In this document: positions 1 to 64,000 of the stretch, in pieces | Position numbering within the stretch: the first letter of the stretch is position 1 | How the letters are laid out: the number at the start of each line of letters is the position of its first letter | Translations under genes and position numbers: made by a program | NCBI GenBank assembly: GCA_000165345.1 | Contig: CM000432.1 | Location: 160,001 to 224,000 of the forward strand | DNA length: 64,000 nucleotides | Reading direction: 5' to 3' | Notes under the pieces: model-generated | The model's database searches: none | What the model saw: the letters and a program-made list of their open reading frames with translations, nothing else | Told to the model about the DNA's origin: nothing

Positions 1-340
1 TATAACATGAATTAATACATGCAAAAATAAATTGAAAAATAAATTGGCATTAATTTGGGACAGGATGTGGGGATATTTACGCAAAGCAATCCTCTTGAAA
101 CAAATAGCTATTGTAACAAATTTTCATGTTTCAAACTAGCATTATAATGCAAAGAATTTATTAATTCATTTAATTAAATAGTTAATTACCTACTATATAT
201 AAATTAATAAGTTTGTTATTGTGAATAAAGGCAATAGAATGGTGCGATTTATTATTTATTCGTGTATTAATAGAATTGTAGTTTCGTAATGTAAAGCGTT
301 TTTATGAAATTTAATTGAAACAAATATTAATATATATGTT

Positions 341-2674
341 TTAATTTCCAACAATAATTAGATATTTTATAACTGAAGAATTTGGTAGCATTCTCACAGG
401 AGAAATAAAAGAAGCACGGATTAATTGGTCTTGATATTGATTAATCAAATTATAATATTCATTAATAACAAAGAACTTGGAACAAATTACCTTGTCATCC
501 AAAGAGAAACCGTGTTTGCCCAGAGTATTTTGAACAGACACTCTAAGGTCATTCATTATTTTTTCCCATTTTTCTGCTGAAACTATTTTGGTTTCTTTCA
601 ACTCAAATAATATTATTATTGCTTTATTATTTGAAAAAGACCTTGATTCAAAGGTCCAAAAATTAAAGTCAGAATTTGATAACTCCACATAATAATCTTT
701 GTAATCGTTCATAATTATTGAAACTGGAATTAACTTGCACATTGTATTGGAAGGTAAATAATCAACATGCATTGGAATGATTATTGGATCTATCGAGGGA
801 TATTTCGAGGTTTCAATAAATTTTTGAATTTCCGACCATTTGTTAGAATCGTAACTTTTATTATAATTATACTCATTTATTAGAGATTTAAAGTAATCAG
901 CAACTTTAGATAATGAAATTCCTTCATTCTTAGATATCTCAATTATCCATACGTGTGTAATATTAAATACATCAAATCTGTATTCCACATCATTTTTAAA
1001 GCCTAATATGTGAGAATTATAAATTGATGAATTCAAATCGCATCTGAAAGATCTTAATGAAAGTGAGAGTTCAATAGATAATTGGATATCCAAATTCTTA
1101 AAACCTTTTGAATCTACCATCTCTAAGAAATTCTTAATTTGTTTACAGTTTGGAACTACTCCAGAGTGGGGAATCAGTCCATAAATACTTGAACTCAGTA
1201 AAATGCAAGTATCCTCAATTTCCCCTGATTTATATTGGAAGTTACTTAATAAATTAAAAGATTTTCCACTTGAAACAATAATGCAATTTGAAAAAGACCT
1301 TGGGATTGAAGTTCCATAAGATGAGATAGACGATGAACATGATTCTTTAATCAATATTTGCCCATCATTTATACTGTTTTTAACAATAACTATGTGAAAC
1401 TTTGAATTAATTACTCGTTTATTAGTGGAATAGTTGATATTTATTACGGGATTCCATTTTACCCCAAAACTTTCCAAATTAATCATATCCCAAAGTTCAG
1501 ATAATTCAAAAATCCTGAAAAATGCATTTTCCGTTTCGAATAATGGAATTAGTACATCAAAGTATATGGCTTTGCTTGAAATAAACCAATCTTTATTACT
1601 TAAATGTTCTAAAATAAATTTTGAAATTTTTTCTGAATAAGAATTAGTATTTAAAGAATTAAAATTTAAGTCAATGGTAATCAAAAAAGTTGTTTCTGTT
1701 TCAAAAGAGTGTATTTCAAATAAATCATTTGAATCACTCAGATTTTCAATACTTATATCAATTGTATTAATTTTTGTTTCCGGCTCAATTCCTTTCTCAG
1801 GTTCAAAACTAGCTAACTTATATCTACCTGTATCACAAATGTAGTAAAATAAGCTGTAATTAGGGTCCAAAAATGGCAAAACTGTTTTGATTTCTTCATC
1901 ATTACTTTTTTCTTTCCTCCTCAACTGATATTCTATTGGTCTCAAAGCATAAACAGGAGCATAAGGATTTGAGTCTAAGCAAATACTTTGAAAACTTTCA
2001 ATGGAAATATAATTATTCCTAAATAAGTGGTTTGGTCCATCAACTGTTAATGACTCGTATTCACCTCCTTCTCCACAACAATGAAAATCTCTGCATATTT
2101 TATTTTGAATATTTTCAAAGTCATCTACACAGTCAGAAATCATCCTCCCAAGAAAACTTCCATTTAATCCAAATGATGCAACTTTTACTATCATACTTCT
2201 TAATCCACTTTCTATAATAGAATTTAATAATGCATGCTCTGGTAACATCCACATAAAACAAAAGCTTTGTAGTCTTAATCGGTGGCATACTTCTTCAAGT
2301 CGATTCCTTTGGTAATTTGACATGACTGCCCCACAACTAACTCCTTGAATATCTGGGAACTTTTCTTTAACATTTTTTAAAAGTTCAAATAAGTCTTCTA
2401 CTTCATCTCCTTGAGTAGTTTTATAATTCATTTCCTGATTAATCGCTTTTCCTGAAATACTTTTACGAATTAATGGAACCTCCATACATTCCGAAATAAG
2501 TGGAACCAATTCTTTTCCTACGCTTTGATACATATAACTATCAATTTCAACTATATCCTCAGGAGTTAAATTTGCTAGAGCTAAAATCTCAAATCCGAGG
2601 GATTTACAGCATAAAAGGTTAAAAATACTATCTTTTCCTCCAGAAATTAGCCCAACAACTTTCTTTGTTTTCAT
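341..2674 (-). CDS. Diphthine-ammonia ligase (DPH6-like; N-terminal PP-loop ATPase domain plus divergent C-terminal extension)
   Basis: The N-terminal ~240 aa (MKTKKVVGLISGGKDS...EYNYTATQGDEVEDLFELL...CGEGGEYESL) align closely with yeast DPH6/ATPBD4, including the SGGKDS PP-loop and the CGEGGE motif. The start is a true ATG at 2674. Confidence 0.7.
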   Translation of the reverse strand: MKTKKVVGLISGGKDSIFNLLCCKSLGFEILALANLTPEDIVEIDSYMYQSVGKELVPLISECMEVPLIRKSISGKAINQEMNYKTTQGDEVEDLFELLKNVKEKFPDIQGVSCGAVMSNYQRNRLEEVCHRLRLQSFCFMWMLPEHALLNSIIESGLRSMIVKVASFGLNGSFLGRMISDCVDDFENIQNKICRDFHCCGEGGEYESLTVDGPNHLFRNNYISIESFQSICLDSNPYAPVYALRPIEYQLRRKEKSNDEEIKTVLPFLDPNYSLFYYICDTGRYKLASFEPEKGIEPETKINTIDISIENLSDSNDLFEIHSFETETTFLITIDLNFNSLNTNSYSEKISKFILEHLSNKDWFISSKAIYFDVLIPLFETENAFFRIFELSELWDMINLESFGVKWNPVININYSTNKRVINSKFHIVIVKNSINDGQILIKESCSSSISSYGTSIPRSFSNCIIVSSGKSFNLLSNFQYKSGEIEDTCILLSSSIYGLIPHSGVVPNCKQIKNFLEMVDSKGFKNLDIQLSIELSLSLRSFRCDLNSSIYNSHILGFKNDVEYRFDVFNITHVWIIEISKNEGISLSKVADYFKSLINEYNYNKSYDSNKWSEIQKFIETSKYPSIDPIIIPMHVDYLPSNTMCKLIPVSIIMNDYKDYYVELSNSDFNFWTFESRSFSNNKAIIILFELKETKIVSAEKWEKIMNDLRVSVQNTLGKHGFSLDDKVICSKFFVINEYYNLINQYQDQLIRASFISPVRMLPNSSVIKYLIIVGN

Positions 2675-2886
2675 TTCATTCCTTTATTTAATTACACTTA
2701 AAAGATAAAAAAAAATCAATAATGATCAAAAAGTATTTTTCAGACCGTTTTTCACAGTCTCCCGCCATATGGGGAATAATTTTTGCATTTTTTTCCCCAA
2801 ATTAAAATAAGGAATCAAAAAAAATTCATTTTTTCACAGAAAAAGTAGTGATATATTAATAGCTATCTTTTGTGCCCTTCTAATGA

Positions 2887-3588
2887 ATGCCAAACAAATT
2901 CATTTTTAGAACAAGCTTAAAATATGCCAAAATATTGTTGGGTATACACTTAATTCAAAAATATGGGTTTAGTATATGTATTACGGATGGACCTTCAATG
3001 ATTCCAACAATAGGACCGAAGAGAGAACTTTTGCTCTATGAAAAACTTTCTATTTCTTTATCCAGAATATTTAAACTGAATGGAAATTTTCCAGTCAACA
3101 GAAATGATATAATAATTGCAAATTCAGTGGAAAATCCAGAAATATTAGTTTGCAAGAGAGTAATTGGTAAAGTAAGTTATGATTAAAAAAAAATACTTGA
3201 GATTTTTTTTTTTAATACCGAAAACAATTTTAGGAAGGAGATATTGTAACAGTATTTCCAAATTATACATTAGTATCTAAATTTAATAATTGTAATTTTA
3301 TAGATTTTATTCATAAACGTCATTCTTGTTTTCAAATGAAAATACCTCCAAATTATTTTTGGATACAAGGAGATAATTTTAATAACTCCAGAGATTCCAG
3401 AAACTATGGCCCTATTCACGAATCATTGATAATAGGAAGGGTAATCTATAAGGTAAGTAATTTTTATTATTATTACTACTACTATATTACTAATTAAAAT
3501 ATACTAGTTATGGCCGAATCCAATTTTTTCAAAATTATCTGCAATTATAAGGAGAAAAATGGATCAAATCAATACTTTAGAAAATTAA
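2887..3588 (+). CDS. Mitochondrial inner-membrane-protease-like signal peptidase (S26 family), 3 exons
   Basis: Exon 1 (2887..3171) carries the catalytic-Ser box GPSMIPT and the catalytic-Lys box VCKRVIGK, followed by a GTAAGT donor at 3172. Exon 2 (3234..3452), after a TTTTAG acceptor, encodes GDIVTVFPN and the box-E-like motif IQGDNFNNSRDSRNYGPIHESLIIGRVIYK, followed by a GTAAGT donor at 3453. Exon 3 (3508..3588) encodes LWPNPIF...*. All junctions keep the reading frame. Confidence 0.65.
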
Positions 3589-3622
3589 TATTTAGTTGTA
3601 TATAATTCAAATATAAACGAGT

Positions 3623-4219
3623 CTAAATTTCCTCCCAAGTCAGCTCGAATCCACAGATTTTGCATTTTTTCTTATAAAGACCACTTTCTGTATTAATTTT
3701 GACAGGGGGGTCGAAATCATGTTCATGGTAACTTTCTTGTTTTAACATCCTTTTCTTGTTTTCATTTTCAAGTCTTTTTTCAATCCTTAACCTTTTTTGT
3801 TCCATTTTCTTCTGTTCCTTTTCGCTTAGCTCACTCGTTATCCCGAGTCTCTTATTTATCTTCTTCTGTATTTTTCTATCTTCAGCATTTGTTGACTCAG
3901 CCAATGCTTGTTCTACGCTTCCGTATTTTTTTATTGCAGCTTCTTCAACCTGAAATTTGTAGTACAACTTCATAAATCTGTTCTTCCCATAAGAAGTTGG
4001 TTTCTTGACTATTGCAAACCCTTCTCCACTTAAATCTTGAGCACTTAATGCATAATCCTTCATTGCATTTGTCTGAGTCATTTTACTATATTCATCATCT
4101 TTCCCTTGAAAAAAGCATCTTCTACATACATATATGCCTACGCTCTTCAGAGTTTCCTCCACTGCAACTGAAAGATTATTTCCGAGGTCGCATCTACAAC
4201 TCCTACATGAGTGAGACAT
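3623..4219 (-). CDS. XPA: DNA repair protein XPA/Rad14 homologue (compact, 198 aa)
   Basis: It has a C4 zinc finger (CRSCRC...CRRC). The stretch KKPTSYGKNRFMKLYYKFQVEEAAIKKYGSVEQALAE matches the XPA core ([31 protein letters not shown]). The C-terminal HEHDFDPP...YKKKCKICGFELTWEEI matches human XPA HQHEYGPE...YRKTCTMCGHELTYEKM. The start is an ATG. Confidence 0.75.
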   Translation of the reverse strand: MSHSCRSCRCDLGNNLSVAVEETLKSVGIYVCRRCFFQGKDDEYSKMTQTNAMKDYALSAQDLSGEGFAIVKKPTSYGKNRFMKLYYKFQVEEAAIKKYGSVEQALAESTNAEDRKIQKKINKRLGITSELSEKEQKKMEQKRLRIEKRLENENKKRMLKQESYHEHDFDPPVKINTESGLYKKKCKICGFELTWEEI

Positions 4220-4600
4220 TTTTCATTATTTTCTTGATTTCTGTTTATTTCTTTTTACATTAATACTTTTTTTGGCGGTAAAGTGTTTACATGCATGTCG
4301 GCCAATTTAAAAAACATTAAGCTAATTCAATACAACTGTCAAAAAAAACCAGATTACGACCAAAAGATCACTTCTTGAGCTTTTCAAATATTATTATTCT
4401 CTTACCCTTATTAAATGATCTATTATGAAATTTTTTACGCAAGATGTAGCTAATAGTAGCAAATAAAGGTGTGGAATAATATAATAATAACTAGTTATTT
4501 GAGTTAGGATATTTATATAAATAATATTAATATAGAAACTATTAGTTCACAAATGTTTATTTTTTAATTATAATTGTAGATCAATGTACTTTGAGAAATT

Positions 4601-7600
4601 ATGGTCTTTAAGATTATAAAATATATTTCTACAATACTAATATTTATTATTTTCGGAGCAGAATCTAACATTCAAAATGATATTGAAAATAATGATTTAA
4701 TTACTATTAACACACATTTGCGTAATGAAATTTCAGTTTTTGAACTTATAAAGTTTGAGAATCAAAGATTCATACCAAAAAATGTGAATGTAGAATTTTA
4801 CTGGGACAAATTCCAAGTCAATGATATATATAAACGAGTATGTTATTTTTATAGTCCTAAAAATACCACAAAAACTCCAAAAAATCAACATGAAAACAAT
4901 TACTCATATTCAATTGGAGGATTTAATCTGTTTCAAACAGCATTTTCAAGAGAACCTAATAGTTTAAAAGAGGTAGATATTAGAATGTTGGAAATAAGTA
5001 AAACATTGCTTCGATTCTTTGATTATGAGTACGATTTATCTCGTCCAACAAATGATTCAAGTGCTGATATAAATATTTGGAGACATATTCGCTATAATAA
5101 GATGAAATTGAGTAATTTAATAATACCAGGAAGAGGTTCTAGTAGGCTTTATATTAAGACTGAAACTAACTTAGCATATATAGGTAACTATTTTGGATAT
5201 TTAAAAGTTAAATATGAAGATGAAGTTGAATTAAAAGCTGTAAAATTATCAATTAGTCCATCTCCTTTAAATCTGTTTATTTTAAAAGAAAACCAAGTAT
5301 TTGAAGAATCCAATAATAAAGTAATAGTTATCGACTTTGTATTAAGAAATCATCTAGTTTTCAGAAATTTGAATACTTTTTTTCAACCTAAACTTGAAGG
5401 CTTTAATGAAAACTTATGTAAAATAAAAAATATACTTCAAAAAGAATCTCAAATAATAGAAATTAGACCAGGAGGACTAGAGAAGATTCAGATAATTTGC
5501 TCTATTGGAAGATTGAAACCAGAATTAATTAAAGATCTCTTACTAATTCAAATTAATAGTTTTTGGAGCAGTTCCAGTAGATATAAAACAACTTATAAAT
5601 ATAGTGAAATAGTGAGACATGAAAGAAAATTTAATAGAGGATTATTTTTATCTGAATTTATAATGGACTATCCAATTTCTTCAGAATTTTTTAACTTTAA
5701 GATTGTTGGACAAAGAGAATATTCAATAAATTATTTAAAAGAAAATGAGACAGGAATAATTAACTTTTATAATCCATTTAAAACAGATTTTCTTTCTTCA
5801 CAATATTGGATAAGTTTGGATTTGCTTCAAATATCTGAAAAGGTACTAAACTTAAGATATATTAAAATAATAATTGAAGTTGATAGTAAATTATCAGATT
5901 TCCTATATGTTACTTTTGATAATAATATTAGAGAAAAATTCTATGAACTAGATTCAATTACTGAAATGAATTCCCTTCTATTCTTAAAAATTAATTTGGG
6001 CTTTAACCCACAGACTTTAATTGATCAAGTATTTGTTACAAATGATAGGGAAAGTATGAAATTAAAAATTCCTATCAAAGTAAAGTTATTTGAGAATCAT
6101 AAAGATATTTCTAATGACACAAATATTTTTGAAAGGATCTGGATCTTTAATTTTGATTTAGAGAGTGAAGCTGATGAATATATTATTAAAAATAATTTAC
6201 TTGAAAACAAGATTAGACAACCCAGATTAATTGTGAGAGATTTGGATGAAAATATAAGTCTGAACATTTTAAAAATCAAGAACTCAAAGGCAAAAGATTC
6301 TGAAGAAGTAGAAATAAACTTTTTAGAGAATAAAGAAAATAATTTTGGTCTAATTTCAAAAGTTTCAGTTCTTACAATGAAAAATTATGATATTGGCCAA
6401 TTAACACTAAATTTTAAAAAACTAATAAATAGAAAAATATTCGAAATAAAGCAAAATAACTCGGCTATCAATAACTCAATAGAAGATTTACCATATTTTA
6501 TAGAGATAGGAAAAAATAAAAGGCTACAATTAGCTACAATAGCTAGTTGCGGTATAGTTGAATTAAACAAAAATGAAATAGATTTTGGAATAGTACCAGT
6601 AAGTTTATTTGGGAACCCAAAATTAATTCAAAAAATAGAGATGAAATTAAGAAGATTTGAAGCAGGAAGAAAATGTGGTAAAAAATTTTCAGTTGGGTTT
6701 AGCGTTTCAATCAATTTCAACTTAAGAGTTACATGGAAAAAAAATCTTTATCCTTCAAGTAGCACTAGAATAATAAAAATCAACAAAAAAGATATAAAAT
6801 TAATTAAAGAATATATTTATGATTTTTATATTGAAGATTCTGAAGTATTTTTACTTATTGTTGAACCTGATTTTAACAGTCCAGTAAATGTAGAACACAA
6901 ACAATCTACAGACATCTCAACTCAATTAGAGGTTTATATTCCTGCAACGATGAAAAAGTATTATAATAATGAACTAAGAGATACAAGTGAGAAATTAAAT
7001 CTGAAAAATGAATTCTTAACACGTAATTTATTTTTCAGCCAGTTTGTCAAAATTGCATGTATTATTAGGGGTTTACACATTTCGGCGGGAACCCCACAAA
7101 TTAGAAATGCATTGCATAGTGAAATTATGTCACAAGAATTAGTCAAAAGTGGTAAATTACCAATAAGTTTATTTTTTATAGAAATTAAAAATGAGGAGGA
7201 TTTTCCTGTTCAATATTCACTCCAACGAGATTTTAGACTTGAGAATAAAGAAAGAGAGATAAATAAATATTTTACGGAAAACTATACATTTTACATTTCT
7301 TATGAAAAAAATGCAAATAATAAATCAGAAGAATTAATAAATAAGTTTGAAGAACAGTTTAATATTGTTGAAAATAAAACTTTCTCAGAACTTATCAGCA
7401 AGGAGAGTGAGCTATTTGATAATTTGGCATTTAATTTTCCTTTTAAAAGTTTATATTTAATGAATGCAATAATAATTCTAAAGTTTGGGTTGGTTTGCAT
7501 TTTTAATGGAGAAGTTTTTACCTATCAAAACTCTTTTTGTGTTAAGTTATTACCCACTGAAATTGCTGAAAGCGTTGGGAATTTAAAAATATCATTTGGG

Positions 7601-10600
7601 CATATAAGAATGAATATTTGGCAAGTATTAATCAGATTTCGTTTGGAAAATAGTAATACTGAATTATTGACAGGACTAAAATTCTACGAGACTGGGAGAT
7701 TAGATTGGAAATTTTACAATTTTGGTAATTTTCCACTTGACCTAGAGATTTTTGAAAAGTTTGTTCCTGTTATTTTTTCAAACCAAAATCTGGACTCAGC
7801 ATTTAAGCTGAAGGAAACGATAGAGCTTGGAAAGATTGAGAAGATAATCCGTATTTCAGCAGTTCCTTGGCTTGAGGTTTCTAGTGAAATCCCAAGAACA
7901 GGCTATTTACTTCCAAAGGAAAATAGATTAATAACCATTTTGGTTCACAATCAAATTCTTACTTCAACTTCAATAAATTCAAAGTTTAAAGAGTTAAAAT
8001 GTAGTTATGACTTAGTATTCAAGGGATTGACAGATATTGGAGAAACTCTAGATATATCTGATGATCCATTTTCGAGAATGCTATTGGAAAACGACCATGA
8101 ATTAAGACAGGAAAGTAATGGAATGAAATCATTATTTTCACTAGATTGGAAAATCCCAAATGTAGTGAATGATTTGGGATATGGAGGAGGATTTGTTAAG
8201 AAAATTACTCTTATCAATTCACCTACATCTAAAATAGAAGGGAATCATTCCGTATTAGAATATATACAATTTATCGTGGAGATCCAAAATCCAATTATAT
8301 GCACTAAAAAAGAAAGAAAGACTTATACAGATGAAGATGAATCAGATTCTTTTAGCAGTGATGAAAATGATCAACAAATTGAAGATGTTTACACTGATAG
8401 AACTAATACATCTGAAGATAATTTTTGTACTCCATTTAATAATATTGAAGTTGTAAAAGGGTTTAGAATTATTTGGTATCCTTATAACAACTTTAGTCCA
8501 ACTAATTATAAAAGTCTTGAGATTTTAATTAAAGATGTTCCAAAGTTTGATTTCAAAACAAGTTCCTATAGTTTTGAAAGTGATAAACAAGAGGAATCAG
8601 AGGAGAATTCAGAAATTTCTCGAATTTTTACTAACTACATAAAAGAAACAGATTCTCAAGACTCTGAATATGCTTATTTGCTTAAAATCAAATATGACTT
8701 TGTATTAAACCAACAATATACATTCAAGTTTGCTATTACTCATCATGATAATATCAAAAATAGTGTATTTATTCCACCTTTTGGATTCAATGTTACAGCT
8801 CAAAATCATTCACTAAGATGGTTAAAATCTCTAAATTCTGTTGAAAATGGCATTTCTCAAAGTTCTATTCTTAAAAACTTTACAAAGAGAATATGTAAGG
8901 GGAATGTTAACGTTTTCTCTGATAATTCAATGATTTTGAACTGGGACAAAGAATTTCTGAAAATTATTAATACTTTTTCAATAAGTTATTTAGAGTCGGA
9001 CACTATTGAGCAGGTAGAGGAAGAAGAATGGCAAGTAAAAGAGCTTTTCTTTGATTTAATAGATAATGAAGAACATTCTCCAAATAACAAGAAATTATTA
9101 TTCATAAGAAATTCCTATAAAACTGATGGAATCGCAAAATTCTTTTCTGAAGATATTAATAATGGAACTAGTTTATTTGTTAAGATTCAAGATCTTCCAT
9201 CTAGTTTGAGAATAAAAATTCTAGTTGAAATCCAAGATAATAACTCTGAGAAATTCCAATGTATTTCAAAAACTTTTCAAACAAATGATGGAGTTCCAAA
9301 TGAACCAAGAGATTTTCAATTCATTCCTTTGACTATCAATTCTCTTAAATTGAGTTGGAACACACCCAAATCTCATGGGGGTTCGGAGATATTTGATTAT
9401 TTGATCAATTTATCTCCAGAATTGGTTGCCAGTCCCAATGAGTTTAAAATTGAAAACATTTCAATTATCAGTGATAAGTTGATGATTATTTCAGATCAAA
9501 TTTATCCTTTTGTATCTTATAAAGCAATAGTTCAGGCAAGAAATAAGTTTGGGATTGGAAAACCGTCTATTATTCATCATATATCATCTCGAGGAGTGAA
9601 TTCTTGTATTAGTACTGGGACTTATAAATTAGTAATAAATGAAAATTCAACGCGTCAAATAACCTGGAAAGTTGAAAATCAAGAAAATATTGATTTAAAA
9701 TCTGTATTAATTTATCTTTATTGCAACAAAAGAGGTAATTTCAAGAATCAATTCTTAATAGAATTATTGAAAGCTTCAAATATCTGTAATTTTTATTTTG
9801 GTAAAGTTATTTGTACTTGGATAGAAAATAAAGAATACATTTTGGATTTAAGATGTGATAGTTATTCATTCAAAATGATTAACAAGACAGATAAATTTGT
9901 GAATGGAGATTTTTCTTGTATTGGTGAATTTGGTACACAAAAACTTCGAAAACTAAAAGGAGAATCTAATAATAACATAAACTTGGATCATAAGATTAAA
10001 GTGTATCATATAAATTCAATAGATGAGCTTAATGATATTAAACAGAAAAGGGAGAAATTGTATTACCCAAGAGGATATAATCCAGAATGGGATAACGGGT
10101 TAACTAAAACAATTTTGAAGATGGATATTATGGGTCAAAATACCAGTTTAATTGAAATTGAAGTCAATTATCTTCATGAGACAGAAAACATGAATGAAAT
10201 TATATTAAATGGGACAGTAGAGAATGTTTTCCACAATAAATACTATTATGATTTAAAACAAGTAAAAAGAATGAAAAGTTCAACAAGTATGAAGAATTGG
10301 AGTATATTTGAAGAAAGGAATCATTTAGATATCAATAACCATAAATTAGGGCAAGAAGAACAAATTGAATTGGTGATATTAAATTTGATTCCAGAAATGA
10401 CAATATTGATTTCAATTAGGGAATTGAATGGAAATAATGAAGAGGTTTCTATTTCAAGACATGTTTTGAGAATTCCAAATAAAACGAAGAAAATTGAATT
10501 ATTAAATAGAAAATTATTAAGCTTAGGAATACTCAAGGTTCAATTAGATGACCATTTTATTACTCAAGGGGAATTTTCTGGTAAAAGGAGTGGAAATGGA

Positions 10601-11893
10601 AATAACTTAAGAAATTTGAATGAAGAGGAACATGTTGATGAAAATCAATTAATATTGAAAATGGAAGCTGATATGGACTCTATTGGTAGCAACTTATCAA
10701 ACTCATTGTTCGTTTCAAGTAAAATGTTGATTGATGGTTGGCCTGAAGACTTTGAGAGAAGACTATTTGGAGAAATGGGGATAAATATTAACTCGGGACA
10801 TTTAAGATTTAAGAATGATACCAAGGAAATTAGTGGGAATGTTGAGAATTACAAACCAATTTCTGAGTTAGAGAATGATAAAAAAGGAAAATCTGATGAA
10901 GGAATTCAGAATCTATTTGATGCAGATTTGGAAACAGGAGTAGACTTTTATAATAACAATTATACTGGTAAAGAAACTTTGGGGATTGAGAATGAGATTT
11001 ATGAAGAACATTTCCCACATATTACCTTAAGCTTTAATCCTCCAATTTGTATTTTATATGCAAAATTATATTGGAAAGAAAATAAGTCTCCAGTATCTAC
11101 AATAGTATCTGTTAGATTAAGATCTAGAAATGTCTCAAAGCCCAGAATAAGAAATTTCAACCCAGTTGTTCATGAATGTTTTGGAAATCAAAAATCTGTA
11201 AATGAAAGTTATACTCAGGATAGAATTGACACAATTCAAATTATCCCTCCTGAGGAGATGGTAAACACATACCTTGGGAATCCATCGAACAGGTACCCTT
11301 ATATTTACAATTTTACCTTATCTTTTGCAGGTTCTTGTGGTGATTCAAGATTTATAGAAAGAAAAGACGAAGCTGCGCTATCATTAAAGGAAATTGAACT
11401 AATTCCATGCATTTCTAATGATTTAGTACTTTCTTACTCAGATCCTTTATCGGAAACCAATATATCTCTTGTTAATACAGAACATCTTCTAAAGAAGTCT
11501 CGGTTAAGAGAAAAATACTTGGAAATACAAAAGATTATTCTAGATAATCTTAGAAAAGATATAGAAAAGAATACTACCAACTTAAACTTAAGTAATATTT
11601 CTGTCAAATATAAGAAACCATTAAACGAAACTAATGTATACTTGGATCTTAATACAGTCTTATCAGAGGAATCAAAGTTAAGATCGTCGCATATTCCAAG
11701 CGTAAGGTTGCTAATTCAGGAAAATAGAAAGGAAATAAAATATTCAAGGAAATCTAGAAATCACAGAAGATTATTAGAGGATGATGCAGGGAAAAATTGG
11801 AGTCTTCTTTTTGCCTATGCTTTGCATTTATGGCTTAATCTAACAATAATATGGGTTTGGAACTTAATATATTTCTTAAAAAAGTTCAATTAA
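4601..11893 (+). CDS. Very large (2430 aa) predicted type-I membrane protein with an FN3-like domain; function unknown
   Basis: It is one uninterrupted ORF with an ATG start. There is an N-terminal hydrophobic signal-like segment (ILIFIIFGAESNIQ) and a single C-terminal transmembrane segment (LLFAYALHLWLNLTIIWVWNLIYFL) with only a 4-aa tail. A fibronectin-III-like segment lies around aa ~1560-1660 (PNEPRDFQFIPLTINSLKLSWNTPKSHGGSEIFDYLINL...YKAIVQARNKFGIGKPS). Confidence 0.6.
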   Translation: MVFKIIKYISTILIFIIFGAESNIQNDIENNDLITINTHLRNEISVFELIKFENQRFIPKNVNVEFYWDKFQVNDIYKRVCYFYSPKNTTKTPKNQHENNYSYSIGGFNLFQTAFSREPNSLKEVDIRMLEISKTLLRFFDYEYDLSRPTNDSSADINIWRHIRYNKMKLSNLIIPGRGSSRLYIKTETNLAYIGNYFGYLKVKYEDEVELKAVKLSISPSPLNLFILKENQVFEESNNKVIVIDFVLRNHLVFRNLNTFFQPKLEGFNENLCKIKNILQKESQIIEIRPGGLEKIQIICSIGRLKPELIKDLLLIQINSFWSSSSRYKTTYKYSEIVRHERKFNRGLFLSEFIMDYPISSEFFNFKIVGQREYSINYLKENETGIINFYNPFKTDFLSSQYWISLDLLQISEKVLNLRYIKIIIEVDSKLSDFLYVTFDNNIREKFYELDSITEMNSLLFLKINLGFNPQTLIDQVFVTNDRESMKLKIPIKVKLFENHKDISNDTNIFERIWIFNFDLESEADEYIIKNNLLENKIRQPRLIVRDLDENISLNILKIKNSKAKDSEEVEINFLENKENNFGLISKVSVLTMKNYDIGQLTLNFKKLINRKIFEIKQNNSAINNSIEDLPYFIEIGKNKRLQLATIASCGIVELNKNEIDFGIVPVSLFGNPKLIQKIEMKLRRFEAGRKCGKKFSVGFSVSINFNLRVTWKKNLYPSSSTRIIKINKKDIKLIKEYIYDFYIEDSEVFLLIVEPDFNSPVNVEHKQSTDISTQLEVYIPATMKKYYNNELRDTSEKLNLKNEFLTRNLFFSQFVKIACIIRGLHISAGTPQIRNALHSEIMSQELVKSGKLPISLFFIEIKNEEDFPVQYSLQRDFRLENKEREINKYFTENYTFYISYEKNANNKSEELINKFEEQFNIVENKTFSELISKESELFDNLAFNFPFKSLYLMNAIIILKFGLVCIFNGEVFTYQNSFCVKLLPTEIAESVGNLKISFGHIRMNIWQVLIRFRLENSNTELLTGLKFYETGRLDWKFYNFGNFPLDLEIFEKFVPVIFSNQNLDSAFKLKETIELGKIEKIIRISAVPWLEVSSEIPRTGYLLPKENRLITILVHNQILTSTSINSKFKELKCSYDLVFKGLTDIGETLDISDDPFSRMLLENDHELRQESNGMKSLFSLDWKIPNVVNDLGYGGGFVKKITLINSPTSKIEGNHSVLEYIQFIVEIQNPIICTKKERKTYTDEDESDSFSSDENDQQIEDVYTDRTNTSEDNFCTPFNNIEVVKGFRIIWYPYNNFSPTNYKSLEILIKDVPKFDFKTSSYSFESDKQEESEENSEISRIFTNYIKETDSQDSEYAYLLKIKYDFVLNQQYTFKFAITHHDNIKNSVFIPPFGFNVTAQNHSLRWLKSLNSVENGISQSSILKNFTKRICKGNVNVFSDNSMILNWDKEFLKIINTFSISYLESDTIEQVEEEEWQVKELFFDLIDNEEHSPNNKKLLFIRNSYKTDGIAKFFSEDINNGTSLFVKIQDLPSSLRIKILVEIQDNNSEKFQCISKTFQTNDGVPNEPRDFQFIPLTINSLKLSWNTPKSHGGSEIFDYLINLSPELVASPNEFKIENISIISDKLMIISDQIYPFVSYKAIVQARNKFGIGKPSIIHHISSRGVNSCISTGTYKLVINENSTRQITWKVENQENIDLKSVLIYLYCNKRGNFKNQFLIELLKASNICNFYFGKVICTWIENKEYILDLRCDSYSFKMINKTDKFVNGDFSCIGEFGTQKLRKLKGESNNNINLDHKIKVYHINSIDELNDIKQKREKLYYPRGYNPEWDNGLTKTILKMDIMGQNTSLIEIEVNYLHETENMNEIILNGTVENVFHNKYYYDLKQVKRMKSSTSMKNWSIFEERNHLDINNHKLGQEEQIELVILNLIPEMTILISIRELNGNNEEVSISRHVLRIPNKTKKIELLNRKLLSLGILKVQLDDHFITQGEFSGKRSGNGNNLRNLNEEEHVDENQLILKMEADMDSIGSNLSNSLFVSSKMLIDGWPEDFERRLFGEMGININSGHLRFKNDTKEISGNVENYKPISELENDKKGKSDEGIQNLFDADLETGVDFYNNNYTGKETLGIENEIYEEHFPHITLSFNPPICILYAKLYWKENKSPVSTIVSVRLRSRNVSKPRIRNFNPVVHECFGNQKSVNESYTQDRIDTIQIIPPEEMVNTYLGNPSNRYPYIYNFTLSFAGSCGDSRFIERKDEAALSLKEIELIPCISNDLVLSYSDPLSETNISLVNTEHLLKKSRLREKYLEIQKIILDNLRKDIEKNTTNLNLSNISVKYKKPLNETNVYLDLNTVLSEESKLRSSHIPSVRLLIQENRKEIKYSRKSRNHRRLLEDDAGKNWSLLFAYALHLWLNLTIIWVWNLIYFLKKFN

Positions 11894-12024
11894 AATACAT
11901 TGAATTAATACTAAGCAGAACACATCTGAAAAAGGATCATTATTAGCAAATTTTTCTCATATTCATCCTTCTTTTTGATCATTCAAACTTATGAAGAACC
12001 TAGCCCGTAATAATTTAAATGTTT

Positions 12025-12036
12025 TTTGGCGGGAAA
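12025..12036. promoter_or_regulatory. E2F-like TTTGGCGGGAAA motif ~110 bp upstream of the TAF1-like gene
   Basis: The match tttggcgggaaa is exact. The same core (GGCGGGAAA or its reverse complement TTTCCCGCC, and variants GCCGCCAAA and GGCGCCA) recurs in most 5' intergenic regions. Examples are 2760-2766, 4271-4282, 19264-19288, 34397-34409, 35472-35483, 36876-36886, 41281-41305, 44709-44721, 44941-44950, 46250-46257, 51246-51260, 57271-57280, 59491-59500, 59771-59780 and 60198-60210. Confidence 0.5.
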
Positions 12037-12146
12037 GTGGGTACTACATATTGAAATATATTACGAATCATTAAATGAAAAAAAGTAATAAAAGTCTTTT
12101 CTTCTTTAAAGGTATAGAAAGAAGGAGATTTATGTTGTGATGAATT

Positions 12147-15100
12147 ATGAAAACGAATAGTTTTCATAGTGAGGAGGGTTTTTTTGGATTTTTGGGACAG
12201 ATGAATAAGAGTTTTGTGGGAGAGTTATGCTTGGAAGAATTAACAGAATCTGAAGAATCAGAAATTGAAGACACTGAAGTAATCAAAAATGAGGATGTAT
12301 TGAAACTAAGAGAATTAGAGACATTAAGAAGCATTCCTGTTTCAATTAAGCTTCCAAGTGATATTAATAATGATGGCTCGGAGGATGAATTGCTCTGTAA
12401 GAAGGAGAATAAAGCAAGGACAGAAGTAGCTCCAGGTTCCAATATTAAGGTAAATAGAGGTAGAGGAGGAAGTTCGAATTTGAATGGAATTAGTTTGGAA
12501 ACAATTGATACTGATGTGGAAAATGACTCAATTAAAGTAGAAATTTCTGAAAAGTTGTTAGAGCCAATGAGTAGAATTAGATCTGGTAATACTCAAGAAG
12601 GAGGTATATTTTGGGGGGAAAAAGATGAAAAGGATGAAAATTATGAAGATATGGGTTCAATTGATTCTGGATATTCGATTTTCGGGATTACTAGGCCCTT
12701 TACTAGTAATCTTTTAAAGGTAACTATGGAGGATGGAGATAGCGACAACGACTCTGAGGACGAATTGGAATACTTTCAAATGTCAGACAGTGAGAAGTTA
12801 ATGTTTAAGGTTAGATCTAAAATCAAGGGCGATCATTTTTTGGATGAGATATCCAACAAGATTTCAATATTTCCTTCGGATGAAAATAGTGCTCAAGGCG
12901 AATCTACTGAATTCTTTATACACATTGATACAAAGGATCCTGGTTTTTCAAAAAATTTAGGAGGAATATCTAAGGAGCTTAAGGAAAAGCTGGGATTAGA
13001 TAATTCATCAAAGAGTAATCTTGGAGTGGATTTGTTAGGAATTACGGACTCAATCACAAGAAATCAAGAAGTTAACACTATTGGATTAGGCGGAAAGGAA
13101 CAAGATCATAGTAAGGGAGAAGCTCAGCAGTCCTCCTCAGGAGGAGGTAGTGGCAATAATTGTAATACTGGTGGTAGCAGTAGCAGCAAACCTTTGAGCA
13201 AGGCACAACAAGAACGTCAAAGACGACAGAAAATGAAGAAAATAGATAAGCAAAAGCGTTTAGAGCTTGCAATTTTGGGAATGAATCCTTTAGATTACGA
13301 AGGTGGTATTAGAAATCCCGACAAAGTACTTGATGAAAATCAGGATTTGGTTGATATGAAGGATGGAGAGGATGGAAAAGTAGGAGAAAGCTCGGTTGGA
13401 GGTTCTTCATCTTATAATAGTGGAATAGCTGCCTTGGCTTCGTCCATATTAATGTCCAATATGCCTCAGAAGGATCGTATTTTTGGTTTAAAGCTTCGGG
13501 AAATGTCTTTGGATGATTCGTGTCTGTTTTCCATTCGTCAGTTTCTTCACTTGGTTCCGAGACTGTTTGATGGAAAATCATATGATGAGATTGATAATCT
13601 TTTTGAGGAGATACGGACTTCTATCGCTTCTTCTGGATCAAAGAATGAGAAACAAAGATCAAAACAAACATTTAAAAGTAGGAATGAATGGCAAAATCTA
13701 TTGATAAAGTGGCTTACTTATGTTGTTAAGTTCTCAGAAAGAAATGGAATTTCAATGTATGAATCTTGGGCAGAGAGTAATCGTCAATATCATGAAAGCA
13801 GAGTCTTACTAAATAGTTTGGGAAGTGGTTATGGTGAAGACGGGGGAGCTAATGGAGGAGATCAAATTGGAGGTGGAAATTCCTTACCTCCAATATCCTC
13901 TCTCCACACTCCCTTGGCATGGTCTTTTTATTTAGTTAGTGGAAATATGCTTCCAATCGATGGAGTTAGATTCCACAAATCAGATTTCAGAATGGGAATT
14001 TTTGAATCATTTTCATCAAAAACCAACCTAATTTATACATATTCGTCCAATTGGTTCGCCTCTCTAGTGAATTCTAAGAGTGTGAGATCTGAGTCAGGGT
14101 TTGAACCTTTTGGTCCTTGGTTGGTTACCCCTTTATTTCTTGGAGCTAAAGGGGGAGGAGGATCACAAGGACATTCTTCGACTCCTCAGCTTCTTCACAG
14201 ATATTTCCAAAGACAAAGAGAGTTCAAGGACATTCCTTCCAGCATCAATTCATCTATTTGTTTTGTTTCACCAGATGATTTATCTTTAATTCACCAGACT
14301 CCTGTTGCACTTTTTGAATATTTGGAGCAGTATCCACTTTTGCTAAATAATTTAGGAATGGCTGCTAGAATTCATAGATATGTAAGATGCGAGGATGATT
14401 CAAATCGAAAACAGATTGAAGATTTACTTTCAGAGTGTGGTCCTTTGGGATTTGTTCAAAAGGTTCAGGAAGATGCTAAAACCAGCGGATCCTCAACTTC
14501 ATCTCAATCTGGGACTTTCCCAAAGTTCTTTGGAGTGAACTATCCACTTGAAGAAAATGAGTCAATGGCAGTTTTAGAAACTGGTCTATTTAAAGCTCCA
14601 ATATACCATCATCCCAGAAGGCAAAGAAATCTCCAGGTTGGAGAAAATACTAATATGGAGGATGGAGGAGAGGCTTCCTTTATCAAAGATGATGAGGATG
14701 AGGAGGAGCGAGACAGAAGTGGGAAGGGGAAGTTTTCTGCATACTTTTTGTTGATAAGAAAGCAGATTCAACAAGGATCTTCAAAATGTGGGCTTTATTT
14801 AAGGCCTTTGTCTGGAGATTGTTTAACTTGTTTATATTCCGTTGGACAGGAAGAACCTCTGGTTGAAGTACCTTGTGTGGATAGTAAAAGCTTTTCCAAT
14901 CTAAGAAGGGATCAGTTGAAAGCTCTGGTGTTAAGGTATGCGAAGGAAAATGGGAAAGATACATTTAATGAGGTGAGAAAATTGAGTCAAAAAATGTTTA
15001 GAAATACTTTTGACCAAAATACTCTACAGAAGATTTTAATGTCTTGCAAGGAAACCAAGGAAAGTAGTGGAAGTGATTCCATTTCTGGAATAGGAGTTGG

Positions 15101-18044
15101 AGGATCCTCTGGAGCAGGAGGGCCTTCTTTGAGTTCTAACGGTAGCCATTCGAGTTTGCTTGGAGGAATTGGGGGAGGAGTTGTAGTAGGAACTGGGATT
15201 GGAGGCAGTAGCAGCCAATCAAGCATTCAGGTAGGAGGTGGAGGAGGATCAGGAGGTGGAGGAGTTCTGATCAAACAACTTAATGAATCGGAGCTGAGAC
15301 AAATAATTAATCCAGAATCTCTCTGTGCCTTAGATAGCTCTGTTTCAGGGGATATGAGACTTAAACAAATTGGAGTAAGGTCTTTAAGACACTTCTCGAA
15401 GATTCCTATTGTAGTAAGCGAGCTGGATCAGATGGAGGAGATTGCAAAACAGTATGCAGAACAAGCTAGAAAGAAGACTAACAGTCTGATAGAGAAAGCT
15501 AAAGAGACGGAAACCTGGAGTAAAGACTCTTCTATGGGTAAATCTTGTAAGTACTCATCCCTACTGAGCTTAATCAATGAGGTAAGTACTGGATTAATAA
15601 ACTCAAATGGAAGAAGGCTTACTCCTGTTGCTCGGTATATTGAAGAGTCACTTTTACTTTCTCCTTGGAACATTACACAAGAATATGGACAAGTAATGAG
15701 ACATCAGAATGGCCAATTTAGTATTGCAGGTATCGGAGATCCAAGTGGAGGAAGAGGAGAAGGTGTAAACTTTATAAGGAGAGGACTCATAGATTCTGCA
15801 ATAGAGTCTAGAAGTCAGAAAGCCTTGGCGGGGAAGAGTGAGGACCTTAGAAAGCTTTCAATGGATCAACTTAGACAAAGGCTTCTTCAATGTGGATTTG
15901 ATGATGTAGCAATTATTCCTCTCCCTAGATGGGATAGAGTAGCATTGGTTAGACATTTTGATACCAGCGGAGGAAATTCCAATGGGAAATCTGGAAGTGG
16001 GTCATCCTCAAACAGTATGCTTCAAAACAAAGCTTTATCTTCTGAGGAGTATCAAAGAGCTATAGTCAATGTATTAGTTAATCAAAAGAATGCTTTAAGT
16101 CCAGATGATCCAATAATGACCGATGATGAGGAGGAGGAAGAGGAGAGAAGAGGAGATGGCAGAGACGACGAATTAAGAGTAGAGGATGAAGGAGAAGTTG
16201 AAATGGAACTGGATATTTTATCTGAAAACACACCCAATAAGAGCGAGACTGAAGGTTCTAGAGGAGAGTTAAAACCTTCACAGGATGTTGATATGCTTGA
16301 ATCAATGTTGATTGACAGCTCCAATTCAAGATCGGATCTAGTAGTTTCACAAGACTCAAGTCCGAACCGAGATTTAGATGACTCAGGATCTGATCTGGAT
16401 GAAGATCTTGATCTTGAAGAATCCTTTATTTCCTCACTAGTTAAGTCTAATGACAATAACAACGAAAGTAACGAAAGAATTTCTGGGAAATATGAAGGAG
16501 ACAATGGTAACTATGATAATAGTAATTTAACAAGTGGAGATTATTCTAATAGTAAAGTTAAACATATGAAACAAAGCAAACTTTATGATCAGTTATACGG
16601 GAATTCAAACGATGATACTGGTAGAGATGAAGAGGATGAAAAAGACTTGGAAGAGTTTAGAAGAATGATTTCTAAGAGTACTCCTCAGGATGGTATAGAT
16701 CAAGAACTTGATGGAAGTGGAATGGATTGGAGGAATCAAAACTCACAAGAGGATTCTTCCTCTTCAAGTCAGGAATATGTTCCTAGAATAGCTTGGATAC
16801 GTGTTAGACGTAATATGAATACTTGGCAATATGAAGATGAAAAAGTTGTTTATATATATGGGGAAGAGAATATTAGATACTTCCTTTACTGGAGAAGGAT
16901 GAGAATGCAACTTAAAAGAGAGGAAAGACGTCAACTGAATCCCACAGGAGTTCCAGGAGTTTTGGGAAGAGCTAGCAGAACTTGTAGAAGATGTGGACAA
17001 GTTGGACACATTGCTTCAAATCCAATGTGTCCTTATTATGAGGGTAACAAGAGTAGTTCAGGAACAAGTAGGTATCAAAATGCAATTTCTCAGTCTAGAA
17101 AGAAGAATATGTTATTGCCAAAAGGCCTTGAGATTGGAGGAGGTATAGCTTCATGTAAATTGTCAGCTTCTGAAGAAGAAAGCACAATTGCAAATCTTTT
17201 GGGGATGGGGTACTCTCAAACAAATAATTGTGATATTAAACAGTTAGTAACTTTGGACAACGTGGTTCAGTCTGTAAGAGTTGGAAAACGAGGAAGGCCA
17301 CCTTCAAATCCTACATCTAACTCAAGGGGAGATACAGGATTGAGTAGTTCATCAATTGGGAATACCCAACTGAGTTCATCAAGTTTAGGAAACTTTGAAG
17401 ATTCTACTGAGACTCAAACAAATACACAAGCTGGTGTAGGAACGGGATCTTCAGTTCAATTCTCAAGGCTTTCTGCAAGACAAAGAAGAAAGATGATGGA
17501 TAATGATGATAAGAGCTCAGTTGTAAGCTTTACCAGTACTGCTTTAAATGGTGGCTCCCAGACATGTAACTTTAATAATGCTCTAAATCCTTCAAACGGA
17601 GGAGCTGGCTTACATATTTCAAATAACTTGGATGGATCCCATAACGTAATTAATGCAGGACCTAATATTACCTCCTACACTGAAGCTTTAGATGAATTTT
17701 GTATTGAACTTCAAAGAATTATTAATAGTACAAAAACTCTTCATCACTATTCACATGTATTTTGGAATAGGGTTAGTGAAAGAATTGCACCAAATTATTA
17801 TAATTTAGTTAAAAGGCCAATGTGGCTTCAATTAATGATAAATAAATGCAAAAAAAGGGAATACAAATCTAGAAAAGATTTCCAAGATGACTTGGACTTA
17901 ATAGTTGAGAACTGCAAGATTTATAATGGGGTAAATCATCCTCTTGTATCTGTTGCAACCTTAATACATTCAAATGTTGTAAAAAAGATTGATGAGATTC
18001 AAGGAATTGAAAAGATTGAAGCTTATTTATCACTAAAACCCTAG
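12147..18044 (+). CDS. TAF1-like TFIID subunit (zinc knuckle plus C-terminal bromodomain), 1965 aa with extensive low-complexity sequence
   Basis: A CCHC zinc knuckle (CRRCGQVGHIASNPMCPYY) resembles the TAF1 DUF3591 knuckle (CGACGAIGHMRTNKFCPLY). The C-terminal bromodomain is HYSHVFWNRVSERIAPNYYNLVKRPMWLQLMINKCKKREYKSRKDFQDDLDLIVENCKIYNG. The protein also has G/S-rich and acidic tracts. The start is an ATG at 12147. Confidence 0.55.
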   Translation: MKTNSFHSEEGFFGFLGQMNKSFVGELCLEELTESEESEIEDTEVIKNEDVLKLRELETLRSIPVSIKLPSDINNDGSEDELLCKKENKARTEVAPGSNIKVNRGRGGSSNLNGISLETIDTDVENDSIKVEISEKLLEPMSRIRSGNTQEGGIFWGEKDEKDENYEDMGSIDSGYSIFGITRPFTSNLLKVTMEDGDSDNDSEDELEYFQMSDSEKLMFKVRSKIKGDHFLDEISNKISIFPSDENSAQGESTEFFIHIDTKDPGFSKNLGGISKELKEKLGLDNSSKSNLGVDLLGITDSITRNQEVNTIGLGGKEQDHSKGEAQQSSSGGGSGNNCNTGGSSSSKPLSKAQQERQRRQKMKKIDKQKRLELAILGMNPLDYEGGIRNPDKVLDENQDLVDMKDGEDGKVGESSVGGSSSYNSGIAALASSILMSNMPQKDRIFGLKLREMSLDDSCLFSIRQFLHLVPRLFDGKSYDEIDNLFEEIRTSIASSGSKNEKQRSKQTFKSRNEWQNLLIKWLTYVVKFSERNGISMYESWAESNRQYHESRVLLNSLGSGYGEDGGANGGDQIGGGNSLPPISSLHTPLAWSFYLVSGNMLPIDGVRFHKSDFRMGIFESFSSKTNLIYTYSSNWFASLVNSKSVRSESGFEPFGPWLVTPLFLGAKGGGGSQGHSSTPQLLHRYFQRQREFKDIPSSINSSICFVSPDDLSLIHQTPVALFEYLEQYPLLLNNLGMAARIHRYVRCEDDSNRKQIEDLLSECGPLGFVQKVQEDAKTSGSSTSSQSGTFPKFFGVNYPLEENESMAVLETGLFKAPIYHHPRRQRNLQVGENTNMEDGGEASFIKDDEDEEERDRSGKGKFSAYFLLIRKQIQQGSSKCGLYLRPLSGDCLTCLYSVGQEEPLVEVPCVDSKSFSNLRRDQLKALVLRYAKENGKDTFNEVRKLSQKMFRNTFDQNTLQKILMSCKETKESSGSDSISGIGVGGSSGAGGPSLSSNGSHSSLLGGIGGGVVVGTGIGGSSSQSSIQVGGGGGSGGGGVLIKQLNESELRQIINPESLCALDSSVSGDMRLKQIGVRSLRHFSKIPIVVSELDQMEEIAKQYAEQARKKTNSLIEKAKETETWSKDSSMGKSCKYSSLLSLINEVSTGLINSNGRRLTPVARYIEESLLLSPWNITQEYGQVMRHQNGQFSIAGIGDPSGGRGEGVNFIRRGLIDSAIESRSQKALAGKSEDLRKLSMDQLRQRLLQCGFDDVAIIPLPRWDRVALVRHFDTSGGNSNGKSGSGSSSNSMLQNKALSSEEYQRAIVNVLVNQKNALSPDDPIMTDDEEEEEERRGDGRDDELRVEDEGEVEMELDILSENTPNKSETEGSRGELKPSQDVDMLESMLIDSSNSRSDLVVSQDSSPNRDLDDSGSDLDEDLDLEESFISSLVKSNDNNNESNERISGKYEGDNGNYDNSNLTSGDYSNSKVKHMKQSKLYDQLYGNSNDDTGRDEEDEKDLEEFRRMISKSTPQDGIDQELDGSGMDWRNQNSQEDSSSSSQEYVPRIAWIRVRRNMNTWQYEDEKVVYIYGEENIRYFLYWRRMRMQLKREERRQLNPTGVPGVLGRASRTCRRCGQVGHIASNPMCPYYEGNKSSSGTSRYQNAISQSRKKNMLLPKGLEIGGGIASCKLSASEEESTIANLLGMGYSQTNNCDIKQLVTLDNVVQSVRVGKRGRPPSNPTSNSRGDTGLSSSSIGNTQLSSSSLGNFEDSTETQTNTQAGVGTGSSVQFSRLSARQRRKMMDNDDKSSVVSFTSTALNGGSQTCNFNNALNPSNGGAGLHISNNLDGSHNVINAGPNITSYTEALDEFCIELQRIINSTKTLHHYSHVFWNRVSERIAPNYYNLVKRPMWLQLMINKCKKREYKSRKDFQDDLDLIVENCKIYNGVNHPLVSVATLIHSNVVKKIDEIQGIEKIEAYLSLKP

Positions 18045-18486
18045 TCAGGTTTATCTGGCTATTAATTATTTATTAATTAGTTTTATTATATATTAAGGTA
18101 TTAATTCATTATTTATGAAAATAGAAAGAAAAATTGGCTTATGCATGCAAATATTATTAATTATTTTTTCCAGGGTTAAGATATTTCAACCTGCAAGGTA
18201 AAATTGATTTTTAAGGTAATCCGACAGGAAGCAATTCTATGAAAATTTGTAAGAAAAATCTAAATAAGACAGAAATTCTATAGTTTCTAGTAGTAAAAAT
18301 ATAAATTGATTATTTATTAATCTATTTTGATTTAATAAAGTAAGCAAGTAATTATTTTTTTTATTAAAGCCACAAGTACCTAAATATAAATGCTATAATT
18401 GAGTTACCTTTAAAGCTTAAGTAATAGACTTTAGGAATGATTTCTTTACTTATTTTTTTTATTTGAATTGTTCTATTTGATCTTTT

Positions 18487-19029
18487 TTACAATAAATCAG
18501 CTTCTTCTCTCAAGTATTCACCCACATCAGTTTGATGATAAACCGCAATAGTTTCTGGATCAGCATTCTTCATGTCAGCAGAACTCTTTGCTAAGACACC
18601 AAATCCCAATGGTAGCTCATCCATTGAATATACTACAACTCCAACGTTATTACTTAGACCATCAGTCATTCTACTAATATGCCTTTTGATTACATGATTT
18701 CCATAAATATAGCTCTGTTCACCTCCTGGTTTTACCCATACCTTATTTGGAGTCAGTCTTGCTATATACTGTAAAGAAGTTATTCCTAATCTGAATTTAT
18801 TATTCTTAGAAAATTTGCCTAAGCATGTTCCCATACTTAATAAACTTTTTTTTGGAACAATACTTGCTGCTTTTGCTAAAGTTTCACTCATATAGAATAC
18901 ATTTCCCTTATGTAATCTAAAAACATAACTTTCATCTTCCCTCTCTAATAATGACAACAAGTTATTGCCCAAATAATTACTTAGCTTTTCAAACAATATC
19001 TTTGTTTCTTCTTCTGTTAATGGTCTCAT
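18487..19029 (-). CDS. NIP7: 60S ribosome biogenesis protein NIP7 (PUA domain)
   Basis: MRPLTEEETKILFEKLSNYLGNN...SLGTCLGKFSKNNKFRLGITSLQYIA...VWVKPGGEQSYIYGNHVIK...VVVYSMDELPLGFGVLAKS...DVGEYLREE is collinear with eukaryotic NIP7. The track start at 19035 is a GTG, and the true ATG (MRPL) is at 19029. Confidence 0.85.
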   Translation of the reverse strand: MRPLTEEETKILFEKLSNYLGNNLLSLLEREDESYVFRLHKGNVFYMSETLAKAASIVPKKSLLSMGTCLGKFSKNNKFRLGITSLQYIARLTPNKVWVKPGGEQSYIYGNHVIKRHISRMTDGLSNNVGVVVYSMDELPLGFGVLAKSSADMKNADPETIAVYHQTDVGEYLREEADLL

Positions 19030-19438
19030 TTTCACCTTTTATTATATTATTATTATTATTCCTTTAGTGCAATTAACTCTTAATATTTACTTGCTTCAGT
19101 CCTTCTCTAAATGATCTACTTACTTCCTTGTATAAAAATCCAGATTTTTCTTTAAACAAAGAGGATGAATTTCTCAAATTCAAATTATCCCTGTTTTCTT
19201 TAACTTGGACCATATATAATTTTAGTCTCGTAAAAAATGACATTCGGCAATGGCGCCATAACGAACGGGCGCGCCTTTATGGCCGGTATAGCATGTATTT
19301 TTATAATGGCAAATGTTAATCATTTTGACTTTTTAATGTTAGTAAATCACAAATTTTTTTTAACTAATTAGAGAATTATTATTATTACTGTTATTCTTAT
19401 TATTATTATTAGTTTTTCTCCATCAATACTCTCTATAG

Positions 19439-22255
19439 TTAGAACTTATTTTTTCTTGTATATTGCATTTGATTTTGGTATTGGAAATTAGTATTATCTC
19501 CTATATTATTATTAATATAATTCCCTTGAACAGACTTACCACATAAACCATCTTGTCTCATGTATGTGCCATTGGGACATTGATATGTTGGATCCATTAC
19601 TCCAACACATTTACCTTCAGATTGGGTATATCCTGATGGACAACTAAGTATGAATGGAGCAAATTCAAGAGCAGCACATTGACCAATATTTGATAAAGGC
19701 CTTACAGAGCCAAATAATCTTCTTCTTTGTCCAAAACCGCTAATACTTGCTAATTTTGCCATTTGCAAAGAATTGTTTTCATTGTAATAATTATTTGATG
19801 ATAGAATTCCTTCTTGAGACATATTTGAGAAAGAATTGTTCATGTTGGAGTAATTGACCACATTTCTAACTTCAGAGTATCCAGGTGGACATTGCATTTT
19901 TCCCTCAGTTGGAACAAGCTCTATACAATTTTTATGCTTACAGCTCTTCTTGTGAATATACCTACATTTATTATGTTGTGTTATTTTTCCTCCCGATAAA
20001 CAATGATATTTAAAAGGTTTCTTGATAGTTTCCATACACATATCTGCTTTATGAAGCCCAAGTGGCTCGGTTTTTTCTGGACATTCCACATTAGGCTTAA
20101 ATTCTAAATAACTTTCACAGCCTTCAATTGGACAGGTTTTTTCTATTGTTTCTAGGCAAAAGTCTCCCATTAAAGTCGAACTATCATCCAAACATCTTTT
20201 TTCTATAGGTTGAGTCACTTTAGAGACACATTTTGGCTTTTCTTTAATGTTTGAGATCACTTTAATACTATGATGAGTGCCATGATGATGATTTGAAATC
20301 AACATTCTTTTATTATAACTGGCTGTTTCAAGAATATCATCTCCTGTAAAAATTTCACTTCCGAAAGGGCATTTCCATTCAGGGCCAGACATTTTTGCTA
20401 TATTTCTACAGTTTTCACTTCTACACACTGGATTTTTAGTTTCAATGCATTCATATTGGCCAAATTCATTAGTTCTTAGCTCAAAGTTATCTGAACATTG
20501 ATAGAGAGGATTCATTTTCTTTTCTCTGGGATTTTCTTCTCCTTTTGGGATACATTTTGGAAGTCTGGTTGTTGAGCTCTCGGATAATAAGTAGCCTTCT
20601 GAGCATTTGTACAAGATAGAATCAATGTTTTGCTGCTCACATCTACCACTTCTCAATTTGTAATCAGTTGGACAACTAAAGTTTGGCATAACTGAACTAA
20701 TTTTAATGCATTTCCTCTTATCAGTAGACTGTGAACCATTATGGCAGACATACGTAGCTGGAGCTGTTTCTACGTTAACACACATTTTGGGTATGTATTC
20801 TGGTATCTCAACACATTGATGTACTATTTTAGTACTTTCTCTGGGAACAATATAATCACGATGATGTCCATGGTGATGATTTCCATGATTAAGCATCATA
20901 TTCAAATTTCTAGTCTCTAAAACGACTTCTTCTCTATTAATATCTATTCCAGTTTCAGTATCATAGCTAGTACACTTTTTCTTGTATTGAGTAATTGAAC
21001 AATCCTTTTCTATCTTTCTCTCACATACTTGAGTTTGTAAATTCAATACAAATCTTGGAGGACAAGTAACAATTGGATCAATTTCAATCTCTCTCTTGCA
21101 TTGATTATCAACTTGATCAAAGATATATCCCTCTGGACAATCAACATTCGGGCTCATGCTTTGATTCTTTACACAATATTGGCCAACAATAACTGCATCT
21201 GGATCCATACAATATGAAAGTGGGTTAATTTCAATAATTTGTCTCTCCTGAAGATAACATAAACCATTTCTATGTATATATCCGTCATTACAACGAGGAA
21301 TTGCTGATTCCTTTTTTATACACTTTCTAACACTTTCAACAAATACAAAACCGATTGGACATTGTTGTGGAATTTCTTCTTTTATTAAATAGCAAATATC
21401 TTCTCCTGAATGATCTTTTTCCATAATCATTCCAGCAGGACATTCGGAAATAGGCTGCATAAATTCTTCTTTCTGACAATAATGTCGTGATTCTAAAGTT
21501 GGATATGCACCTTGAATTGATGAATCTCGTTTAACATCTTTCAATAAATAACCTTCTGGACAGAATATTTCTGGTCTTGACTTTTGATTACATGATCCTT
21601 TACCATTATCTGATGATCCCTCTGGACATATTGGCTTATGAAATACCTTAACCCTACAAACTGGAGACTTTGAACCATCGTCATTGTACTCTTTTTCACC
21701 ATCCAAAAATGCTACATTTGATGTATAGCTAGACTCATCCTGTTCATGAATTGCTCGAATAGATAAAGGTATCTCACGGCAACTATATTCTTTCTTAACC
21801 AATTTTTTAATATAGCATCCATCATCTCTTTCTTCCTCATTTACCCCACAATTCATTTCTGCTTCCTTTAATTTATAACAATCACCATTTCCATCTTCAA
21901 TATATCCTGCTTCGCACTTTGGAGTTTCTCTATTTTCTATATAACATGCCTGAGTGCGCTTGTCATATCTAGTGTTTTCTGGGCACGTCAAAACCTTATC
22001 TGTATGTACATTTTTACTACATTGAGTTGCTCCTGGTGAAGATTTAAATCCCTCAGGACAAGATTTCAACAATTGCTCAGTTACAATACAACCGTTTTCT
22101 TGCTCTGAAAATATTCCGTTATGTGGACAGTTTGGAATAGGGCTAACTAAACAATCAATTCCATTACATATCGCACCATTTGCACTGACAAGGGTATTTG
22201 TTTTGATCCAAATCCCTAATAGCAATATATATAAAATCAAATTAAAAGGAAGCAT
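19439..22255 (-). CDS. Secreted cysteine-rich, histidine-motif protein resembling the Cryptosporidium oocyst wall protein (COWP) family
   Basis: It has an N-terminal signal peptide (MLPFNLILYILLLGIWIKTNTLVSA). More than 15 repeats of the pattern C-P-x-G-[YF] with conserved Cys spacing occur along the protein (CPEGF, CPEGYLLKD, CPAGMIM, CPIGFVF, CNDGYIHRNGLC, CPEGYIFDQVDNQC, CPPGYSEV, CPSGYTQSEGKC, CPNGTYMRQDGLC). Two His clusters are present (HGNHHHGHH and NHHHGTHH). The start is an ATG. Confidence 0.45.
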   Translation of the reverse strand: MLPFNLILYILLLGIWIKTNTLVSANGAICNGIDCLVSPIPNCPHNGIFSEQENGCIVTEQLLKSCPEGFKSSPGATQCSKNVHTDKVLTCPENTRYDKRTQACYIENRETPKCEAGYIEDGNGDCYKLKEAEMNCGVNEEERDDGCYIKKLVKKEYSCREIPLSIRAIHEQDESSYTSNVAFLDGEKEYNDDGSKSPVCRVKVFHKPICPEGSSDNGKGSCNQKSRPEIFCPEGYLLKDVKRDSSIQGAYPTLESRHYCQKEEFMQPISECPAGMIMEKDHSGEDICYLIKEEIPQQCPIGFVFVESVRKCIKKESAIPRCNDGYIHRNGLCYLQERQIIEINPLSYCMDPDAVIVGQYCVKNQSMSPNVDCPEGYIFDQVDNQCKREIEIDPIVTCPPRFVLNLQTQVCERKIEKDCSITQYKKKCTSYDTETGIDINREEVVLETRNLNMMLNHGNHHHGHHRDYIVPRESTKIVHQCVEIPEYIPKMCVNVETAPATYVCHNGSQSTDKRKCIKISSVMPNFSCPTDYKLRSGRCEQQNIDSILYKCSEGYLLSESSTTRLPKCIPKGEENPREKKMNPLYQCSDNFELRTNEFGQYECIETKNPVCRSENCRNIAKMSGPEWKCPFGSEIFTGDDILETASYNKRMLISNHHHGTHHSIKVISNIKEKPKCVSKVTQPIEKRCLDDSSTLMGDFCLETIEKTCPIEGCESYLEFKPNVECPEKTEPLGLHKADMCMETIKKPFKYHCLSGGKITQHNKCRYIHKKSCKHKNCIELVPTEGKMQCPPGYSEVRNVVNYSNMNNSFSNMSQEGILSSNNYYNENNSLQMAKLASISGFGQRRRLFGSVRPLSNIGQCAALEFAPFILSCPSGYTQSEGKCVGVMDPTYQCPNGTYMRQDGLCGKSVQGNYINNNIGDNTNFQYQNQMQYTRKNKF

Positions 22256-22781
22256 AGAAAATAGAAATTTTACACCATTTATTATTATTCTACATTACGA
22301 ATTTTATTTGTTCTATTAATATTCTCTATTACGTGGCAGGCCATACATGCAAAATGTCATGCATGTATTTAGCGCGGATTCGAGCCTATATGTGTACTTA
22401 AATTTTCAATAGTAAGAATGGTGTATATTATTTAAAAAAAAAAAAAGGGAGAATAGATTTACAAACAAAACAATAAAAGTATTAGACAATTATTTATGCC
22501 AAATCAGAAATCCGGGTTTTAGCCACTTTTGTTCTAGGGTTAAATAATTTTTAGCAACAATATAATAATCCATAGTATGATTATTGTGAGTATTCATATT
22601 TGCATGTTCCTTTAAATATTTATTACATTTTCCTTTATCAACATAGAATTTATATTTCGAAAAGTATTGCATTCTACAACCCTTTAAAAGCGAGTATCCT
22701 AATATCCAATTTTTCCTTCCACCTTTCTTTCTTACCTTTCTTTCCCTATTAGATTGGAATGCACAATGCAATTCCAAATGC

Positions 22782-24863
22782 TTAAGTTACTTGTTTATTT
22801 TCCTGTTCTGAAGTACCTTGTAGTTGTAATTCCTTTTCTGCCCGAGTGTTCACCAGAGATTCATTGGAATTAACATGATTTACCTGCTTTTGCAATCTAA
22901 CATTTGTATTATTAATGCTGTTGGACTGCATTTGACCTGTATTAGTTGTAGTGGTAGACAGACTTATATTATTTTGAAATTGATTTCCCAATACATTAGG
23001 ATTCGGAATAATTGAAGGCATAATTGGGGTATACGAACCCATAAAAGGCATAGTGTATCCATAAGGTGAGTACCAACCTGAATAAGCAGCAGCCATGGCA
23101 GCCATATAGTCTGCATGGTAATTACTTGGGATATTTGTACCACAAATAGTAATGCTAGAAGAAGGCATTGCTTTAGTTTCTTGTCCTGGCATAATTGCAC
23201 CATATTGATCTAATGTAGATTCAGCAATATTCTTTACAGTGTTGGAAGGAACAGTTTGAACAGAACCTTTAAAACTTCCAACATTCAAAGCAGCACATTG
23301 CAATTTTTCAGCATCCGATTCTTCTGATTTATTTGACTCTAATCCAGTAAAAGGGGCTAATCCATATTGTGAAAACAAAAATGGGTTTGCACGGATTGCA
23401 GCATTAGCATAATTACCACCTGAATTTGACGATATTGCAAGATTGGCAGCAGTTGCATACGCAACCTGTTGTTGCAAATAGTAATTTGCCATTTGAGCAT
23501 GCTGTAAAGCAACCAGAGTATTATAATCCATACCAACAAAAGGATTTGTGGAGGCAGCAGAAGAGCTTTGATCCATAAAAGTCGAGCTAAGCTGACTTTG
23601 ATTTGTAGGAAAGAAACTCAAGTCAGAAGAATCAAGAGTTTCTGTCTTAGAGTTAGGTTTAAATCTTTTAGATGATACTGTGGTTGTGCTGGTTGATGGG
23701 TTCATATATGCTCCTGTAGTCTGTCTCTCTACAAGACGATCGGAATCAATTTGGTTTGCCATAAGTGCCAAAAATAAATCATCAGAAGAAACATTTTCTC
23801 CAATTGTAGAAGCTACGGGAATTGTGGCGGAAAATTTAGATTCATTTTGGTTTGCATTAGAGCTCTGCTTATGCTTGGCTGTCACATATTCTCTGGCAGA
23901 TGTGATAGGGCTAGTAATCCCAGCAGCATTCCCTTCACTGCTATCCATTTTCTTAATAATCTCGCCATATAATGTCGCAGGATTAATATTAGAAGTATTA
24001 TAATGAGACCAAACCTCATCATCACTTTCAGGAGCAGGAAAATGAAGCATAATTCCTTTAGTTCTTCTTGCTTCCTTGAGCGCTTGAGACCCAACATAAG
24101 GTTCCTCCCCCTCTTCATCACTCTCAGAAAATCTAAAATGTTTTAGATGGCTTCTTCTATGCAATGGACTGTTAATCAACAAAAATCGAATGGCAGCCTT
24201 TTCTGCATCCCTAACAGTGGCGTATGGCTTGTTCGGCCCTACATAAAAACTCTTGGAATACTTTCTGGTAGCCCATGTAAACCTAGCATAAACCCTGCTT
24301 TCTTTATCTTTCCAATATACTCCAATTTGATTATATTTTAGCTGTCTTGAACCAGCCTCGTGATTTGCTGCCGAACGACGACCTGATTTAGAAGTGCTTT
24401 GTGTTGAATGCACTAACTCTTCAGCTCCTGTATCAATACTAATAGGATGAATATCAAAAGCAGATTGCTCTTCTGGCTTTTCTTTAGAATCTTTATTTGG
24501 AAGAACATCCTCCGTTTTTGAATCTTCAGTTTGTATATCTTCTGAGTTATTTACCCCAGCAACAGAAAGAACACTATTTGAATCACAAAGTTCATTAGTA
24601 GTTATAGTAGTTGTCAGACATGAATCGTCATCTTCAACGTAAGAACCACTTTTGCTAATTGTAATTGGCTTTGTAATATTATACTCATATATACCTGCAT
24701 TTGTAGCATCAATTGGAATGGTATTACCTTCTTGCCCCAAGTCCAAAAATACCTTTTGATCACTAGAAAGTGGATTCACAGCCTTAATCATTTTTGAGAA
24801 GTTTTCTTCTGCTTCGTTTTCCATCTTTTCTTGACTTACTCCTATTTCTAGTTGCCTTTCCAA
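22782..24863 (-). CDS. ApiAP2-domain transcription factor (single AP2 domain plus long low-complexity region)
   Basis: The AP2/ERF fold is recognisable in KYNQIGVYWKDKESRVYARFTWATRKYSKSFYVGPNKPYATVRDAEKAAIRFLL. The rest of the protein is S/T/N/Q-rich. The first codon at 24863 is TTG, not ATG; the first in-frame ATG is at 24825 (MENEAEEN), or there is an upstream exon. Confidence 0.6.
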   Translation of the reverse strand: MERQLEIGVSQEKMENEAEENFSKMIKAVNPLSSDQKVFLDLGQEGNTIPIDATNAGIYEYNITKPITISKSGSYVEDDDSCLTTTITTNELCDSNSVLSVAGVNNSEDIQTEDSKTEDVLPNKDSKEKPEEQSAFDIHPISIDTGAEELVHSTQSTSKSGRRSAANHEAGSRQLKYNQIGVYWKDKESRVYARFTWATRKYSKSFYVGPNKPYATVRDAEKAAIRFLLINSPLHRRSHLKHFRFSESDEEGEEPYVGSQALKEARRTKGIMLHFPAPESDDEVWSHYNTSNINPATLYGEIIKKMDSSEGNAAGITSPITSAREYVTAKHKQSSNANQNESKFSATIPVASTIGENVSSDDLFLALMANQIDSDRLVERQTTGAYMNPSTSTTTVSSKRFKPNSKTETLDSSDLSFFPTNQSQLSSTFMDQSSSAASTNPFVGMDYNTLVALQHAQMANYYLQQQVAYATAANLAISSNSGGNYANAAIRANPFLFSQYGLAPFTGLESNKSEESDAEKLQCAALNVGSFKGSVQTVPSNTVKNIAESTLDQYGAIMPGQETKAMPSSSITICGTNIPSNYHADYMAAMAAAYSGWYSPYGYTMPFMGSYTPIMPSIIPNPNVLGNQFQNNISLSTTTTNTGQMQSNSINNTNVRLQKQVNHVNSNESLVNTRAEKELQLQGTSEQENKQVT

Positions 24864-25358
24864 TTCGCTGATAAAGTTACTAACTAGAATGGCTAGTAAT
24901 ACCTTCTTTTTATCAAATAAATTGACTCAGAAATTAATAAATATTACACAGATCTCTGTTTATGATGTTTTCCTTAGTTTAACCAACACATAAAGAAACA
25001 CACACATTCACACTCCTGTGGGGTAGAAAATCTGGTTTTTCTTCGTGATTGAGCCACTTTTACTCACTTGACTAATCTTCACAGAAAGAGTAATGAACAC
25101 AAGTGCTATTACTTGATTAATAAAGTAAAAAAGCCAATCTATTGAATATTTTCTTCTTTTTTATTTTCTTGAATCTCCAAAATCTATTTATGAATTCTCA
25201 GTTCTAACCTGCTTTTCCTGCGAAAAAATGCTTATCACCTTACTCTCACTTCAAATTCCGCTCCTCCTACCCTGGTATCTTCACCAATATCTTCCTTTCT
25301 TGATCTTTTGGTTCAGAACCTATGGATTTTTATGAAATGAATGGTACCGATACCACAC

Positions 25359-25418
25359 GTGAGCAGATTTAGCATGCTATTAATGTGGGCAACACGTGGA
25401 TAGGGCGGTAAAAATTGA
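25359..25418. promoter_or_regulatory. Paired CACGTG boxes flanking a GCATGC core, followed by GGGCGGTAAAA, in the 1.6 kb AP2/PNO divergent intergenic region
   Basis: In ccacacgtgagcagatttagcatgctattaatgtgggcaacacgtggatagggcggtaaaaa, the two CACGTG boxes lie 38 bp apart, with GCATGC between them and an E2F-like GGGCGG downstream. Confidence 0.4.
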
Positions 25419-26504
25419 ATCCAATAATTTTATTTTATCTAACGTATAGTAATCTTCTTACTAATTATAATAAATTATTAATTTCAAATATATATATTTA
25501 TAATATACTTTTTCACAGATTTCACTGGCCAGACTTTTATTTATTTTTTCCCCCCAAAAAATTATAATTGCATTTTTTGTTCCGATTTTTTTTTTTGAAA
25601 AAATATTTTAAAATTGAAAAAGTAATAAAAAAAAATTTCACACGTCATTCATTTCTGATTTATCCTAAAAAATATTTTCGTATCATTTTTGCTTATGTGT
25701 CGGTATATTTACCGGACTGTCCACATAACACATACGTGTTTTTTTCCCCATGCATACATGCATGCGAAACATTACATGCAATATATTTGTTTAGAGTTTA
25801 GTATAAAGCACAATAATTTTTTTTAAAATATTCGCAAGTCCTACGTAATCTGTAAGTGAAACAAATTTCTTTTAGCTATTAAATTTAGAAGATATTTTAC
25901 TTATGTTTAGTACAAAATCTATTTTTATAGGATAATAAAAATAAATTCTTTACACTTGAATTTCTATAATTTTTTGTTTTAACTAATTTGATAGTTTATG
26001 AAAAAATGGTAGCTATTATATTTCCACCAAAATTTGAATTCAAATTTCAATTAGAAAAAAAAACTATTTACTTATCCAGATCTGTTCACAAGTATAACTT
26101 AAACCAAATAAAGGTATTTAGATGAGCTCTTTTCTACTGTTCTATTATATTTTAAAGAAAAACAAATAATTAGCTTAATCATTTTACTTCACAAATAATC
26201 TAATAATTTAATCGTAAAATTTAAAAAATAACTTTTAGCGGCAAAAATAGTCAAACATGTCGAGGGAGGGGACACATTGAGATTTTTGACTTCTCGTAAA
26301 AAAGTAAAGAATCGAGAATGAGGGAAAGGAATTAAATAAAAGAAAATCATTATTAAGAATTATTAAAACATTGAACAAAATTTGAGAAGTATCCCTATTT
26401 AAATAGAATAAAGACCGACACGTTTTATAATACTATGAATAAGGCCCGAAAGTAAGAAAAGAAAGAATTGTAAAGTATATTAGGATTGATAAATAACATT
26501 TACT

Positions 26505-29500
26505 ATGGGTGAAAAAGAAATAGTAGATGGGTGTGTAGCTGCTTGCCACATTGCATATGCTTGCTCTGAGGTGGCATTTACATATCCAATCACTCCCTCT
26601 AGTACAATTTCTGAGGTCGCAGACTCATGGATGTCTCGTGGACGACGAAATATTTTTGATCAAGTTGTATCAGTTGTTGAAATGCAGAGCGAAATGGGTT
26701 CTGCAGGCGCATTACATGGATCTTTGTCTGTTGGTTGCTCCACAACAACTTTTACTGCTTCACAAGGGTTATTGTTAATGATTCCAAATATGTACAAAAT
26801 TGCTGGTGAGCTTTGGCCATGCGTATTTCATGTTACAGCCAGAGCTATCGCTACATCTTCACTCTCTATTTTCGGAGACCACAATGATATTATGGCTGCC
26901 AGACAAACTGGCTGGGCTTTTTTGGGAGCTATGACAGTACAGGAAGTTATGGATTTGGCATTGGTCTCACATGTGAGTACATTTGAGTGTAGCGTTCCCT
27001 TTGTTAACTTCTTTGATGGATTCAGAACATCTCACGAATTACAGAAAATTGATATGATTAGTTATGAAACTATTAAGAAGATTTTTCCATATGAAAAACT
27101 TAAAGAGTTCAGAGAAAGAGCATTAAATCCAACACACCCAACTCTAAGAGGTACCGCTACAAGCTCGGATGTCTATTTTCAACTTGCTGAGGCAAGAAAT
27201 AAATATTACGAATCTACTCCAGATATTGTTCAGAGTGTTATGGACCGTTTGGCTAAATTGATTGGTAGAAGCTATCACCTTTTTGACTACTATGGCCACC
27301 CTGATGCTGAGTTTTTAATCGTTGTAATGGGTTCAGGCGGTCTCACAATTGAGGAGATGATTGATTATCTAATGGAGAAGAGTAATGAAAAGGTTGGCAT
27401 GATCAAGGTTAGGCTTTTTAGACCTTGGTCTATTGATGCTTTTGTTAAAAAGATTCCAAAGACTACGAAAAGAATTACTGTTTTGGAAAGGTGCAAAGAA
27501 AGTGGCTCTCTTGGTGAACCACTTTGTCTGGATGTATCTACCAGCATTATGAGATCCGAACTTTCTAGTAATAATATTTTGGTATTAGGTGGAAGATATG
27601 GTCTAGCAAGCAAAGAGTTTACTCCAGGAATGGCTTTAGCAGTCTGGGAAAACATGATAAGTGAAAAACCAATCAATAATTTCTCTGTTGGAATTGATGA
27701 CGATGTCACATTTAAATCTCTCTTTGTTAGGCAACCAAGGTTGGATTTACTTACTAGCGAAACTAAGCAATGCCTCTTTTGGGGTCTCGGCTCTGATGGT
27801 ACCGTTTCTGCTAATAAAAATGCTATCAAGATCATTGGAGAGTCTACAGATCTTCAGGTTCAGGGTTACTTTGCATATGATGCAAAGAAAGCTGGCGGAG
27901 CTACCATGAGCCATCTTAGGTTTGGCCCAAAACCCATTAAATCTGCCTATTTACTTCAAAGATGTGATTATGTTGCAGTACACCACCCATCATATGTTCA
28001 CAAGTTTGATGTATTAGAGAATATTAAGCAAGGTGGTTGCTTCGTACTTAATTGCCCTTGGAGTACATTGGAGGAGCTTAATCATGAGCTTCCTTCGAAG
28101 ATCAAACATCAAATTGCATCTAGAGATGTTAAATTCTACGTTATTGACGCTCAAAGGATTGCTCAGGAGTCTAATCTTGGAAGAAGAATTAATAATATAC
28201 TTATGGTTGTCTTTTTCAGTTTGACAAATATCATTCCCTTAGACCTCGCAATTAAGCTTGTAAAGGAAGCAATTAAAAAAACATACGGAAAAAAGGGAGA
28301 TGCTGTTGTTAATTCCAACTGGAAGGCTGTTGACCTTACCTTAGAGTCTTTGATTCAGATATCGTATGACAAGTCTCAGTGGATAAGCAAAGACAAATGC
28401 GGAGAAAAATCACTTCCAGCTACAGCTGTTGAAACGGGGAATAAAGACCAAGAAATAACTAAATCCACAGTTCTAAAGCAAAAACCGGAACATGACGTAA
28501 ATCAATTCGTAAAAGATATATTAGGACCAGTTAATGCCTTAAAAGGAGACGAACTTCCGGTTTCTATGTTTGATCCTACCGGCACTGTTCCTCTTGGTAC
28601 TACTGCATATGAAAAAAGAGGCATTGCCATGTCCATTCCTATTGTTGATATGAATAAATGCACTCAGTGCAATTATTGTTCAATAGTCTGTCCACATGCA
28701 GCCATTCGTCCATTCTTATTAGATGAGGCAGAATTTAAGAATGCACCCGAAACAATGCATATACCAAAAGCCAAGGGCGGTCAGGAATTCTCATCATATT
28801 ACTATCGAATTCAGGTAACTCCACTTGATTGTACTGGTTGTGAGTTATGCGTACATGCATGCCCGGATGATGCACTTCATATGGAAGGCCTGCAAAAGAT
28901 GGAAGCAGTGGAGAAAACTCACTGGGATTATTTAATTGGTCTTCCAAATAAGGCTGAAAAGTTTGATAGAACAACAGTAAAGGGTTCACAGTTCCAGCAA
29001 CCTCTTCTTGAGTTTTCTGCAGCATGCGAAGGATGCGGAGAAACACCTTATGTAAAGTTATTGACACAACTTTTTGGCGAAAGAATGGTTATAGCAAATG
29101 CAACAGGTTGCTCTTCAATTTGGGGAGCATCTTATCCTTCAGTACCATATACAAAGAACCAGAAAGGATATGGACCAGCTTGGGGTAATTCTCTTTTTGA
29201 AGATAATGCGGAATACGGATTAGGAATGGTTGTAGGATATAGACAAAGAAGGGATAGATTTAGAGAGTTAGTTTCCAATGAGATTTTGAAGGATATTACT
29301 GAAGAGGAAGAGTTTTTAAAAGATGACAACGCCTCAGTTCAAGGTAGGAACGAGATTATTACTAAATATGATCATTTGAAGGATTATTTAAGGTCTTGGC
29401 TTAAGAACATTAGGAATGGTGAAGCATGCCAGAGCTTATTTGAAGAAATATCAAAGTTGCTTGAGGATAATTTGATTAATAGTAATAATTTTGCTCAGGT

Positions 29501-32309
29501 ATTGAAAAAAGACCGAATTGAACTCTTAGAAAAGCTTTATGATTCTAGAGATTTGATACCAAAGATTAGCCATTGGATTGTTGGTGGAGATGGCTGGGCT
29601 TACGATATTGGATATGCCGGTCTTGACCATGTTTTATCATTTGGAGAGGATGTAAATATCATAATTTTGGATACTGAGGTATATTCTAATACAGGAGGTC
29701 AAGCTTCTAAGAGTACTCCTTTTGGTGCTATAGCAAAGTTTGCTCAGAGTGGTAATTTGAGACAAAAGAAGGATATCGGATCTATTGCAATGGAATATGG
29801 ATCAGTATATGTTGCATCCGTTGCTTTAGGAGCAAACTACTCACAAACTATCAAATCTTTGCTAGAGGCTGAGAAATACCCAGGAACATCTTTGATTGTA
29901 GCTTATTCAACTTGTATTGAACATGGTTACACTAAATATAATCTCCAACAAGAAAGTGTTAAGCTTGCAGTAGAAAGTGGATACTGGCCTTTGTATCGAT
30001 ATAATCCAGAGCTGGTACGAACCGAAGTTGTGGATAACCTAACAACAATAGTATCTTCTGGGTTTACCTTAGATTCCAAAAAAGTTAAGGTTGATATAGA
30101 GAACTTCCTAAAGAGGGAGAACCGTTTCTTGCAATTAATAAGGAGTAACCCAGAATTGGCTTCAATGGCAAAAGATAAGTTAAAGGCTCATTCAGACAAA
30201 AGGTTCCAGAAGATGAAGGACATGTCTGAGAATGTCACAGTAACAGCTTTGAAAGATCAAATAAAGAAACTTAAGGATCAATTGATTTCCATTCAAAATG
30301 CAAGCAAAACCGGCGAATTAGCTGCAAGTGGTTTAATTAATGCAGATTTATTCATTGAACAAGAAATGCATGTATTATACGGTACCGAAACAGGAAATTC
30401 AGAAGAGGTTGCACAGTATATACAGAGCCAGTTGGTATCAAGAGGATATTCATCCAGCTCATTGAATTTAGATGATTTGGATATTGATGAGTTTTTGAAT
30501 CCAGATAAGTTTTCTACAGTGATAATTGTTACAAGTACTTCAGGACAGGGAGAGTTTCCAGGATCATCAGGAATTTTATACGAGGCTTTGCTTAAGAAAC
30601 ACTTGGAGAATCAGGATGACAAGTTCTGTAGTTTTATGAGATTTGGAATATTTGGTTTAGGTGATTCCAACTACGTTTTCTTCAATGAAGCAGCAAAAAA
30701 ATGGGACAAACTTTTGTTAGATTGTGGAGCAGTTAGAATTGGAGCAGTGGGAATGGGAGATGATCAATCAGAAGAAAAATACGAAACTGAGCTAATTGAA
30801 TGGCTACCAGATTATTTACAATTGATTAATGCTCCAGAACCAAAGCATGATGAGAAGAGTGAGATTCCAAAAGCAACTACTTTTAAAGTGACAATACTGG
30901 ACTCTTGTAGAAATGATATATTAAATGAATCAACTGGTACTTTATGTGAGAAATTGGATGAAAATAATAATATTGGGAATTCACATTATAAGCCAATAAT
31001 TCCTCCAAATTCAGTTTTACTTCCCGTAATAGAAAATAAGAGAATAACAAATCAAGATTATGATAAGGATGTAAGACATATAGTATTTAAATTAATTGGT
31101 GATGGAGGTGATACTCCATCTCTTTCTTATTGTTTGGGAGATAGTTTAGCATTGTATGGTCAAAATCCAGTAAATGAAGCAATTAAAGCTATAGAAATGT
31201 TTGGTTATAATCCGTATAGTTTGCTTAGGTTGAGTATAAATGAAGAAAATGAGGCAAATAATACAAATAAAGTAAATCAGAGATACAGTTCATTATTTGG
31301 ATATGATATAACTGTGTTGCAATTATTTGTGGAATGCTTGGATCTTTGGGGAAAGCCTAATCGCAAGTTTTTCCAGGAATTTTATCGTTATTGTAGTAAC
31401 CCAGAAGAGAAGATTCAAGCAAAGAAGTGGGCACAGAATGAAGGGAAGAAACTAATTGAAGAGTTTTCATCAAAAACTGGGACATATTTGGATGTATTTA
31501 AAATGTTCGAATCAGCAAGACCAACTCTTGCTCAGCTTTTAGATATCGTACCTTTCATAAAGTCGAGATCATATTCAATAGCTTCTTGTAATAAATTTGT
31601 AAATGGAGAAAAAATTGAACTTTGTGTAGGAATAGTGGACTGGAAGCTTGAATCAGGTGAGATTAGGTATGGCCAATGCACAGGTTTCTTAAATAGATTA
31701 CCGATACTAGATTCAGAATCAAAAATAGACAGTATTCCTAGACTTCCTTCAAATATTAAAGCAAGCGCTTTCAACTTACCTTTTGATTATAGATCGCCGG
31801 TTATTATGGCTTGTATGGGCACTGGAATTGCACCTTTTAGAGCCTTTGTTCAGAATAAAAAGTACATTAGAGATGTATTAAAAGAAGAAATTGGACCAGT
31901 AATATTATATTTTGGTTGTAGATATTATGATAATGACTATTTATACCGTGAAGAGCTTGAGAATTATGTAAAGGAAGGGGTTATTACTTCTTTGAATATT
32001 GCATTTTCTAGAGATCCAAAGGGGTATAAGACATCAAATTGCGAGAATATTAGATATGCACAAAAGATGTATGTACAACATCTGATGCTTGAGAATAGTC
32101 AAGAAATTTACGAGAATATGATAGAAAAATGTGGTTACTTTTACCTTTGCGGTACTAAACAGGTTCCTATTGATATTAGGAAGGCAATAATCCAGATAAT
32201 TATTAAACACAGCTCCACAACAGAGCAGGTAACCTCTGAAGAAGATGCTAATAGTATTTTGAATAGTATTCAGATAATGGGTAGATATAATGTCGAAGCC
32301 TGGTCATAG
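26505..32309 (+). CDS. PNO: Pyruvate:NADP+ oxidoreductase (PNO): pyruvate:ferredoxin oxidoreductase fused to an NADPH-cytochrome P450 reductase-like module
   Basis: PFOR signatures are the N-terminus MGEKEIVDGCVAACHIAYACSEVAFTYPITPSS, two 4Fe-4S ferredoxin motifs (CTQCNYCSIVCP and CTGCELCVHACP) and the TPP box GGDGWAYDIGYAGLDHV. After a linker at about aa 1280-1320 there is a flavodoxin/FMN domain (HVLYGTETGNSEEVAQ, FGLGDSNY), an FAD domain (RSYSIASC) and an NADPH domain (CMGTGIAPFRAF...CGT). It is a single 1934-aa ORF with an ATG start. Confidence 0.9.
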   Translation: MGEKEIVDGCVAACHIAYACSEVAFTYPITPSSTISEVADSWMSRGRRNIFDQVVSVVEMQSEMGSAGALHGSLSVGCSTTTFTASQGLLLMIPNMYKIAGELWPCVFHVTARAIATSSLSIFGDHNDIMAARQTGWAFLGAMTVQEVMDLALVSHVSTFECSVPFVNFFDGFRTSHELQKIDMISYETIKKIFPYEKLKEFRERALNPTHPTLRGTATSSDVYFQLAEARNKYYESTPDIVQSVMDRLAKLIGRSYHLFDYYGHPDAEFLIVVMGSGGLTIEEMIDYLMEKSNEKVGMIKVRLFRPWSIDAFVKKIPKTTKRITVLERCKESGSLGEPLCLDVSTSIMRSELSSNNILVLGGRYGLASKEFTPGMALAVWENMISEKPINNFSVGIDDDVTFKSLFVRQPRLDLLTSETKQCLFWGLGSDGTVSANKNAIKIIGESTDLQVQGYFAYDAKKAGGATMSHLRFGPKPIKSAYLLQRCDYVAVHHPSYVHKFDVLENIKQGGCFVLNCPWSTLEELNHELPSKIKHQIASRDVKFYVIDAQRIAQESNLGRRINNILMVVFFSLTNIIPLDLAIKLVKEAIKKTYGKKGDAVVNSNWKAVDLTLESLIQISYDKSQWISKDKCGEKSLPATAVETGNKDQEITKSTVLKQKPEHDVNQFVKDILGPVNALKGDELPVSMFDPTGTVPLGTTAYEKRGIAMSIPIVDMNKCTQCNYCSIVCPHAAIRPFLLDEAEFKNAPETMHIPKAKGGQEFSSYYYRIQVTPLDCTGCELCVHACPDDALHMEGLQKMEAVEKTHWDYLIGLPNKAEKFDRTTVKGSQFQQPLLEFSAACEGCGETPYVKLLTQLFGERMVIANATGCSSIWGASYPSVPYTKNQKGYGPAWGNSLFEDNAEYGLGMVVGYRQRRDRFRELVSNEILKDITEEEEFLKDDNASVQGRNEIITKYDHLKDYLRSWLKNIRNGEACQSLFEEISKLLEDNLINSNNFAQVLKKDRIELLEKLYDSRDLIPKISHWIVGGDGWAYDIGYAGLDHVLSFGEDVNIIILDTEVYSNTGGQASKSTPFGAIAKFAQSGNLRQKKDIGSIAMEYGSVYVASVALGANYSQTIKSLLEAEKYPGTSLIVAYSTCIEHGYTKYNLQQESVKLAVESGYWPLYRYNPELVRTEVVDNLTTIVSSGFTLDSKKVKVDIENFLKRENRFLQLIRSNPELASMAKDKLKAHSDKRFQKMKDMSENVTVTALKDQIKKLKDQLISIQNASKTGELAASGLINADLFIEQEMHVLYGTETGNSEEVAQYIQSQLVSRGYSSSSLNLDDLDIDEFLNPDKFSTVIIVTSTSGQGEFPGSSGILYEALLKKHLENQDDKFCSFMRFGIFGLGDSNYVFFNEAAKKWDKLLLDCGAVRIGAVGMGDDQSEEKYETELIEWLPDYLQLINAPEPKHDEKSEIPKATTFKVTILDSCRNDILNESTGTLCEKLDENNNIGNSHYKPIIPPNSVLLPVIENKRITNQDYDKDVRHIVFKLIGDGGDTPSLSYCLGDSLALYGQNPVNEAIKAIEMFGYNPYSLLRLSINEENEANNTNKVNQRYSSLFGYDITVLQLFVECLDLWGKPNRKFFQEFYRYCSNPEEKIQAKKWAQNEGKKLIEEFSSKTGTYLDVFKMFESARPTLAQLLDIVPFIKSRSYSIASCNKFVNGEKIELCVGIVDWKLESGEIRYGQCTGFLNRLPILDSESKIDSIPRLPSNIKASAFNLPFDYRSPVIMACMGTGIAPFRAFVQNKKYIRDVLKEEIGPVILYFGCRYYDNDYLYREELENYVKEGVITSLNIAFSRDPKGYKTSNCENIRYAQKMYVQHLMLENSQEIYENMIEKCGYFYLCGTKQVPIDIRKAIIQIIIKHSSTTEQVTSEEDANSILNSIQIMGRYNVEAWS

Positions 32310-32795
32310 AAAAAAATTATTATTAAATAAAACTTGAGAACTGAGACACTACAATTCAAAAAATAAGAGTTCAAAGTTTTCAATTTTTGGTTTTAAATAT
32401 ACATTTTTTCAATTTTTTAAAAAAGCTATCATAGCCTTTGAAATTCTACTAATTTTTATTTCTATTTGATCAATTTCAATATTTGTGAGCTAATTACTAT
32501 TTACATGCATTTTCAAGCACATTAGGTTTTTTCTCTTAAAATTGCACATACCGGCATCGAGCACACATTACATGTAAATTTTCTGTTAGATAGCAAATAC
32601 TAATTGCATGCATATTCATGTGGACAAAATGAATTCGGCGAAGGCGCCTTGCTAATCCATCTACTAATAAATATTAGTGGCGATGGGCGATTAATAGAAA
32701 AGTAGTTAGAATAGCAGAGGGTTTGTGCGGAAATTCTAGAACAAAAACAAAGATTACATCATCGTTCCGGTTAAAAGTTTCGAATTAAATCCTAT

Positions 32796-34079
32796 TTATT
32801 TTTCCAAGTGCTCGACTTCAAATTGAATTCCTAAATCTTGGCATTGTTTGATAGCTGAGACTCCAAAAAGAGTAGAGGGTGTTGAAAATCCAGCAGTTTG
32901 TGGGAGATTATCATAATCAAAAATGATCGAGAAAGAGCAAGCAAGTGCAGTAACTGCAGAAATACTATAAGTCTCAAGATCTCGTGCCTGAACAACACAT
33001 TTGTAGCTCTTTCCTTGCATTGTAGTTCCAACAAAGGTTGAATTAATAACAGTATCCTTAGCCTTTGAAACATCTGGTCCTGTTCCAATCAAATATGGTG
33101 CTCCACAATGAACCATCTTTGAGATGATATATCTTTCAGATAAGAATCTTCCAATCTTATCCTTAAAGCAACCAGTAAGAGCAGATAAATAAGAATTATT
33201 GATAGATCTTGAGGAAAAAACAAAATCCATACCATATGGATAACCCATTTCTTCATTTGCAAAATGTACAAACATTGAATAAGGACCGGAAAGCATATTT
33301 GGTGAAGTCCATGATTGAAGACTAGAGTTGTAAATTGGCTTACAAGCAACTCTATTTTTTTCAGTAACTTCTGCAATGTTACTAAGACATAAAGTTCCAT
33401 TACACATTCCATAAGGATCATTTTGTTTTATTTCATTCCTCATTGGGCCGTTTATTGTCAATAAAACACTCTTCACTGTTCCATAACTTGCTGATTGGTT
33501 ATATCCATCATGCTGAGAATAGTGTATGACTTCTTGACATGGGAGACCACTTGTTTGTGCCGCAAAGTTTTGAAGATGCAATAATCCTAAATCAACAATA
33601 GTTGAGACAAATCCACAACTTGTGGCAAATTTCAAACCCTTGGATGCAATTGAAGCTCCATATAATTTTTGCATTTTTTTTGCCCATGCATACTCACCGG
33701 ACAAATCTATATAATGAGTGTAATGCTCACAGCATAGGCTCACAATAATCTCACCGCATTCAGTATATGGCCCAGAAACATTGATACAAACTTTTGAATT
33801 TGCAATGCATTTTCCAATTTCCTCATTATTATTACATACAAACATTGGGACAGAGGAAATCATTTCTTCACCTTTAGAAGTACCTGTTTCTTTGTCTAAA
33901 GTATCAATAAGGCACTTTCTAAGGGCTTCCATTTTATCTACACTTCTTCCTCCAAAGCAGTAATTTAAGTTTGTTGTTCCTGGTTTATATGTTCTTACAA
34001 GTAAATCACATATTAAATTCCCTGTGAAGCCAGTGGATCCCCAAATAAATAAATCATATTGTTTTTGTGGTCCGGACAT
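32796..34079 (-). CDS. Saccharopine dehydrogenase-like oxidoreductase (SCCPDH family)
   Basis: The N-terminal Rossmann motif MSGPQKQYDLFIWGSTGFTGNLICDLL matches the SCCPDH N-terminus (FHLVVFGASGFTGQFV). The protein is 427 aa with an ATG start. Confidence 0.65.
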   Translation of the reverse strand: MSGPQKQYDLFIWGSTGFTGNLICDLLVRTYKPGTTNLNYCFGGRSVDKMEALRKCLIDTLDKETGTSKGEEMISSVPMFVCNNNEEIGKCIANSKVCINVSGPYTECGEIIVSLCCEHYTHYIDLSGEYAWAKKMQKLYGASIASKGLKFATSCGFVSTIVDLGLLHLQNFAAQTSGLPCQEVIHYSQHDGYNQSASYGTVKSVLLTINGPMRNEIKQNDPYGMCNGTLCLSNIAEVTEKNRVACKPIYNSSLQSWTSPNMLSGPYSMFVHFANEEMGYPYGMDFVFSSRSINNSYLSALTGCFKDKIGRFLSERYIISKMVHCGAPYLIGTGPDVSKAKDTVINSTFVGTTMQGKSYKCVVQARDLETYSISAVTALACSFSIIFDYDNLPQTAGFSTPSTLFGVSAIKQCQDLGIQFEVEHLEK

Positions 34080-34609
34080 CTCTGATTAACTATTAGAAAA
34101 AAAAGATTACTCTTAAATTTCGGTCAAAATGTCCCTATTTCAGAAGAAGCTGTTAAAATCCAAAATTGGTTATTTGGATTTCTTACCTCAACAAAGCTTC
34201 TTTTTAGATTCTTTGATTTAAGAATTGTTCAATTCTATTCTTCGCCCCTCAATTCACTATTAATATATTAAATATGTCTACTATCCAAATATAGCTTCTT
34301 GAATGACTATTATTGTATTATTTATCCTGCACATTATATGTGAAAATTAGATCTATCCACATAAACATTAATTATTAATTCAATATATTTCCCCTCTTTG
34401 CCGCCTAAACTTTGCGCTGGTTATAATTTGACGAAAAAAGTTTAATGCATGGAATTAATATGTGAAGTTGAGGGAAGGAAGACTTAGGAGAAGTGGATAA
34501 ATAATTAAAAATAAGGTAATATGAATAAATAAGAACAAAGTAGGTTATATAAGCATTATTTAATGCTGTAGATTTAAATATATAAGTTAAAACTAATCTA
34601 TTAGTTTAC

Positions 34610-35284
34610 TCAAAGCAAGCTAATGAGCGATTTTTGGCTAATTTTACTCTCATTACTTTCAATGAGCGGTTTTTCGTAGGTTTTTGATTTATTAGGGTCG
34701 ACGTTTCCTTGTTGGGTTGGATTATTAGCATCTAATTTCTCAGATTTCTTCATACGATGAGCTTTTTCTACCTGTTGTAGATAAAAGTTGTTTTCCTTTT
34801 GAACTTGAGTAATTCTGGCTTGAAGTTTGGTTTTTCTAACAGATTTTAGATATCTGTTATGTTCTGTCAGATTATGCCACTTGAAATTGGATAAATATTT
34901 AATACACCAAATGTCATCTCTCCAAGCATTATGCCTTTTTTTACCTCCAACATTTGTATTATTTAATGAGCTTGCAACTATTTTTGCAACTTTTTTATCT
35001 TTGAATTCAACCCAACCATCAATATATCTGATATAGTTTCCACCCTTCATTTTAACTCTCTGCTCATGTTTTGATTTGTCTTCAGGTCTTAGAAAAATTC
35101 GGTCTACCTCACCAAATTTGGACATTATTTCTCTAATATGATGAGGTTGCATTTTTGGAGGTATTCTGGAAATATATATAATTCCTCTATTTTTTTCATC
35201 ATTAATAGCGTTTTCAAATGCAGAAAGAATTTCACTTTTCTCGTTAGTTTTGTTTAATTCTTTAGTAGTTTCTTCTGGAGTCAT
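34610..35284 (-). CDS. ESF2/ABT1-family pre-rRNA processing protein (RRM-like)
   Basis: GIIYISRIPPKMQPHHIREIMSKFGEVDRIFLRPED...GGNYIRYIDGWVEFKDKKVAKIVASSLNNTNVGGKK matches the ESF2/ABP1 domain (GVVYFSSIPPYMKP..RQILTRFGEVDRLFL). Confidence 0.75.
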   Translation of the reverse strand: MTPEETTKELNKTNEKSEILSAFENAINDEKNRGIIYISRIPPKMQPHHIREIMSKFGEVDRIFLRPEDKSKHEQRVKMKGGNYIRYIDGWVEFKDKKVAKIVASSLNNTNVGGKKRHNAWRDDIWCIKYLSNFKWHNLTEHNRYLKSVRKTKLQARITQVQKENNFYLQQVEKAHRMKKSEKLDANNPTQQGNVDPNKSKTYEKPLIESNESKISQKSLISLL

Positions 35285-35768
35285 TTTGATATGTATTCGA
35301 GAATAGGATGGTTTTGCTTCATCAAAGAAAATAAATAATAAGATAATCAGACTTTTAGATTTGGAATTTAATTAACAGTTTGAGTTAAAAGTCAAAATTT
35401 CGCTGCTTACCTTTGAAAAGCTATTTTTTTCTAAATTGTAAAAAATAATCAATTTTTGACAAAACTGTCAGTTGGCGCCAAAGGTTAAAAAAATATATTA
35501 CCAAATATTAAAGAAAGAGAAATGATAATAGAAAATAAGAATTGTAAATAATATAAGCAATGGTTAATGAAAGTACTAATGATATAAATAGTTTAATGAA
35601 GGGAAAAATACCCTGAATTAAAGGTGAAAGGAAGGATAGATATTGCTTTATTAGTCTTTTGTATTAATTTGAAGATTTATTGCATTTGCAAGTTTAAAAT
35701 GAAAACATGATAATTTCTATTTAGTTAGAAAATTATACCAGCATAATATGTCTGTTAATTATTATTTG

Positions 35769-36770
35769 TTAATTTCTTTTAAAAGATTTTGCATTACTCA
35801 TGTTTCCAAATAAGTTCTTTTTATTGCTACGATTACTGATTTTATTAGATCTGTCATCTTCACTATCTGAATCAGTATCGCTATTACTTTCACTACTACT
35901 TTCTGATTCACTATCAGATTCGTCTTCATCTACATTAAGGATATCACCTTCGTCATCTTCTTCAAGTTCGTCATCTTCATCAACAGCTTCACCAGTAAAC
36001 CAATATAGAGAGTATGGAATCAATTTATCCCTAATAAAGATTCCCATTTCATAATCAGTTTCTACAGTGGATTCAAGTTCCATAATATCGAAACGATCCA
36101 TTTTTGCAAGTTCTTCGTCAGAAGGAACATTTAAAGATTTAAAGAAATTAAAGAAGCTTTCTCTATGGACAGTTTCTGTCACAATACGAACTTCTTTGGA
36201 TTGTTTATGTCTTTGCCTTCTGACAACAACCTCTTGAGTAGGGTCTCTTCCTTGCTTCCATTCAATTTTGCTTACAACAGTATTGCTTAATAATGGCTCA
36301 TCGTCTTCTAAGAAAACCATAACATATTCTTTTTTAATATTTGTGCCTTCAAAGAAGGGATTTGGAGCAAAGTTGAAATTAAGAATAAAACCAGATTGTT
36401 GCTCTGAAGTCCATTCCGAGGTAATATTCTTAAGATATGAAAGAATAGGAATGTCATACTCTTCAATGGCTGACCCTAGCATTCTGCTGTTCCTCATTGC
36501 AGTAATCCAAAATTGAGGTAGTCCAGGAGTTCCAGATTCTTCAACAGTGCCTGATTCCAAAATTTGATCTCTTTTACTATAAATTTCGTTATACTGAGCT
36601 TCAAATTTTGAACGGAGTTTTCGCATTTCTGCCAAGTATTCCTTTTCTATCAAGTTAAATTCAATCTGCAAATCTTTAAGTTTTTTGAGAGATTGCCTGC
36701 TCTCATCAGATAAATGTTGTTCGAACTCGTCGATTTCTTCTATCTTGTCTCCAGAAGTGTTAGTATTCAT
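35769..36770 (-). CDS. Nucleosome assembly protein (NAP1 family) with acidic C-terminal tail
   Basis: It has the NAP fold signature (QYNEIYSKRDQI...GLPQFWITAMRNS...ILSYLKNITSEW...FNFAPNPFFEGTNIKKEY) and an acidic Asp/Glu/Ser-rich C-terminus. The start is an ATG. Confidence 0.8.
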   Translation of the reverse strand: MNTNTSGDKIEEIDEFEQHLSDESRQSLKKLKDLQIEFNLIEKEYLAEMRKLRSKFEAQYNEIYSKRDQILESGTVEESGTPGLPQFWITAMRNSRMLGSAIEEYDIPILSYLKNITSEWTSEQQSGFILNFNFAPNPFFEGTNIKKEYVMVFLEDDEPLLSNTVVSKIEWKQGRDPTQEVVVRRQRHKQSKEVRIVTETVHRESFFNFFKSLNVPSDEELAKMDRFDIMELESTVETDYEMGIFIRDKLIPYSLYWFTGEAVDEDDELEEDDEGDILNVDEDESDSESESSSESNSDTDSDSEDDRSNKISNRSNKKNLFGNMSNAKSFKRN

Positions 36771-37483
36771 CTTAACTTTTTTATAGGCACTAGAAATTTG
36801 AATTAAATGAAGCTATTCTTGACGACAGAATAACGATTTTGTAAATTTTGACATTAATTTATAGCTCTGTTTTCATGGCGGGAAAATCCATTAGGTTTAA
36901 CTTAACTAACATTTTATAAGCCATTATCATTCAGGTAGTTTATAGCTTTATGACTAGACAATAAATTATTATGATTTTTTTAATGTTAGAAAATAAGTGT
37001 TGAATTAAACTACAAAAGTAATGAATTTTAGTGCTTTTGAACTTAAAATACATCTGTTGGTCTTCTTAAGAATTGATTTTAATTATAAATTTTTTTTAAA
37101 GTATTGCTACATTCAAAATTAATAATTATTGAATCTTTTTTTTCATAAAATGTTTACTTACGTGTCATGTGTTTGTTGTTTTTTTAATTAATAAGTAAAT
37201 TGCATGTAACACCGGTATAGTAATGTTTCTTAATTTTGTCCACATGCAAATATTTATGAATGAATAAAAAAATATAAAGGTACACACATAGTCAAAGTAT
37301 GAACTAAAAAAAAAAATCAATTAATTAAATAATTTAAAAATTTGTTCAAACAAGGAGACTAAGAGAGAATATTAATATACAAAACATAGAGCATTTATTC
37401 AAATTTAAAATAATTGCGTTTTGCAATACAAGATAAATGAAATTAGAATAGAAAATCACAAAAAAGGTGAATAATTAATAAAA

Positions 37484-39538
37484 ATGACTCATTACGACAA
37501 AAATAGCGATTTTATTGAAGATAATATTTTTGGAATCTTGAATAATGAGCAGGATTCAATTGAAAATTTAAAGAAAGGTGAGTAGAAGTAATTAATGCAA
37601 ATTTGATGATTAATAGCAAAGTATTTAGCAAATCTAATATATGAAGAAATTAATCAAAAAATTACCAATGAGAGAGAAAATACAATAGATATTAAAGTAA
37701 GTAAAAACAATCTAAAAATCATTTTGTTTATCATAAGTAATATGATGAGCATGATTAAAATAAAAATATTGGTATATTAATTTCTTGATAATTTATTATG
37801 AAATAGAACCAGTTAGAATCACTAATACAAATAATTGACCATGTAAAAGAAATGGAGGACCAAATCATGGAATATTTGAAATCGCAAAAAGTTGTTAAAG
37901 AAAAGGCAAGAGTTGAAATGGACAATAAATATAAAGAATCGCTTGAGGAAAAGAATATAGAGAGGAAGAAAGCAGAGGAAGAATTGGGTAGGATAATAGA
38001 TCAAATTAAAGAGAAGAATGGAGAATTAAGTAAGATGGACATTATGATAAAGGATGTATCTAAGGATAATGATTCAATTTTAAAGGTATGTTTAAAAGAA
38101 TTTAATAATGCTTATAACTATCAACTTGTTAATAAAATATAAAATAGTCAATTGAGAGTTGGAATGAAAAGAAAAATCAATGGAGAAGAGTAATTGATGA
38201 GCAAGAAAAAAAAAAGGAACAACTTTCAGATTTGAGTAGCTATTTATCCGAGAGATTCAAAAATTTGAATGATGAGTATAATCAAATTCTTCAGGAGAAG
38301 AAGGGTTTAATTGCTTCAAAAGATAATTTAGAGATTTTGATTGAAAAGTCAAAAAAAGAAGGAGAAGAGAAAATGAGAGAATTATATAAAGTGGATAAGG
38401 AAATAAAAGATGAATTAGAGGAAAAGGTGAATGAAAATAATAATATTTCAGCAGAAATATCGAAATTGAAAGAGAATAATGAAACAAATGAGAAAAAAAA
38501 AGTTTCTATTGAGGAAGAAATCGTTAAATTAGAAAATGATTTAATTTTAAAAGCAGATGAAATTAAGTTAAGTAAGGAGGATTTATTGAGAATTAGTGAT
38601 GAGTTGGATAAAAAAAAGCTAGAAACATCCAAATTTATACAGGAGTTGGTTGAAAATAAAAGATGTTTGGATGAAATTAATGAATTAAATATACTCTTAG
38701 AAAGCAAAAGAGAGAAATTGAGACAAATGGATGCAAAGAGTGAATCTAGTAATAGTTATTACAATATAATTGAGTTGGAGCATATCAATGAAGCTAATAA
38801 CCTACTTGAGCATGAGATTTTGTCATTGAATTCAAAAATAAAACAAGATGAGAAGGTTTTAATTGATGAGATTTCTAAATTAAAAGAATCGAAAGTGCTT
38901 GTTTCAGCTGAAGATATTGAAAAATCATTAACAGAATTGGAGATGGAATTAGCTGAAGACAAATTGGATAAGATTTCATTAATTGAGAATTTTGATCAAG
39001 ATGAAACAAAAATGGATGATATATTAAACCAAATTTCTAAAATACGTCAATTATTGAATGAACAAGAAAATGATAACAATAATAATGAAGAAGAAATTTC
39101 GATTAAGAAAAGAAAGGGAAAATTAAAAAGGAGCAAAGCAAAGAATACTCAATCTATGGAACATGTTTTAATACAGTCATTAAGAATGATACAAAAAATA
39201 GATCAATTTAGAGTAGGATCAATTAATCAAAGTTCAGATATCAAAGAGACTCAGAAGATAAATAACATTATTACAACCGAAAATGATAATAATCGAATAG
39301 TGAAGCCTCTTGAAAGTCCAAAGAGTGGGGTATCCGGCCTTGGAAGAAGAGTAATGATTTCTAATAGAAGACTGCTAACACCAAGAAAGGTAAGTTAATA
39401 AGAAAAAAAAAGATAAATTACAAAAATTTAACACTACATTAACAACTCCAGGGTTTATTTGCACCTATTCCACAATCTAGTCGCCACAGAGGATCTAGAT
39501 GTGGAGACGACGATACTCTATTTGGATCTGATTTATAA
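37484..39538 (+). CDS. Coiled-coil protein, 5 exons (~594 aa), function unknown
   Basis: Exon 1 (37484..37577) starts at ATG and ends at a GTGAGT donor. Exon 2 (37617..37696) ends at a GTAAGT donor. Exon 3 (37807..38085) ends at a GTATGT donor. Exon 4 (38148..39389) ends at a GTAAGT donor. Exon 5 (39452..39538) ends at TAA. All acceptors are ...TAG/CAG and every junction preserves an open frame. The ORF track shows only fragments (37852..38142 and 38232..39398, the latter with a TTG pseudo-start). The protein is K/E-rich with heptad-like coiled-coil composition. Confidence 0.5.
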
Positions 39539-39596
39539 CTACATAAAAAAAGTCAGATTAAAAAAAAATTTGGTTCATTTGAAAAATTAAATCATT

Positions 39597-40187
39597 CTAA
39601 AATGAGTCCTTAAGATAACTGGAAACACCTTCATGAGTAGCTGACATTCCTTTTTGGCCCTTCTTCCAGTTTGCTGGGCAAACTTCACCATAGGTTTCAG
39701 TGAATTGAAGTGCATCAATAACACGTAGAGTTTCTTCGACTGATCTTCCTAATGGTAAGTCATAGATTACTTCAGAACGAACAACACCCTCCTTGTCAAT
39801 GATGAATAAACCTCTGAGAGCAATACCTTCTTCCTCGAGAAGTACACCATAGTTCTTGCTAATTGAATGAGATGAGTCAGAGATAAGTGGGAAATTGACT
39901 GGTCCAATTCCACCTTGTTCAAGAGGAGTACGTCTCCATGCAGCATGGGAGTATTGAGAATCAACTGAGACAGCGAGGAGCTGTACTCCCAATTTCTCAA
40001 AGTCTTTTTGTGCTTGATTGAATGCTAAGATTTCAGATGGACATACAAATGTGAAGTTTAATGGATAGAAGAACAATACAACGTATTTTCCTCTGTAGTC
40101 GCTCAAGGAGACCTTCTTGAATGAACCATCTGCCATAACAGCTTCAGCAGTAAAGTTTGGTGCTAACTTTCTAACTAATGTACTCAT
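39597..40187 (-). CDS. Typical 2-Cys peroxiredoxin (thioredoxin peroxidase)
   Basis: The peroxidatic Cys motif FYPLNFTFVCPSEILAF and the resolving Cys context GEVCPANWKKG are both present. The protein is 196 aa with an ATG start. Confidence 0.9.
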   Translation of the reverse strand: MSTLVRKLAPNFTAEAVMADGSFKKVSLSDYRGKYVVLFFYPLNFTFVCPSEILAFNQAQKDFEKLGVQLLAVSVDSQYSHAAWRRTPLEQGGIGPVNFPLISDSSHSISKNYGVLLEEEGIALRGLFIIDKEGVVRSEVIYDLPLGRSVEETLRVIDALQFTETYGEVCPANWKKGQKGMSATHEGVSSYLKDSF

Positions 40188-40636
40188 TTCAATAGACTAT
40201 TGTATACTTTAAAATGGAATAATAGTGAATTTTGTAAAAAATATTTCACTTTACTGGAAATTAAATTAAATTCACAAATTGAATTTATTGATTCAAGGTC
40301 AATTTATTTTGTACCTAAATATCCTCAGTTATATCTCGAAGCAATAATGAGGGGTAATTCCCGGAATAATTTCTCCGAGTTGGCGCTTAAGTCTTAAAAA
40401 TGCATGTAAAAAAAAATAAGAAAAAAATAAAAAAAAAGAGAAAAATCGATTTGGATAAATTTATCACCTGGAATTAAGAGCTATTTGAATATGGAAAGTA
40501 TTGAAAAGCAGTAATTGATTGGTATTTTTTCTTTATTGAAGATAATCCTTGAATTAAAATGAACAAAATTTGCTTTTTTTTTTCTTTCAAGTTTGATCAA
40601 ATTATTAAATATTAGGGCTAAATTATTTCATTTTGA

Positions 40637-41113
40637 TTAAAATGATTGTAATTCAGAAAGTACAGTTGAAAATGTAGATCCAGCCTTTATAGTATTAATT
40701 CTAAATAACGGATAGTTATCCCAAGAACTGATCATGGAAAGGCAAAATCTGAGTTGACAAGATTTACTATATGTTAAAAGATTATAGTTAATAAATAAAC
40801 AATAAAAAAAAATAGTGGGAAAGAGTAACTTACTTAACATCTGTGACAAGAATTGCATGATTAGTTTGGTCTGATAAGAACAATATATGGTACTTGATAG
40901 GCGCAGAACCAATATTACCCAGAATATTTAATATGGAAGAATTGATTATTGCATTCAGAAGATCTGCATTAATAAAATTCTTTGGAATTCCCTCTCTATT
41001 AAGAAAACAGAGTGATTGAAGTTGGTAAAATTTAATATTGATAAGTATTTAACGTACATTTTAATAAGAATATATTCCAGATCACTTTTCTTTGTAAATG
41101 ACCATTTACTCAT
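40637..41113 (-). CDS. Small longin/TRAPP Bet5 (TRAPPC1)-like protein, 3 exons (~115 aa), tentative
   Basis: Exon 1 (41113..41058) is followed by a GTACGT donor. Exon 2 (40995..40834) follows a TTAATAG acceptor and ends at a GTAAGT donor. Exon 3 (40766..40637) follows an ACATATAG acceptor. Conceptual product: MSKWSFTKKSDLEYILIK/IEGIPKNFINADLLNAIINSSILNILGNIGSAPIKYHILFLSDQTNHAILVTDVK/NKSCQLRFCLSMISSWDNYPLF...STFSTVLSELQSF. The GIPK box and KYH..(12)..LVTD resemble TRAPPC1 (QAGIPKEEEYKLMYGMLFSIRSF ... RYKLHYYETPTGIKVVMNTD). Confidence 0.35.
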
Positions 41114-41536
41114 TTCCAAAGGAAATCGAAGTATAAATTCTTTTAACCCCAGCAATTTCTAAAAATTTTGAGCTATATTGATTATTTTAATAACCAATTT
41201 AAAAGCTAATTATTATAAAAGCTGTTAGGTTTTATAATATTTTTATTACTTTGGAAGAAAAGTAAAAAAAAAAACACTTTCGGCGCCACAAAATTGCCGC
41301 CAAAGTGTAGTGGTAGCCTATTAAGTAACTTAACCATGCAAAGTATGATAAAAAAGAAAAATTTGCACCAAATAAAGTATAAAAGAAATTTAATGAAAAT
41401 TTGAGAATTAAAAATACTTAGAATTTGAGTAGTTTAAAAATATAAGGTGAAGTTTAAGAAGAAAGTGGGTTGGTAAGCTAAAGGTGAATATTGAAAATAA
41501 ATCAATAAGGAAATCAAAAGAAGAAAAAAATTAGGG

Positions 41537-43603
41537 ATGTTATTTCACCTAGGAGCGCTAACATGGTTGAGTTTATTTGCTCATTATGCAAAGCTTCAAA
41601 TGGATTCTATTGATTTTTCAGGAACCTCAGACCAAGATGAGTGCAGTATCCAATGTAATTTAAATTTTTTCCCATATTGTGCAACAAATGGGGTAACTTA
41701 TATAAATGAATGTTTTTATATGAGAGCAAGATGTTTAGATCCAAAAATTCAATTACAAAAGATGCCAGGAATACCATGTGGATTACTTGGATCAATGGAT
41801 GCAACTAAATATACTGGATGTGAGAAAGGGTGTGCTCCAGTAGAGTTTCCATATTGTGGTACAAATGGTGTAACTTATATAAATAACTGTGCATTGGATA
41901 TAGCTATGTGCGAAGATGCAAACATTCAATTGGCAAGATTACCAGGTTTAGCGTGTGGAAGTGAGACTAAATTTTCTATTTCAACTTCAGAATGCGAAGG
42001 ATTATGTTCAGAGCATTATATTCCCTATTGTGGTTCTGATGGAAAAACATATATTAATTATTGTGAATTTAGAAAGTCTAGATGCAGAGATCCAACTCTA
42101 TCAATTGTTGGTTTTCCAGGATTACCTTGTGAGAGTCAGATTTACGATGAAAAAGTTATTATTCAACAGACAAGAAAAATTGAATGTTTAAGAAAAAATA
42201 AATGTTCATCTATATTAATACCAATATGTGGATCAGATGGTGTAACTTATAGGAACCCATGCGAATTTAAGAGAGCAAGATGTAGAGATCCTAGTTTAAG
42301 AAGAGCAAATATACTTTTACCTTGTGGGAGTAAAATATCTGATGGTGTTGAAAATATTATTGATAAAATGCCAAATACTACATCAACTGGAATTCATAAA
42401 TCATGTTGGTTTAAATGTACTAAAGTATGGGAATATCCATTATGTGGTTCAGATGGTATAACTTATAGTAGTTATTGTGAAATGAGAAATGCTTTATGTT
42501 TGGATCCAGATTTAAGACTTGTCAAAATTCCTGGAGTGAAATGTTCAGGTGATTTTCAATTTACTAATCCAATAGAAATTGATAAATGCAGGGATGATTG
42601 CCCATTTGGTAAGACATTATCATATATATGTGGAAGTGATAATAAGACATATTTTAGTTACTGTGAATTTAGTAATGAAATGTGTAGAAATCCTGAATTA
42701 TATTTAGCAAAGCCTATGGGATTTCCATGTAGAGAGGAAGATAGAAATAAAGATCTGGAATCTGTAGCTAAAGAGTATCAGACTATGGATGAGGTATATT
42801 TTGGCATTACAAATTTCAAATCTAATGCTTTTGAGGAAAAGATTGAAGAATCAAGAATGACAGAAAATTCTGTTATTGTAATAAATAATGCAAATTTACA
42901 AGAAGAAATCAGAAATGGAATAGAAAAGAATTCTGGTTTATTATTTGATAATAAAATTTACAATAGTAATAATTATAACCATATTGAGACTAATAATACA
43001 TTACATAAGAATATTACTAATATGCTTGGCTATGAGGTTCATATGTTAAATCATGGATTAGAGACAACTAATTGTGAATTTGATTGTAGTCATTCACCTA
43101 GAATGGCTCATTGTGGCAGTAATATGTTAACATATCCTTCAGGATGTGCATTTCATAGAGATCAATGTAGAAATCCAAAATTACAGCTTGTTGCAGAGCC
43201 AGGAATACCATGCTCAGAATTGGGAAATTTTAGGATTACTCAAGAAAAGATGCAGGAATGTTTGAGGGATTGTACTCATTCTCAGAAAGTTTATCATTGT
43301 TTGAATACTGGAGAAACTATATATAGTTATTGTGAATTTCTTTATCTACAATGTTTAATTTCTGGATATAGAATAATTGGACATGCGGGAATTCCATGTG
43401 ATGATATAAGTGAATACAGGTATTATAAGAAATCATCAAATGAGAGTTCTATTGATAATAGTAAAACAAATGATTTTAATGTTGGTGGTGGTGATTATCT
43501 TGAAAATAAAGAACGTGAATTTCAGAAGAAGATCAGAGAAATGCTTAATGAGATACCTTCTTATGAATATACTGGTTTAAATAGAATCAATCACAATTAT
43601 TAG
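41537..43603 (+). CDS. Secreted multi-domain Kazal-type serine protease inhibitor (~8 Kazal-like domains)
   Basis: It has a signal peptide (MLFHLGALTWLSLFAHYAKLQ). Kazal cores of the form C-x(6,7)-C-G-[ST][ND]G-x-T-Y-x-[NS]-x-C-x(6)-C recur, for example CNLNFFPYCATNGVTYINECFYMRARC, CAPVEFPYCGTNGVTYINNCALDIAMC, CSEHYIPYCGSDGKTYINYCEFRKSRC, CSSILIPICGSDGVTYRNPCEFKRARC, CTKVWEYPLCGSDGITYSSYCEMRNALC and CPFGKTLSYICGSDNKTYFSYCEFSNEMC. Confidence 0.8.
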   Translation: MLFHLGALTWLSLFAHYAKLQMDSIDFSGTSDQDECSIQCNLNFFPYCATNGVTYINECFYMRARCLDPKIQLQKMPGIPCGLLGSMDATKYTGCEKGCAPVEFPYCGTNGVTYINNCALDIAMCEDANIQLARLPGLACGSETKFSISTSECEGLCSEHYIPYCGSDGKTYINYCEFRKSRCRDPTLSIVGFPGLPCESQIYDEKVIIQQTRKIECLRKNKCSSILIPICGSDGVTYRNPCEFKRARCRDPSLRRANILLPCGSKISDGVENIIDKMPNTTSTGIHKSCWFKCTKVWEYPLCGSDGITYSSYCEMRNALCLDPDLRLVKIPGVKCSGDFQFTNPIEIDKCRDDCPFGKTLSYICGSDNKTYFSYCEFSNEMCRNPELYLAKPMGFPCREEDRNKDLESVAKEYQTMDEVYFGITNFKSNAFEEKIEESRMTENSVIVINNANLQEEIRNGIEKNSGLLFDNKIYNSNNYNHIETNNTLHKNITNMLGYEVHMLNHGLETTNCEFDCSHSPRMAHCGSNMLTYPSGCAFHRDQCRNPKLQLVAEPGIPCSELGNFRITQEKMQECLRDCTHSQKVYHCLNTGETIYSYCEFLYLQCLISGYRIIGHAGIPCDDISEYRYYKKSSNESSIDNSKTNDFNVGGGDYLENKEREFQKKIREMLNEIPSYEYTGLNRINHNY

Positions 43604-43657
43604 TAATTCAATAAGATCTTAATGGGGGAGAAAAAATTCGCATATTTATTAATATAT

Positions 43658-44468
43658 TCATTGTTTATAGTATAATGAAATTGCTTCCATAAACTAAAAA
43701 TCAAAGCAAATTAAAATAATTATAGTAATTGTAATATATATCATATTTATTATAATAAAGAACAAACTTACCACTTTAATTCTGGCTTTAATGGAAGAAA
43801 TATCATGATTTAACTTTTCAATTTTACTAATAAATAACAAGAGAGAGAGATAAGAAGAGTATTATTATTATTTTTTTAATAAATTAATAAATAATTTGAA
43901 CTTACCTATGTTCAAATTCTTGTTTAAGACTTAATATATTAGGAATTTCATCGAGATTAAGTTCAAGAAAGAATCCAAATGAAAGTTCTACACATATCTT
44001 GGATAAATCAGGGCTGAAAAAGAAAGAATTCCAGAATATAGTATTAAAAATTGTGTTCATAAATATTTATTAGCAATATTATAATTATGAAAAATTGAAA
44101 AGATGTCCAAAAGTTAAACTTACATGAGAGTATCAACATAAACATCACATCCAAGATTTGTTCTTGTATTTAACTCGCTTAAATTCATCTCTTTAAAGAT
44201 TGAAACATTTCTTTCAAGCTTTTGTCTGTATTAACAAAAAATGAGAAATTAGAAGAAGAAGAGGAGGAAGAAAAATTTGATCAAATCATAATTAGAAATA
44301 ATTTCAAATTAAATTTTAAGCTTTAAATCTCTATTTCACTTACATTTCCTGGATTTTAACCAAAACTTCTTCTTTTTGCTTTAAAAGATTTTCAAGATCT
44401 TTCTGAAGTACATTTTCAAGAAAATCCTCATATTTATGAATTTCCTCTATTTGTTCATCTGCATTCAT
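43658..44468 (-). CDS. UXT: UXT/prefoldin-like protein, 5 exons (139 aa); absent from the ORF track
   Basis: Exons (minus strand) are 44468..44343, 44218..44124, 44013..43906, 43826..43772 and 43693..43658. Every donor is GTAAGT and the acceptors are CAAAAG, TTTTCAG, TTATTAG and TTTTTAG. Product: MNADEQIEEIHKYEDFLENVLQKDLENLLKQKEEVLVKIQEM/LERNVSIFKEMNLSELNTRTNLGCDVYVDTL/IPDLSKICVELSFGFFLELNLDEIPNILSLKQEFEH/SKIEKLNHDISSIKARIKV/FMEAISLYYKQ. It is collinear with human UXT (YETFISDVLQRDLRKVL...[57 protein letters not shown]...). Confidence 0.6.
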
Positions 44469-45092
44469 ATTCAAATTAATATTAATGCAAAATTCTTTTA
44501 GTTAAATTAAATCTTTTTTTATTATATTCCTATTTCTAACTTTAATTTCCTTTTATTTATCCTTATTCAATAACAAGAATTTGTTCAGATTAAACTAATA
44601 AGTAAGTTTGATCTGTAATAATTCTCACACACAAATATTTCCTTATATATTTCATAAACAAAATTTTTTTATTAAGGTACTGATATTAATATTAAGGATG
44701 GTTCACTATTTCCCGCCAAAAAAAAAAAATCAGTTAATTTATATATTAATTAATTGAATAATACAAAGTAGGATATTGGATGTAGGAAGAAAGGATTATT
44801 GTAAATAAATATTTCATTTTAACTTAATTATTTTAACATTAAAGTTTTTATAATGTACAAATTTATTTACATAGAAAGAAATTATTTTGTATGATTATAA
44901 GAATTTTCTTATATTATTAGTCAAAATATAATTTTCGAGGTTTTCCCGCCTTTTTTTTATAATGTTAATTCTAATTTTAACATGCACAAGAGAATGAATA
45001 GAAACGATTTAAAAGGGACAAAAAAAAAAAAAAGGAGAAGATTAAGAAAATAAGCATTAATTAAATCCAATTACCGATAAATTGAGTCAAGT

Positions 45093-45806
45093 TTAATTGG
45101 AGCTTATAGTGGACATATTTGCATCCAAATTCTCATTATTATTGGGATTGGAGGATTGAGATGTGGGACCTTGGGAAGAAGAAAGTTTTTGGCTATTTAA
45201 ATTTGAAATTTGAGAAGGTTTAGGAGAAGAGTTTGAGGATATTTGAGAATTAATAGAGTCTTGAGAGTCATTATTTGAACTCTTTTGTGAGTTTATTTGA
45301 TCTTCATCACAACAAGATGAAAGATTTTGATCTTCTTGTTTAGTATCCCAACCAATATTAAATCTAGTAAGTCTTGGAGATTCACTAAGAATAATTCTTT
45401 GAAGTTTATCAAGAATTGGAATATCAGGTGGATTATCTTCAAGTAAGGGATCAGTGTAAACATTATGTACATAATATCCTATTCTGATAAATTCTTCATT
45501 TCTATAGGATCCAAGAATTAAAACTACTGCCATTCCATGTATATCTTCAGGAGGAATTTTTGTAAAATCTGGAGAAGGAGCTTTAAAAATAAATTTTAAT
45601 GCTCCTCTTGTTATAGGTCCTAAGGCAATACAATCAAGTTCTTGGTCCATATCTTTAGATTCTGCACAACTAATATATACAATTTTCCATTCAAGATCTT
45701 CTTCTAGATTTTGTAGACATTCAAAAGAAATTTCAAATTCGAAAGGATCTGTAATTTCTGTTGGATTCTTAAAAACTTTAACTGAAGTTACATTTACTAG
45801 TGACAT
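45093..45806 (-). CDS. ASF1: Histone chaperone ASF1 (anti-silencing function 1) with S/N/Q-rich tail
   Basis: MSLVNVTSVKVFKNPTEITDPFEFEISFECLQNLEEDLEWKIVYI...LGPITRGALKFIFKAPSPDFTKIPPEDIHGMAVVLILGSYRNEEFIRIGYYVHNVYTDPLLEDNPP is collinear with the ASF1 core ([45 protein letters not shown]). Confidence 0.85.
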   Translation of the reverse strand: MSLVNVTSVKVFKNPTEITDPFEFEISFECLQNLEEDLEWKIVYISCAESKDMDQELDCIALGPITRGALKFIFKAPSPDFTKIPPEDIHGMAVVLILGSYRNEEFIRIGYYVHNVYTDPLLEDNPPDIPILDKLQRIILSESPRLTRFNIGWDTKQEDQNLSSCCDEDQINSQKSSNNDSQDSINSQISSNSSPKPSQISNLNSQKLSSSQGPTSQSSNPNNNENLDANMSTISSN

Positions 45807-46723
45807 TTTTTTTTTTCTATATTTTTTATATTTCTATTTATCACTATATCTTTCTTTTCTTTATTATTTAATTTATTTCTTCCTCTCCTCTATAACTTCT
45901 TTTCCACAATATTTAATATCTTATCTTATAAATTTAGCTAATGAATTTAAATTCTTAAGGTAACAATTCCAACAAAACCATTCACAATTAAAACAAAAAA
46001 TCTGTAATTACTTGAGAGAACACACAAATAATTACTTGCTTAGATATAAAATATATTACATTTATATATAATGAATATTTTCAAGTTTATCTATGCTTTC
46101 TTAAATATTAAAAGTTCAGAAACTTGTAATCTATATATATAAATATATATATTATCTTTTTGTTTCACTTATTTTTTTTTTTTTTCCCTCTATAAAGTAA
46201 ATATATTTAATCTTAATATAAAAATAAAATATATTTTTTTTTGGTGTTTGGGCGGGCTTCCCCCAAATATAATTAATTAATAATTTTTTTCGTGATCTAA
46301 GCGAGGTTGTAAAATAAGGACAAAAGTAAAAATATAAAATAAATGATAAATTAAGAAAATAATGATAATAAAAGTAGGATTAAATAATATTATTTGATGA
46401 ATATTAGTAGCAATTAGAATAGTATTTCAAAACTATATTTGAAGATTTAATCCAAATTGGATGAGTTTTCTTATAATTGTTTTTTTTTTTCATTATATTT
46501 AATAAAAGGTACCGACTAATTAATTCAGTGGGGGGTAAACACAAATTTTTTTTTTTTTTTAAATTTAAAATATTAATTTATAAATATTCTAGATTTAATT
46601 AATCCGAGTTAAAATCAAGATAGATATTTATAGATATATATTAAAATAATAATAAATTATAATATAAATAAATAAATATATTAAAAAGTAATTATTATGT
46701 AAGATTAAAAAATAGTATAAAAT

Positions 46724-51043
<4,320 letters not shown>

Positions 51044-51295
51044 TATTAGCTCTATATATAATACTCGAATTTCAGTATCAAAGTAATACTTTAATTTATA
51101 TTTATAAAACTATTATTCATTCTTTTTTTTTTTTTTTTTTTTTTTAAATAAATTAATTCCCATTTTAATAAATATTTTATTCCCCACTTATTTATATATA
51201 TAATATAAATTATTTACACGTAATTATTATTTAAATGACGTGGGTTAATACCGCCAAAATATTTTATATTATTTCTTGTGGACTGAAAAAGTATT

Positions 51296-51307
51296 TGCAT
51301 GCATGCA
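51296..51307. promoter_or_regulatory. Palindromic TGCATGCATGCA (GCATGC-type) motif upstream of TOP2
   Basis: tgcatgcatgca sits ~530 bp upstream of the TOP2 ATG. Related TGCATGCA/CATGCAT elements occur at 4291-4297, 18141-18149, 22345-22365, 25748-25766, 32604-32613 and 60211-60218. This is over-represented for a ~30% GC sequence. Confidence 0.45.
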
Positions 51308-51839
51308 AAAAATTGGTATACCGGTATTAACAAAAATTACATAAAAATAATTAAATTATAAGGGAGGGAAAATATTTTATTAATAATTAATGAAAAATAA
51401 TAATAAAAATTTTTAATATTAAATATAAATACTAAAAAAGTATTGTATAAAAAAAAAAAACAAAGATTTTGAATAATAAATATAACTTTTTTTTTCTTTC
51501 ATTCCTCCTCCACTCTCTTTTTTTTTTTAACTAGTATTATAAAGATATAAAGAGAAATACTAATGCAAATATATCAAATATAAGTAAGTTTAATATAAAA
51601 AAAGAAGAAAAATAAGAATAAGGAAATATATTAATATTTACAGATATTATAAAAAAAATATATATTAAAGTAAATAAATAAGATATGTTGTAATATATAA
51701 ATATATATGTATATATATATATGTATTTATTTATTTATTTATATTTAAATAAAAGTTAATCATTACAAATAGAAAATAAAGATAAAGATAATAAAATAAG
51801 AATCAAATAACTATTAATATTAATATTTAAAAAGAAAAG

Positions 51840-54800
51840 ATGATTTTAGAAGAAAATCAATTAGAAAATAATGAATTAATTAGTAATAGTAAAATAACAA
51901 GTAAACCAAAAATGGTAAATAAATCAAAAAAAACAGTTGAAGAAAGATATCAAAAAAAAACACAAATTGAACATATATTACTAAGACCTGATACATATAT
52001 TGGAAGTACAGAATTTCATGAACAAGCATTATGGGTTTGGGATGATTCAAATATGAAAATGGTCTATAAGACCATTAATTATGTACCTGGTTTATATAAG
52101 ATTTTTGATGAAATCTTAGTTAATGCTGCTGATGTTAAAGCTAGAGAAATTTCAACTAAAAATAATCATATTTTTGAAAAATGTACTTGTATTAAAGTTG
52201 AAATTAATAGAGAAAAAAAAGAAATTACTGTATTTAATGATGGAGAAGGAATACCAATTGAAATACATAGAGAACATCAAGTATATGTTCCAGAATTAAT
52301 TTTTGGACATTTATTAACTTCTGATAATTATGATGATAATGAAGATAGAGTTACTGGAGGAAGAAATGGTTTTGGAGCAAAACTTACTAATATATTCTCT
52401 AAAGAATTTAAAGTAGAATGTGGTGATAATAATACTGGAAGAATCTTCAAAATGACTTGGTATGATAATATGTCCAAAAAAAGTGAAGAAAATATTAAAG
52501 AAAATTACTCAGGAAAATCTTATGTTAAAATTACTTTTAAACCAGATTTATCAAGATTTGGTAATATGAAAGATTTTGATGATGATATTATTTCATTACT
52601 AAATAAAAGAGTTTATGATATTTCTGGTACTTCTGGTGTTAAAGTATATTTAAATGGTTCTTTAATTCCTATTAAAGATTTTAAATCATACACATTACTT
52701 TATTTAAAATCAAGAATGAACAATACTAATAATATTGAAAACAATAATAATAATAATAATAATAATGAAAAGAAAACAAGTACAACAAGAACATTAAGAA
52801 ATACAAACAAAAAAAATATGTCGAAAAATAATAGTTATGATGATGAATTTGAAAATTACAATGTTGAAAATGAAGATGAATATGATAATAATTTTGAAGA
52901 AGATATTATGGAAGATGATGAATGGGATGATGAACCTAAATCATCTAAGAAAAAAAACTCAAATTCAAATTCCAAGAAGAAAAAATTAGGACAAAATGGT
53001 AATGGATCATCATCTTCATTAATATTATCCGGTGGAGGAGGTAGTGATACAAACTCTCCTCTAATAATATATGAAAGTGTTCCAAAATGGGAAATTGTTA
53101 TTAGTGAATCTGATGGAGGACAATTTCAACATGTATCTTTTGTTAACTCAATTTGCACAATTAAAGGAGGAACCCATATTTCTTATGTATTAGATCCTTT
53201 AATCAATGCTATTCTTAAAAAAGTTCAAACTAAAAATAAAGGTGGAATGGATGTTAAAAGTAACCACGTTAAAAATCATATATGGATCTTTATTAAATGT
53301 CTTATTGTAAATCCCTCATTTGACTCTCAAACTAAAGAAACTTTAACAACAAAAGTTTCAAAATTTGGATCAGTATGCACATTATCTGAGAAAACTATTA
53401 ATAGTGTCGTAAAAAGTTCAATTGTTGAAAATGTATTAATGTGGGCTCAACTTAAACAAAGTATGGAATTAAAAAAGAAAATGAAATCAAACCAAAAAAA
53501 TACAGTAACTAGCAGACTTTTAGGAATCCCAAAACTTGAAGATGCAAACGAAGCTGGTGGACCCCATTCTAAAAAATGTACTCTTATACTTACTGAAGGT
53601 GATTCTGCTAAAACTTCTTGTCTTGCAGGATTATCTATTGTTGGTAGAGACTATTTTGGAGTATTTCCACTACGTGGTAAACTTTTAAATGTTAGAGAAG
53701 CTTCATTTAAACAACAAATTGGTAATGTTGAAATACAAAATATTCTTAAAATATTGGGATTAGGTATTGGACAAAAATATGATAATGGACCAGTCAATTT
53801 AAGATATGGTTCTTTAATGCTAATGACTGATCAAGATCATGATGGTAGTCATATTAAAGGACTCATTATTAATTTAATACATTATTATTGGCCAAGTTTA
53901 ATTCATTTTAGAGGATTCTTAAAACAATTTGTAACTCCTATTGTTAAAGCTAAAAAAGGATCTAATGAAATCTCGTTCTTTACTTTATATGAATATGAAC
54001 AATGGAGAAAGAATAATTCATCAAACTTAAATGGATGGAGATTCAAGTATTATAAAGGTTTAGGTACATCTACAGATCTTGAATTTAAAGAGTATTTTAC
54101 AAAGATTGAAAATCATAGTATTGAATTTGATTGGATGGATGATCAAGATGATGAAGCCATTGATATGGCATTTAGTAAGAAAAGAACTGAAGATAGAAAG
54201 AACTGGATTGAATCTTATAAAGAAGGAACTTATGTTGATTATTCTATTAATAATCAATGCAGAAATTTAAGATATTTTGATTTTATTCATAAAGAACTTG
54301 TATTATTTAGTAGATATGATACTACTAGATCTATTCCAAATTTATTAGATGGTTTAAAACCTGGACAAAGAAAAGTACTTTTTGCAACATTTAAAAAAAA
54401 GCTTAATAATGAACTTAAAGTTGCACAATTAGCTGGTTATGTTGCTGAACATAGTGCTTATCATCATGGAGAATCATCATTGCAAAGTACTATTGTTAAT
54501 ATGGCTCAAAATTTTGTTGGAAGTAATAATCTAAATCTATTAGAACCATGTGGTCAATTTGGTAGTAGAAAAGAAGGTGGAAAAGATGCAAGTGCTGCTC
54601 GTTATATATTTACTAAGCTATCTAAATGGACTAGATATATTTTCCCAGAGGCTGATGATCCTTTATTAACTTATTTATATGATGATGGACAACAAATTGA
54701 ACCTTTATATTACGTTCCAATAATTCCAATGATTTTGGTAAATGGTACTGATGGAATTGGTACAGGTTGGAGTAGTTCAGTTCCTAACTATAATCCAAAA

Positions 54801-57233
54801 GATATAATTATGAATCTAAAAAGAATGTTAAAAGGTGAGATGATGGTTCCAATGACTCCTTGGTATAAATCTTTCAAAGGAAAAATTTTCCCTATAAAAC
54901 AAAAATCTAAAAAGAATTCAGCAAGTAATGGGGGTGGAAATAATAATAGAAAAAAGACAGCAATCAATAGTTTTAATAATGGAAGCAATAGTAGTATTTT
55001 GATTGGATCACAAGTTGATGCTGAAGATGATGATCTTCAACAAATTCAAAGAACAAATAATATGGGAAATGGTATAATTGAAGAAACATTAGAGCTTGGA
55101 GCAAATTATGAAACTTTTGGGAATTGGTACAAAAAGAATGAAGAGACCCTAGTAATTACTGAACTCCCAGTTAGGAGATGGACACAAGATTATAAAGAAT
55201 GGTTAGAATCAACATTATTACCTGCTCCTAATGCAGATAATGATAATATTGAGAATTCATGGATAATTGATTATAGGGATAATTCATCTCACGAAAGTGT
55301 TCATATTACTGTTAGAATGAGACCAGAAAAATTACAACAAGCAGAAATGGAAGGTATAGAGAAGATTTTTAGATTAAAATCAACTTTATCAACAAGTAAT
55401 ATGACATTATTTGATCATAATAGTAGAATTGTAAGATATGAAACTGAATTAGATATTTTAAAAGAATTCATTCCTATAAGATTGGAAATGTACGAGAAAA
55501 GAAAGAATTACTTACTTTCAAAGTTAAATTATGAGAAATGTTTACTAGAACAAAAGATCTTATTTTTGAAATTAGTTATTCAAGGAGTTATTGGATTAAG
55601 TAATAAAAGCAAGGAAACCTTGGTTTCTGATCTAAAGAAGAATAATATTAAATCTATTAAACAAGTACAAGAATTAACTCAATGGGTAGGAGTAGGAGGA
55701 AGTAATTTAGCACAAAATAGTATTTCTGGAAGTGGAATTGGAGGAAATCCAAGCTTTGTTGATTCTGGTGATAATTCTATGGATTATATCAACTTTGAAA
55801 TGAATTCATTTGACTATTTAGAATCATCTCAACAAGATGGAATACTAGAAAGTACTAGTTATTCACGAGAAACTAACAAAGGAAATGAGCTAAAACTCTT
55901 TGATTACTTACTTTCTATGCCACTTTGGAGCTTGACAAAAGAAAAAATGGAACTTTTGGAGGCTGATTTAATTAAAAAGACTGAAGAATACGAAAAATTA
56001 TTAAAAACAAGTATTGAAGAGATTTGGAATACTGAGTTAGATGAGCTTCTTAAGGTTATTGAAGAGGAAGAGACACAAGATGAGTTGATTGAGGCTGAAC
56101 ATAATAGCTTGATACAAAAACGAAGACTTTCTGTAGATTGGAATGATTCAAAGAAAAAAAAGACAGGAGCTTCTAGAAAAAGAAAAAATGAAACAACAAA
56201 GAAACAAGAAAGTTTAAAAGTAAAGAATCCACAAAAATCAAATTTAAAGAAGACTAGTGCAAAACCTACAAAAAAAAGCAGAATTGATGATTCTGATGAA
56301 GAAGATGATTATATTGATGGAGATAATTACAGTGATGAAGATGATTATTATGATGATATTGGTGATGATTTCTATGGTTCTGATAACTCTAATGATTCTA
56401 ATGATCGAATTATACTAAATAATGAAGAATCAGAAAATGAGGAATTTGACAATCTCACAAGTGATTTAGATGATATCAGTGATGATGGTGGAGTAGGAAA
56501 TAAAGGAAAGCGTACTCAAAAGACTTTAGCTAATAAATCAAAAACAGATAATCAAGGAAAGACAAAATTGAATAATCTTAAAAAAGCAAAGAATACTTCT
56601 TCAGTTAAAAGTTCTTCAAAAGATAAGAAGCAGGGATTATTAAAGGTTCCAAAGAGTACTGGAGGTAATTCATTTGGTGGAATAGGTGGTGGTGTTGCTG
56701 GTACTGGTATTAGCAATACAAATAGTTCTAGTACTAGTAATAATACTTCCACCAAAAAGGAGAATATTGAAAGTTCCTCTTCAAAACCATTAGAATCCGT
56801 ATCTATGTTGCAAAGATTGCAACAAAGGACTAATCTAGTAAATAGCTTAAATCAAAGTTTGAATTCCTTATCTTCAAATCTGACAAAAGTTGCTTCTACA
56901 ACTAGTTCTTCCTCTTCAGGAGGGGTTCCTGCAACTAAGCAGACTAAGATTACAGACCTATTCAAAAGTAAAGATAGTGAAGATATTGAAAGTAGGACAG
57001 CGAAATCTGGAAGTCAGAAGAAACAGAACAGCCAAAATAGTGAAAATGAAATAATTTCCAGACCAAAAAGAGGTAAGAGAAAAACCATCATAGAAAGTGA
57101 GGAAGAAGAGGAAGATGGGGAAGAAGAGGAAGAAGAAGATGATGATGATGAAATTGAGGATCAAGAATCTGTTAGTAATATTTCTAGTGATTCTTTAAAA
57201 GAAAGTGACTTTAGTGAATATTCTGACTTTTAA
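51840..57233 (+). CDS. TOP2: DNA topoisomerase II
   Basis: The ATPase region (LLRPDTYIGS, EILVNAAD, GGRNGFGAKLTNIFS), the TOPRIM/DNA-gate region (LTEGDSAKT, PLRGKLLNV, MLMTDQDHDGSHIKGL) and the breakage-reunion region (AQLAGYVAEHSAYHHGE with the active-site Tyr context RYIFT) are all present. An N-rich insertion sits at ~aa 290-400 and a long acidic/S-rich C-terminal tail follows. The start is an ATG at 51840. Confidence 0.9.
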   Translation: MILEENQLENNELISNSKITSKPKMVNKSKKTVEERYQKKTQIEHILLRPDTYIGSTEFHEQALWVWDDSNMKMVYKTINYVPGLYKIFDEILVNAADVKAREISTKNNHIFEKCTCIKVEINREKKEITVFNDGEGIPIEIHREHQVYVPELIFGHLLTSDNYDDNEDRVTGGRNGFGAKLTNIFSKEFKVECGDNNTGRIFKMTWYDNMSKKSEENIKENYSGKSYVKITFKPDLSRFGNMKDFDDDIISLLNKRVYDISGTSGVKVYLNGSLIPIKDFKSYTLLYLKSRMNNTNNIENNNNNNNNNEKKTSTTRTLRNTNKKNMSKNNSYDDEFENYNVENEDEYDNNFEEDIMEDDEWDDEPKSSKKKNSNSNSKKKKLGQNGNGSSSSLILSGGGGSDTNSPLIIYESVPKWEIVISESDGGQFQHVSFVNSICTIKGGTHISYVLDPLINAILKKVQTKNKGGMDVKSNHVKNHIWIFIKCLIVNPSFDSQTKETLTTKVSKFGSVCTLSEKTINSVVKSSIVENVLMWAQLKQSMELKKKMKSNQKNTVTSRLLGIPKLEDANEAGGPHSKKCTLILTEGDSAKTSCLAGLSIVGRDYFGVFPLRGKLLNVREASFKQQIGNVEIQNILKILGLGIGQKYDNGPVNLRYGSLMLMTDQDHDGSHIKGLIINLIHYYWPSLIHFRGFLKQFVTPIVKAKKGSNEISFFTLYEYEQWRKNNSSNLNGWRFKYYKGLGTSTDLEFKEYFTKIENHSIEFDWMDDQDDEAIDMAFSKKRTEDRKNWIESYKEGTYVDYSINNQCRNLRYFDFIHKELVLFSRYDTTRSIPNLLDGLKPGQRKVLFATFKKKLNNELKVAQLAGYVAEHSAYHHGESSLQSTIVNMAQNFVGSNNLNLLEPCGQFGSRKEGGKDASAARYIFTKLSKWTRYIFPEADDPLLTYLYDDGQQIEPLYYVPIIPMILVNGTDGIGTGWSSSVPNYNPKDIIMNLKRMLKGEMMVPMTPWYKSFKGKIFPIKQKSKKNSASNGGGNNNRKKTAINSFNNGSNSSILIGSQVDAEDDDLQQIQRTNNMGNGIIEETLELGANYETFGNWYKKNEETLVITELPVRRWTQDYKEWLESTLLPAPNADNDNIENSWIIDYRDNSSHESVHITVRMRPEKLQQAEMEGIEKIFRLKSTLSTSNMTLFDHNSRIVRYETELDILKEFIPIRLEMYEKRKNYLLSKLNYEKCLLEQKILFLKLVIQGVIGLSNKSKETLVSDLKKNNIKSIKQVQELTQWVGVGGSNLAQNSISGSGIGGNPSFVDSGDNSMDYINFEMNSFDYLESSQQDGILESTSYSRETNKGNELKLFDYLLSMPLWSLTKEKMELLEADLIKKTEEYEKLLKTSIEEIWNTELDELLKVIEEEETQDELIEAEHNSLIQKRRLSVDWNDSKKKKTGASRKRKNETTKKQESLKVKNPQKSNLKKTSAKPTKKSRIDDSDEEDDYIDGDNYSDEDDYYDDIGDDFYGSDNSNDSNDRIILNNEESENEEFDNLTSDLDDISDDGGVGNKGKRTQKTLANKSKTDNQGKTKLNNLKKAKNTSSVKSSSKDKKQGLLKVPKSTGGNSFGGIGGGVAGTGISNTNSSSTSNNTSTKKENIESSSSKPLESVSMLQRLQQRTNLVNSLNQSLNSLSSNLTKVASTTSSSSSGGVPATKQTKITDLFKSKDSEDIESRTAKSGSQKKQNSQNSENEIISRPKRGKRKTIIESEEEEEDGEEEEEEDDDDEIEDQESVSNISSDSLKESDFSEYSDF

Positions 57234-57592
57234 AAAATTTATTTTATCAAGTTAAGAAGAAAAAATGAAATGGCGGGAAACACACAAATTACGTCTATAA
57301 AGCTAAAAAAATGGATAAAATTAAAGGAAACAAAGGAAGAGAAACAAAATTAAAAGGATAAAAAAGTAGAATATCAATATCAAGAGAAAAAACTTTGTGA
57401 GTTCTTTTTTCTTTTGATATTGATTTTGAAAGATATATATTTTATTGAGTTAGAAGAAAAGGAAATAAAATTGGAACAAGTCAATAGAGCTAGCAGATCT
57501 TAGAAGAATAAAGATAATTATAATAGATTTTGACATAAAGTTAGATTAAAAAAAAAGAATTAAGAAATTTAATATAAAAGGAGGAAATAAAG

Positions 57593-57826
57593 ATGTCAAG
57601 AGGAAATCAAAGAGATATTGATAGACAAAGAGCACAAAAGAGACAAGATAGAACAGCTCCAAAGACTGGAAAATCAATAATAGAACAAAAGGAGAAGATT
57701 TTGAGTATAGTTTGTAATATTTGTAAACAAACATTTATGTGTACTGCAAATAGACAAACCCTGGAGGTGCATGTTGATACAAAACATCCAAAGTTGGAAT
57801 TTTCTCAATGTTTTCCAAATAATTAA
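57593..57826 (+). CDS. ZNF706/SERF-like small protein (4F5 domain plus C2H2-like zinc finger)
   Basis: MSRGNQRDIDRQRAQKRQDRTAPKTGK matches the 4F5/SERF N-terminus (MARGNQRE.ARQKN.KK). A C-x2-C...H-x4-H finger follows (CNICKQTFMCTANRQTLEVHVDTKHPK), as in ZNF706. The start is an ATG. Confidence 0.6.
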   Translation: MSRGNQRDIDRQRAQKRQDRTAPKTGKSIIEQKEKILSIVCNICKQTFMCTANRQTLEVHVDTKHPKLEFSQCFPNN

Positions 57827-57883
57827 TTTTGCAGATAAAACAACAAAAACAATAAGATTCTTTAATAAAAGTTAATTCAAGAA

Positions 57884-59329
57884 TTAAAATATGGTAACAA
57901 TTGTAAAACTAGCGTATAATAGAGCAATAGGATAAGCAATAAGATATCTTTGGTGTTTGAGAGATACAGTATATTCAAAGAATCTTGAAGCAGTAATAGT
58001 ACTCCACATATTAAAGAATATGGCCATAATAATTCCAACTTTAGATCTAAGTGAAAATACAACAGAAATACCAGCAAGAATTACAATTGGGAGGAGTGAA
58101 TATCCAAGAATAGACATTGTAGTATATAAATCAATACTTTGGCTGCTGCTCATTATATTGAGTAAAATATAAGTTCCAATACAACTAAGAATTCCTATAC
58201 CATAAATATATCCAAAATGTATCTTCCCTGCTAATAGAAGGAAGAATCCAAGACATGCAATTAATAATATGGGTCCAGCCATATCCCATTCAATTTCATG
58301 ATTATTAGGTGATCCATCACTTTTCGTACATATATTATTATTTCCAGAGTATTCTTTGATGCTTTTGAACATAATTACACATTTTAAGTATCTTGCAATA
58401 TTTTCAGGGTCAATTCCAAGTTCTTCTAAAAGGGGAGGTTCATTCAGAATATCGTCATAATCATCATCATTTCCTCCTTGTTGAGTTGAAGCACCACCAT
58501 AACTAGATGAAGAAGATGATGATGAATTATCTTGCCCTGATGTCCATAAAAGGCCTGGATTAAGTAATTTTATGAGACTTGTCAAACTTGAATATGATGA
58601 TGTTTTACCTCCTTGCTGTATAGGATGATCCATTGAATTTGGAGAATTCCCAGTTGATGAAAATATACCATTTCCTGTTTGAATTCTGGAACTCCCATTT
58701 TGAGGAAATGGAGTTGACATTGGACCTAATGGAACATTTCCAAAGTTTCCTGAACCTACTACTTGGTTAAAGTCATCATTATTACCAGGTTTTCCTTGCA
58801 TTGCCATTTCCATCATTCCCTTTCCTCCTATGCTTGGTTCGCTTCTTCCTCCAAATTGATTATTTGATTCACTTATGTTGAATGGAGACTTCCTAGGAAT
58901 ATTATTATTCATTGAGGATGATGAGGGACTAAAGCTAAGTGAGGGAGGGTGATTGTAATGGTTATTACTATTATTATGATAATTATTATTGTTGTCACTT
59001 GTATAGTTAGAATTCGGTATTTGAGAAAGATTTCCTTTATTTGTCTTTGCTAAATTATAATTATAATTTGAGTAGTTTAAATTATTAAACATCTTATTGT
59101 TTCCAGATGATCCTGAGATTCCTACTCCAGTAGTAGTCCCACTTCCTCCCATTCCTACCAACGAGTTGATTTCATTTCCTCCTCCATCATTCTTAAGTTT
59201 ACTCATTGTATAAAATTGAAGAGAATTTGCATTTCTATCACCACTATTACTATCGTAATTATTATTAATTCCTCCAAATCCCACACTATTATTGTATGTA
59301 TTTCCAAAACCGTTTACCTGTTGTTCCAT
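57884..59329 (-). CDS. Yip1-domain family membrane protein with N/G/S-rich N-terminal region
   Basis: The C-terminal Yip1 core has a DEP-type motif (DDILNEPPLLEELGIDPENIARYLKCVIMFK) followed by five predicted hydrophobic helices (GPILLIACLGFFLLLAG; IYGIGILSCIGTYILLNIM; MSILGYSLLPIVILAGISVVF; VGIIMAIFFNMW; YPIALLYASFTIVTIF). The track start at 59362 is a TTG, and the first ATG (MEQQVNGFG) is at 59329. Confidence 0.65.
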   Translation of the reverse strand: MEQQVNGFGNTYNNSVGFGGINNNYDSNSGDRNANSLQFYTMSKLKNDGGGNEINSLVGMGGSGTTTGVGISGSSGNNKMFNNLNYSNYNYNLAKTNKGNLSQIPNSNYTSDNNNNYHNNSNNHYNHPPSLSFSPSSSSMNNNIPRKSPFNISESNNQFGGRSEPSIGGKGMMEMAMQGKPGNNDDFNQVVGSGNFGNVPLGPMSTPFPQNGSSRIQTGNGIFSSTGNSPNSMDHPIQQGGKTSSYSSLTSLIKLLNPGLLWTSGQDNSSSSSSSSYGGASTQQGGNDDDYDDILNEPPLLEELGIDPENIARYLKCVIMFKSIKEYSGNNNICTKSDGSPNNHEIEWDMAGPILLIACLGFFLLLAGKIHFGYIYGIGILSCIGTYILLNIMSSSQSIDLYTTMSILGYSLLPIVILAGISVVFSLRSKVGIIMAIFFNMWSTITASRFFEYTVSLKHQRYLIAYPIALLYASFTIVTIF

Positions 59330-59664
59330 ATTTTTCAGATCCAGAAAAATTACCTTAATCAAGTGATTGTAAATACCTTAATATATTTCTCTTAGACTCT
59401 GTAAAACAAGTTTTAAAGATCTTTTATTATTTTATATTTTTAGTTATTTTTTCTAATTCAAACCTTTATACAATTTTTATGCCACAAGAATTCCCGCCAA
59501 AATTTTATTTATTAATTTATTTTAATTTTATACTTAATTACTCCAGGATTTATCTGTAGAAATGTGTGTGAGGCGAATAATATGGTCAGAAAAAGAACAA
59601 GTTCATTTAATAAATTCAATACCTTACAAAAACTTTTAATCTTAATCAAAATAAATTTGTTATA

Positions 59665-59692
59665 TGAATATATATATATATATATATATATG
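59665..59692. repeat. (TA)n dinucleotide microsatellite
   Basis: atatatatatatatatatatatgatata lies in the Yip1 upstream intergenic region. Confidence 0.8.
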
Positions 59693-60313
59693 ATATAATA
59701 TAAATACGTATGCCCTGTATCTATTTTCTATTATTGCATTTTTATTTTTATAATTTAATTCTAAAAATGGGAAGCCCGCCATTTTCTAATTTATATTGCA
59801 TATTTATTTGTATTTGGAAGCCTATAAAAGAAAGGAAAACTAGATGAAAAGGAGGAATGAGAATTTAATGTAGTAATAAGAAGACAATGTGAAAATAAGA
59901 AAATAGTACAATAATGGGAGGAAATTATGTAAAATAAAAAGTGGGGAAAGAAAATTTAGGCTGTTATCAAAAAAAAAGAAAAATAGTCAAATATTTCCTA
60001 CTCTTATATTAGAGATTAAGGGTAGGAGAAGTTAAAAAAAAATGAAAAACAGAAAATAGGTGAAAGTTAAAAAGAGGAAGAAATGTAATTAGAATTTGGA
60101 TTTGAATATTTAAGAAAAATTTCACGATTTTCTTATATCCGAAAAAAAAGTTGATTAGTAAAGGTATCGCATTATACCGGTAAATAGGCGCGTTGAATTT
60201 GCCGCCAAAGTGCATGCATTTATGGAAATAAAATGGCCAAGTATAAAATAGAAAACAAAAAAAATAACGAAAGAATAAAATAAGAAATATTTTATAGTTT
60301 TTAAAACTATTAT

Positions 60314-62125
<1,812 letters not shown>

Positions 62126-62285
62126 TTTTACGTTCTTTTTTTTTTTAATTTCTCACTTCCTACCCTATTTTCTAAATTTAAGTCTTTTGTATACAAAAGC
62201 ACCACAAATCCTCTTTCTTTCTAATATATATATTCTCTCTTTCTATATATTTATCTCTTTCTTTCATTAATTCTATATCTATTTC

Positions 62286-62350
62286 AGTTCCTATATACCT
62301 CTCTTTCTATTTATCTCTCTTTCTATTTATCTCTCTTTCTATTTATCTCT
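62286..62350. repeat. CT-rich 16-nt tandem repeat (ctctctttctatttat x ~3.5) flanked by a direct repeat (ttctttcattaattctatatcta) in the UAP1/CstF-50 divergent promoter
   Basis: The array reads ctctttctatttat ctctctttctatttat ctctctttctatttat ctctctttc. The motif tttcattaattctatatcta occurs at both ~62257 and ~62361. Confidence 0.7.
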
Positions 62351-62459
62351 CTTTCTTTTCTTTCATTAATTCTATATCTACTTCTCTTTCTATATACCTC
62401 TATTTCTCTCTCTTATACCAATAATATTTTCCATGCTCATTTTTAAGATCACGCACATA

Positions 62460-62487
62460 GCGGCGCCGGCGGGAAAATCCGGTACCC
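62460..62487. promoter_or_regulatory. GC island with E2F-like GGCGCC/GGCGGGAAAA motif in the divergent UAP1/CstF-50 promoter
   Basis: gcggcgccggcgggaaaatccggtaccc is the most GC-rich 28-mer in this AT-rich window. It lies 280 bp upstream of the CstF-50-like ATG and ~340 bp upstream of the UAP1 ATG on the other strand. Confidence 0.5.
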
Positions 62488-62764
62488 ATTAATTTATAGT
62501 AAAATTAAGGATGAAAAAAAATAGAAAGTTAGAATAATAATAGTATTTCCTGATCTTTTCTTATTAAAAACTTTCTAAAATAAATAAATCAACAATCTGA
62601 ACATTTATAGTGATTGAAGAAATATTTTGGGAAAGTGATAAGTTGATCAGAAACACTTAACACATATATAATATATATTTTCAAAGTTTTAAAAAAAAAA
62701 AAAAAAACACTTTTTGATTCATCCATTTTTTTCAAATCCCTTAAATTCATATGATAATAATAAG

Positions 62765-64000
62765 ATGAATAATAATGATAATACAAAAATGATACCAATG
62801 AGTGATAGTATGGAAGATCATCTCAGTGTTATGCCAATCAATACAGATGAATCATCTTCTGGCAATAACATTAATACAAATATTTATGGTGAAAATAAAC
62901 TTAATATTACAAAAACAAATGAGCTTGGCTCTTCAACTATTAAAGAATACCTTGAATTTGAACCACTAAAAATTAGTCTATATGAATTAATTATGAGACA
63001 ATTAATGGATGATGGATTAATTGAAGTAGCACAGTTACTACATATTAAAACAAAAACATCAATACCAATACATATTAATAAAAATTGCCTCTATAATCTT
63101 TATAAGACTGTTACATATCTTCCAATGGATTTAAGACAAGGAAATCATGAAAATCATGAAAATAATGATCTTTTAGAATTAAAAAGTACTAATTACGTTA
63201 AAAGAATTGAATCTGTGTTACCACATCTTGAGAATTTAACAAAACAATGGATACCTATTCGACCAAAATCCAGATTTCTGTATTATTATAAAAAGAAAGG
63301 TAATTATTCAAATGCTATAATGAAATCATATCCTTTAATTAATATTAATGATAAAATTACAAATACAAAACATCATATTTCTGATGATTTATCTAATCAT
63401 CATGTTACTCCTATAACTGAAAATGATCAGAATAATCCAATTATTAATGATGAACATGAAAATCAAAAATCAAAAGAAAAACCTTGCAAAGAATTTTATT
63501 TCCTTGAAAACTTATCAAAAATCAAATTACAAGATTCTTGGAATACTATTCCAAATATTTCTGTCAATTTTAGAGGAAATAGTGTCTTATCTAATCATAG
63601 ACCATACTGTAGAGCTTTAGCTGTAAATCCTAATGGAGGATATATTGCTACAGGAGGAGCTGATGGTATTGTAAAAATTGTTCCTGCACCTTCACAAGGT
63701 ATTAATGGTACTTTTAATTCATCTATTTTTGGAATTGGTACTAATTCTAGTCTATCATCACAACAAAAAACATTTACTGAAAGTAAAGGTATTATTACAT
63801 CCCTAGAGTACCGAATTAGAAAAGATATACTCATTTCTGGAGATACTGATTCTACTTTAATTATATATGATGTTAAAGGTATTTCTGGTGGTAATTCTGG
63901 AGATATGGATGAAATTACACCAAATATTACTAATATTAATAATAACAATCAATCCAGAATTTCAAAAAAACCAATACAAAATATTCGTGAAAGTTCTCCA
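62765..64000 (+). CDS. Cleavage stimulation factor 50 kDa subunit (CstF-50/CSTF1)-like WD40 protein, 3'-truncated by the window edge
   Basis: The ORF is open from the ATG at 62765 to the end of the window and is not in the track. The N-terminal dimerisation-region match is LYELIMRQLMDDGLIEVAQLL versus human CSTF1 [21 protein letters not shown]. The first WD repeat NHRPYCRALAVNPNGGYIATGGADGIVKIV matches [30 protein letters not shown]. N-rich insertions lie in between. Confidence 0.6.
   Translation, partial: MNNNDNTKMIPMSDSMEDHLSVMPINTDESSSGNNINTNIYGENKLNITKTNELGSSTIKEYLEFEPLKISLYELIMRQLMDDGLIEVAQLLHIKTKTSIPIHINKNCLYNLYKTVTYLPMDLRQGNHENHENNDLLELKSTNYVKRIESVLPHLENLTKQWIPIRPKSRFLYYYKKKGNYSNAIMKSYPLININDKITNTKHHISDDLSNHHVTPITENDQNNPIINDEHENQKSKEKPCKEFYFLENLSKIKLQDSWNTIPNISVNFRGNSVLSNHRPYCRALAVNPNGGYIATGGADGIVKIVPAPSQGINGTFNSSIFGIGTNSSLSSQQKTFTESKGIITSLEYRIRKDILISGDTDSTLIIYDVKGISGGNSGDMDEITPNITNINNNNQSRISKKPIQNIRESSP

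Follow-up and report, generated by a model that had tools for sequence, protein, structure and literature searches.

Pyruvate:NADP+ oxidoreductase (PNO; EC 1.2.1.51) from Euglena gracilis is a biochemically characterised member of a family of fusion enzymes. The Cryptosporidium parvum enzyme, CpPNO (Swiss-Prot Q968X7), was reportedly described by Rotte et al. in 2001. In PNO fusions, NADP+ rather than ferredoxin serves as the electron acceptor (PMC6856725, PMC6732389). As described in the same literature, the Euglena enzyme has the fusion order that we find at the locus analysed here, with pyruvate:ferredoxin oxidoreductase (PFOR) followed by FMN-, FAD- and NADPH-binding domains, and the same proposed electron path to NADP+. 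Structurally characterised relatives of the two halves are the bacterial homodimeric PFORs of Moorella thermoacetica (6cin) and Desulfovibrio/Desulfocurvibacter africanus (1b0p, 7plm), which pass their electrons to a free ferredoxin or flavodoxin, and the microsomal NADPH-cytochrome P450 reductases (CPRs) of rat (1amo) and human (3qe2).

The window, by which we mean the whole 64,000-nucleotide stretch of DNA that was analysed, contains an ATG-initiated open reading frame of 1934 codons plus stop on the forward strand (26505..32309, +), and both the ORF listing and the translation of the window show zero internal stops. In a protein database search, the translated product matched EAK87662.1, QOY41958.1, WKS77261.1 and WRK32070.1 exactly. 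These entries carry the name 'pyruvate:ferredoxin oxidoreductase/NADPH-cytochrome P450 reductase PNO [Cryptosporidium ...]', and the first two are annotated as C. parvum PNO. A single 1934-aa gene is likewise called on the 1.1-Mb contig CP029783.1 of the C. parvum assembly GCA_031892065.1, and the gene thus marks the window as C. parvum DNA. The protein falls into one shared 90% cluster with Q968X7, 'Pyruvate dehydrogenase [NADP(+)], CpPNO', to which it is identical at 1932 of 1934 residues; K388N and D690E are the only differences from the isolate that was cloned originally. The window ORF equals CpPNO (Q968X7, AAK48421, EAK87662) in length, architecture and genomic neighbours, and we consider the two to be the same gene. 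We conclude, with a probability of about 94%, that the ORF is the nuclear, intron-less gene for C. parvum PNO (pyruvate dehydrogenase [NADP+], EC 1.2.1.51; CpPNO), and we found no evidence contradicting this identification. The preliminary description of this DNA had proposed a PFOR-CPR fusion encoded in a single 1934-aa ORF, which is borne out by the identity with C. parvum PNO database entries. As a gene that is already described and annotated, it is ordinary and adds no new biology.

The neighbouring genes are eukaryotic, encoding TAF1-like, NAP, ASF1, topoisomerase II and peroxiredoxin proteins, and the GC content is ~30%. We rejected a bacterial origin or contamination on the basis of these chromatin and replication neighbours, the GC content and the exact match to C. 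parvum assemblies. Two minus-strand ORFs lie within the gene (27365-27835 and 28735-29067), which we take to be chance ORFs in a strongly conserved coding region. Scans for tRNA and Rfam RNA genes across the window found none.

Pfam and PDB searches delimit a complete PFOR of the homodimeric type, with domains I–VI, at aa 1-1243. POR_N, PFOR_II, POR, EKR, two copies of Fer4 and TPP_enzyme_C score above the gathering score, in this order. Against solved PFORs, this half gives E = 0, with residues 3-1170 of 6cin_A aligning to aa 4-1242. Domain I (POR_N, PF01855, E = 9.7e-70), which binds the TPP pyrimidine, covers aa 17-246 (26553..27242, +), the 6cin_A alignment running from residue 3. It is followed by domain II (PFOR_II, PF17147, E = 1.2e-09) at aa 268-364 (27306..27596, +), by the gamma-like domain III with the CoA-binding region (POR, PF01558, E = 2e-33) at aa 429-612 (27789..28340, +), and by domain IV (EKR, PF10371, E = 3.5e-19) at aa 659-708 (28479..28628, +). 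The ferredoxin-like domain V (Pfam Fer4, Fer4_7; aa 712-790; 28638..28874, +) holds two CxxCxxCxxxCP motifs for the medial and distal [4Fe-4S] clusters: CTQCNYCSIVCP at aa 719-730, with the cysteines C719/722/725/729, and CTGCELCVHACP at aa 776-787, with C776/779/782/786. Domain VI (29025..29927, +), the TPP diphosphate-binding fold, contains the TPP_enzyme_C match (aa 1023-1131), the cysteines of the proximal [4Fe-4S] cluster and the TPP box GGDGWAYDIGYAGL (aa 1027-1040), whose GDG corresponds to G1028-D1029-G1030. Both ferredoxin-type motifs and the TPP box are thus present as first reported, but the enzyme has three [4Fe-4S] clusters and not the two then counted: the ligands of the third, TPP-proximal cluster (C841, C844, C869 and C1137) had been missed. 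All 12 cluster cysteines and the GDG are invariant in an alignment of 24 sequences, of which 21 are fused PNOs and 3 are PFORs from bacteria.

Compared with the bacterial homodimeric PFORs, the window protein is 52-55% identical across the whole PFOR part and shares their domain order, three [4Fe-4S] sites, TPP site and N-terminal start. It differs in lineage-specific insertions (aa 644-659, 931-948 and 993-1004) and in its C-terminal continuation: the bacterial chains end at the position corresponding to aa 1243, whereas the window protein runs on into the fused reductase. We also considered whether the PFOR half is nearer to its bacterial counterparts than to the other PNOs of eukaryotes. 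This idea was dropped: identity is ~54-55% to Moorella-type PFORs and equally to gregarine or Chromera PNOs, a level at which simple identity is uninformative.

The two modules are joined by a 44-aa linker at aa 1244-1287 (30234..30365, +), bounded by the end of PFOR homology at aa 1243, where the three bacterial PFORs in the alignment also end, and by the first flavodoxin strand, 'MHVLYGTETGN', which begins at aa 1288. The linker had earlier been placed ~40 aa too far downstream, at aa 1280-1320 (~nt 30300-30500), a stretch that encloses the flavodoxin motif quoted at the same time (aa 1292-1304). Within it, aa 1251-1279 (TVTALKDQIKKLKDQLISIQ...) form an insertion specific to Cryptosporidium, which at least 70% of the PNOs from outside the genus lack. 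With 43-73% identity within the genus, compared to 73-91% for the PFOR part, the linker is the least conserved part of the protein, as might be expected if two adjacent genes for a PFOR and a CPR-like reductase had been joined only by an assembly or sequencing error, or by an unrecognised boundary at the linker. The window ORF, however, shows neither a stop nor a frameshift there, four contigs from independent assemblies (1.1-Mb contigs included) encode this same 1934-aa product, and the independently cloned Q968X7 gives the same fused product. Moreover, the linker is in frame in the aligned Cryptosporidium orthologues, and the in-frame fusion is kept in at least nine other Cryptosporidium species as well as in gregarine and Chromera PNOs. 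At the level of the sequence, the existence of two separate genes is already refuted, and we regard its probability as practically nil. A split gene or an intron at the linker was ruled out by the continuous ORF and the cross-species in-frame fusion.

The remainder of the chain (aa 1288-1934) is a diflavin reductase, complete with FMN, FAD and NADPH domains, and has the CPR-type Trp-Ser as its last two residues (aa 1933-1934). Flavodoxin_1, FAD_binding_1 and NAD_binding_1 score above the gathering score in this half; the domain search recovered every Pfam family named in advance, the N-terminal PFOR set and then the C-terminal reductase set. The FMN-binding, flavodoxin-like domain (PF00258, E = 9.1e-27) lies at aa 1290-1433 (30372..30803, +) and aligns with the CPR FMN domain. 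The FAD-binding domain with its connecting domain (PF00667, E = 3.5e-33) spans aa 1502-1728 (31008..31688, +), where RSYSIAS (aa 1688-1694) corresponds to 'RYYSIAS' of CPR. The NADPH-binding domain (PF00175, E = 9.3e-09) occupies aa 1768-1886 (31806..32162, +) and contains GTGIAPFRAF, AFSR and CG. All reductase motifs quoted at the outset can be located in the translation: YGTETGNSEEVAQ at aa 1292-1304, RSYSIASC at aa 1688-1695 and GTGIAPFRAF at aa 1772-1781.

The module is related to CPR and to other diflavin reductases (CysJ, the reductase domain of NOS, MSR and BM3). NADPH-cytochrome P450 reductases match across aa 1288-1934 with E = 1e-57 to 1e-60, while the CysJ chains give weaker matches (E about 1e-35; 4e-35), mostly over aa 1661-1925. 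This agrees with the initial assignment to the CPR/sulfite-reductase flavoprotein family, the CPR match (~1e-60) beating that to the sulfite reductase flavoprotein (~1e-35), and we rejected CysJ as the identity of the module because CPR is its best match. Neither of the two findings that had been named as fatal to the fusion, an ORF split at the linker or a C-terminal half unlike this family, was encountered.

The match to rat and human CPR is full-length, beginning with the FMN domain and reaching the C-terminal Trp-Ser, with FMN, FAD and NADPH motifs in common. The FMN phosphate loop is kept (YGTETGN in the window protein, YASQTGT in CPR), as are RxYSIAS, GTGxAPF, the Ser-Arg of AFSR with the following Lys, the active-site Cys of CG and the terminal Trp. 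In rat CPR, this Ser-Arg and Lys bind the 2'-phosphate of NADPH. The alignment to 3fjo_A reaches the final residue and pairs 'NVEAWS' of the window protein with 'SLDVWS', placing a Glu at the position of the CPR catalytic Asp. Further differences from CPR are insertions at aa 1468-1489 and aa 1839-1851, the latter a Cryptosporidium-specific segment of 13 aa directly after the NADPH 2'-phosphate Ser-Arg. CPR alignments start at CPR residues ~17-82, past the N-terminal membrane anchor, and these correspond to query aa 1287-1288; what lies upstream in the window protein is PFOR and linker. A microsomal CPR proper was rejected on this account: the protein has no membrane anchor and is not free-standing, carrying PFOR on its N-terminal side instead, and the module is CPR-like without being CPR. 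The direction of electron flow would also be reversed relative to CPR (Fe-S to FMN to FAD to NADP+).

PFOR and CPR enzymology, together with the Euglena enzyme, suggest how the fused modules may cooperate. Pyruvate and CoA would be converted to acetyl-CoA and CO2 by TPP-dependent oxidative decarboxylation, and the two electrons would leave singly along the chain of Fe-S clusters (proximal, medial, distal). From there they would move to the fused FMN and on to FAD, which would pool them and pass them to NADP+ as a hydride, such that the reductase module would run opposite to the usual CPR direction and soluble ferredoxin would not be required. We infer CoA-dependent pyruvate oxidation with NADP+ as acceptor from the conserved NADPH 2'-phosphate residues (AFSR...K) and the literature; for the C. 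parvum protein itself, both the direction of catalysis and the specificity for NADP+ are assigned by homology and by analogy to the Euglena enzyme. The Glu at the position of the CPR catalytic Asp and the 13-aa insertion beside the 2'-phosphate Ser-Arg are the sequence features that weigh on the other side.

The fusion might instead work mainly reductively, with electrons from NADPH passing through FAD, FMN and the Fe-S clusters to drive acetyl-CoA carboxylation as a pyruvate synthase, or its physiological role might be to reduce other acceptors with NADPH, nitazoxanide and similar drugs among them. PNO has been considered as a target for nitazoxanide, whose mode of action is undefined (PMC10079235). 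The C-terminal module is also a bona fide CPR-type module, from a family that normally oxidises NADPH, and PFORs are, by textbook accounts, reversible in principle. On textbook grounds, however, net pyruvate synthesis would be thermodynamically unfavourable because NADPH (~-320 mV) is ill suited to reducing the acetyl-CoA + CO2/pyruvate couple (~-500 mV). Furthermore, C. parvum is a glycolytic parasite without pyruvate dehydrogenase (PDH; PMC5146892, PMC8051059) and therefore needs pyruvate oxidation for acetyl-CoA. We consider either of these roles very unlikely. In the favoured oxidative direction, CpPNO would supply cytosolic acetyl-CoA and NADPH in a parasite that has no PDH complex. Published accounts place the Cryptosporidium enzyme in the cytosol, in place of PDH (PMC5146892, PMC8051059), and an annotated carbon-metabolism map includes PNO, all enzymes of this map but ACC having been detected in the sporozoite proteome (bioRxiv 10.64898/2026.01.20.700507).

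The N-terminus bears on where this reaction takes place. Reviews describe the Euglena PNO as mitochondrial (PMC6856725, PMC8611851), in contrast to the Cryptosporidium protein, which lacks an N-terminal extension and is reported to be cytosolic. Only 26 residues precede the YPITPSS anchor. Bacterial PFORs have 25-27 there, and most PNOs from outside Cryptosporidium whose N-terminus is intact have 36-155. The 26 residues include four acidic (D/E) and one basic (K/R). Stop codons occur in frame 5 and 6 codons before the ATG, and an unspliced N-terminal extension is therefore impossible; these stops and the alignment with bacterial PFOR starts rule out a hidden one. An organelle-targeted PNO of the Euglena type was likewise rejected, given the short acidic N-terminus without a presequence and the upstream stops. 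Import into the mitosome through a cryptic or internal signal, reminiscent of the mitochondrial Euglena enzyme, would fit with the longer leaders of other PNOs, some of which are possibly targeting peptides. Nevertheless, the bacterial-type length, the acidic composition and the upstream stops all speak against it, as does the immunolocalisation of Cryptosporidium PNO to the cytosol that PMC5146892 cites from Ctrnacta et al. 2006. We judge such import to be extremely unlikely. The original proposal that the enzyme has no N-terminal extension and is hence cytosolic is supported by the same length, acidity and literature (PMC5146892).

Orthologues of 1932-1983 aa occur in C. hominis, tyzzeri, meleagridis, ubiquitum, canis, felis, xiaoi, ryanae and muris, and our protein search retrieved fused homologues from gregarines, Chromera and many environmental eukaryote assemblies. 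The preliminary view of a taxonomically restricted fusion, known from Cryptosporidium, Euglena and a few other protists, is thus out of date, in line with the statement of Gould et al. 2019 that PNO is 'widespread among eukaryotes' (PMC6732389).

In intestinal Cryptosporidium, which lacks the PDH complex, PNO is the sole route from pyruvate to acetyl-CoA. Nitazoxanide, the one drug with FDA approval against cryptosporidiosis, is discussed as possibly acting on this enzyme (PMC10079235). Judged from alignment gaps, the Cryptosporidium-specific insertions (the amphipathic, helix-like stretch of the linker, aa 1251-1279, and the 13 residues of aa 1839-1851) and the Asp-to-Glu replacement could confer a property absent from other PNOs. 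We consider this unlikely; if true, altered oligomerisation, localisation or nucleotide preference, or a selectively druggable interface between the modules, would be possible.

The open reading frame at 26505..32309 (+) runs uninterrupted from an ATG start through 1934 codons to a stop. Its product, PNO, is the pyruvate:NADP+ oxidoreductase of Cryptosporidium parvum, in which a pyruvate:ferredoxin oxidoreductase (PFOR) is fused to a reductase resembling NADPH-cytochrome P450 reductase (CPR). The coordinates and length in the preliminary description hold, and every motif it quoted is found in the translation: the 4Fe-4S motifs CTQCNYCSIVCP (aa 719–730) and CTGCELCVHACP (aa 776–787), the TPP box GGDGWAYDIGYAGL (aa 1027–1040), the flavodoxin motif YGTETGNSEEVAQ (aa 1292–1304), RSYSIASC (aa 1688–1695) and GTGIAPFRAF (aa 1772–1781). 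The exact sequence occurs among public proteins as EAK87662.1, QOY41958.1, WKS77261.1 and WRK32070.1, all named ‘pyruvate:ferredoxin oxidoreductase/NADPH-cytochrome P450 reductase PNO’ from Cryptosporidium parvum. This match confirms the proposed fusion, and nothing was found that splits the frame or removes the C-terminal half from the CPR family. Swiss-Prot Q968X7 (PNO_CRYPV, CpPNO, AAK48421) shares a 90% cluster with the window protein and differs from it at two residues, K388N and D690E. The gene is thus the known, annotated and repeatedly discussed PNO and not a discovery.

Assembly GCA_031892065.1 also calls PNO as a single 1934-aa gene, within a 15.8-kb stretch (181034–196838) of the 1,107,646-bp contig CP029783.1, and its neighbours there match those in the window. 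These neighbours are eukaryotic: diphthamide synthase, an XPA-like protein, a bromodomain-bearing TAF1-like protein, NIP7, NAP, peroxiredoxin, a seven-Kazal protein, ASF1, topoisomerase II, Yip1 and UDPGP. The GC content is ~30%.

Several other features of the window deserve mention. Two very large ORFs lie next to each other: 4601–11893 (+) encodes 2430 aa with one fn3 domain, and 12147–18044 (+) encodes 1965 aa with DUF3591 and a bromodomain, and looks TAF1-like. The divergent ORF upstream of PNO, 22782–24863 (−), encodes a Ser-, Thr- and Asn-rich protein of 693 aa, in which QIGVYWKDKESRVYARFTWATRKYSKSFYV...AEKAAIRFLL resembles, by eye, an AP2-type DNA-binding domain; because the ORF has no Pfam match even at E ≤ 1, this assignment stays putative. 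Between this ORF and the PNO start lies an AT-rich gap of ~1.6 kb (24864–26504), which looks long compared with the other inter-ORF gaps of the window and contains no ORF >77 aa and no tRNA or Rfam match. At 41537–43603 (+), a possibly secreted 688-aa protein carries seven Kazal-type serine protease inhibitor domains (Pfam Kazal_2, E = 4e-43). The 1439-aa ORF at 46724–51043 (+) repeats a 24-nt unit, which codes for (EEEERLRK)n, ~53 times in tandem (48911–50193) and also contains a shorter related array (47842–48054) and Asn-rich tracts; a Pfam search of this ORF gave no match. Its repeat accounts for the extreme purine skew at 48–50 kb (GC skew 0.74, AT skew 0.48).

A Pfam scan of PNO placed the following domains, all above gathering scores and in this order: POR_N (aa 17–246), PFOR_II (aa 268–364), POR (aa 429–612), EKR (aa 659–708), two Fer4 motifs (aa 712–790), TPP_enzyme_C (aa 1023–1131), Flavodoxin_1 (aa 1290–1433), FAD_binding_1 (aa 1502–1728) and NAD_binding_1 (aa 1768–1886). 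In a search of solved structures, aa 4–1242 matched Moorella thermoacetica PFOR (6cin_A, residues 3–1170, E = 0), and aa 1288–1934, up to the final residue, matched CPRs (3fjo, 1amo, 3qe2 and others, E = 1e-57 to 1e-60); CysJ-type sulfite reductase flavoprotein was a clearly poorer match (4e-35).

We aligned 21 fused homologues with three bacterial PFORs. The C-termini of all three bacterial proteins align with aa 1243, and aa 1288 is where the first flavodoxin strand (MHVLYGTETGN) starts; the linker therefore comprises aa 1244–1287 (nt 30234–30365). Its earlier placement at aa 1280–1320 was ~40 aa off and overlapped the flavodoxin motif quoted alongside it. The two ferredoxin-type motifs stand, but the count of two Fe-S clusters does not: the four cysteines of a third, TPP-proximal cluster (C841, C844, C869 and C1137) are present, and none of the 12 cluster cysteines varies among the aligned sequences, nor does the GDG box. 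When aligned to CPR, the reductase half retains the FMN phosphate loop, RxYSIAS, GTGxAPF, the CG cysteine and the terminal Trp-Ser, whereas the catalytic Asp of CPR is replaced by Glu. The Ser-Arg of AFSR is kept too, as is the Lys that follows it; in rat CPR these residues bind the 2'-phosphate of NADPH.

The N-terminus is short: the conserved YPITPSS anchor is preceded by 26 residues, compared to 25–27 in bacterial PFORs, which bears out the proposed absence of an N-terminal extension; PNOs from outside Cryptosporidium with intact N-termini mostly have 36–155. Because in-frame stop codons precede the ATG by 5 and 6 codons, a longer N-terminus would require splicing. The first 26 residues include four acidic and one basic, an acidic makeup unlike that of a typical matrix-targeting peptide. 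A cytosolic location of Cryptosporidium PNO is stated in PMC5146892 (citing Ctrnacta et al. 2006) and in PMC8051059. Together with the short acidic N-terminus, these statements support the likely cytosolic location suggested earlier.

Fused orthologues of 1932–1983 aa and 68–99% identity occur in C. tyzzeri, hominis, meleagridis, ubiquitum, canis, felis, xiaoi, ryanae and muris, and the linker is in frame across the whole genus. Remoter fused homologues, at 40–48% identity, come from gregarines (Blabericola, Gregarina), Chromera velia and numerous environmental or transcriptome assemblies, so that a restriction of the fusion to Cryptosporidium and Euglena no longer holds. Gould et al. 2019 (PMC6732389) describe PNO as ‘widespread among eukaryotes’. 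The best unfused matches are Moorella-/Thermanaeromonas-type bacterial PFORs (52–53% identity over 64% of the query). Since the PFOR part alone is equally similar (~54–55% identity) to bacterial PFORs and to gregarine and Chromera PNOs, simple identity is uninformative on its origin. Compared to other PNOs, those of Cryptosporidium carry insertions at aa 644–659, 931–948, 993–1004 and 1468–1489; an amphipathic, helix-like linker segment at aa 1251–1279 (30252–30341); and 13 residues at aa 1839–1851 (32019–32057), directly behind the NADPH 2'-phosphate-binding Ser-Arg.

All cofactor sites are found, and conserved, within one chain. From PFOR and CPR enzymology and reviews on the fusion (PMC6732389, PMC6856725), TPP-dependent oxidative decarboxylation would convert pyruvate and CoA to acetyl-CoA and CO2; electrons would travel one at a time along the three [4Fe-4S] clusters, then via FMN to FAD, and be delivered to NADP+ as hydride, bypassing soluble ferredoxin. 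By analogy, we infer that the C. parvum orthologue is probably specific for NADP+. According to PMC5146892 and PMC8051059, Cryptosporidium lacks the PDH complex and PNO takes its place. A 2026 sporozoite proteome detected all enzymes of its carbon-metabolism map except ACC, PNO included (bioRxiv 10.64898/2026.01.20.700507). PNO marks the window taxonomically and bears on drug-target work (PMC10079235).

Follow-up and report, generated by a model that had tools for sequence, protein, structure and literature searches.

cgd4_730 of Cryptosporidium parvum: one five-exon gene for a coiled-coil protein with a conserved C-terminal peptide

Does the forward strand between positions 37484 and 39538 of the window (the whole analysed stretch of DNA, 64,000 nucleotides, counted from its first letter) carry one spliced gene or two or more short ones? 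A mechanical list of open reading frames offers only two ORFs on this strand, 37852-38142 (96 aa, opening with ATG) and 38232-39398 (388 aa, opening with TTG), and a first-pass annotation had proposed a single five-exon gene of which both are internal fragments. The interval is indeed one protein-coding gene on C. parvum chromosome 4, cgd4_730, with five exons and four short GT-AG introns. Of its eight splice sites, seven had been placed correctly; the intron-1 acceptor had been set 12 nt (4 aa) too early. The gene is also known as cpbgf_400730 in C. parvum BGF and as CPATCC_0017850 in C. parvum IOWA-ATCC, its annotation reads only "uncharacterized protein", and the five-exon structure is already contained in the current reference annotations and hence known. 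The best explanation as a whole, which combines the gene structure with the layout of the protein and a proposed mechanism, is held with a probability of roughly 0.85. The corrected gene is composed of the following parts:

37484..37577, + strand: exon 1, 94 nt, with the ATG at 37484; ends in phase 1
37578..37628, + strand: intron 1, 51 nt, GTGAGT...TTTAG, with a branch-like TTAAT at 37610-14; 3' end corrected
37629..37696, + strand: exon 2, 68 nt; previously drawn from 37617
37697..37806, + strand: intron 2, 110 nt, GTAAGT...AATAG; retention leads to a stop after 27 codons
37807..38085, + strand: exon 3, 279 nt; the ATG at 37852 that starts the 96-aa ORF lies inside it
38086..38147, + strand: intron 3, 62 nt, GTATGT...AATAG; retention leads to a stop after 18 codons
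38148..39389, + strand: exon 4, 1242 nt, the main part of the coiled coil; ends in phase 0
39390..39451, + strand: intron 4, 62 nt, GTAAGT...TCCAG; retention leads to a stop after 2 codons
39452..39538, + strand: exon 5, 87 nt including the stop at 39536-38; encodes GLFAPIPQSSRHRGSRCGDDDTLFGSDL

An in-frame TAA lies 12 nt upstream of the start codon, and the first exon runs from the ATG to its GTGAGT donor as had been proposed. The remaining donors are GTAAGT, GTATGT and GTAAGT, every acceptor is AG and the frame is open only once the introns are removed: any retained intron leads to a stop within 2-27 codons, and only one of the four introns has a length divisible by three. The exons as originally drawn (94+80+279+1242+87 = 1782 nt) also stay in frame and encode 593 aa plus a stop codon, not the ~594 aa given at the time; the corrected product has 589 aa. 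Its spliced translation agrees with the cpbgf_400730 protein at 589 of 589 residues and with CPATCC_0017850 at 588 of 589, the single difference being M436I. The IOWA-ATCC and BGF annotations place the same five exons at the same locus, and according to Baptista et al. (2022; PMC8744675) RNA-seq supports 100% of the introns in the IOWA-ATCC annotation. Only about 11% of C. parvum genes contain introns, with a mean of 2.6 exons among these genes (Isaza et al., 2015). Mechanical ORF tracks break up this intron-bearing minority, and a near-exact rebuild from the sequence is possible.

On both sides cgd4_730 is flanked by genes of the minus strand, a nucleosome assembly protein (NAP) gene and a 2-Cys peroxiredoxin gene, and both neighbours were verified within the window by Pfam (NAP and AhpC-TSA). 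The order NAP(-), gene(+), peroxiredoxin(-) recurs in most of 11 orthologous loci, one of which is a short Logan contig without neighbour annotation; the upstream gene has no recorded NAP match in C. andersoni and C. felis.

The reading as two or more short genes follows the mechanical ORF list, whose two entries are the sole long ORFs on this strand, and prokaryote-style gene callers applied to Logan assemblies give such fragments (P0014, P0015, P0020-22). However, the 388-aa ORF opens with a TTG, and this codon at 38232 is internal to exon 4 and not an initiation codon, as had been pointed out. The reading frames join exactly over conserved GT-AG introns in 12 lineages, and exons 1, 2 and 5, which lie outside both ORFs, are nevertheless conserved at the protein level with a third-position bias. 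Reference annotations give a single gene, and the two-gene reading is effectively refuted.

The five-exon structure was recovered at 12 syntenic Cryptosporidium loci, with all four intron positions kept in 12 lineages including the deep-branching C. andersoni, and substitutions relative to chipmunk genotype I are distributed over the codon positions as 61/52/149. The structure is above chance because of this recovery together with the excess of third-position substitutions. Exon 2 (68 nt) and exon 3 (279 nt) are constant in length in 12 of 12 lineages, exon 5 measures 87 nt (81 nt in C. andersoni), and exon 1, whose N-terminal peptide is kept in all 12, occurs in lengths of 94, 88, 82, 79 and 118 nt that differ by multiples of three. 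The introns range from 46 to 79, 47 to 131, 52 to 115 and 53 to 90 nt for introns 1 to 4, respectively, and in most comparisons with more distant species identity is higher in the exons than in the introns. Intron 4 keeps its GTAAGT donor and a YAG acceptor in 12 of 12 lineages around a poorly conserved sequence. The short C-terminal exon that had been noticed behind this intron is present and is the most conserved exon, with a nucleotide identity of 76-98% across the eight lineages compared; relative to C. felis, its changes fall on the codon positions as 4/2/20 and 25 of 28 amino acids are identical.

These comparisons indicate that a single five-exon structure holds for the entire genus. 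The public models disagree by strain and species, with proteins of 589, 583, 563 and 520 aa, plus models of 550-558 aa without the last exon. In C. ryanae, C. bovis and C. andersoni exon 5 is present but unannotated, and the models of these species need this exon, the most conserved part of the protein. Gain or repair within exons 1-3 is needed in the models of C. hominis (583 and 520 aa), C. tyzzeri, C. ubiquitum and C. felis and in the older ones of C. meleagridis.

Intron 1 most likely ends with the AG at 37627-28, with exon 2 at 37629-37696 and a product of 589 rather than 593 aa. In the model of the first-pass annotation the acceptor is the AG at 37615-16, exon 2 spans 37617-37696 and the 593-aa protein contains ENLKKAKYLANLIYEE, with four residues (KYLA) at the exon 1/2 junction that are extra relative to the annotated proteins. 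This AG is present, it keeps an open frame, an in-frame alternative of the same type also exists in C. hominis and C. meleagridis, and, as the first AG past a TTAAT at 37592-96, it would be selectable if that TTAAT were the branch point. It is nevertheless improbable that this model describes the main isoform. The AG at 37627-28 is kept in 12 of 12 Cryptosporidium lineages, whereas the one at 37615-16 occurs in only three (C. parvum, C. hominis and C. meleagridis); chipmunk genotype I, C. ubiquitum, C. canis and C. ryanae either lack it or have it at a shifted position. The 12 additional nt display no coding-type conservation and are deleted in C. canis, and an unconstrained splice search, in which exon 2 was allowed to measure 45-110 nt, returned exactly 68 nt in all 12 lineages, which goes against the 80-nt version. 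Moreover, the AG at 37615-16 lies only 2 nt past the conserved TTAAT at 37610-14, and spliceosome geometry makes an AG at this distance from a branch point too close for use. The resulting intron 1 would be only 39 nt long, as compared with 46-131 nt for the other introns of the gene, and both evidence-based C. parvum annotations place the acceptor at 37628, so that the start of exon 2 moves from 37617 to 37629. Splicing to a third candidate, the AG at 37620-21, would cause a frameshift that ends in a stop. The AG at 37615-16 may see minor use in the three species that have it.

The public entries for C. parvum HLJ and CDC, C. hominis, C. tyzzeri, C. ubiquitum and C. meleagridis give alternative models, any of which might be taken to describe the main isoform: a 583-aa protein (acceptor 37646), a 563-aa protein in which exon 2 is skipped and a later acceptor within exon 3 is used, or a 520-aa protein translated from the Met at 37852 with exons 1 and 2 untranslated. 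The AG at 37645-46 of the 583-aa model is in frame and open. However, the peptide ANLIYEEINQ... at the start of exon 2 is kept from C. parvum to C. ryanae and C. bovis, all 68 nt of exon 2 can be recovered from C. ubiquitum and C. hominis DNA, and exons 1 and 2 together display a third-position bias in the four closest species (1/0/6, 2/0/8, 6/5/17 and 9/7/18 by codon position), which makes these models very improbable as descriptions of the main product.

The encoded protein is, as far as sequence searches reach, a genus-only orphan restricted to Cryptosporidium. Searching 1.84 billion representative proteins with a HMMER profile recovered only Cryptosporidium proteins, of which those of C. 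bovis, C. felis and C. andersoni were newly added, and two spurious matches (P0023 and P0024) that were rejected as repeat or coiled-coil false positives. Neither the 14 ortholog sequences (eight from an alignment and six more) nor the 593-aa product matched Pfam above the curated cut-offs; a match to ADIP, confined to C. canis and to a variable region, reached 16.9 bits against a cut-off of 34.3 and was dismissed as coiled-coil noise. Sequence searches of the PDB with a full-length profile, a C-terminal profile and the 44-aa tail returned only noise at E >= 0.2, such as the seryl-tRNA synthetase arm and NAB1, and the best E-value in a Foldseek comparison of the AlphaFold2 model with the PDB was 4.6. 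Word-indexed searches with the C-terminal region gave no matches and, having also missed the query's own protein, carry no information.

The protein had been described as an almost entirely K/E-rich coiled coil, and its composition (14.4% E and 13.4% K), strong heptad periodicity and predicted helices bear this out. A heptad rod spans residues ~8-455, is interrupted near residue 200 by a conserved break, and is followed by a basic cluster (467-477), a conserved amphipathic helix (482-503), a poorly conserved, disordered linker and a tail. Long helices, a hydrophobic periodicity of 3.5 residues and a rod free of helix breakers are all found, the first proline being no earlier than residue 534, and the heptad power of 0.525 lies ~8.7 SD above that of shuffled sequences (0.220 +/- 0.035). 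AlphaFold2 places helices at residues 8-195, 207-344, 350-394, 401-425, 436-455 and 482-503 and leaves residues 504-589 disordered; this model is of a single chain with a pTM of 0.23 and gives no helix packing or oligomeric state. The basic cluster is encoded within exon 4:

39105..39137, + strand: codons for KKRKGKLKRSK, residues 467-477, NLS-like by pattern

The rod evolves fast, with a dN/dS of 0.38 relative to C. hominis. The basic cluster is found in 12 of 12 lineages with a conserved composition, being weakest in C. andersoni, and its residues G471, L473, R475 and K477 are invariant in an eight-species alignment. The most conserved part of the protein is formed by the last ~45 residues: in blocks of 20 residues, the mean column identity over 12 lineages amounts to 0.83-0.98 at residues 541-589, as compared with 0.43-0.82 elsewhere. 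This part consists of a basic stretch without acidic residues, ...GRRVMISNRRLLTPRK-GLFAPIPQSSRHRGSRC, followed by GDDDTLFGSDL-COOH. Its general form is NRRLLTP(R/T)K, an intron and ...DDDxLFGSxL-COOH, and both NRRLLTP and DDDxLFGSxL are invariant, C. andersoni included. In C. parvum the codons for NRRLLTPRK form the 3' end of exon 4 (39363-39389) and the terminal GDDDTLFGSDL is encoded by 39503-39535. As an orphan confined to its genus whose C-terminal peptide is under strong constraint, cgd4_730 is a reasonable, though not urgent, candidate for tagging in C. parvum.

What such a protein might do can be approached from its layout. Our best guess, drawn from the sequence, is a coiled-coil rod that docks a partner via a phospho-regulated C-terminal peptide. 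It is probable that the rod dimerises as a coiled coil and acts as a spacer or scaffold, that the basic cluster KKRKGKLKRSK, judged by its pattern, directs nuclear import and that the invariant C-terminal peptide docks a conserved partner. This docking would probably be gated by proline-directed (CDK/CRK-type) phosphorylation at T558, in a TPRK that adjoins the RxL-like RRLL, and at S537 (SPKS). At the level of sequence pattern, the cluster has the K-K/R-x-K/R form of a classical NLS, RRLLTP[RT]K is invariant in 12 of 12 lineages and an upstream [S/T]-P site is found in 11 of 12, as SPKS in C. parvum and as TP in C. bovis. The NLS, CDK-site and RxL readings are matches to generally known patterns.

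Known cyclin-docking (RxL/Cy) peptides and CDK sites of the form [S/T]-P-x-[K/R] offer one comparison. NRRLLTPRK joins the RxL-like RRLL with a full-consensus TPRK, and an LFG is found in the tail; RRLL/TPRK and LFG are invariant in the genus apart from the TPTK variant of C. andersoni, and the cyclin-docking peptide of p21 and p107 is RRLFG. The RxL of cgd4_730, however, overlaps the phospho-acceptor, whereas in RxL/Cy systems it lies downstream. Long coiled-coil adaptors or tethers, such as the golgins (GM130-GRASP65) and the rods of spindle poles and kinetochores, have a comparable layout, a rod with a short docking peptide at its end, and this likeness is one of architecture only, with no relationship to cgd4_730 in sequence or fold.

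The same layout could also belong to a cytoplasmic tether, golgin-like or cytoskeletal, whose S-x-L-COOH end would serve as a ligand of the class I PDZ type and whose basic cluster would contact membrane or microtubules instead of importin. A rod with a terminal peptide is typical of golgins, the binding of GM130 to GRASP65 is a model for a PDZ-type tail ligand, and the last three residues (S-D-L, or S-V-L in C. andersoni) fit [S/T]-x-hydrophobic-COOH. Such a tether is rather unlikely: no GRIP, GRAB, transmembrane or other Golgi-targeting signature and no Pfam match was found, and the conservation extends beyond the last four residues over ~45, including the proline-directed sites.

Another protein class to be weighed are the CtIP/Sae2/Ctp1-type DNA-end resection cofactors, which cgd4_730 resembles in its N-terminal coiled coil, its disordered middle and a conserved C-terminus that is short and carries a CDK site. 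A divergent member of this class would agree with the TPRK followed by SRHRGS near the C-terminus in C. parvum and with the enrichment of mismatch repair genes in the gene set induced by the compound S-1255, to which cgd4_730 belongs (PMC11078545). None of the 14 ortholog sequences, however, matches Pfam SAE2 (PF08573), even at E <= 1-10, and the RHR tripeptide, a likeness present in C. parvum, is not conserved within the genus: C. felis has RQR, C. ryanae and C. bovis have RHK, and C. andersoni lacks it. The order of motifs in CtIP also seems to differ from that in cgd4_730, and membership in this class is hardly credible.

As to the preferred reading of a rod with a phospho-regulated docking peptide, it is conceivable, at low odds, that the C-terminal module is an undescribed docking motif that ties the rod to a conserved machine of cell division or the sexual stages, which may be a cyclin-CRK complex, a spindle pole or kinetochore, or a meiotic chromosome axis. 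If this holds true, nuclear division or gamont development would involve cgd4_730 as a structural component specific to this lineage.

The gene is among the 448 genes up-regulated by S-1255, which accelerates macrogamont differentiation and induces DMC1 (PMC11078545); this single drug-perturbation data set gives a hint that cgd4_730 may be tied to sexual differentiation or cell division. In the portion of the data of Tandel et al. (2019) covered here, cgd4_730 is absent among the female-versus-asexual differential-expression genes listed, and its neighbours cgd4_710, 720, 740 and 750 are among the differentially expressed genes. It is likewise absent from the portion of the AP2-F paper supplements covered, and in Li et al. 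(2021) it is assigned to mRNA co-expression cluster 3. The literature searched yielded no main-text mention of cgd4_730 or CPATCC_0017850.

Upstream of the gene, two kinds of candidate promoter element could be delineated:

37158..37167, + strand: footprint TTACGTGTCA, ~320 nt 5' of the ATG, candidate promoter element
37201..37248, inverted TGCATG(T/C)(G/A) pair: TGCATGTA at 37201-08 (+ strand) and TGCATGTG at 37241-48 (- strand), candidate AP2-type elements

Both copies of TGCATG(T/C)(G/A) are conserved across the aligned species, and this motif is reported to be enriched in promoters of macrogamont genes and bound by the AP2 proteins cgd2_3490 and cgd1_3520 (PMC11078545). In the window it has 25 matches, mostly intergenic, as compared with 2.9 expected (~9-fold), and because it is so frequent throughout, it is not diagnostic of a life-cycle stage and was rejected as a stage marker. 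The footprint TTACGTGTCA has its sole exact copy within the window at this site and is conserved in 8 of 9 aligned Cryptosporidium intergenic regions.

For the plus strand from 37484 to 39538, mechanical ORF calling in the window (29.8% G+C) yields only two fragments:

37852-38142, plus strand, ORF fragment of 96 aa, ATG start
38232-39398, plus strand, ORF fragment of 388 aa, TTG start

The first-pass annotation had joined five exons across this region (37484-37577, 37617-37696, 37807-38085, 38148-39389 and 39452-39538) into one coiled-coil gene, and its description of the sequence proved accurate. The join comprises 1782 nt in frame (593 codons plus a TAA at 39536-39538), the donors are GTGAGT, GTAAGT, GTATGT and GTAAGT in exon order, and all acceptors are AG. 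A TAA lies in frame 12 nt upstream of the ATG, and introns 1-4, if retained, would lead to a stop after 2, 27, 18 and 2 codons, respectively. A protein search with this product returned no matches outside Cryptosporidium; its best matches (99%), the C. parvum "Uncharacterized protein cpbgf_400730" and "CPATCC_0017850", identify the gene as cgd4_730 and place the window on C. parvum chromosome 4. The five-exon finding is real and the interpretation right except for one acceptor. It is not new, since the gene and its five exons are already present in current reference annotations. Deposited models of this gene disagree in length, at 589, 583, 563 or 520 aa, or 550-558 aa where the last exon is missing. 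The sole difference between the first-pass model and the 589-aa models lies at the exon 1/2 junction, which reads ...ENLKK-ANLIYEE... in the latter and ...ENLKK-AKYLANLIYEE... in the former.

Candidate acceptors of intron 1 are the AGs ending at 37616, 37621, 37628 and 37646, of which only 37621 breaks the frame. For comparison, the syntenic locus was taken from 11 further Cryptosporidium lineages (C. hominis, C. meleagridis, chipmunk genotype I, C. ubiquitum, C. canis, C. felis, C. ryanae, C. bovis, C. andersoni and two Logan assemblies). All species in the DNA alignment have the AG at 37627-37628, and that at 37615-37616 is limited to C. parvum, C. hominis and C. meleagridis. Between the two AGs lie 12 nt that lack coding conservation, being different in C. 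ubiquitum and lost in C. canis. A conserved TTAAT at 37610-37614, which looks like the branch site of intron 1, lies 2 nt before the upstream AG, and an AG so near the branch point is normally unusable by the spliceosome. All other splice sites of the first-pass model were retained, and its acceptor at 37616 gave way to 37628. Placing exon 2 at 37629-37696 gives a translation identical to cpbgf_400730 throughout, with M436I as the sole difference from CPATCC_0017850. A minor isoform with exon 2 starting at 37617 may exist in the C. parvum clade, where the upstream AG is present and in frame. The introns of the IOWA-ATCC annotation are stated to be 100% RNA-seq supported, and cgd4_730 is absent from the three putative alternatively spliced genes of that study (Baptista et al., 2022, PMC8744675).

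The five-exon structure was recovered when exon and intron positions were compared with the orthologues. In a splice search with loosely bounded exon lengths, in which models were scored against a related protein, each of the 12 lineages gave an exon 2 of 68 nt and an exon 3 of 279 nt, and exon 5 was 87 nt in all except C. andersoni (81 nt). Exon-1 lengths (94, 88, 82, 79 and 118 nt) differ by multiples of three, a constraint not seen in introns 1-4 (46-79, 47-131, 52-115 and 53-90 nt). Substitutions between C. parvum and other species are concentrated at codon position 3:

Substitutions in cgd4_730 at codon positions 1/2/3
C. parvum vs C. hominis: 9/8/29
C. parvum vs chipmunk genotype I: 61/52/149
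C. parvum vs C. canis: 142/141/311

The bias also holds for exons 1 and 2 alone (e.g., 9/7/18 vs C. ubiquitum) and is striking in exon 5 (4/2/20 vs C. felis, where 25 of the 28 residues match). Intron 4 and exon 5 exist in the DNA of C. ryanae, C. bovis and C. andersoni, whose public models end in ...TPRK-VS or similar because the last intron is read through. Exon 2 or 3 is skipped or truncated in models of C. ubiquitum, C. tyzzeri, C. felis and some C. hominis and C. parvum strains.

Exons intact in DNA and absent or altered in public models (coordinates of the fetched syntenic loci)
L001 (C. ryanae), 4897-4983: last exon missing
L011 (C. bovis), 3400-3486: last exon missing
L009 (C. andersoni), 4947-5027: last exon missing
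L003 (C. ubiquitum), 1645-1712: exon skipped or truncated
L006 (C. hominis), 1646-1713: exon skipped or truncated in some models
L010 (C. felis), 1861-2139: exon skipped or truncated

One consensus gene structure serves the whole genus and corrects several public models. The two Logan loci (L007, SRR31861040; L008, SRR31860986) carry orthologues 57-59% identical to C. parvum and nearest to C. canis, presumably from Cryptosporidium species or genotypes that are unnamed or as yet unsequenced.

The proposed K/E-rich coiled coil is borne out by the composition of the 589-aa product (E 14.4%, K 13.4%, I 10.7%, L 10.4%; first proline at residue 534), by a 3.5-residue hydrophobic periodicity of 0.525 compared to 0.220 +/- 0.035 in shuffles and by helices predicted with AlphaFold2 from an 8-sequence alignment (8-195, 207-344, 350-394, 401-425, 436-455 and 482-503). 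Residues 504-589 have pLDDT < 40, and helix packing is uninformative owing to an overall pTM of 0.23. The short C-terminal exon behind an intron, also noted in the first pass, is found in 12 of 12 lineages. Mean column identity per 20-residue block across these lineages peaks at 0.83-0.98 in the last ~50 residues, followed by residues 181-220 (0.80-0.82), which flank the first helix break, and residues 481-500 (0.78), a short helix, and is lowest in the linker 501-540 (0.43-0.53). The tail reads ...ESPKSG.VSG.GRRVMISNRRLLTPRK / GLFAPIPQSSRHRGSRCGDDDTLFGSDL, the slash marking intron 4. Residues 546-578 include 9 basic and 0 acidic residues, the final 11 residues 4 acidic and 0 basic. NRRLLTP and DDDxLFGSxL-COOH are invariant across the 12 lineages, including C. 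andersoni (...NNNRRLLTPTK / ...RCDDDILFGSVL), and a basic cluster at residues 467-477 (KKRKGKLKRSK) is conserved. This orphan protein is most conserved in a C-terminal module of 45 residues, which a conserved phase-0 intron splits.

Judged from sequence, this layout most likely represents a coiled-coil scaffold working through a terminal docking peptide, with a long rod that drifts in sequence and a small, almost constant tail. The invariant C-terminus could also be read as the PDZ-type S-x-L-COOH ligand of a cytoplasmic tether, which we consider unlikely. In the docking scaffold, the basic cluster would be a putative nuclear import signal, TPRK (T558) and SPKS (S537) putative proline-directed kinase sites and RRLL a possible cyclin-type docking element, readings made by pattern matching. 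A CtIP/Sae2-like reading, prompted by RHR and a CDK site, was dropped, as no ortholog scanned matched Pfam SAE2 and RHR is not conserved within the genus.

At the search sensitivity used, the family is confined to the genus. None of 14 ortholog sequences exceeded any curated Pfam cut-off, searches of PDB sequences yielded only noise whether run with the full profile, with that of the C-terminus or with the tail peptide, and Foldseek of the AlphaFold2 model against PDB gave a best E-value of 4.6. A HMMER profile run against 1.84 billion representative proteins gave 10 matches, 8 of them Cryptosporidium proteins or fragments, newly bringing in C. bovis, C. felis and C. andersoni (E = 5e-34); the remaining 2 were rejected as unrelated repeat or coiled-coil proteins. 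The gene cgd4_730 evolves relatively fast, with a dN/dS of 0.38 between C. parvum and C. hominis compared to 0-0.15 for the genes right next to it, cgd4_700-760 (Isaza et al., 2015, supplement).

In the literature search, cgd4_730 was unmentioned in the running text of papers and listed in one supplement, among 448 genes up-regulated by S-1255 (PMC11078545). This compound accelerates macrogamont differentiation and induces DMC1, and the up-regulated set is enriched in coiled-coil proteins, kinases and mismatch repair (PMC11078545). Among the matches listed in the accessible part of the female-vs-asexual lists of Tandel et al. (2019), the neighbours of cgd4_730 occur and the gene itself does not. 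Features around it are:

35769-36770, minus strand, nucleosome assembly protein (NAP) gene, Pfam NAP, E = 3e-61
37158, footprint TTACGTGTCA upstream of cgd4_730, conserved across species
37201 and 37241, inverted pair TGCATGT(A/G) upstream of cgd4_730, conserved across species
39597-40187, minus strand, peroxiredoxin gene, AhpC-TSA, E = 5e-41

The inverted pair fits TGCATG(T/C)(G/A), an element that is reported to occur in macrogamont promoters and to be bound by two AP2 factors. This element is no stage marker, since TGCATGYR is enriched ~9-fold throughout the window (25 copies vs 2.9 expected), mainly in intergenic sequence. At several sites in the window, one or two TGCATG(T/C)(G/A) copies follow a TTACGTG-type element at 15-90 nt, a recurring pairing that suggests a composite promoter module:

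37158-37248, TTACGTG-type element plus TGCATG(T/C)(G/A)
22329-22367, same pairing
51214-51307, same pairing
7017-7061, same pairing

The 7017/7054 pair sits within a long ORF (4601-11893). An E2F-like site, GGCGGGAAA (36877-36885), is found ~107 nt from the start codon of NAP, within the intergenic region shared with the divergent cgd4_730; being kept in most aligned Cryptosporidium species, it probably serves the NAP gene. The convergent stops of cgd4_730 and the peroxiredoxin gene are 58 nt apart (39538-39597), so that their 3' UTRs must be very short or overlap.

Elsewhere in the window, a 24-nt unit, GAGGAAGAGAGACTTAGAAAAGAA, which encodes the octapeptide EEERLRKE, is repeated ~53 times in tandem within a 1439-aa ORF (46724-51043, plus strand). 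The repeats span 48911-50193 and explain why purine and GC skew are strong at 48-50 kb.
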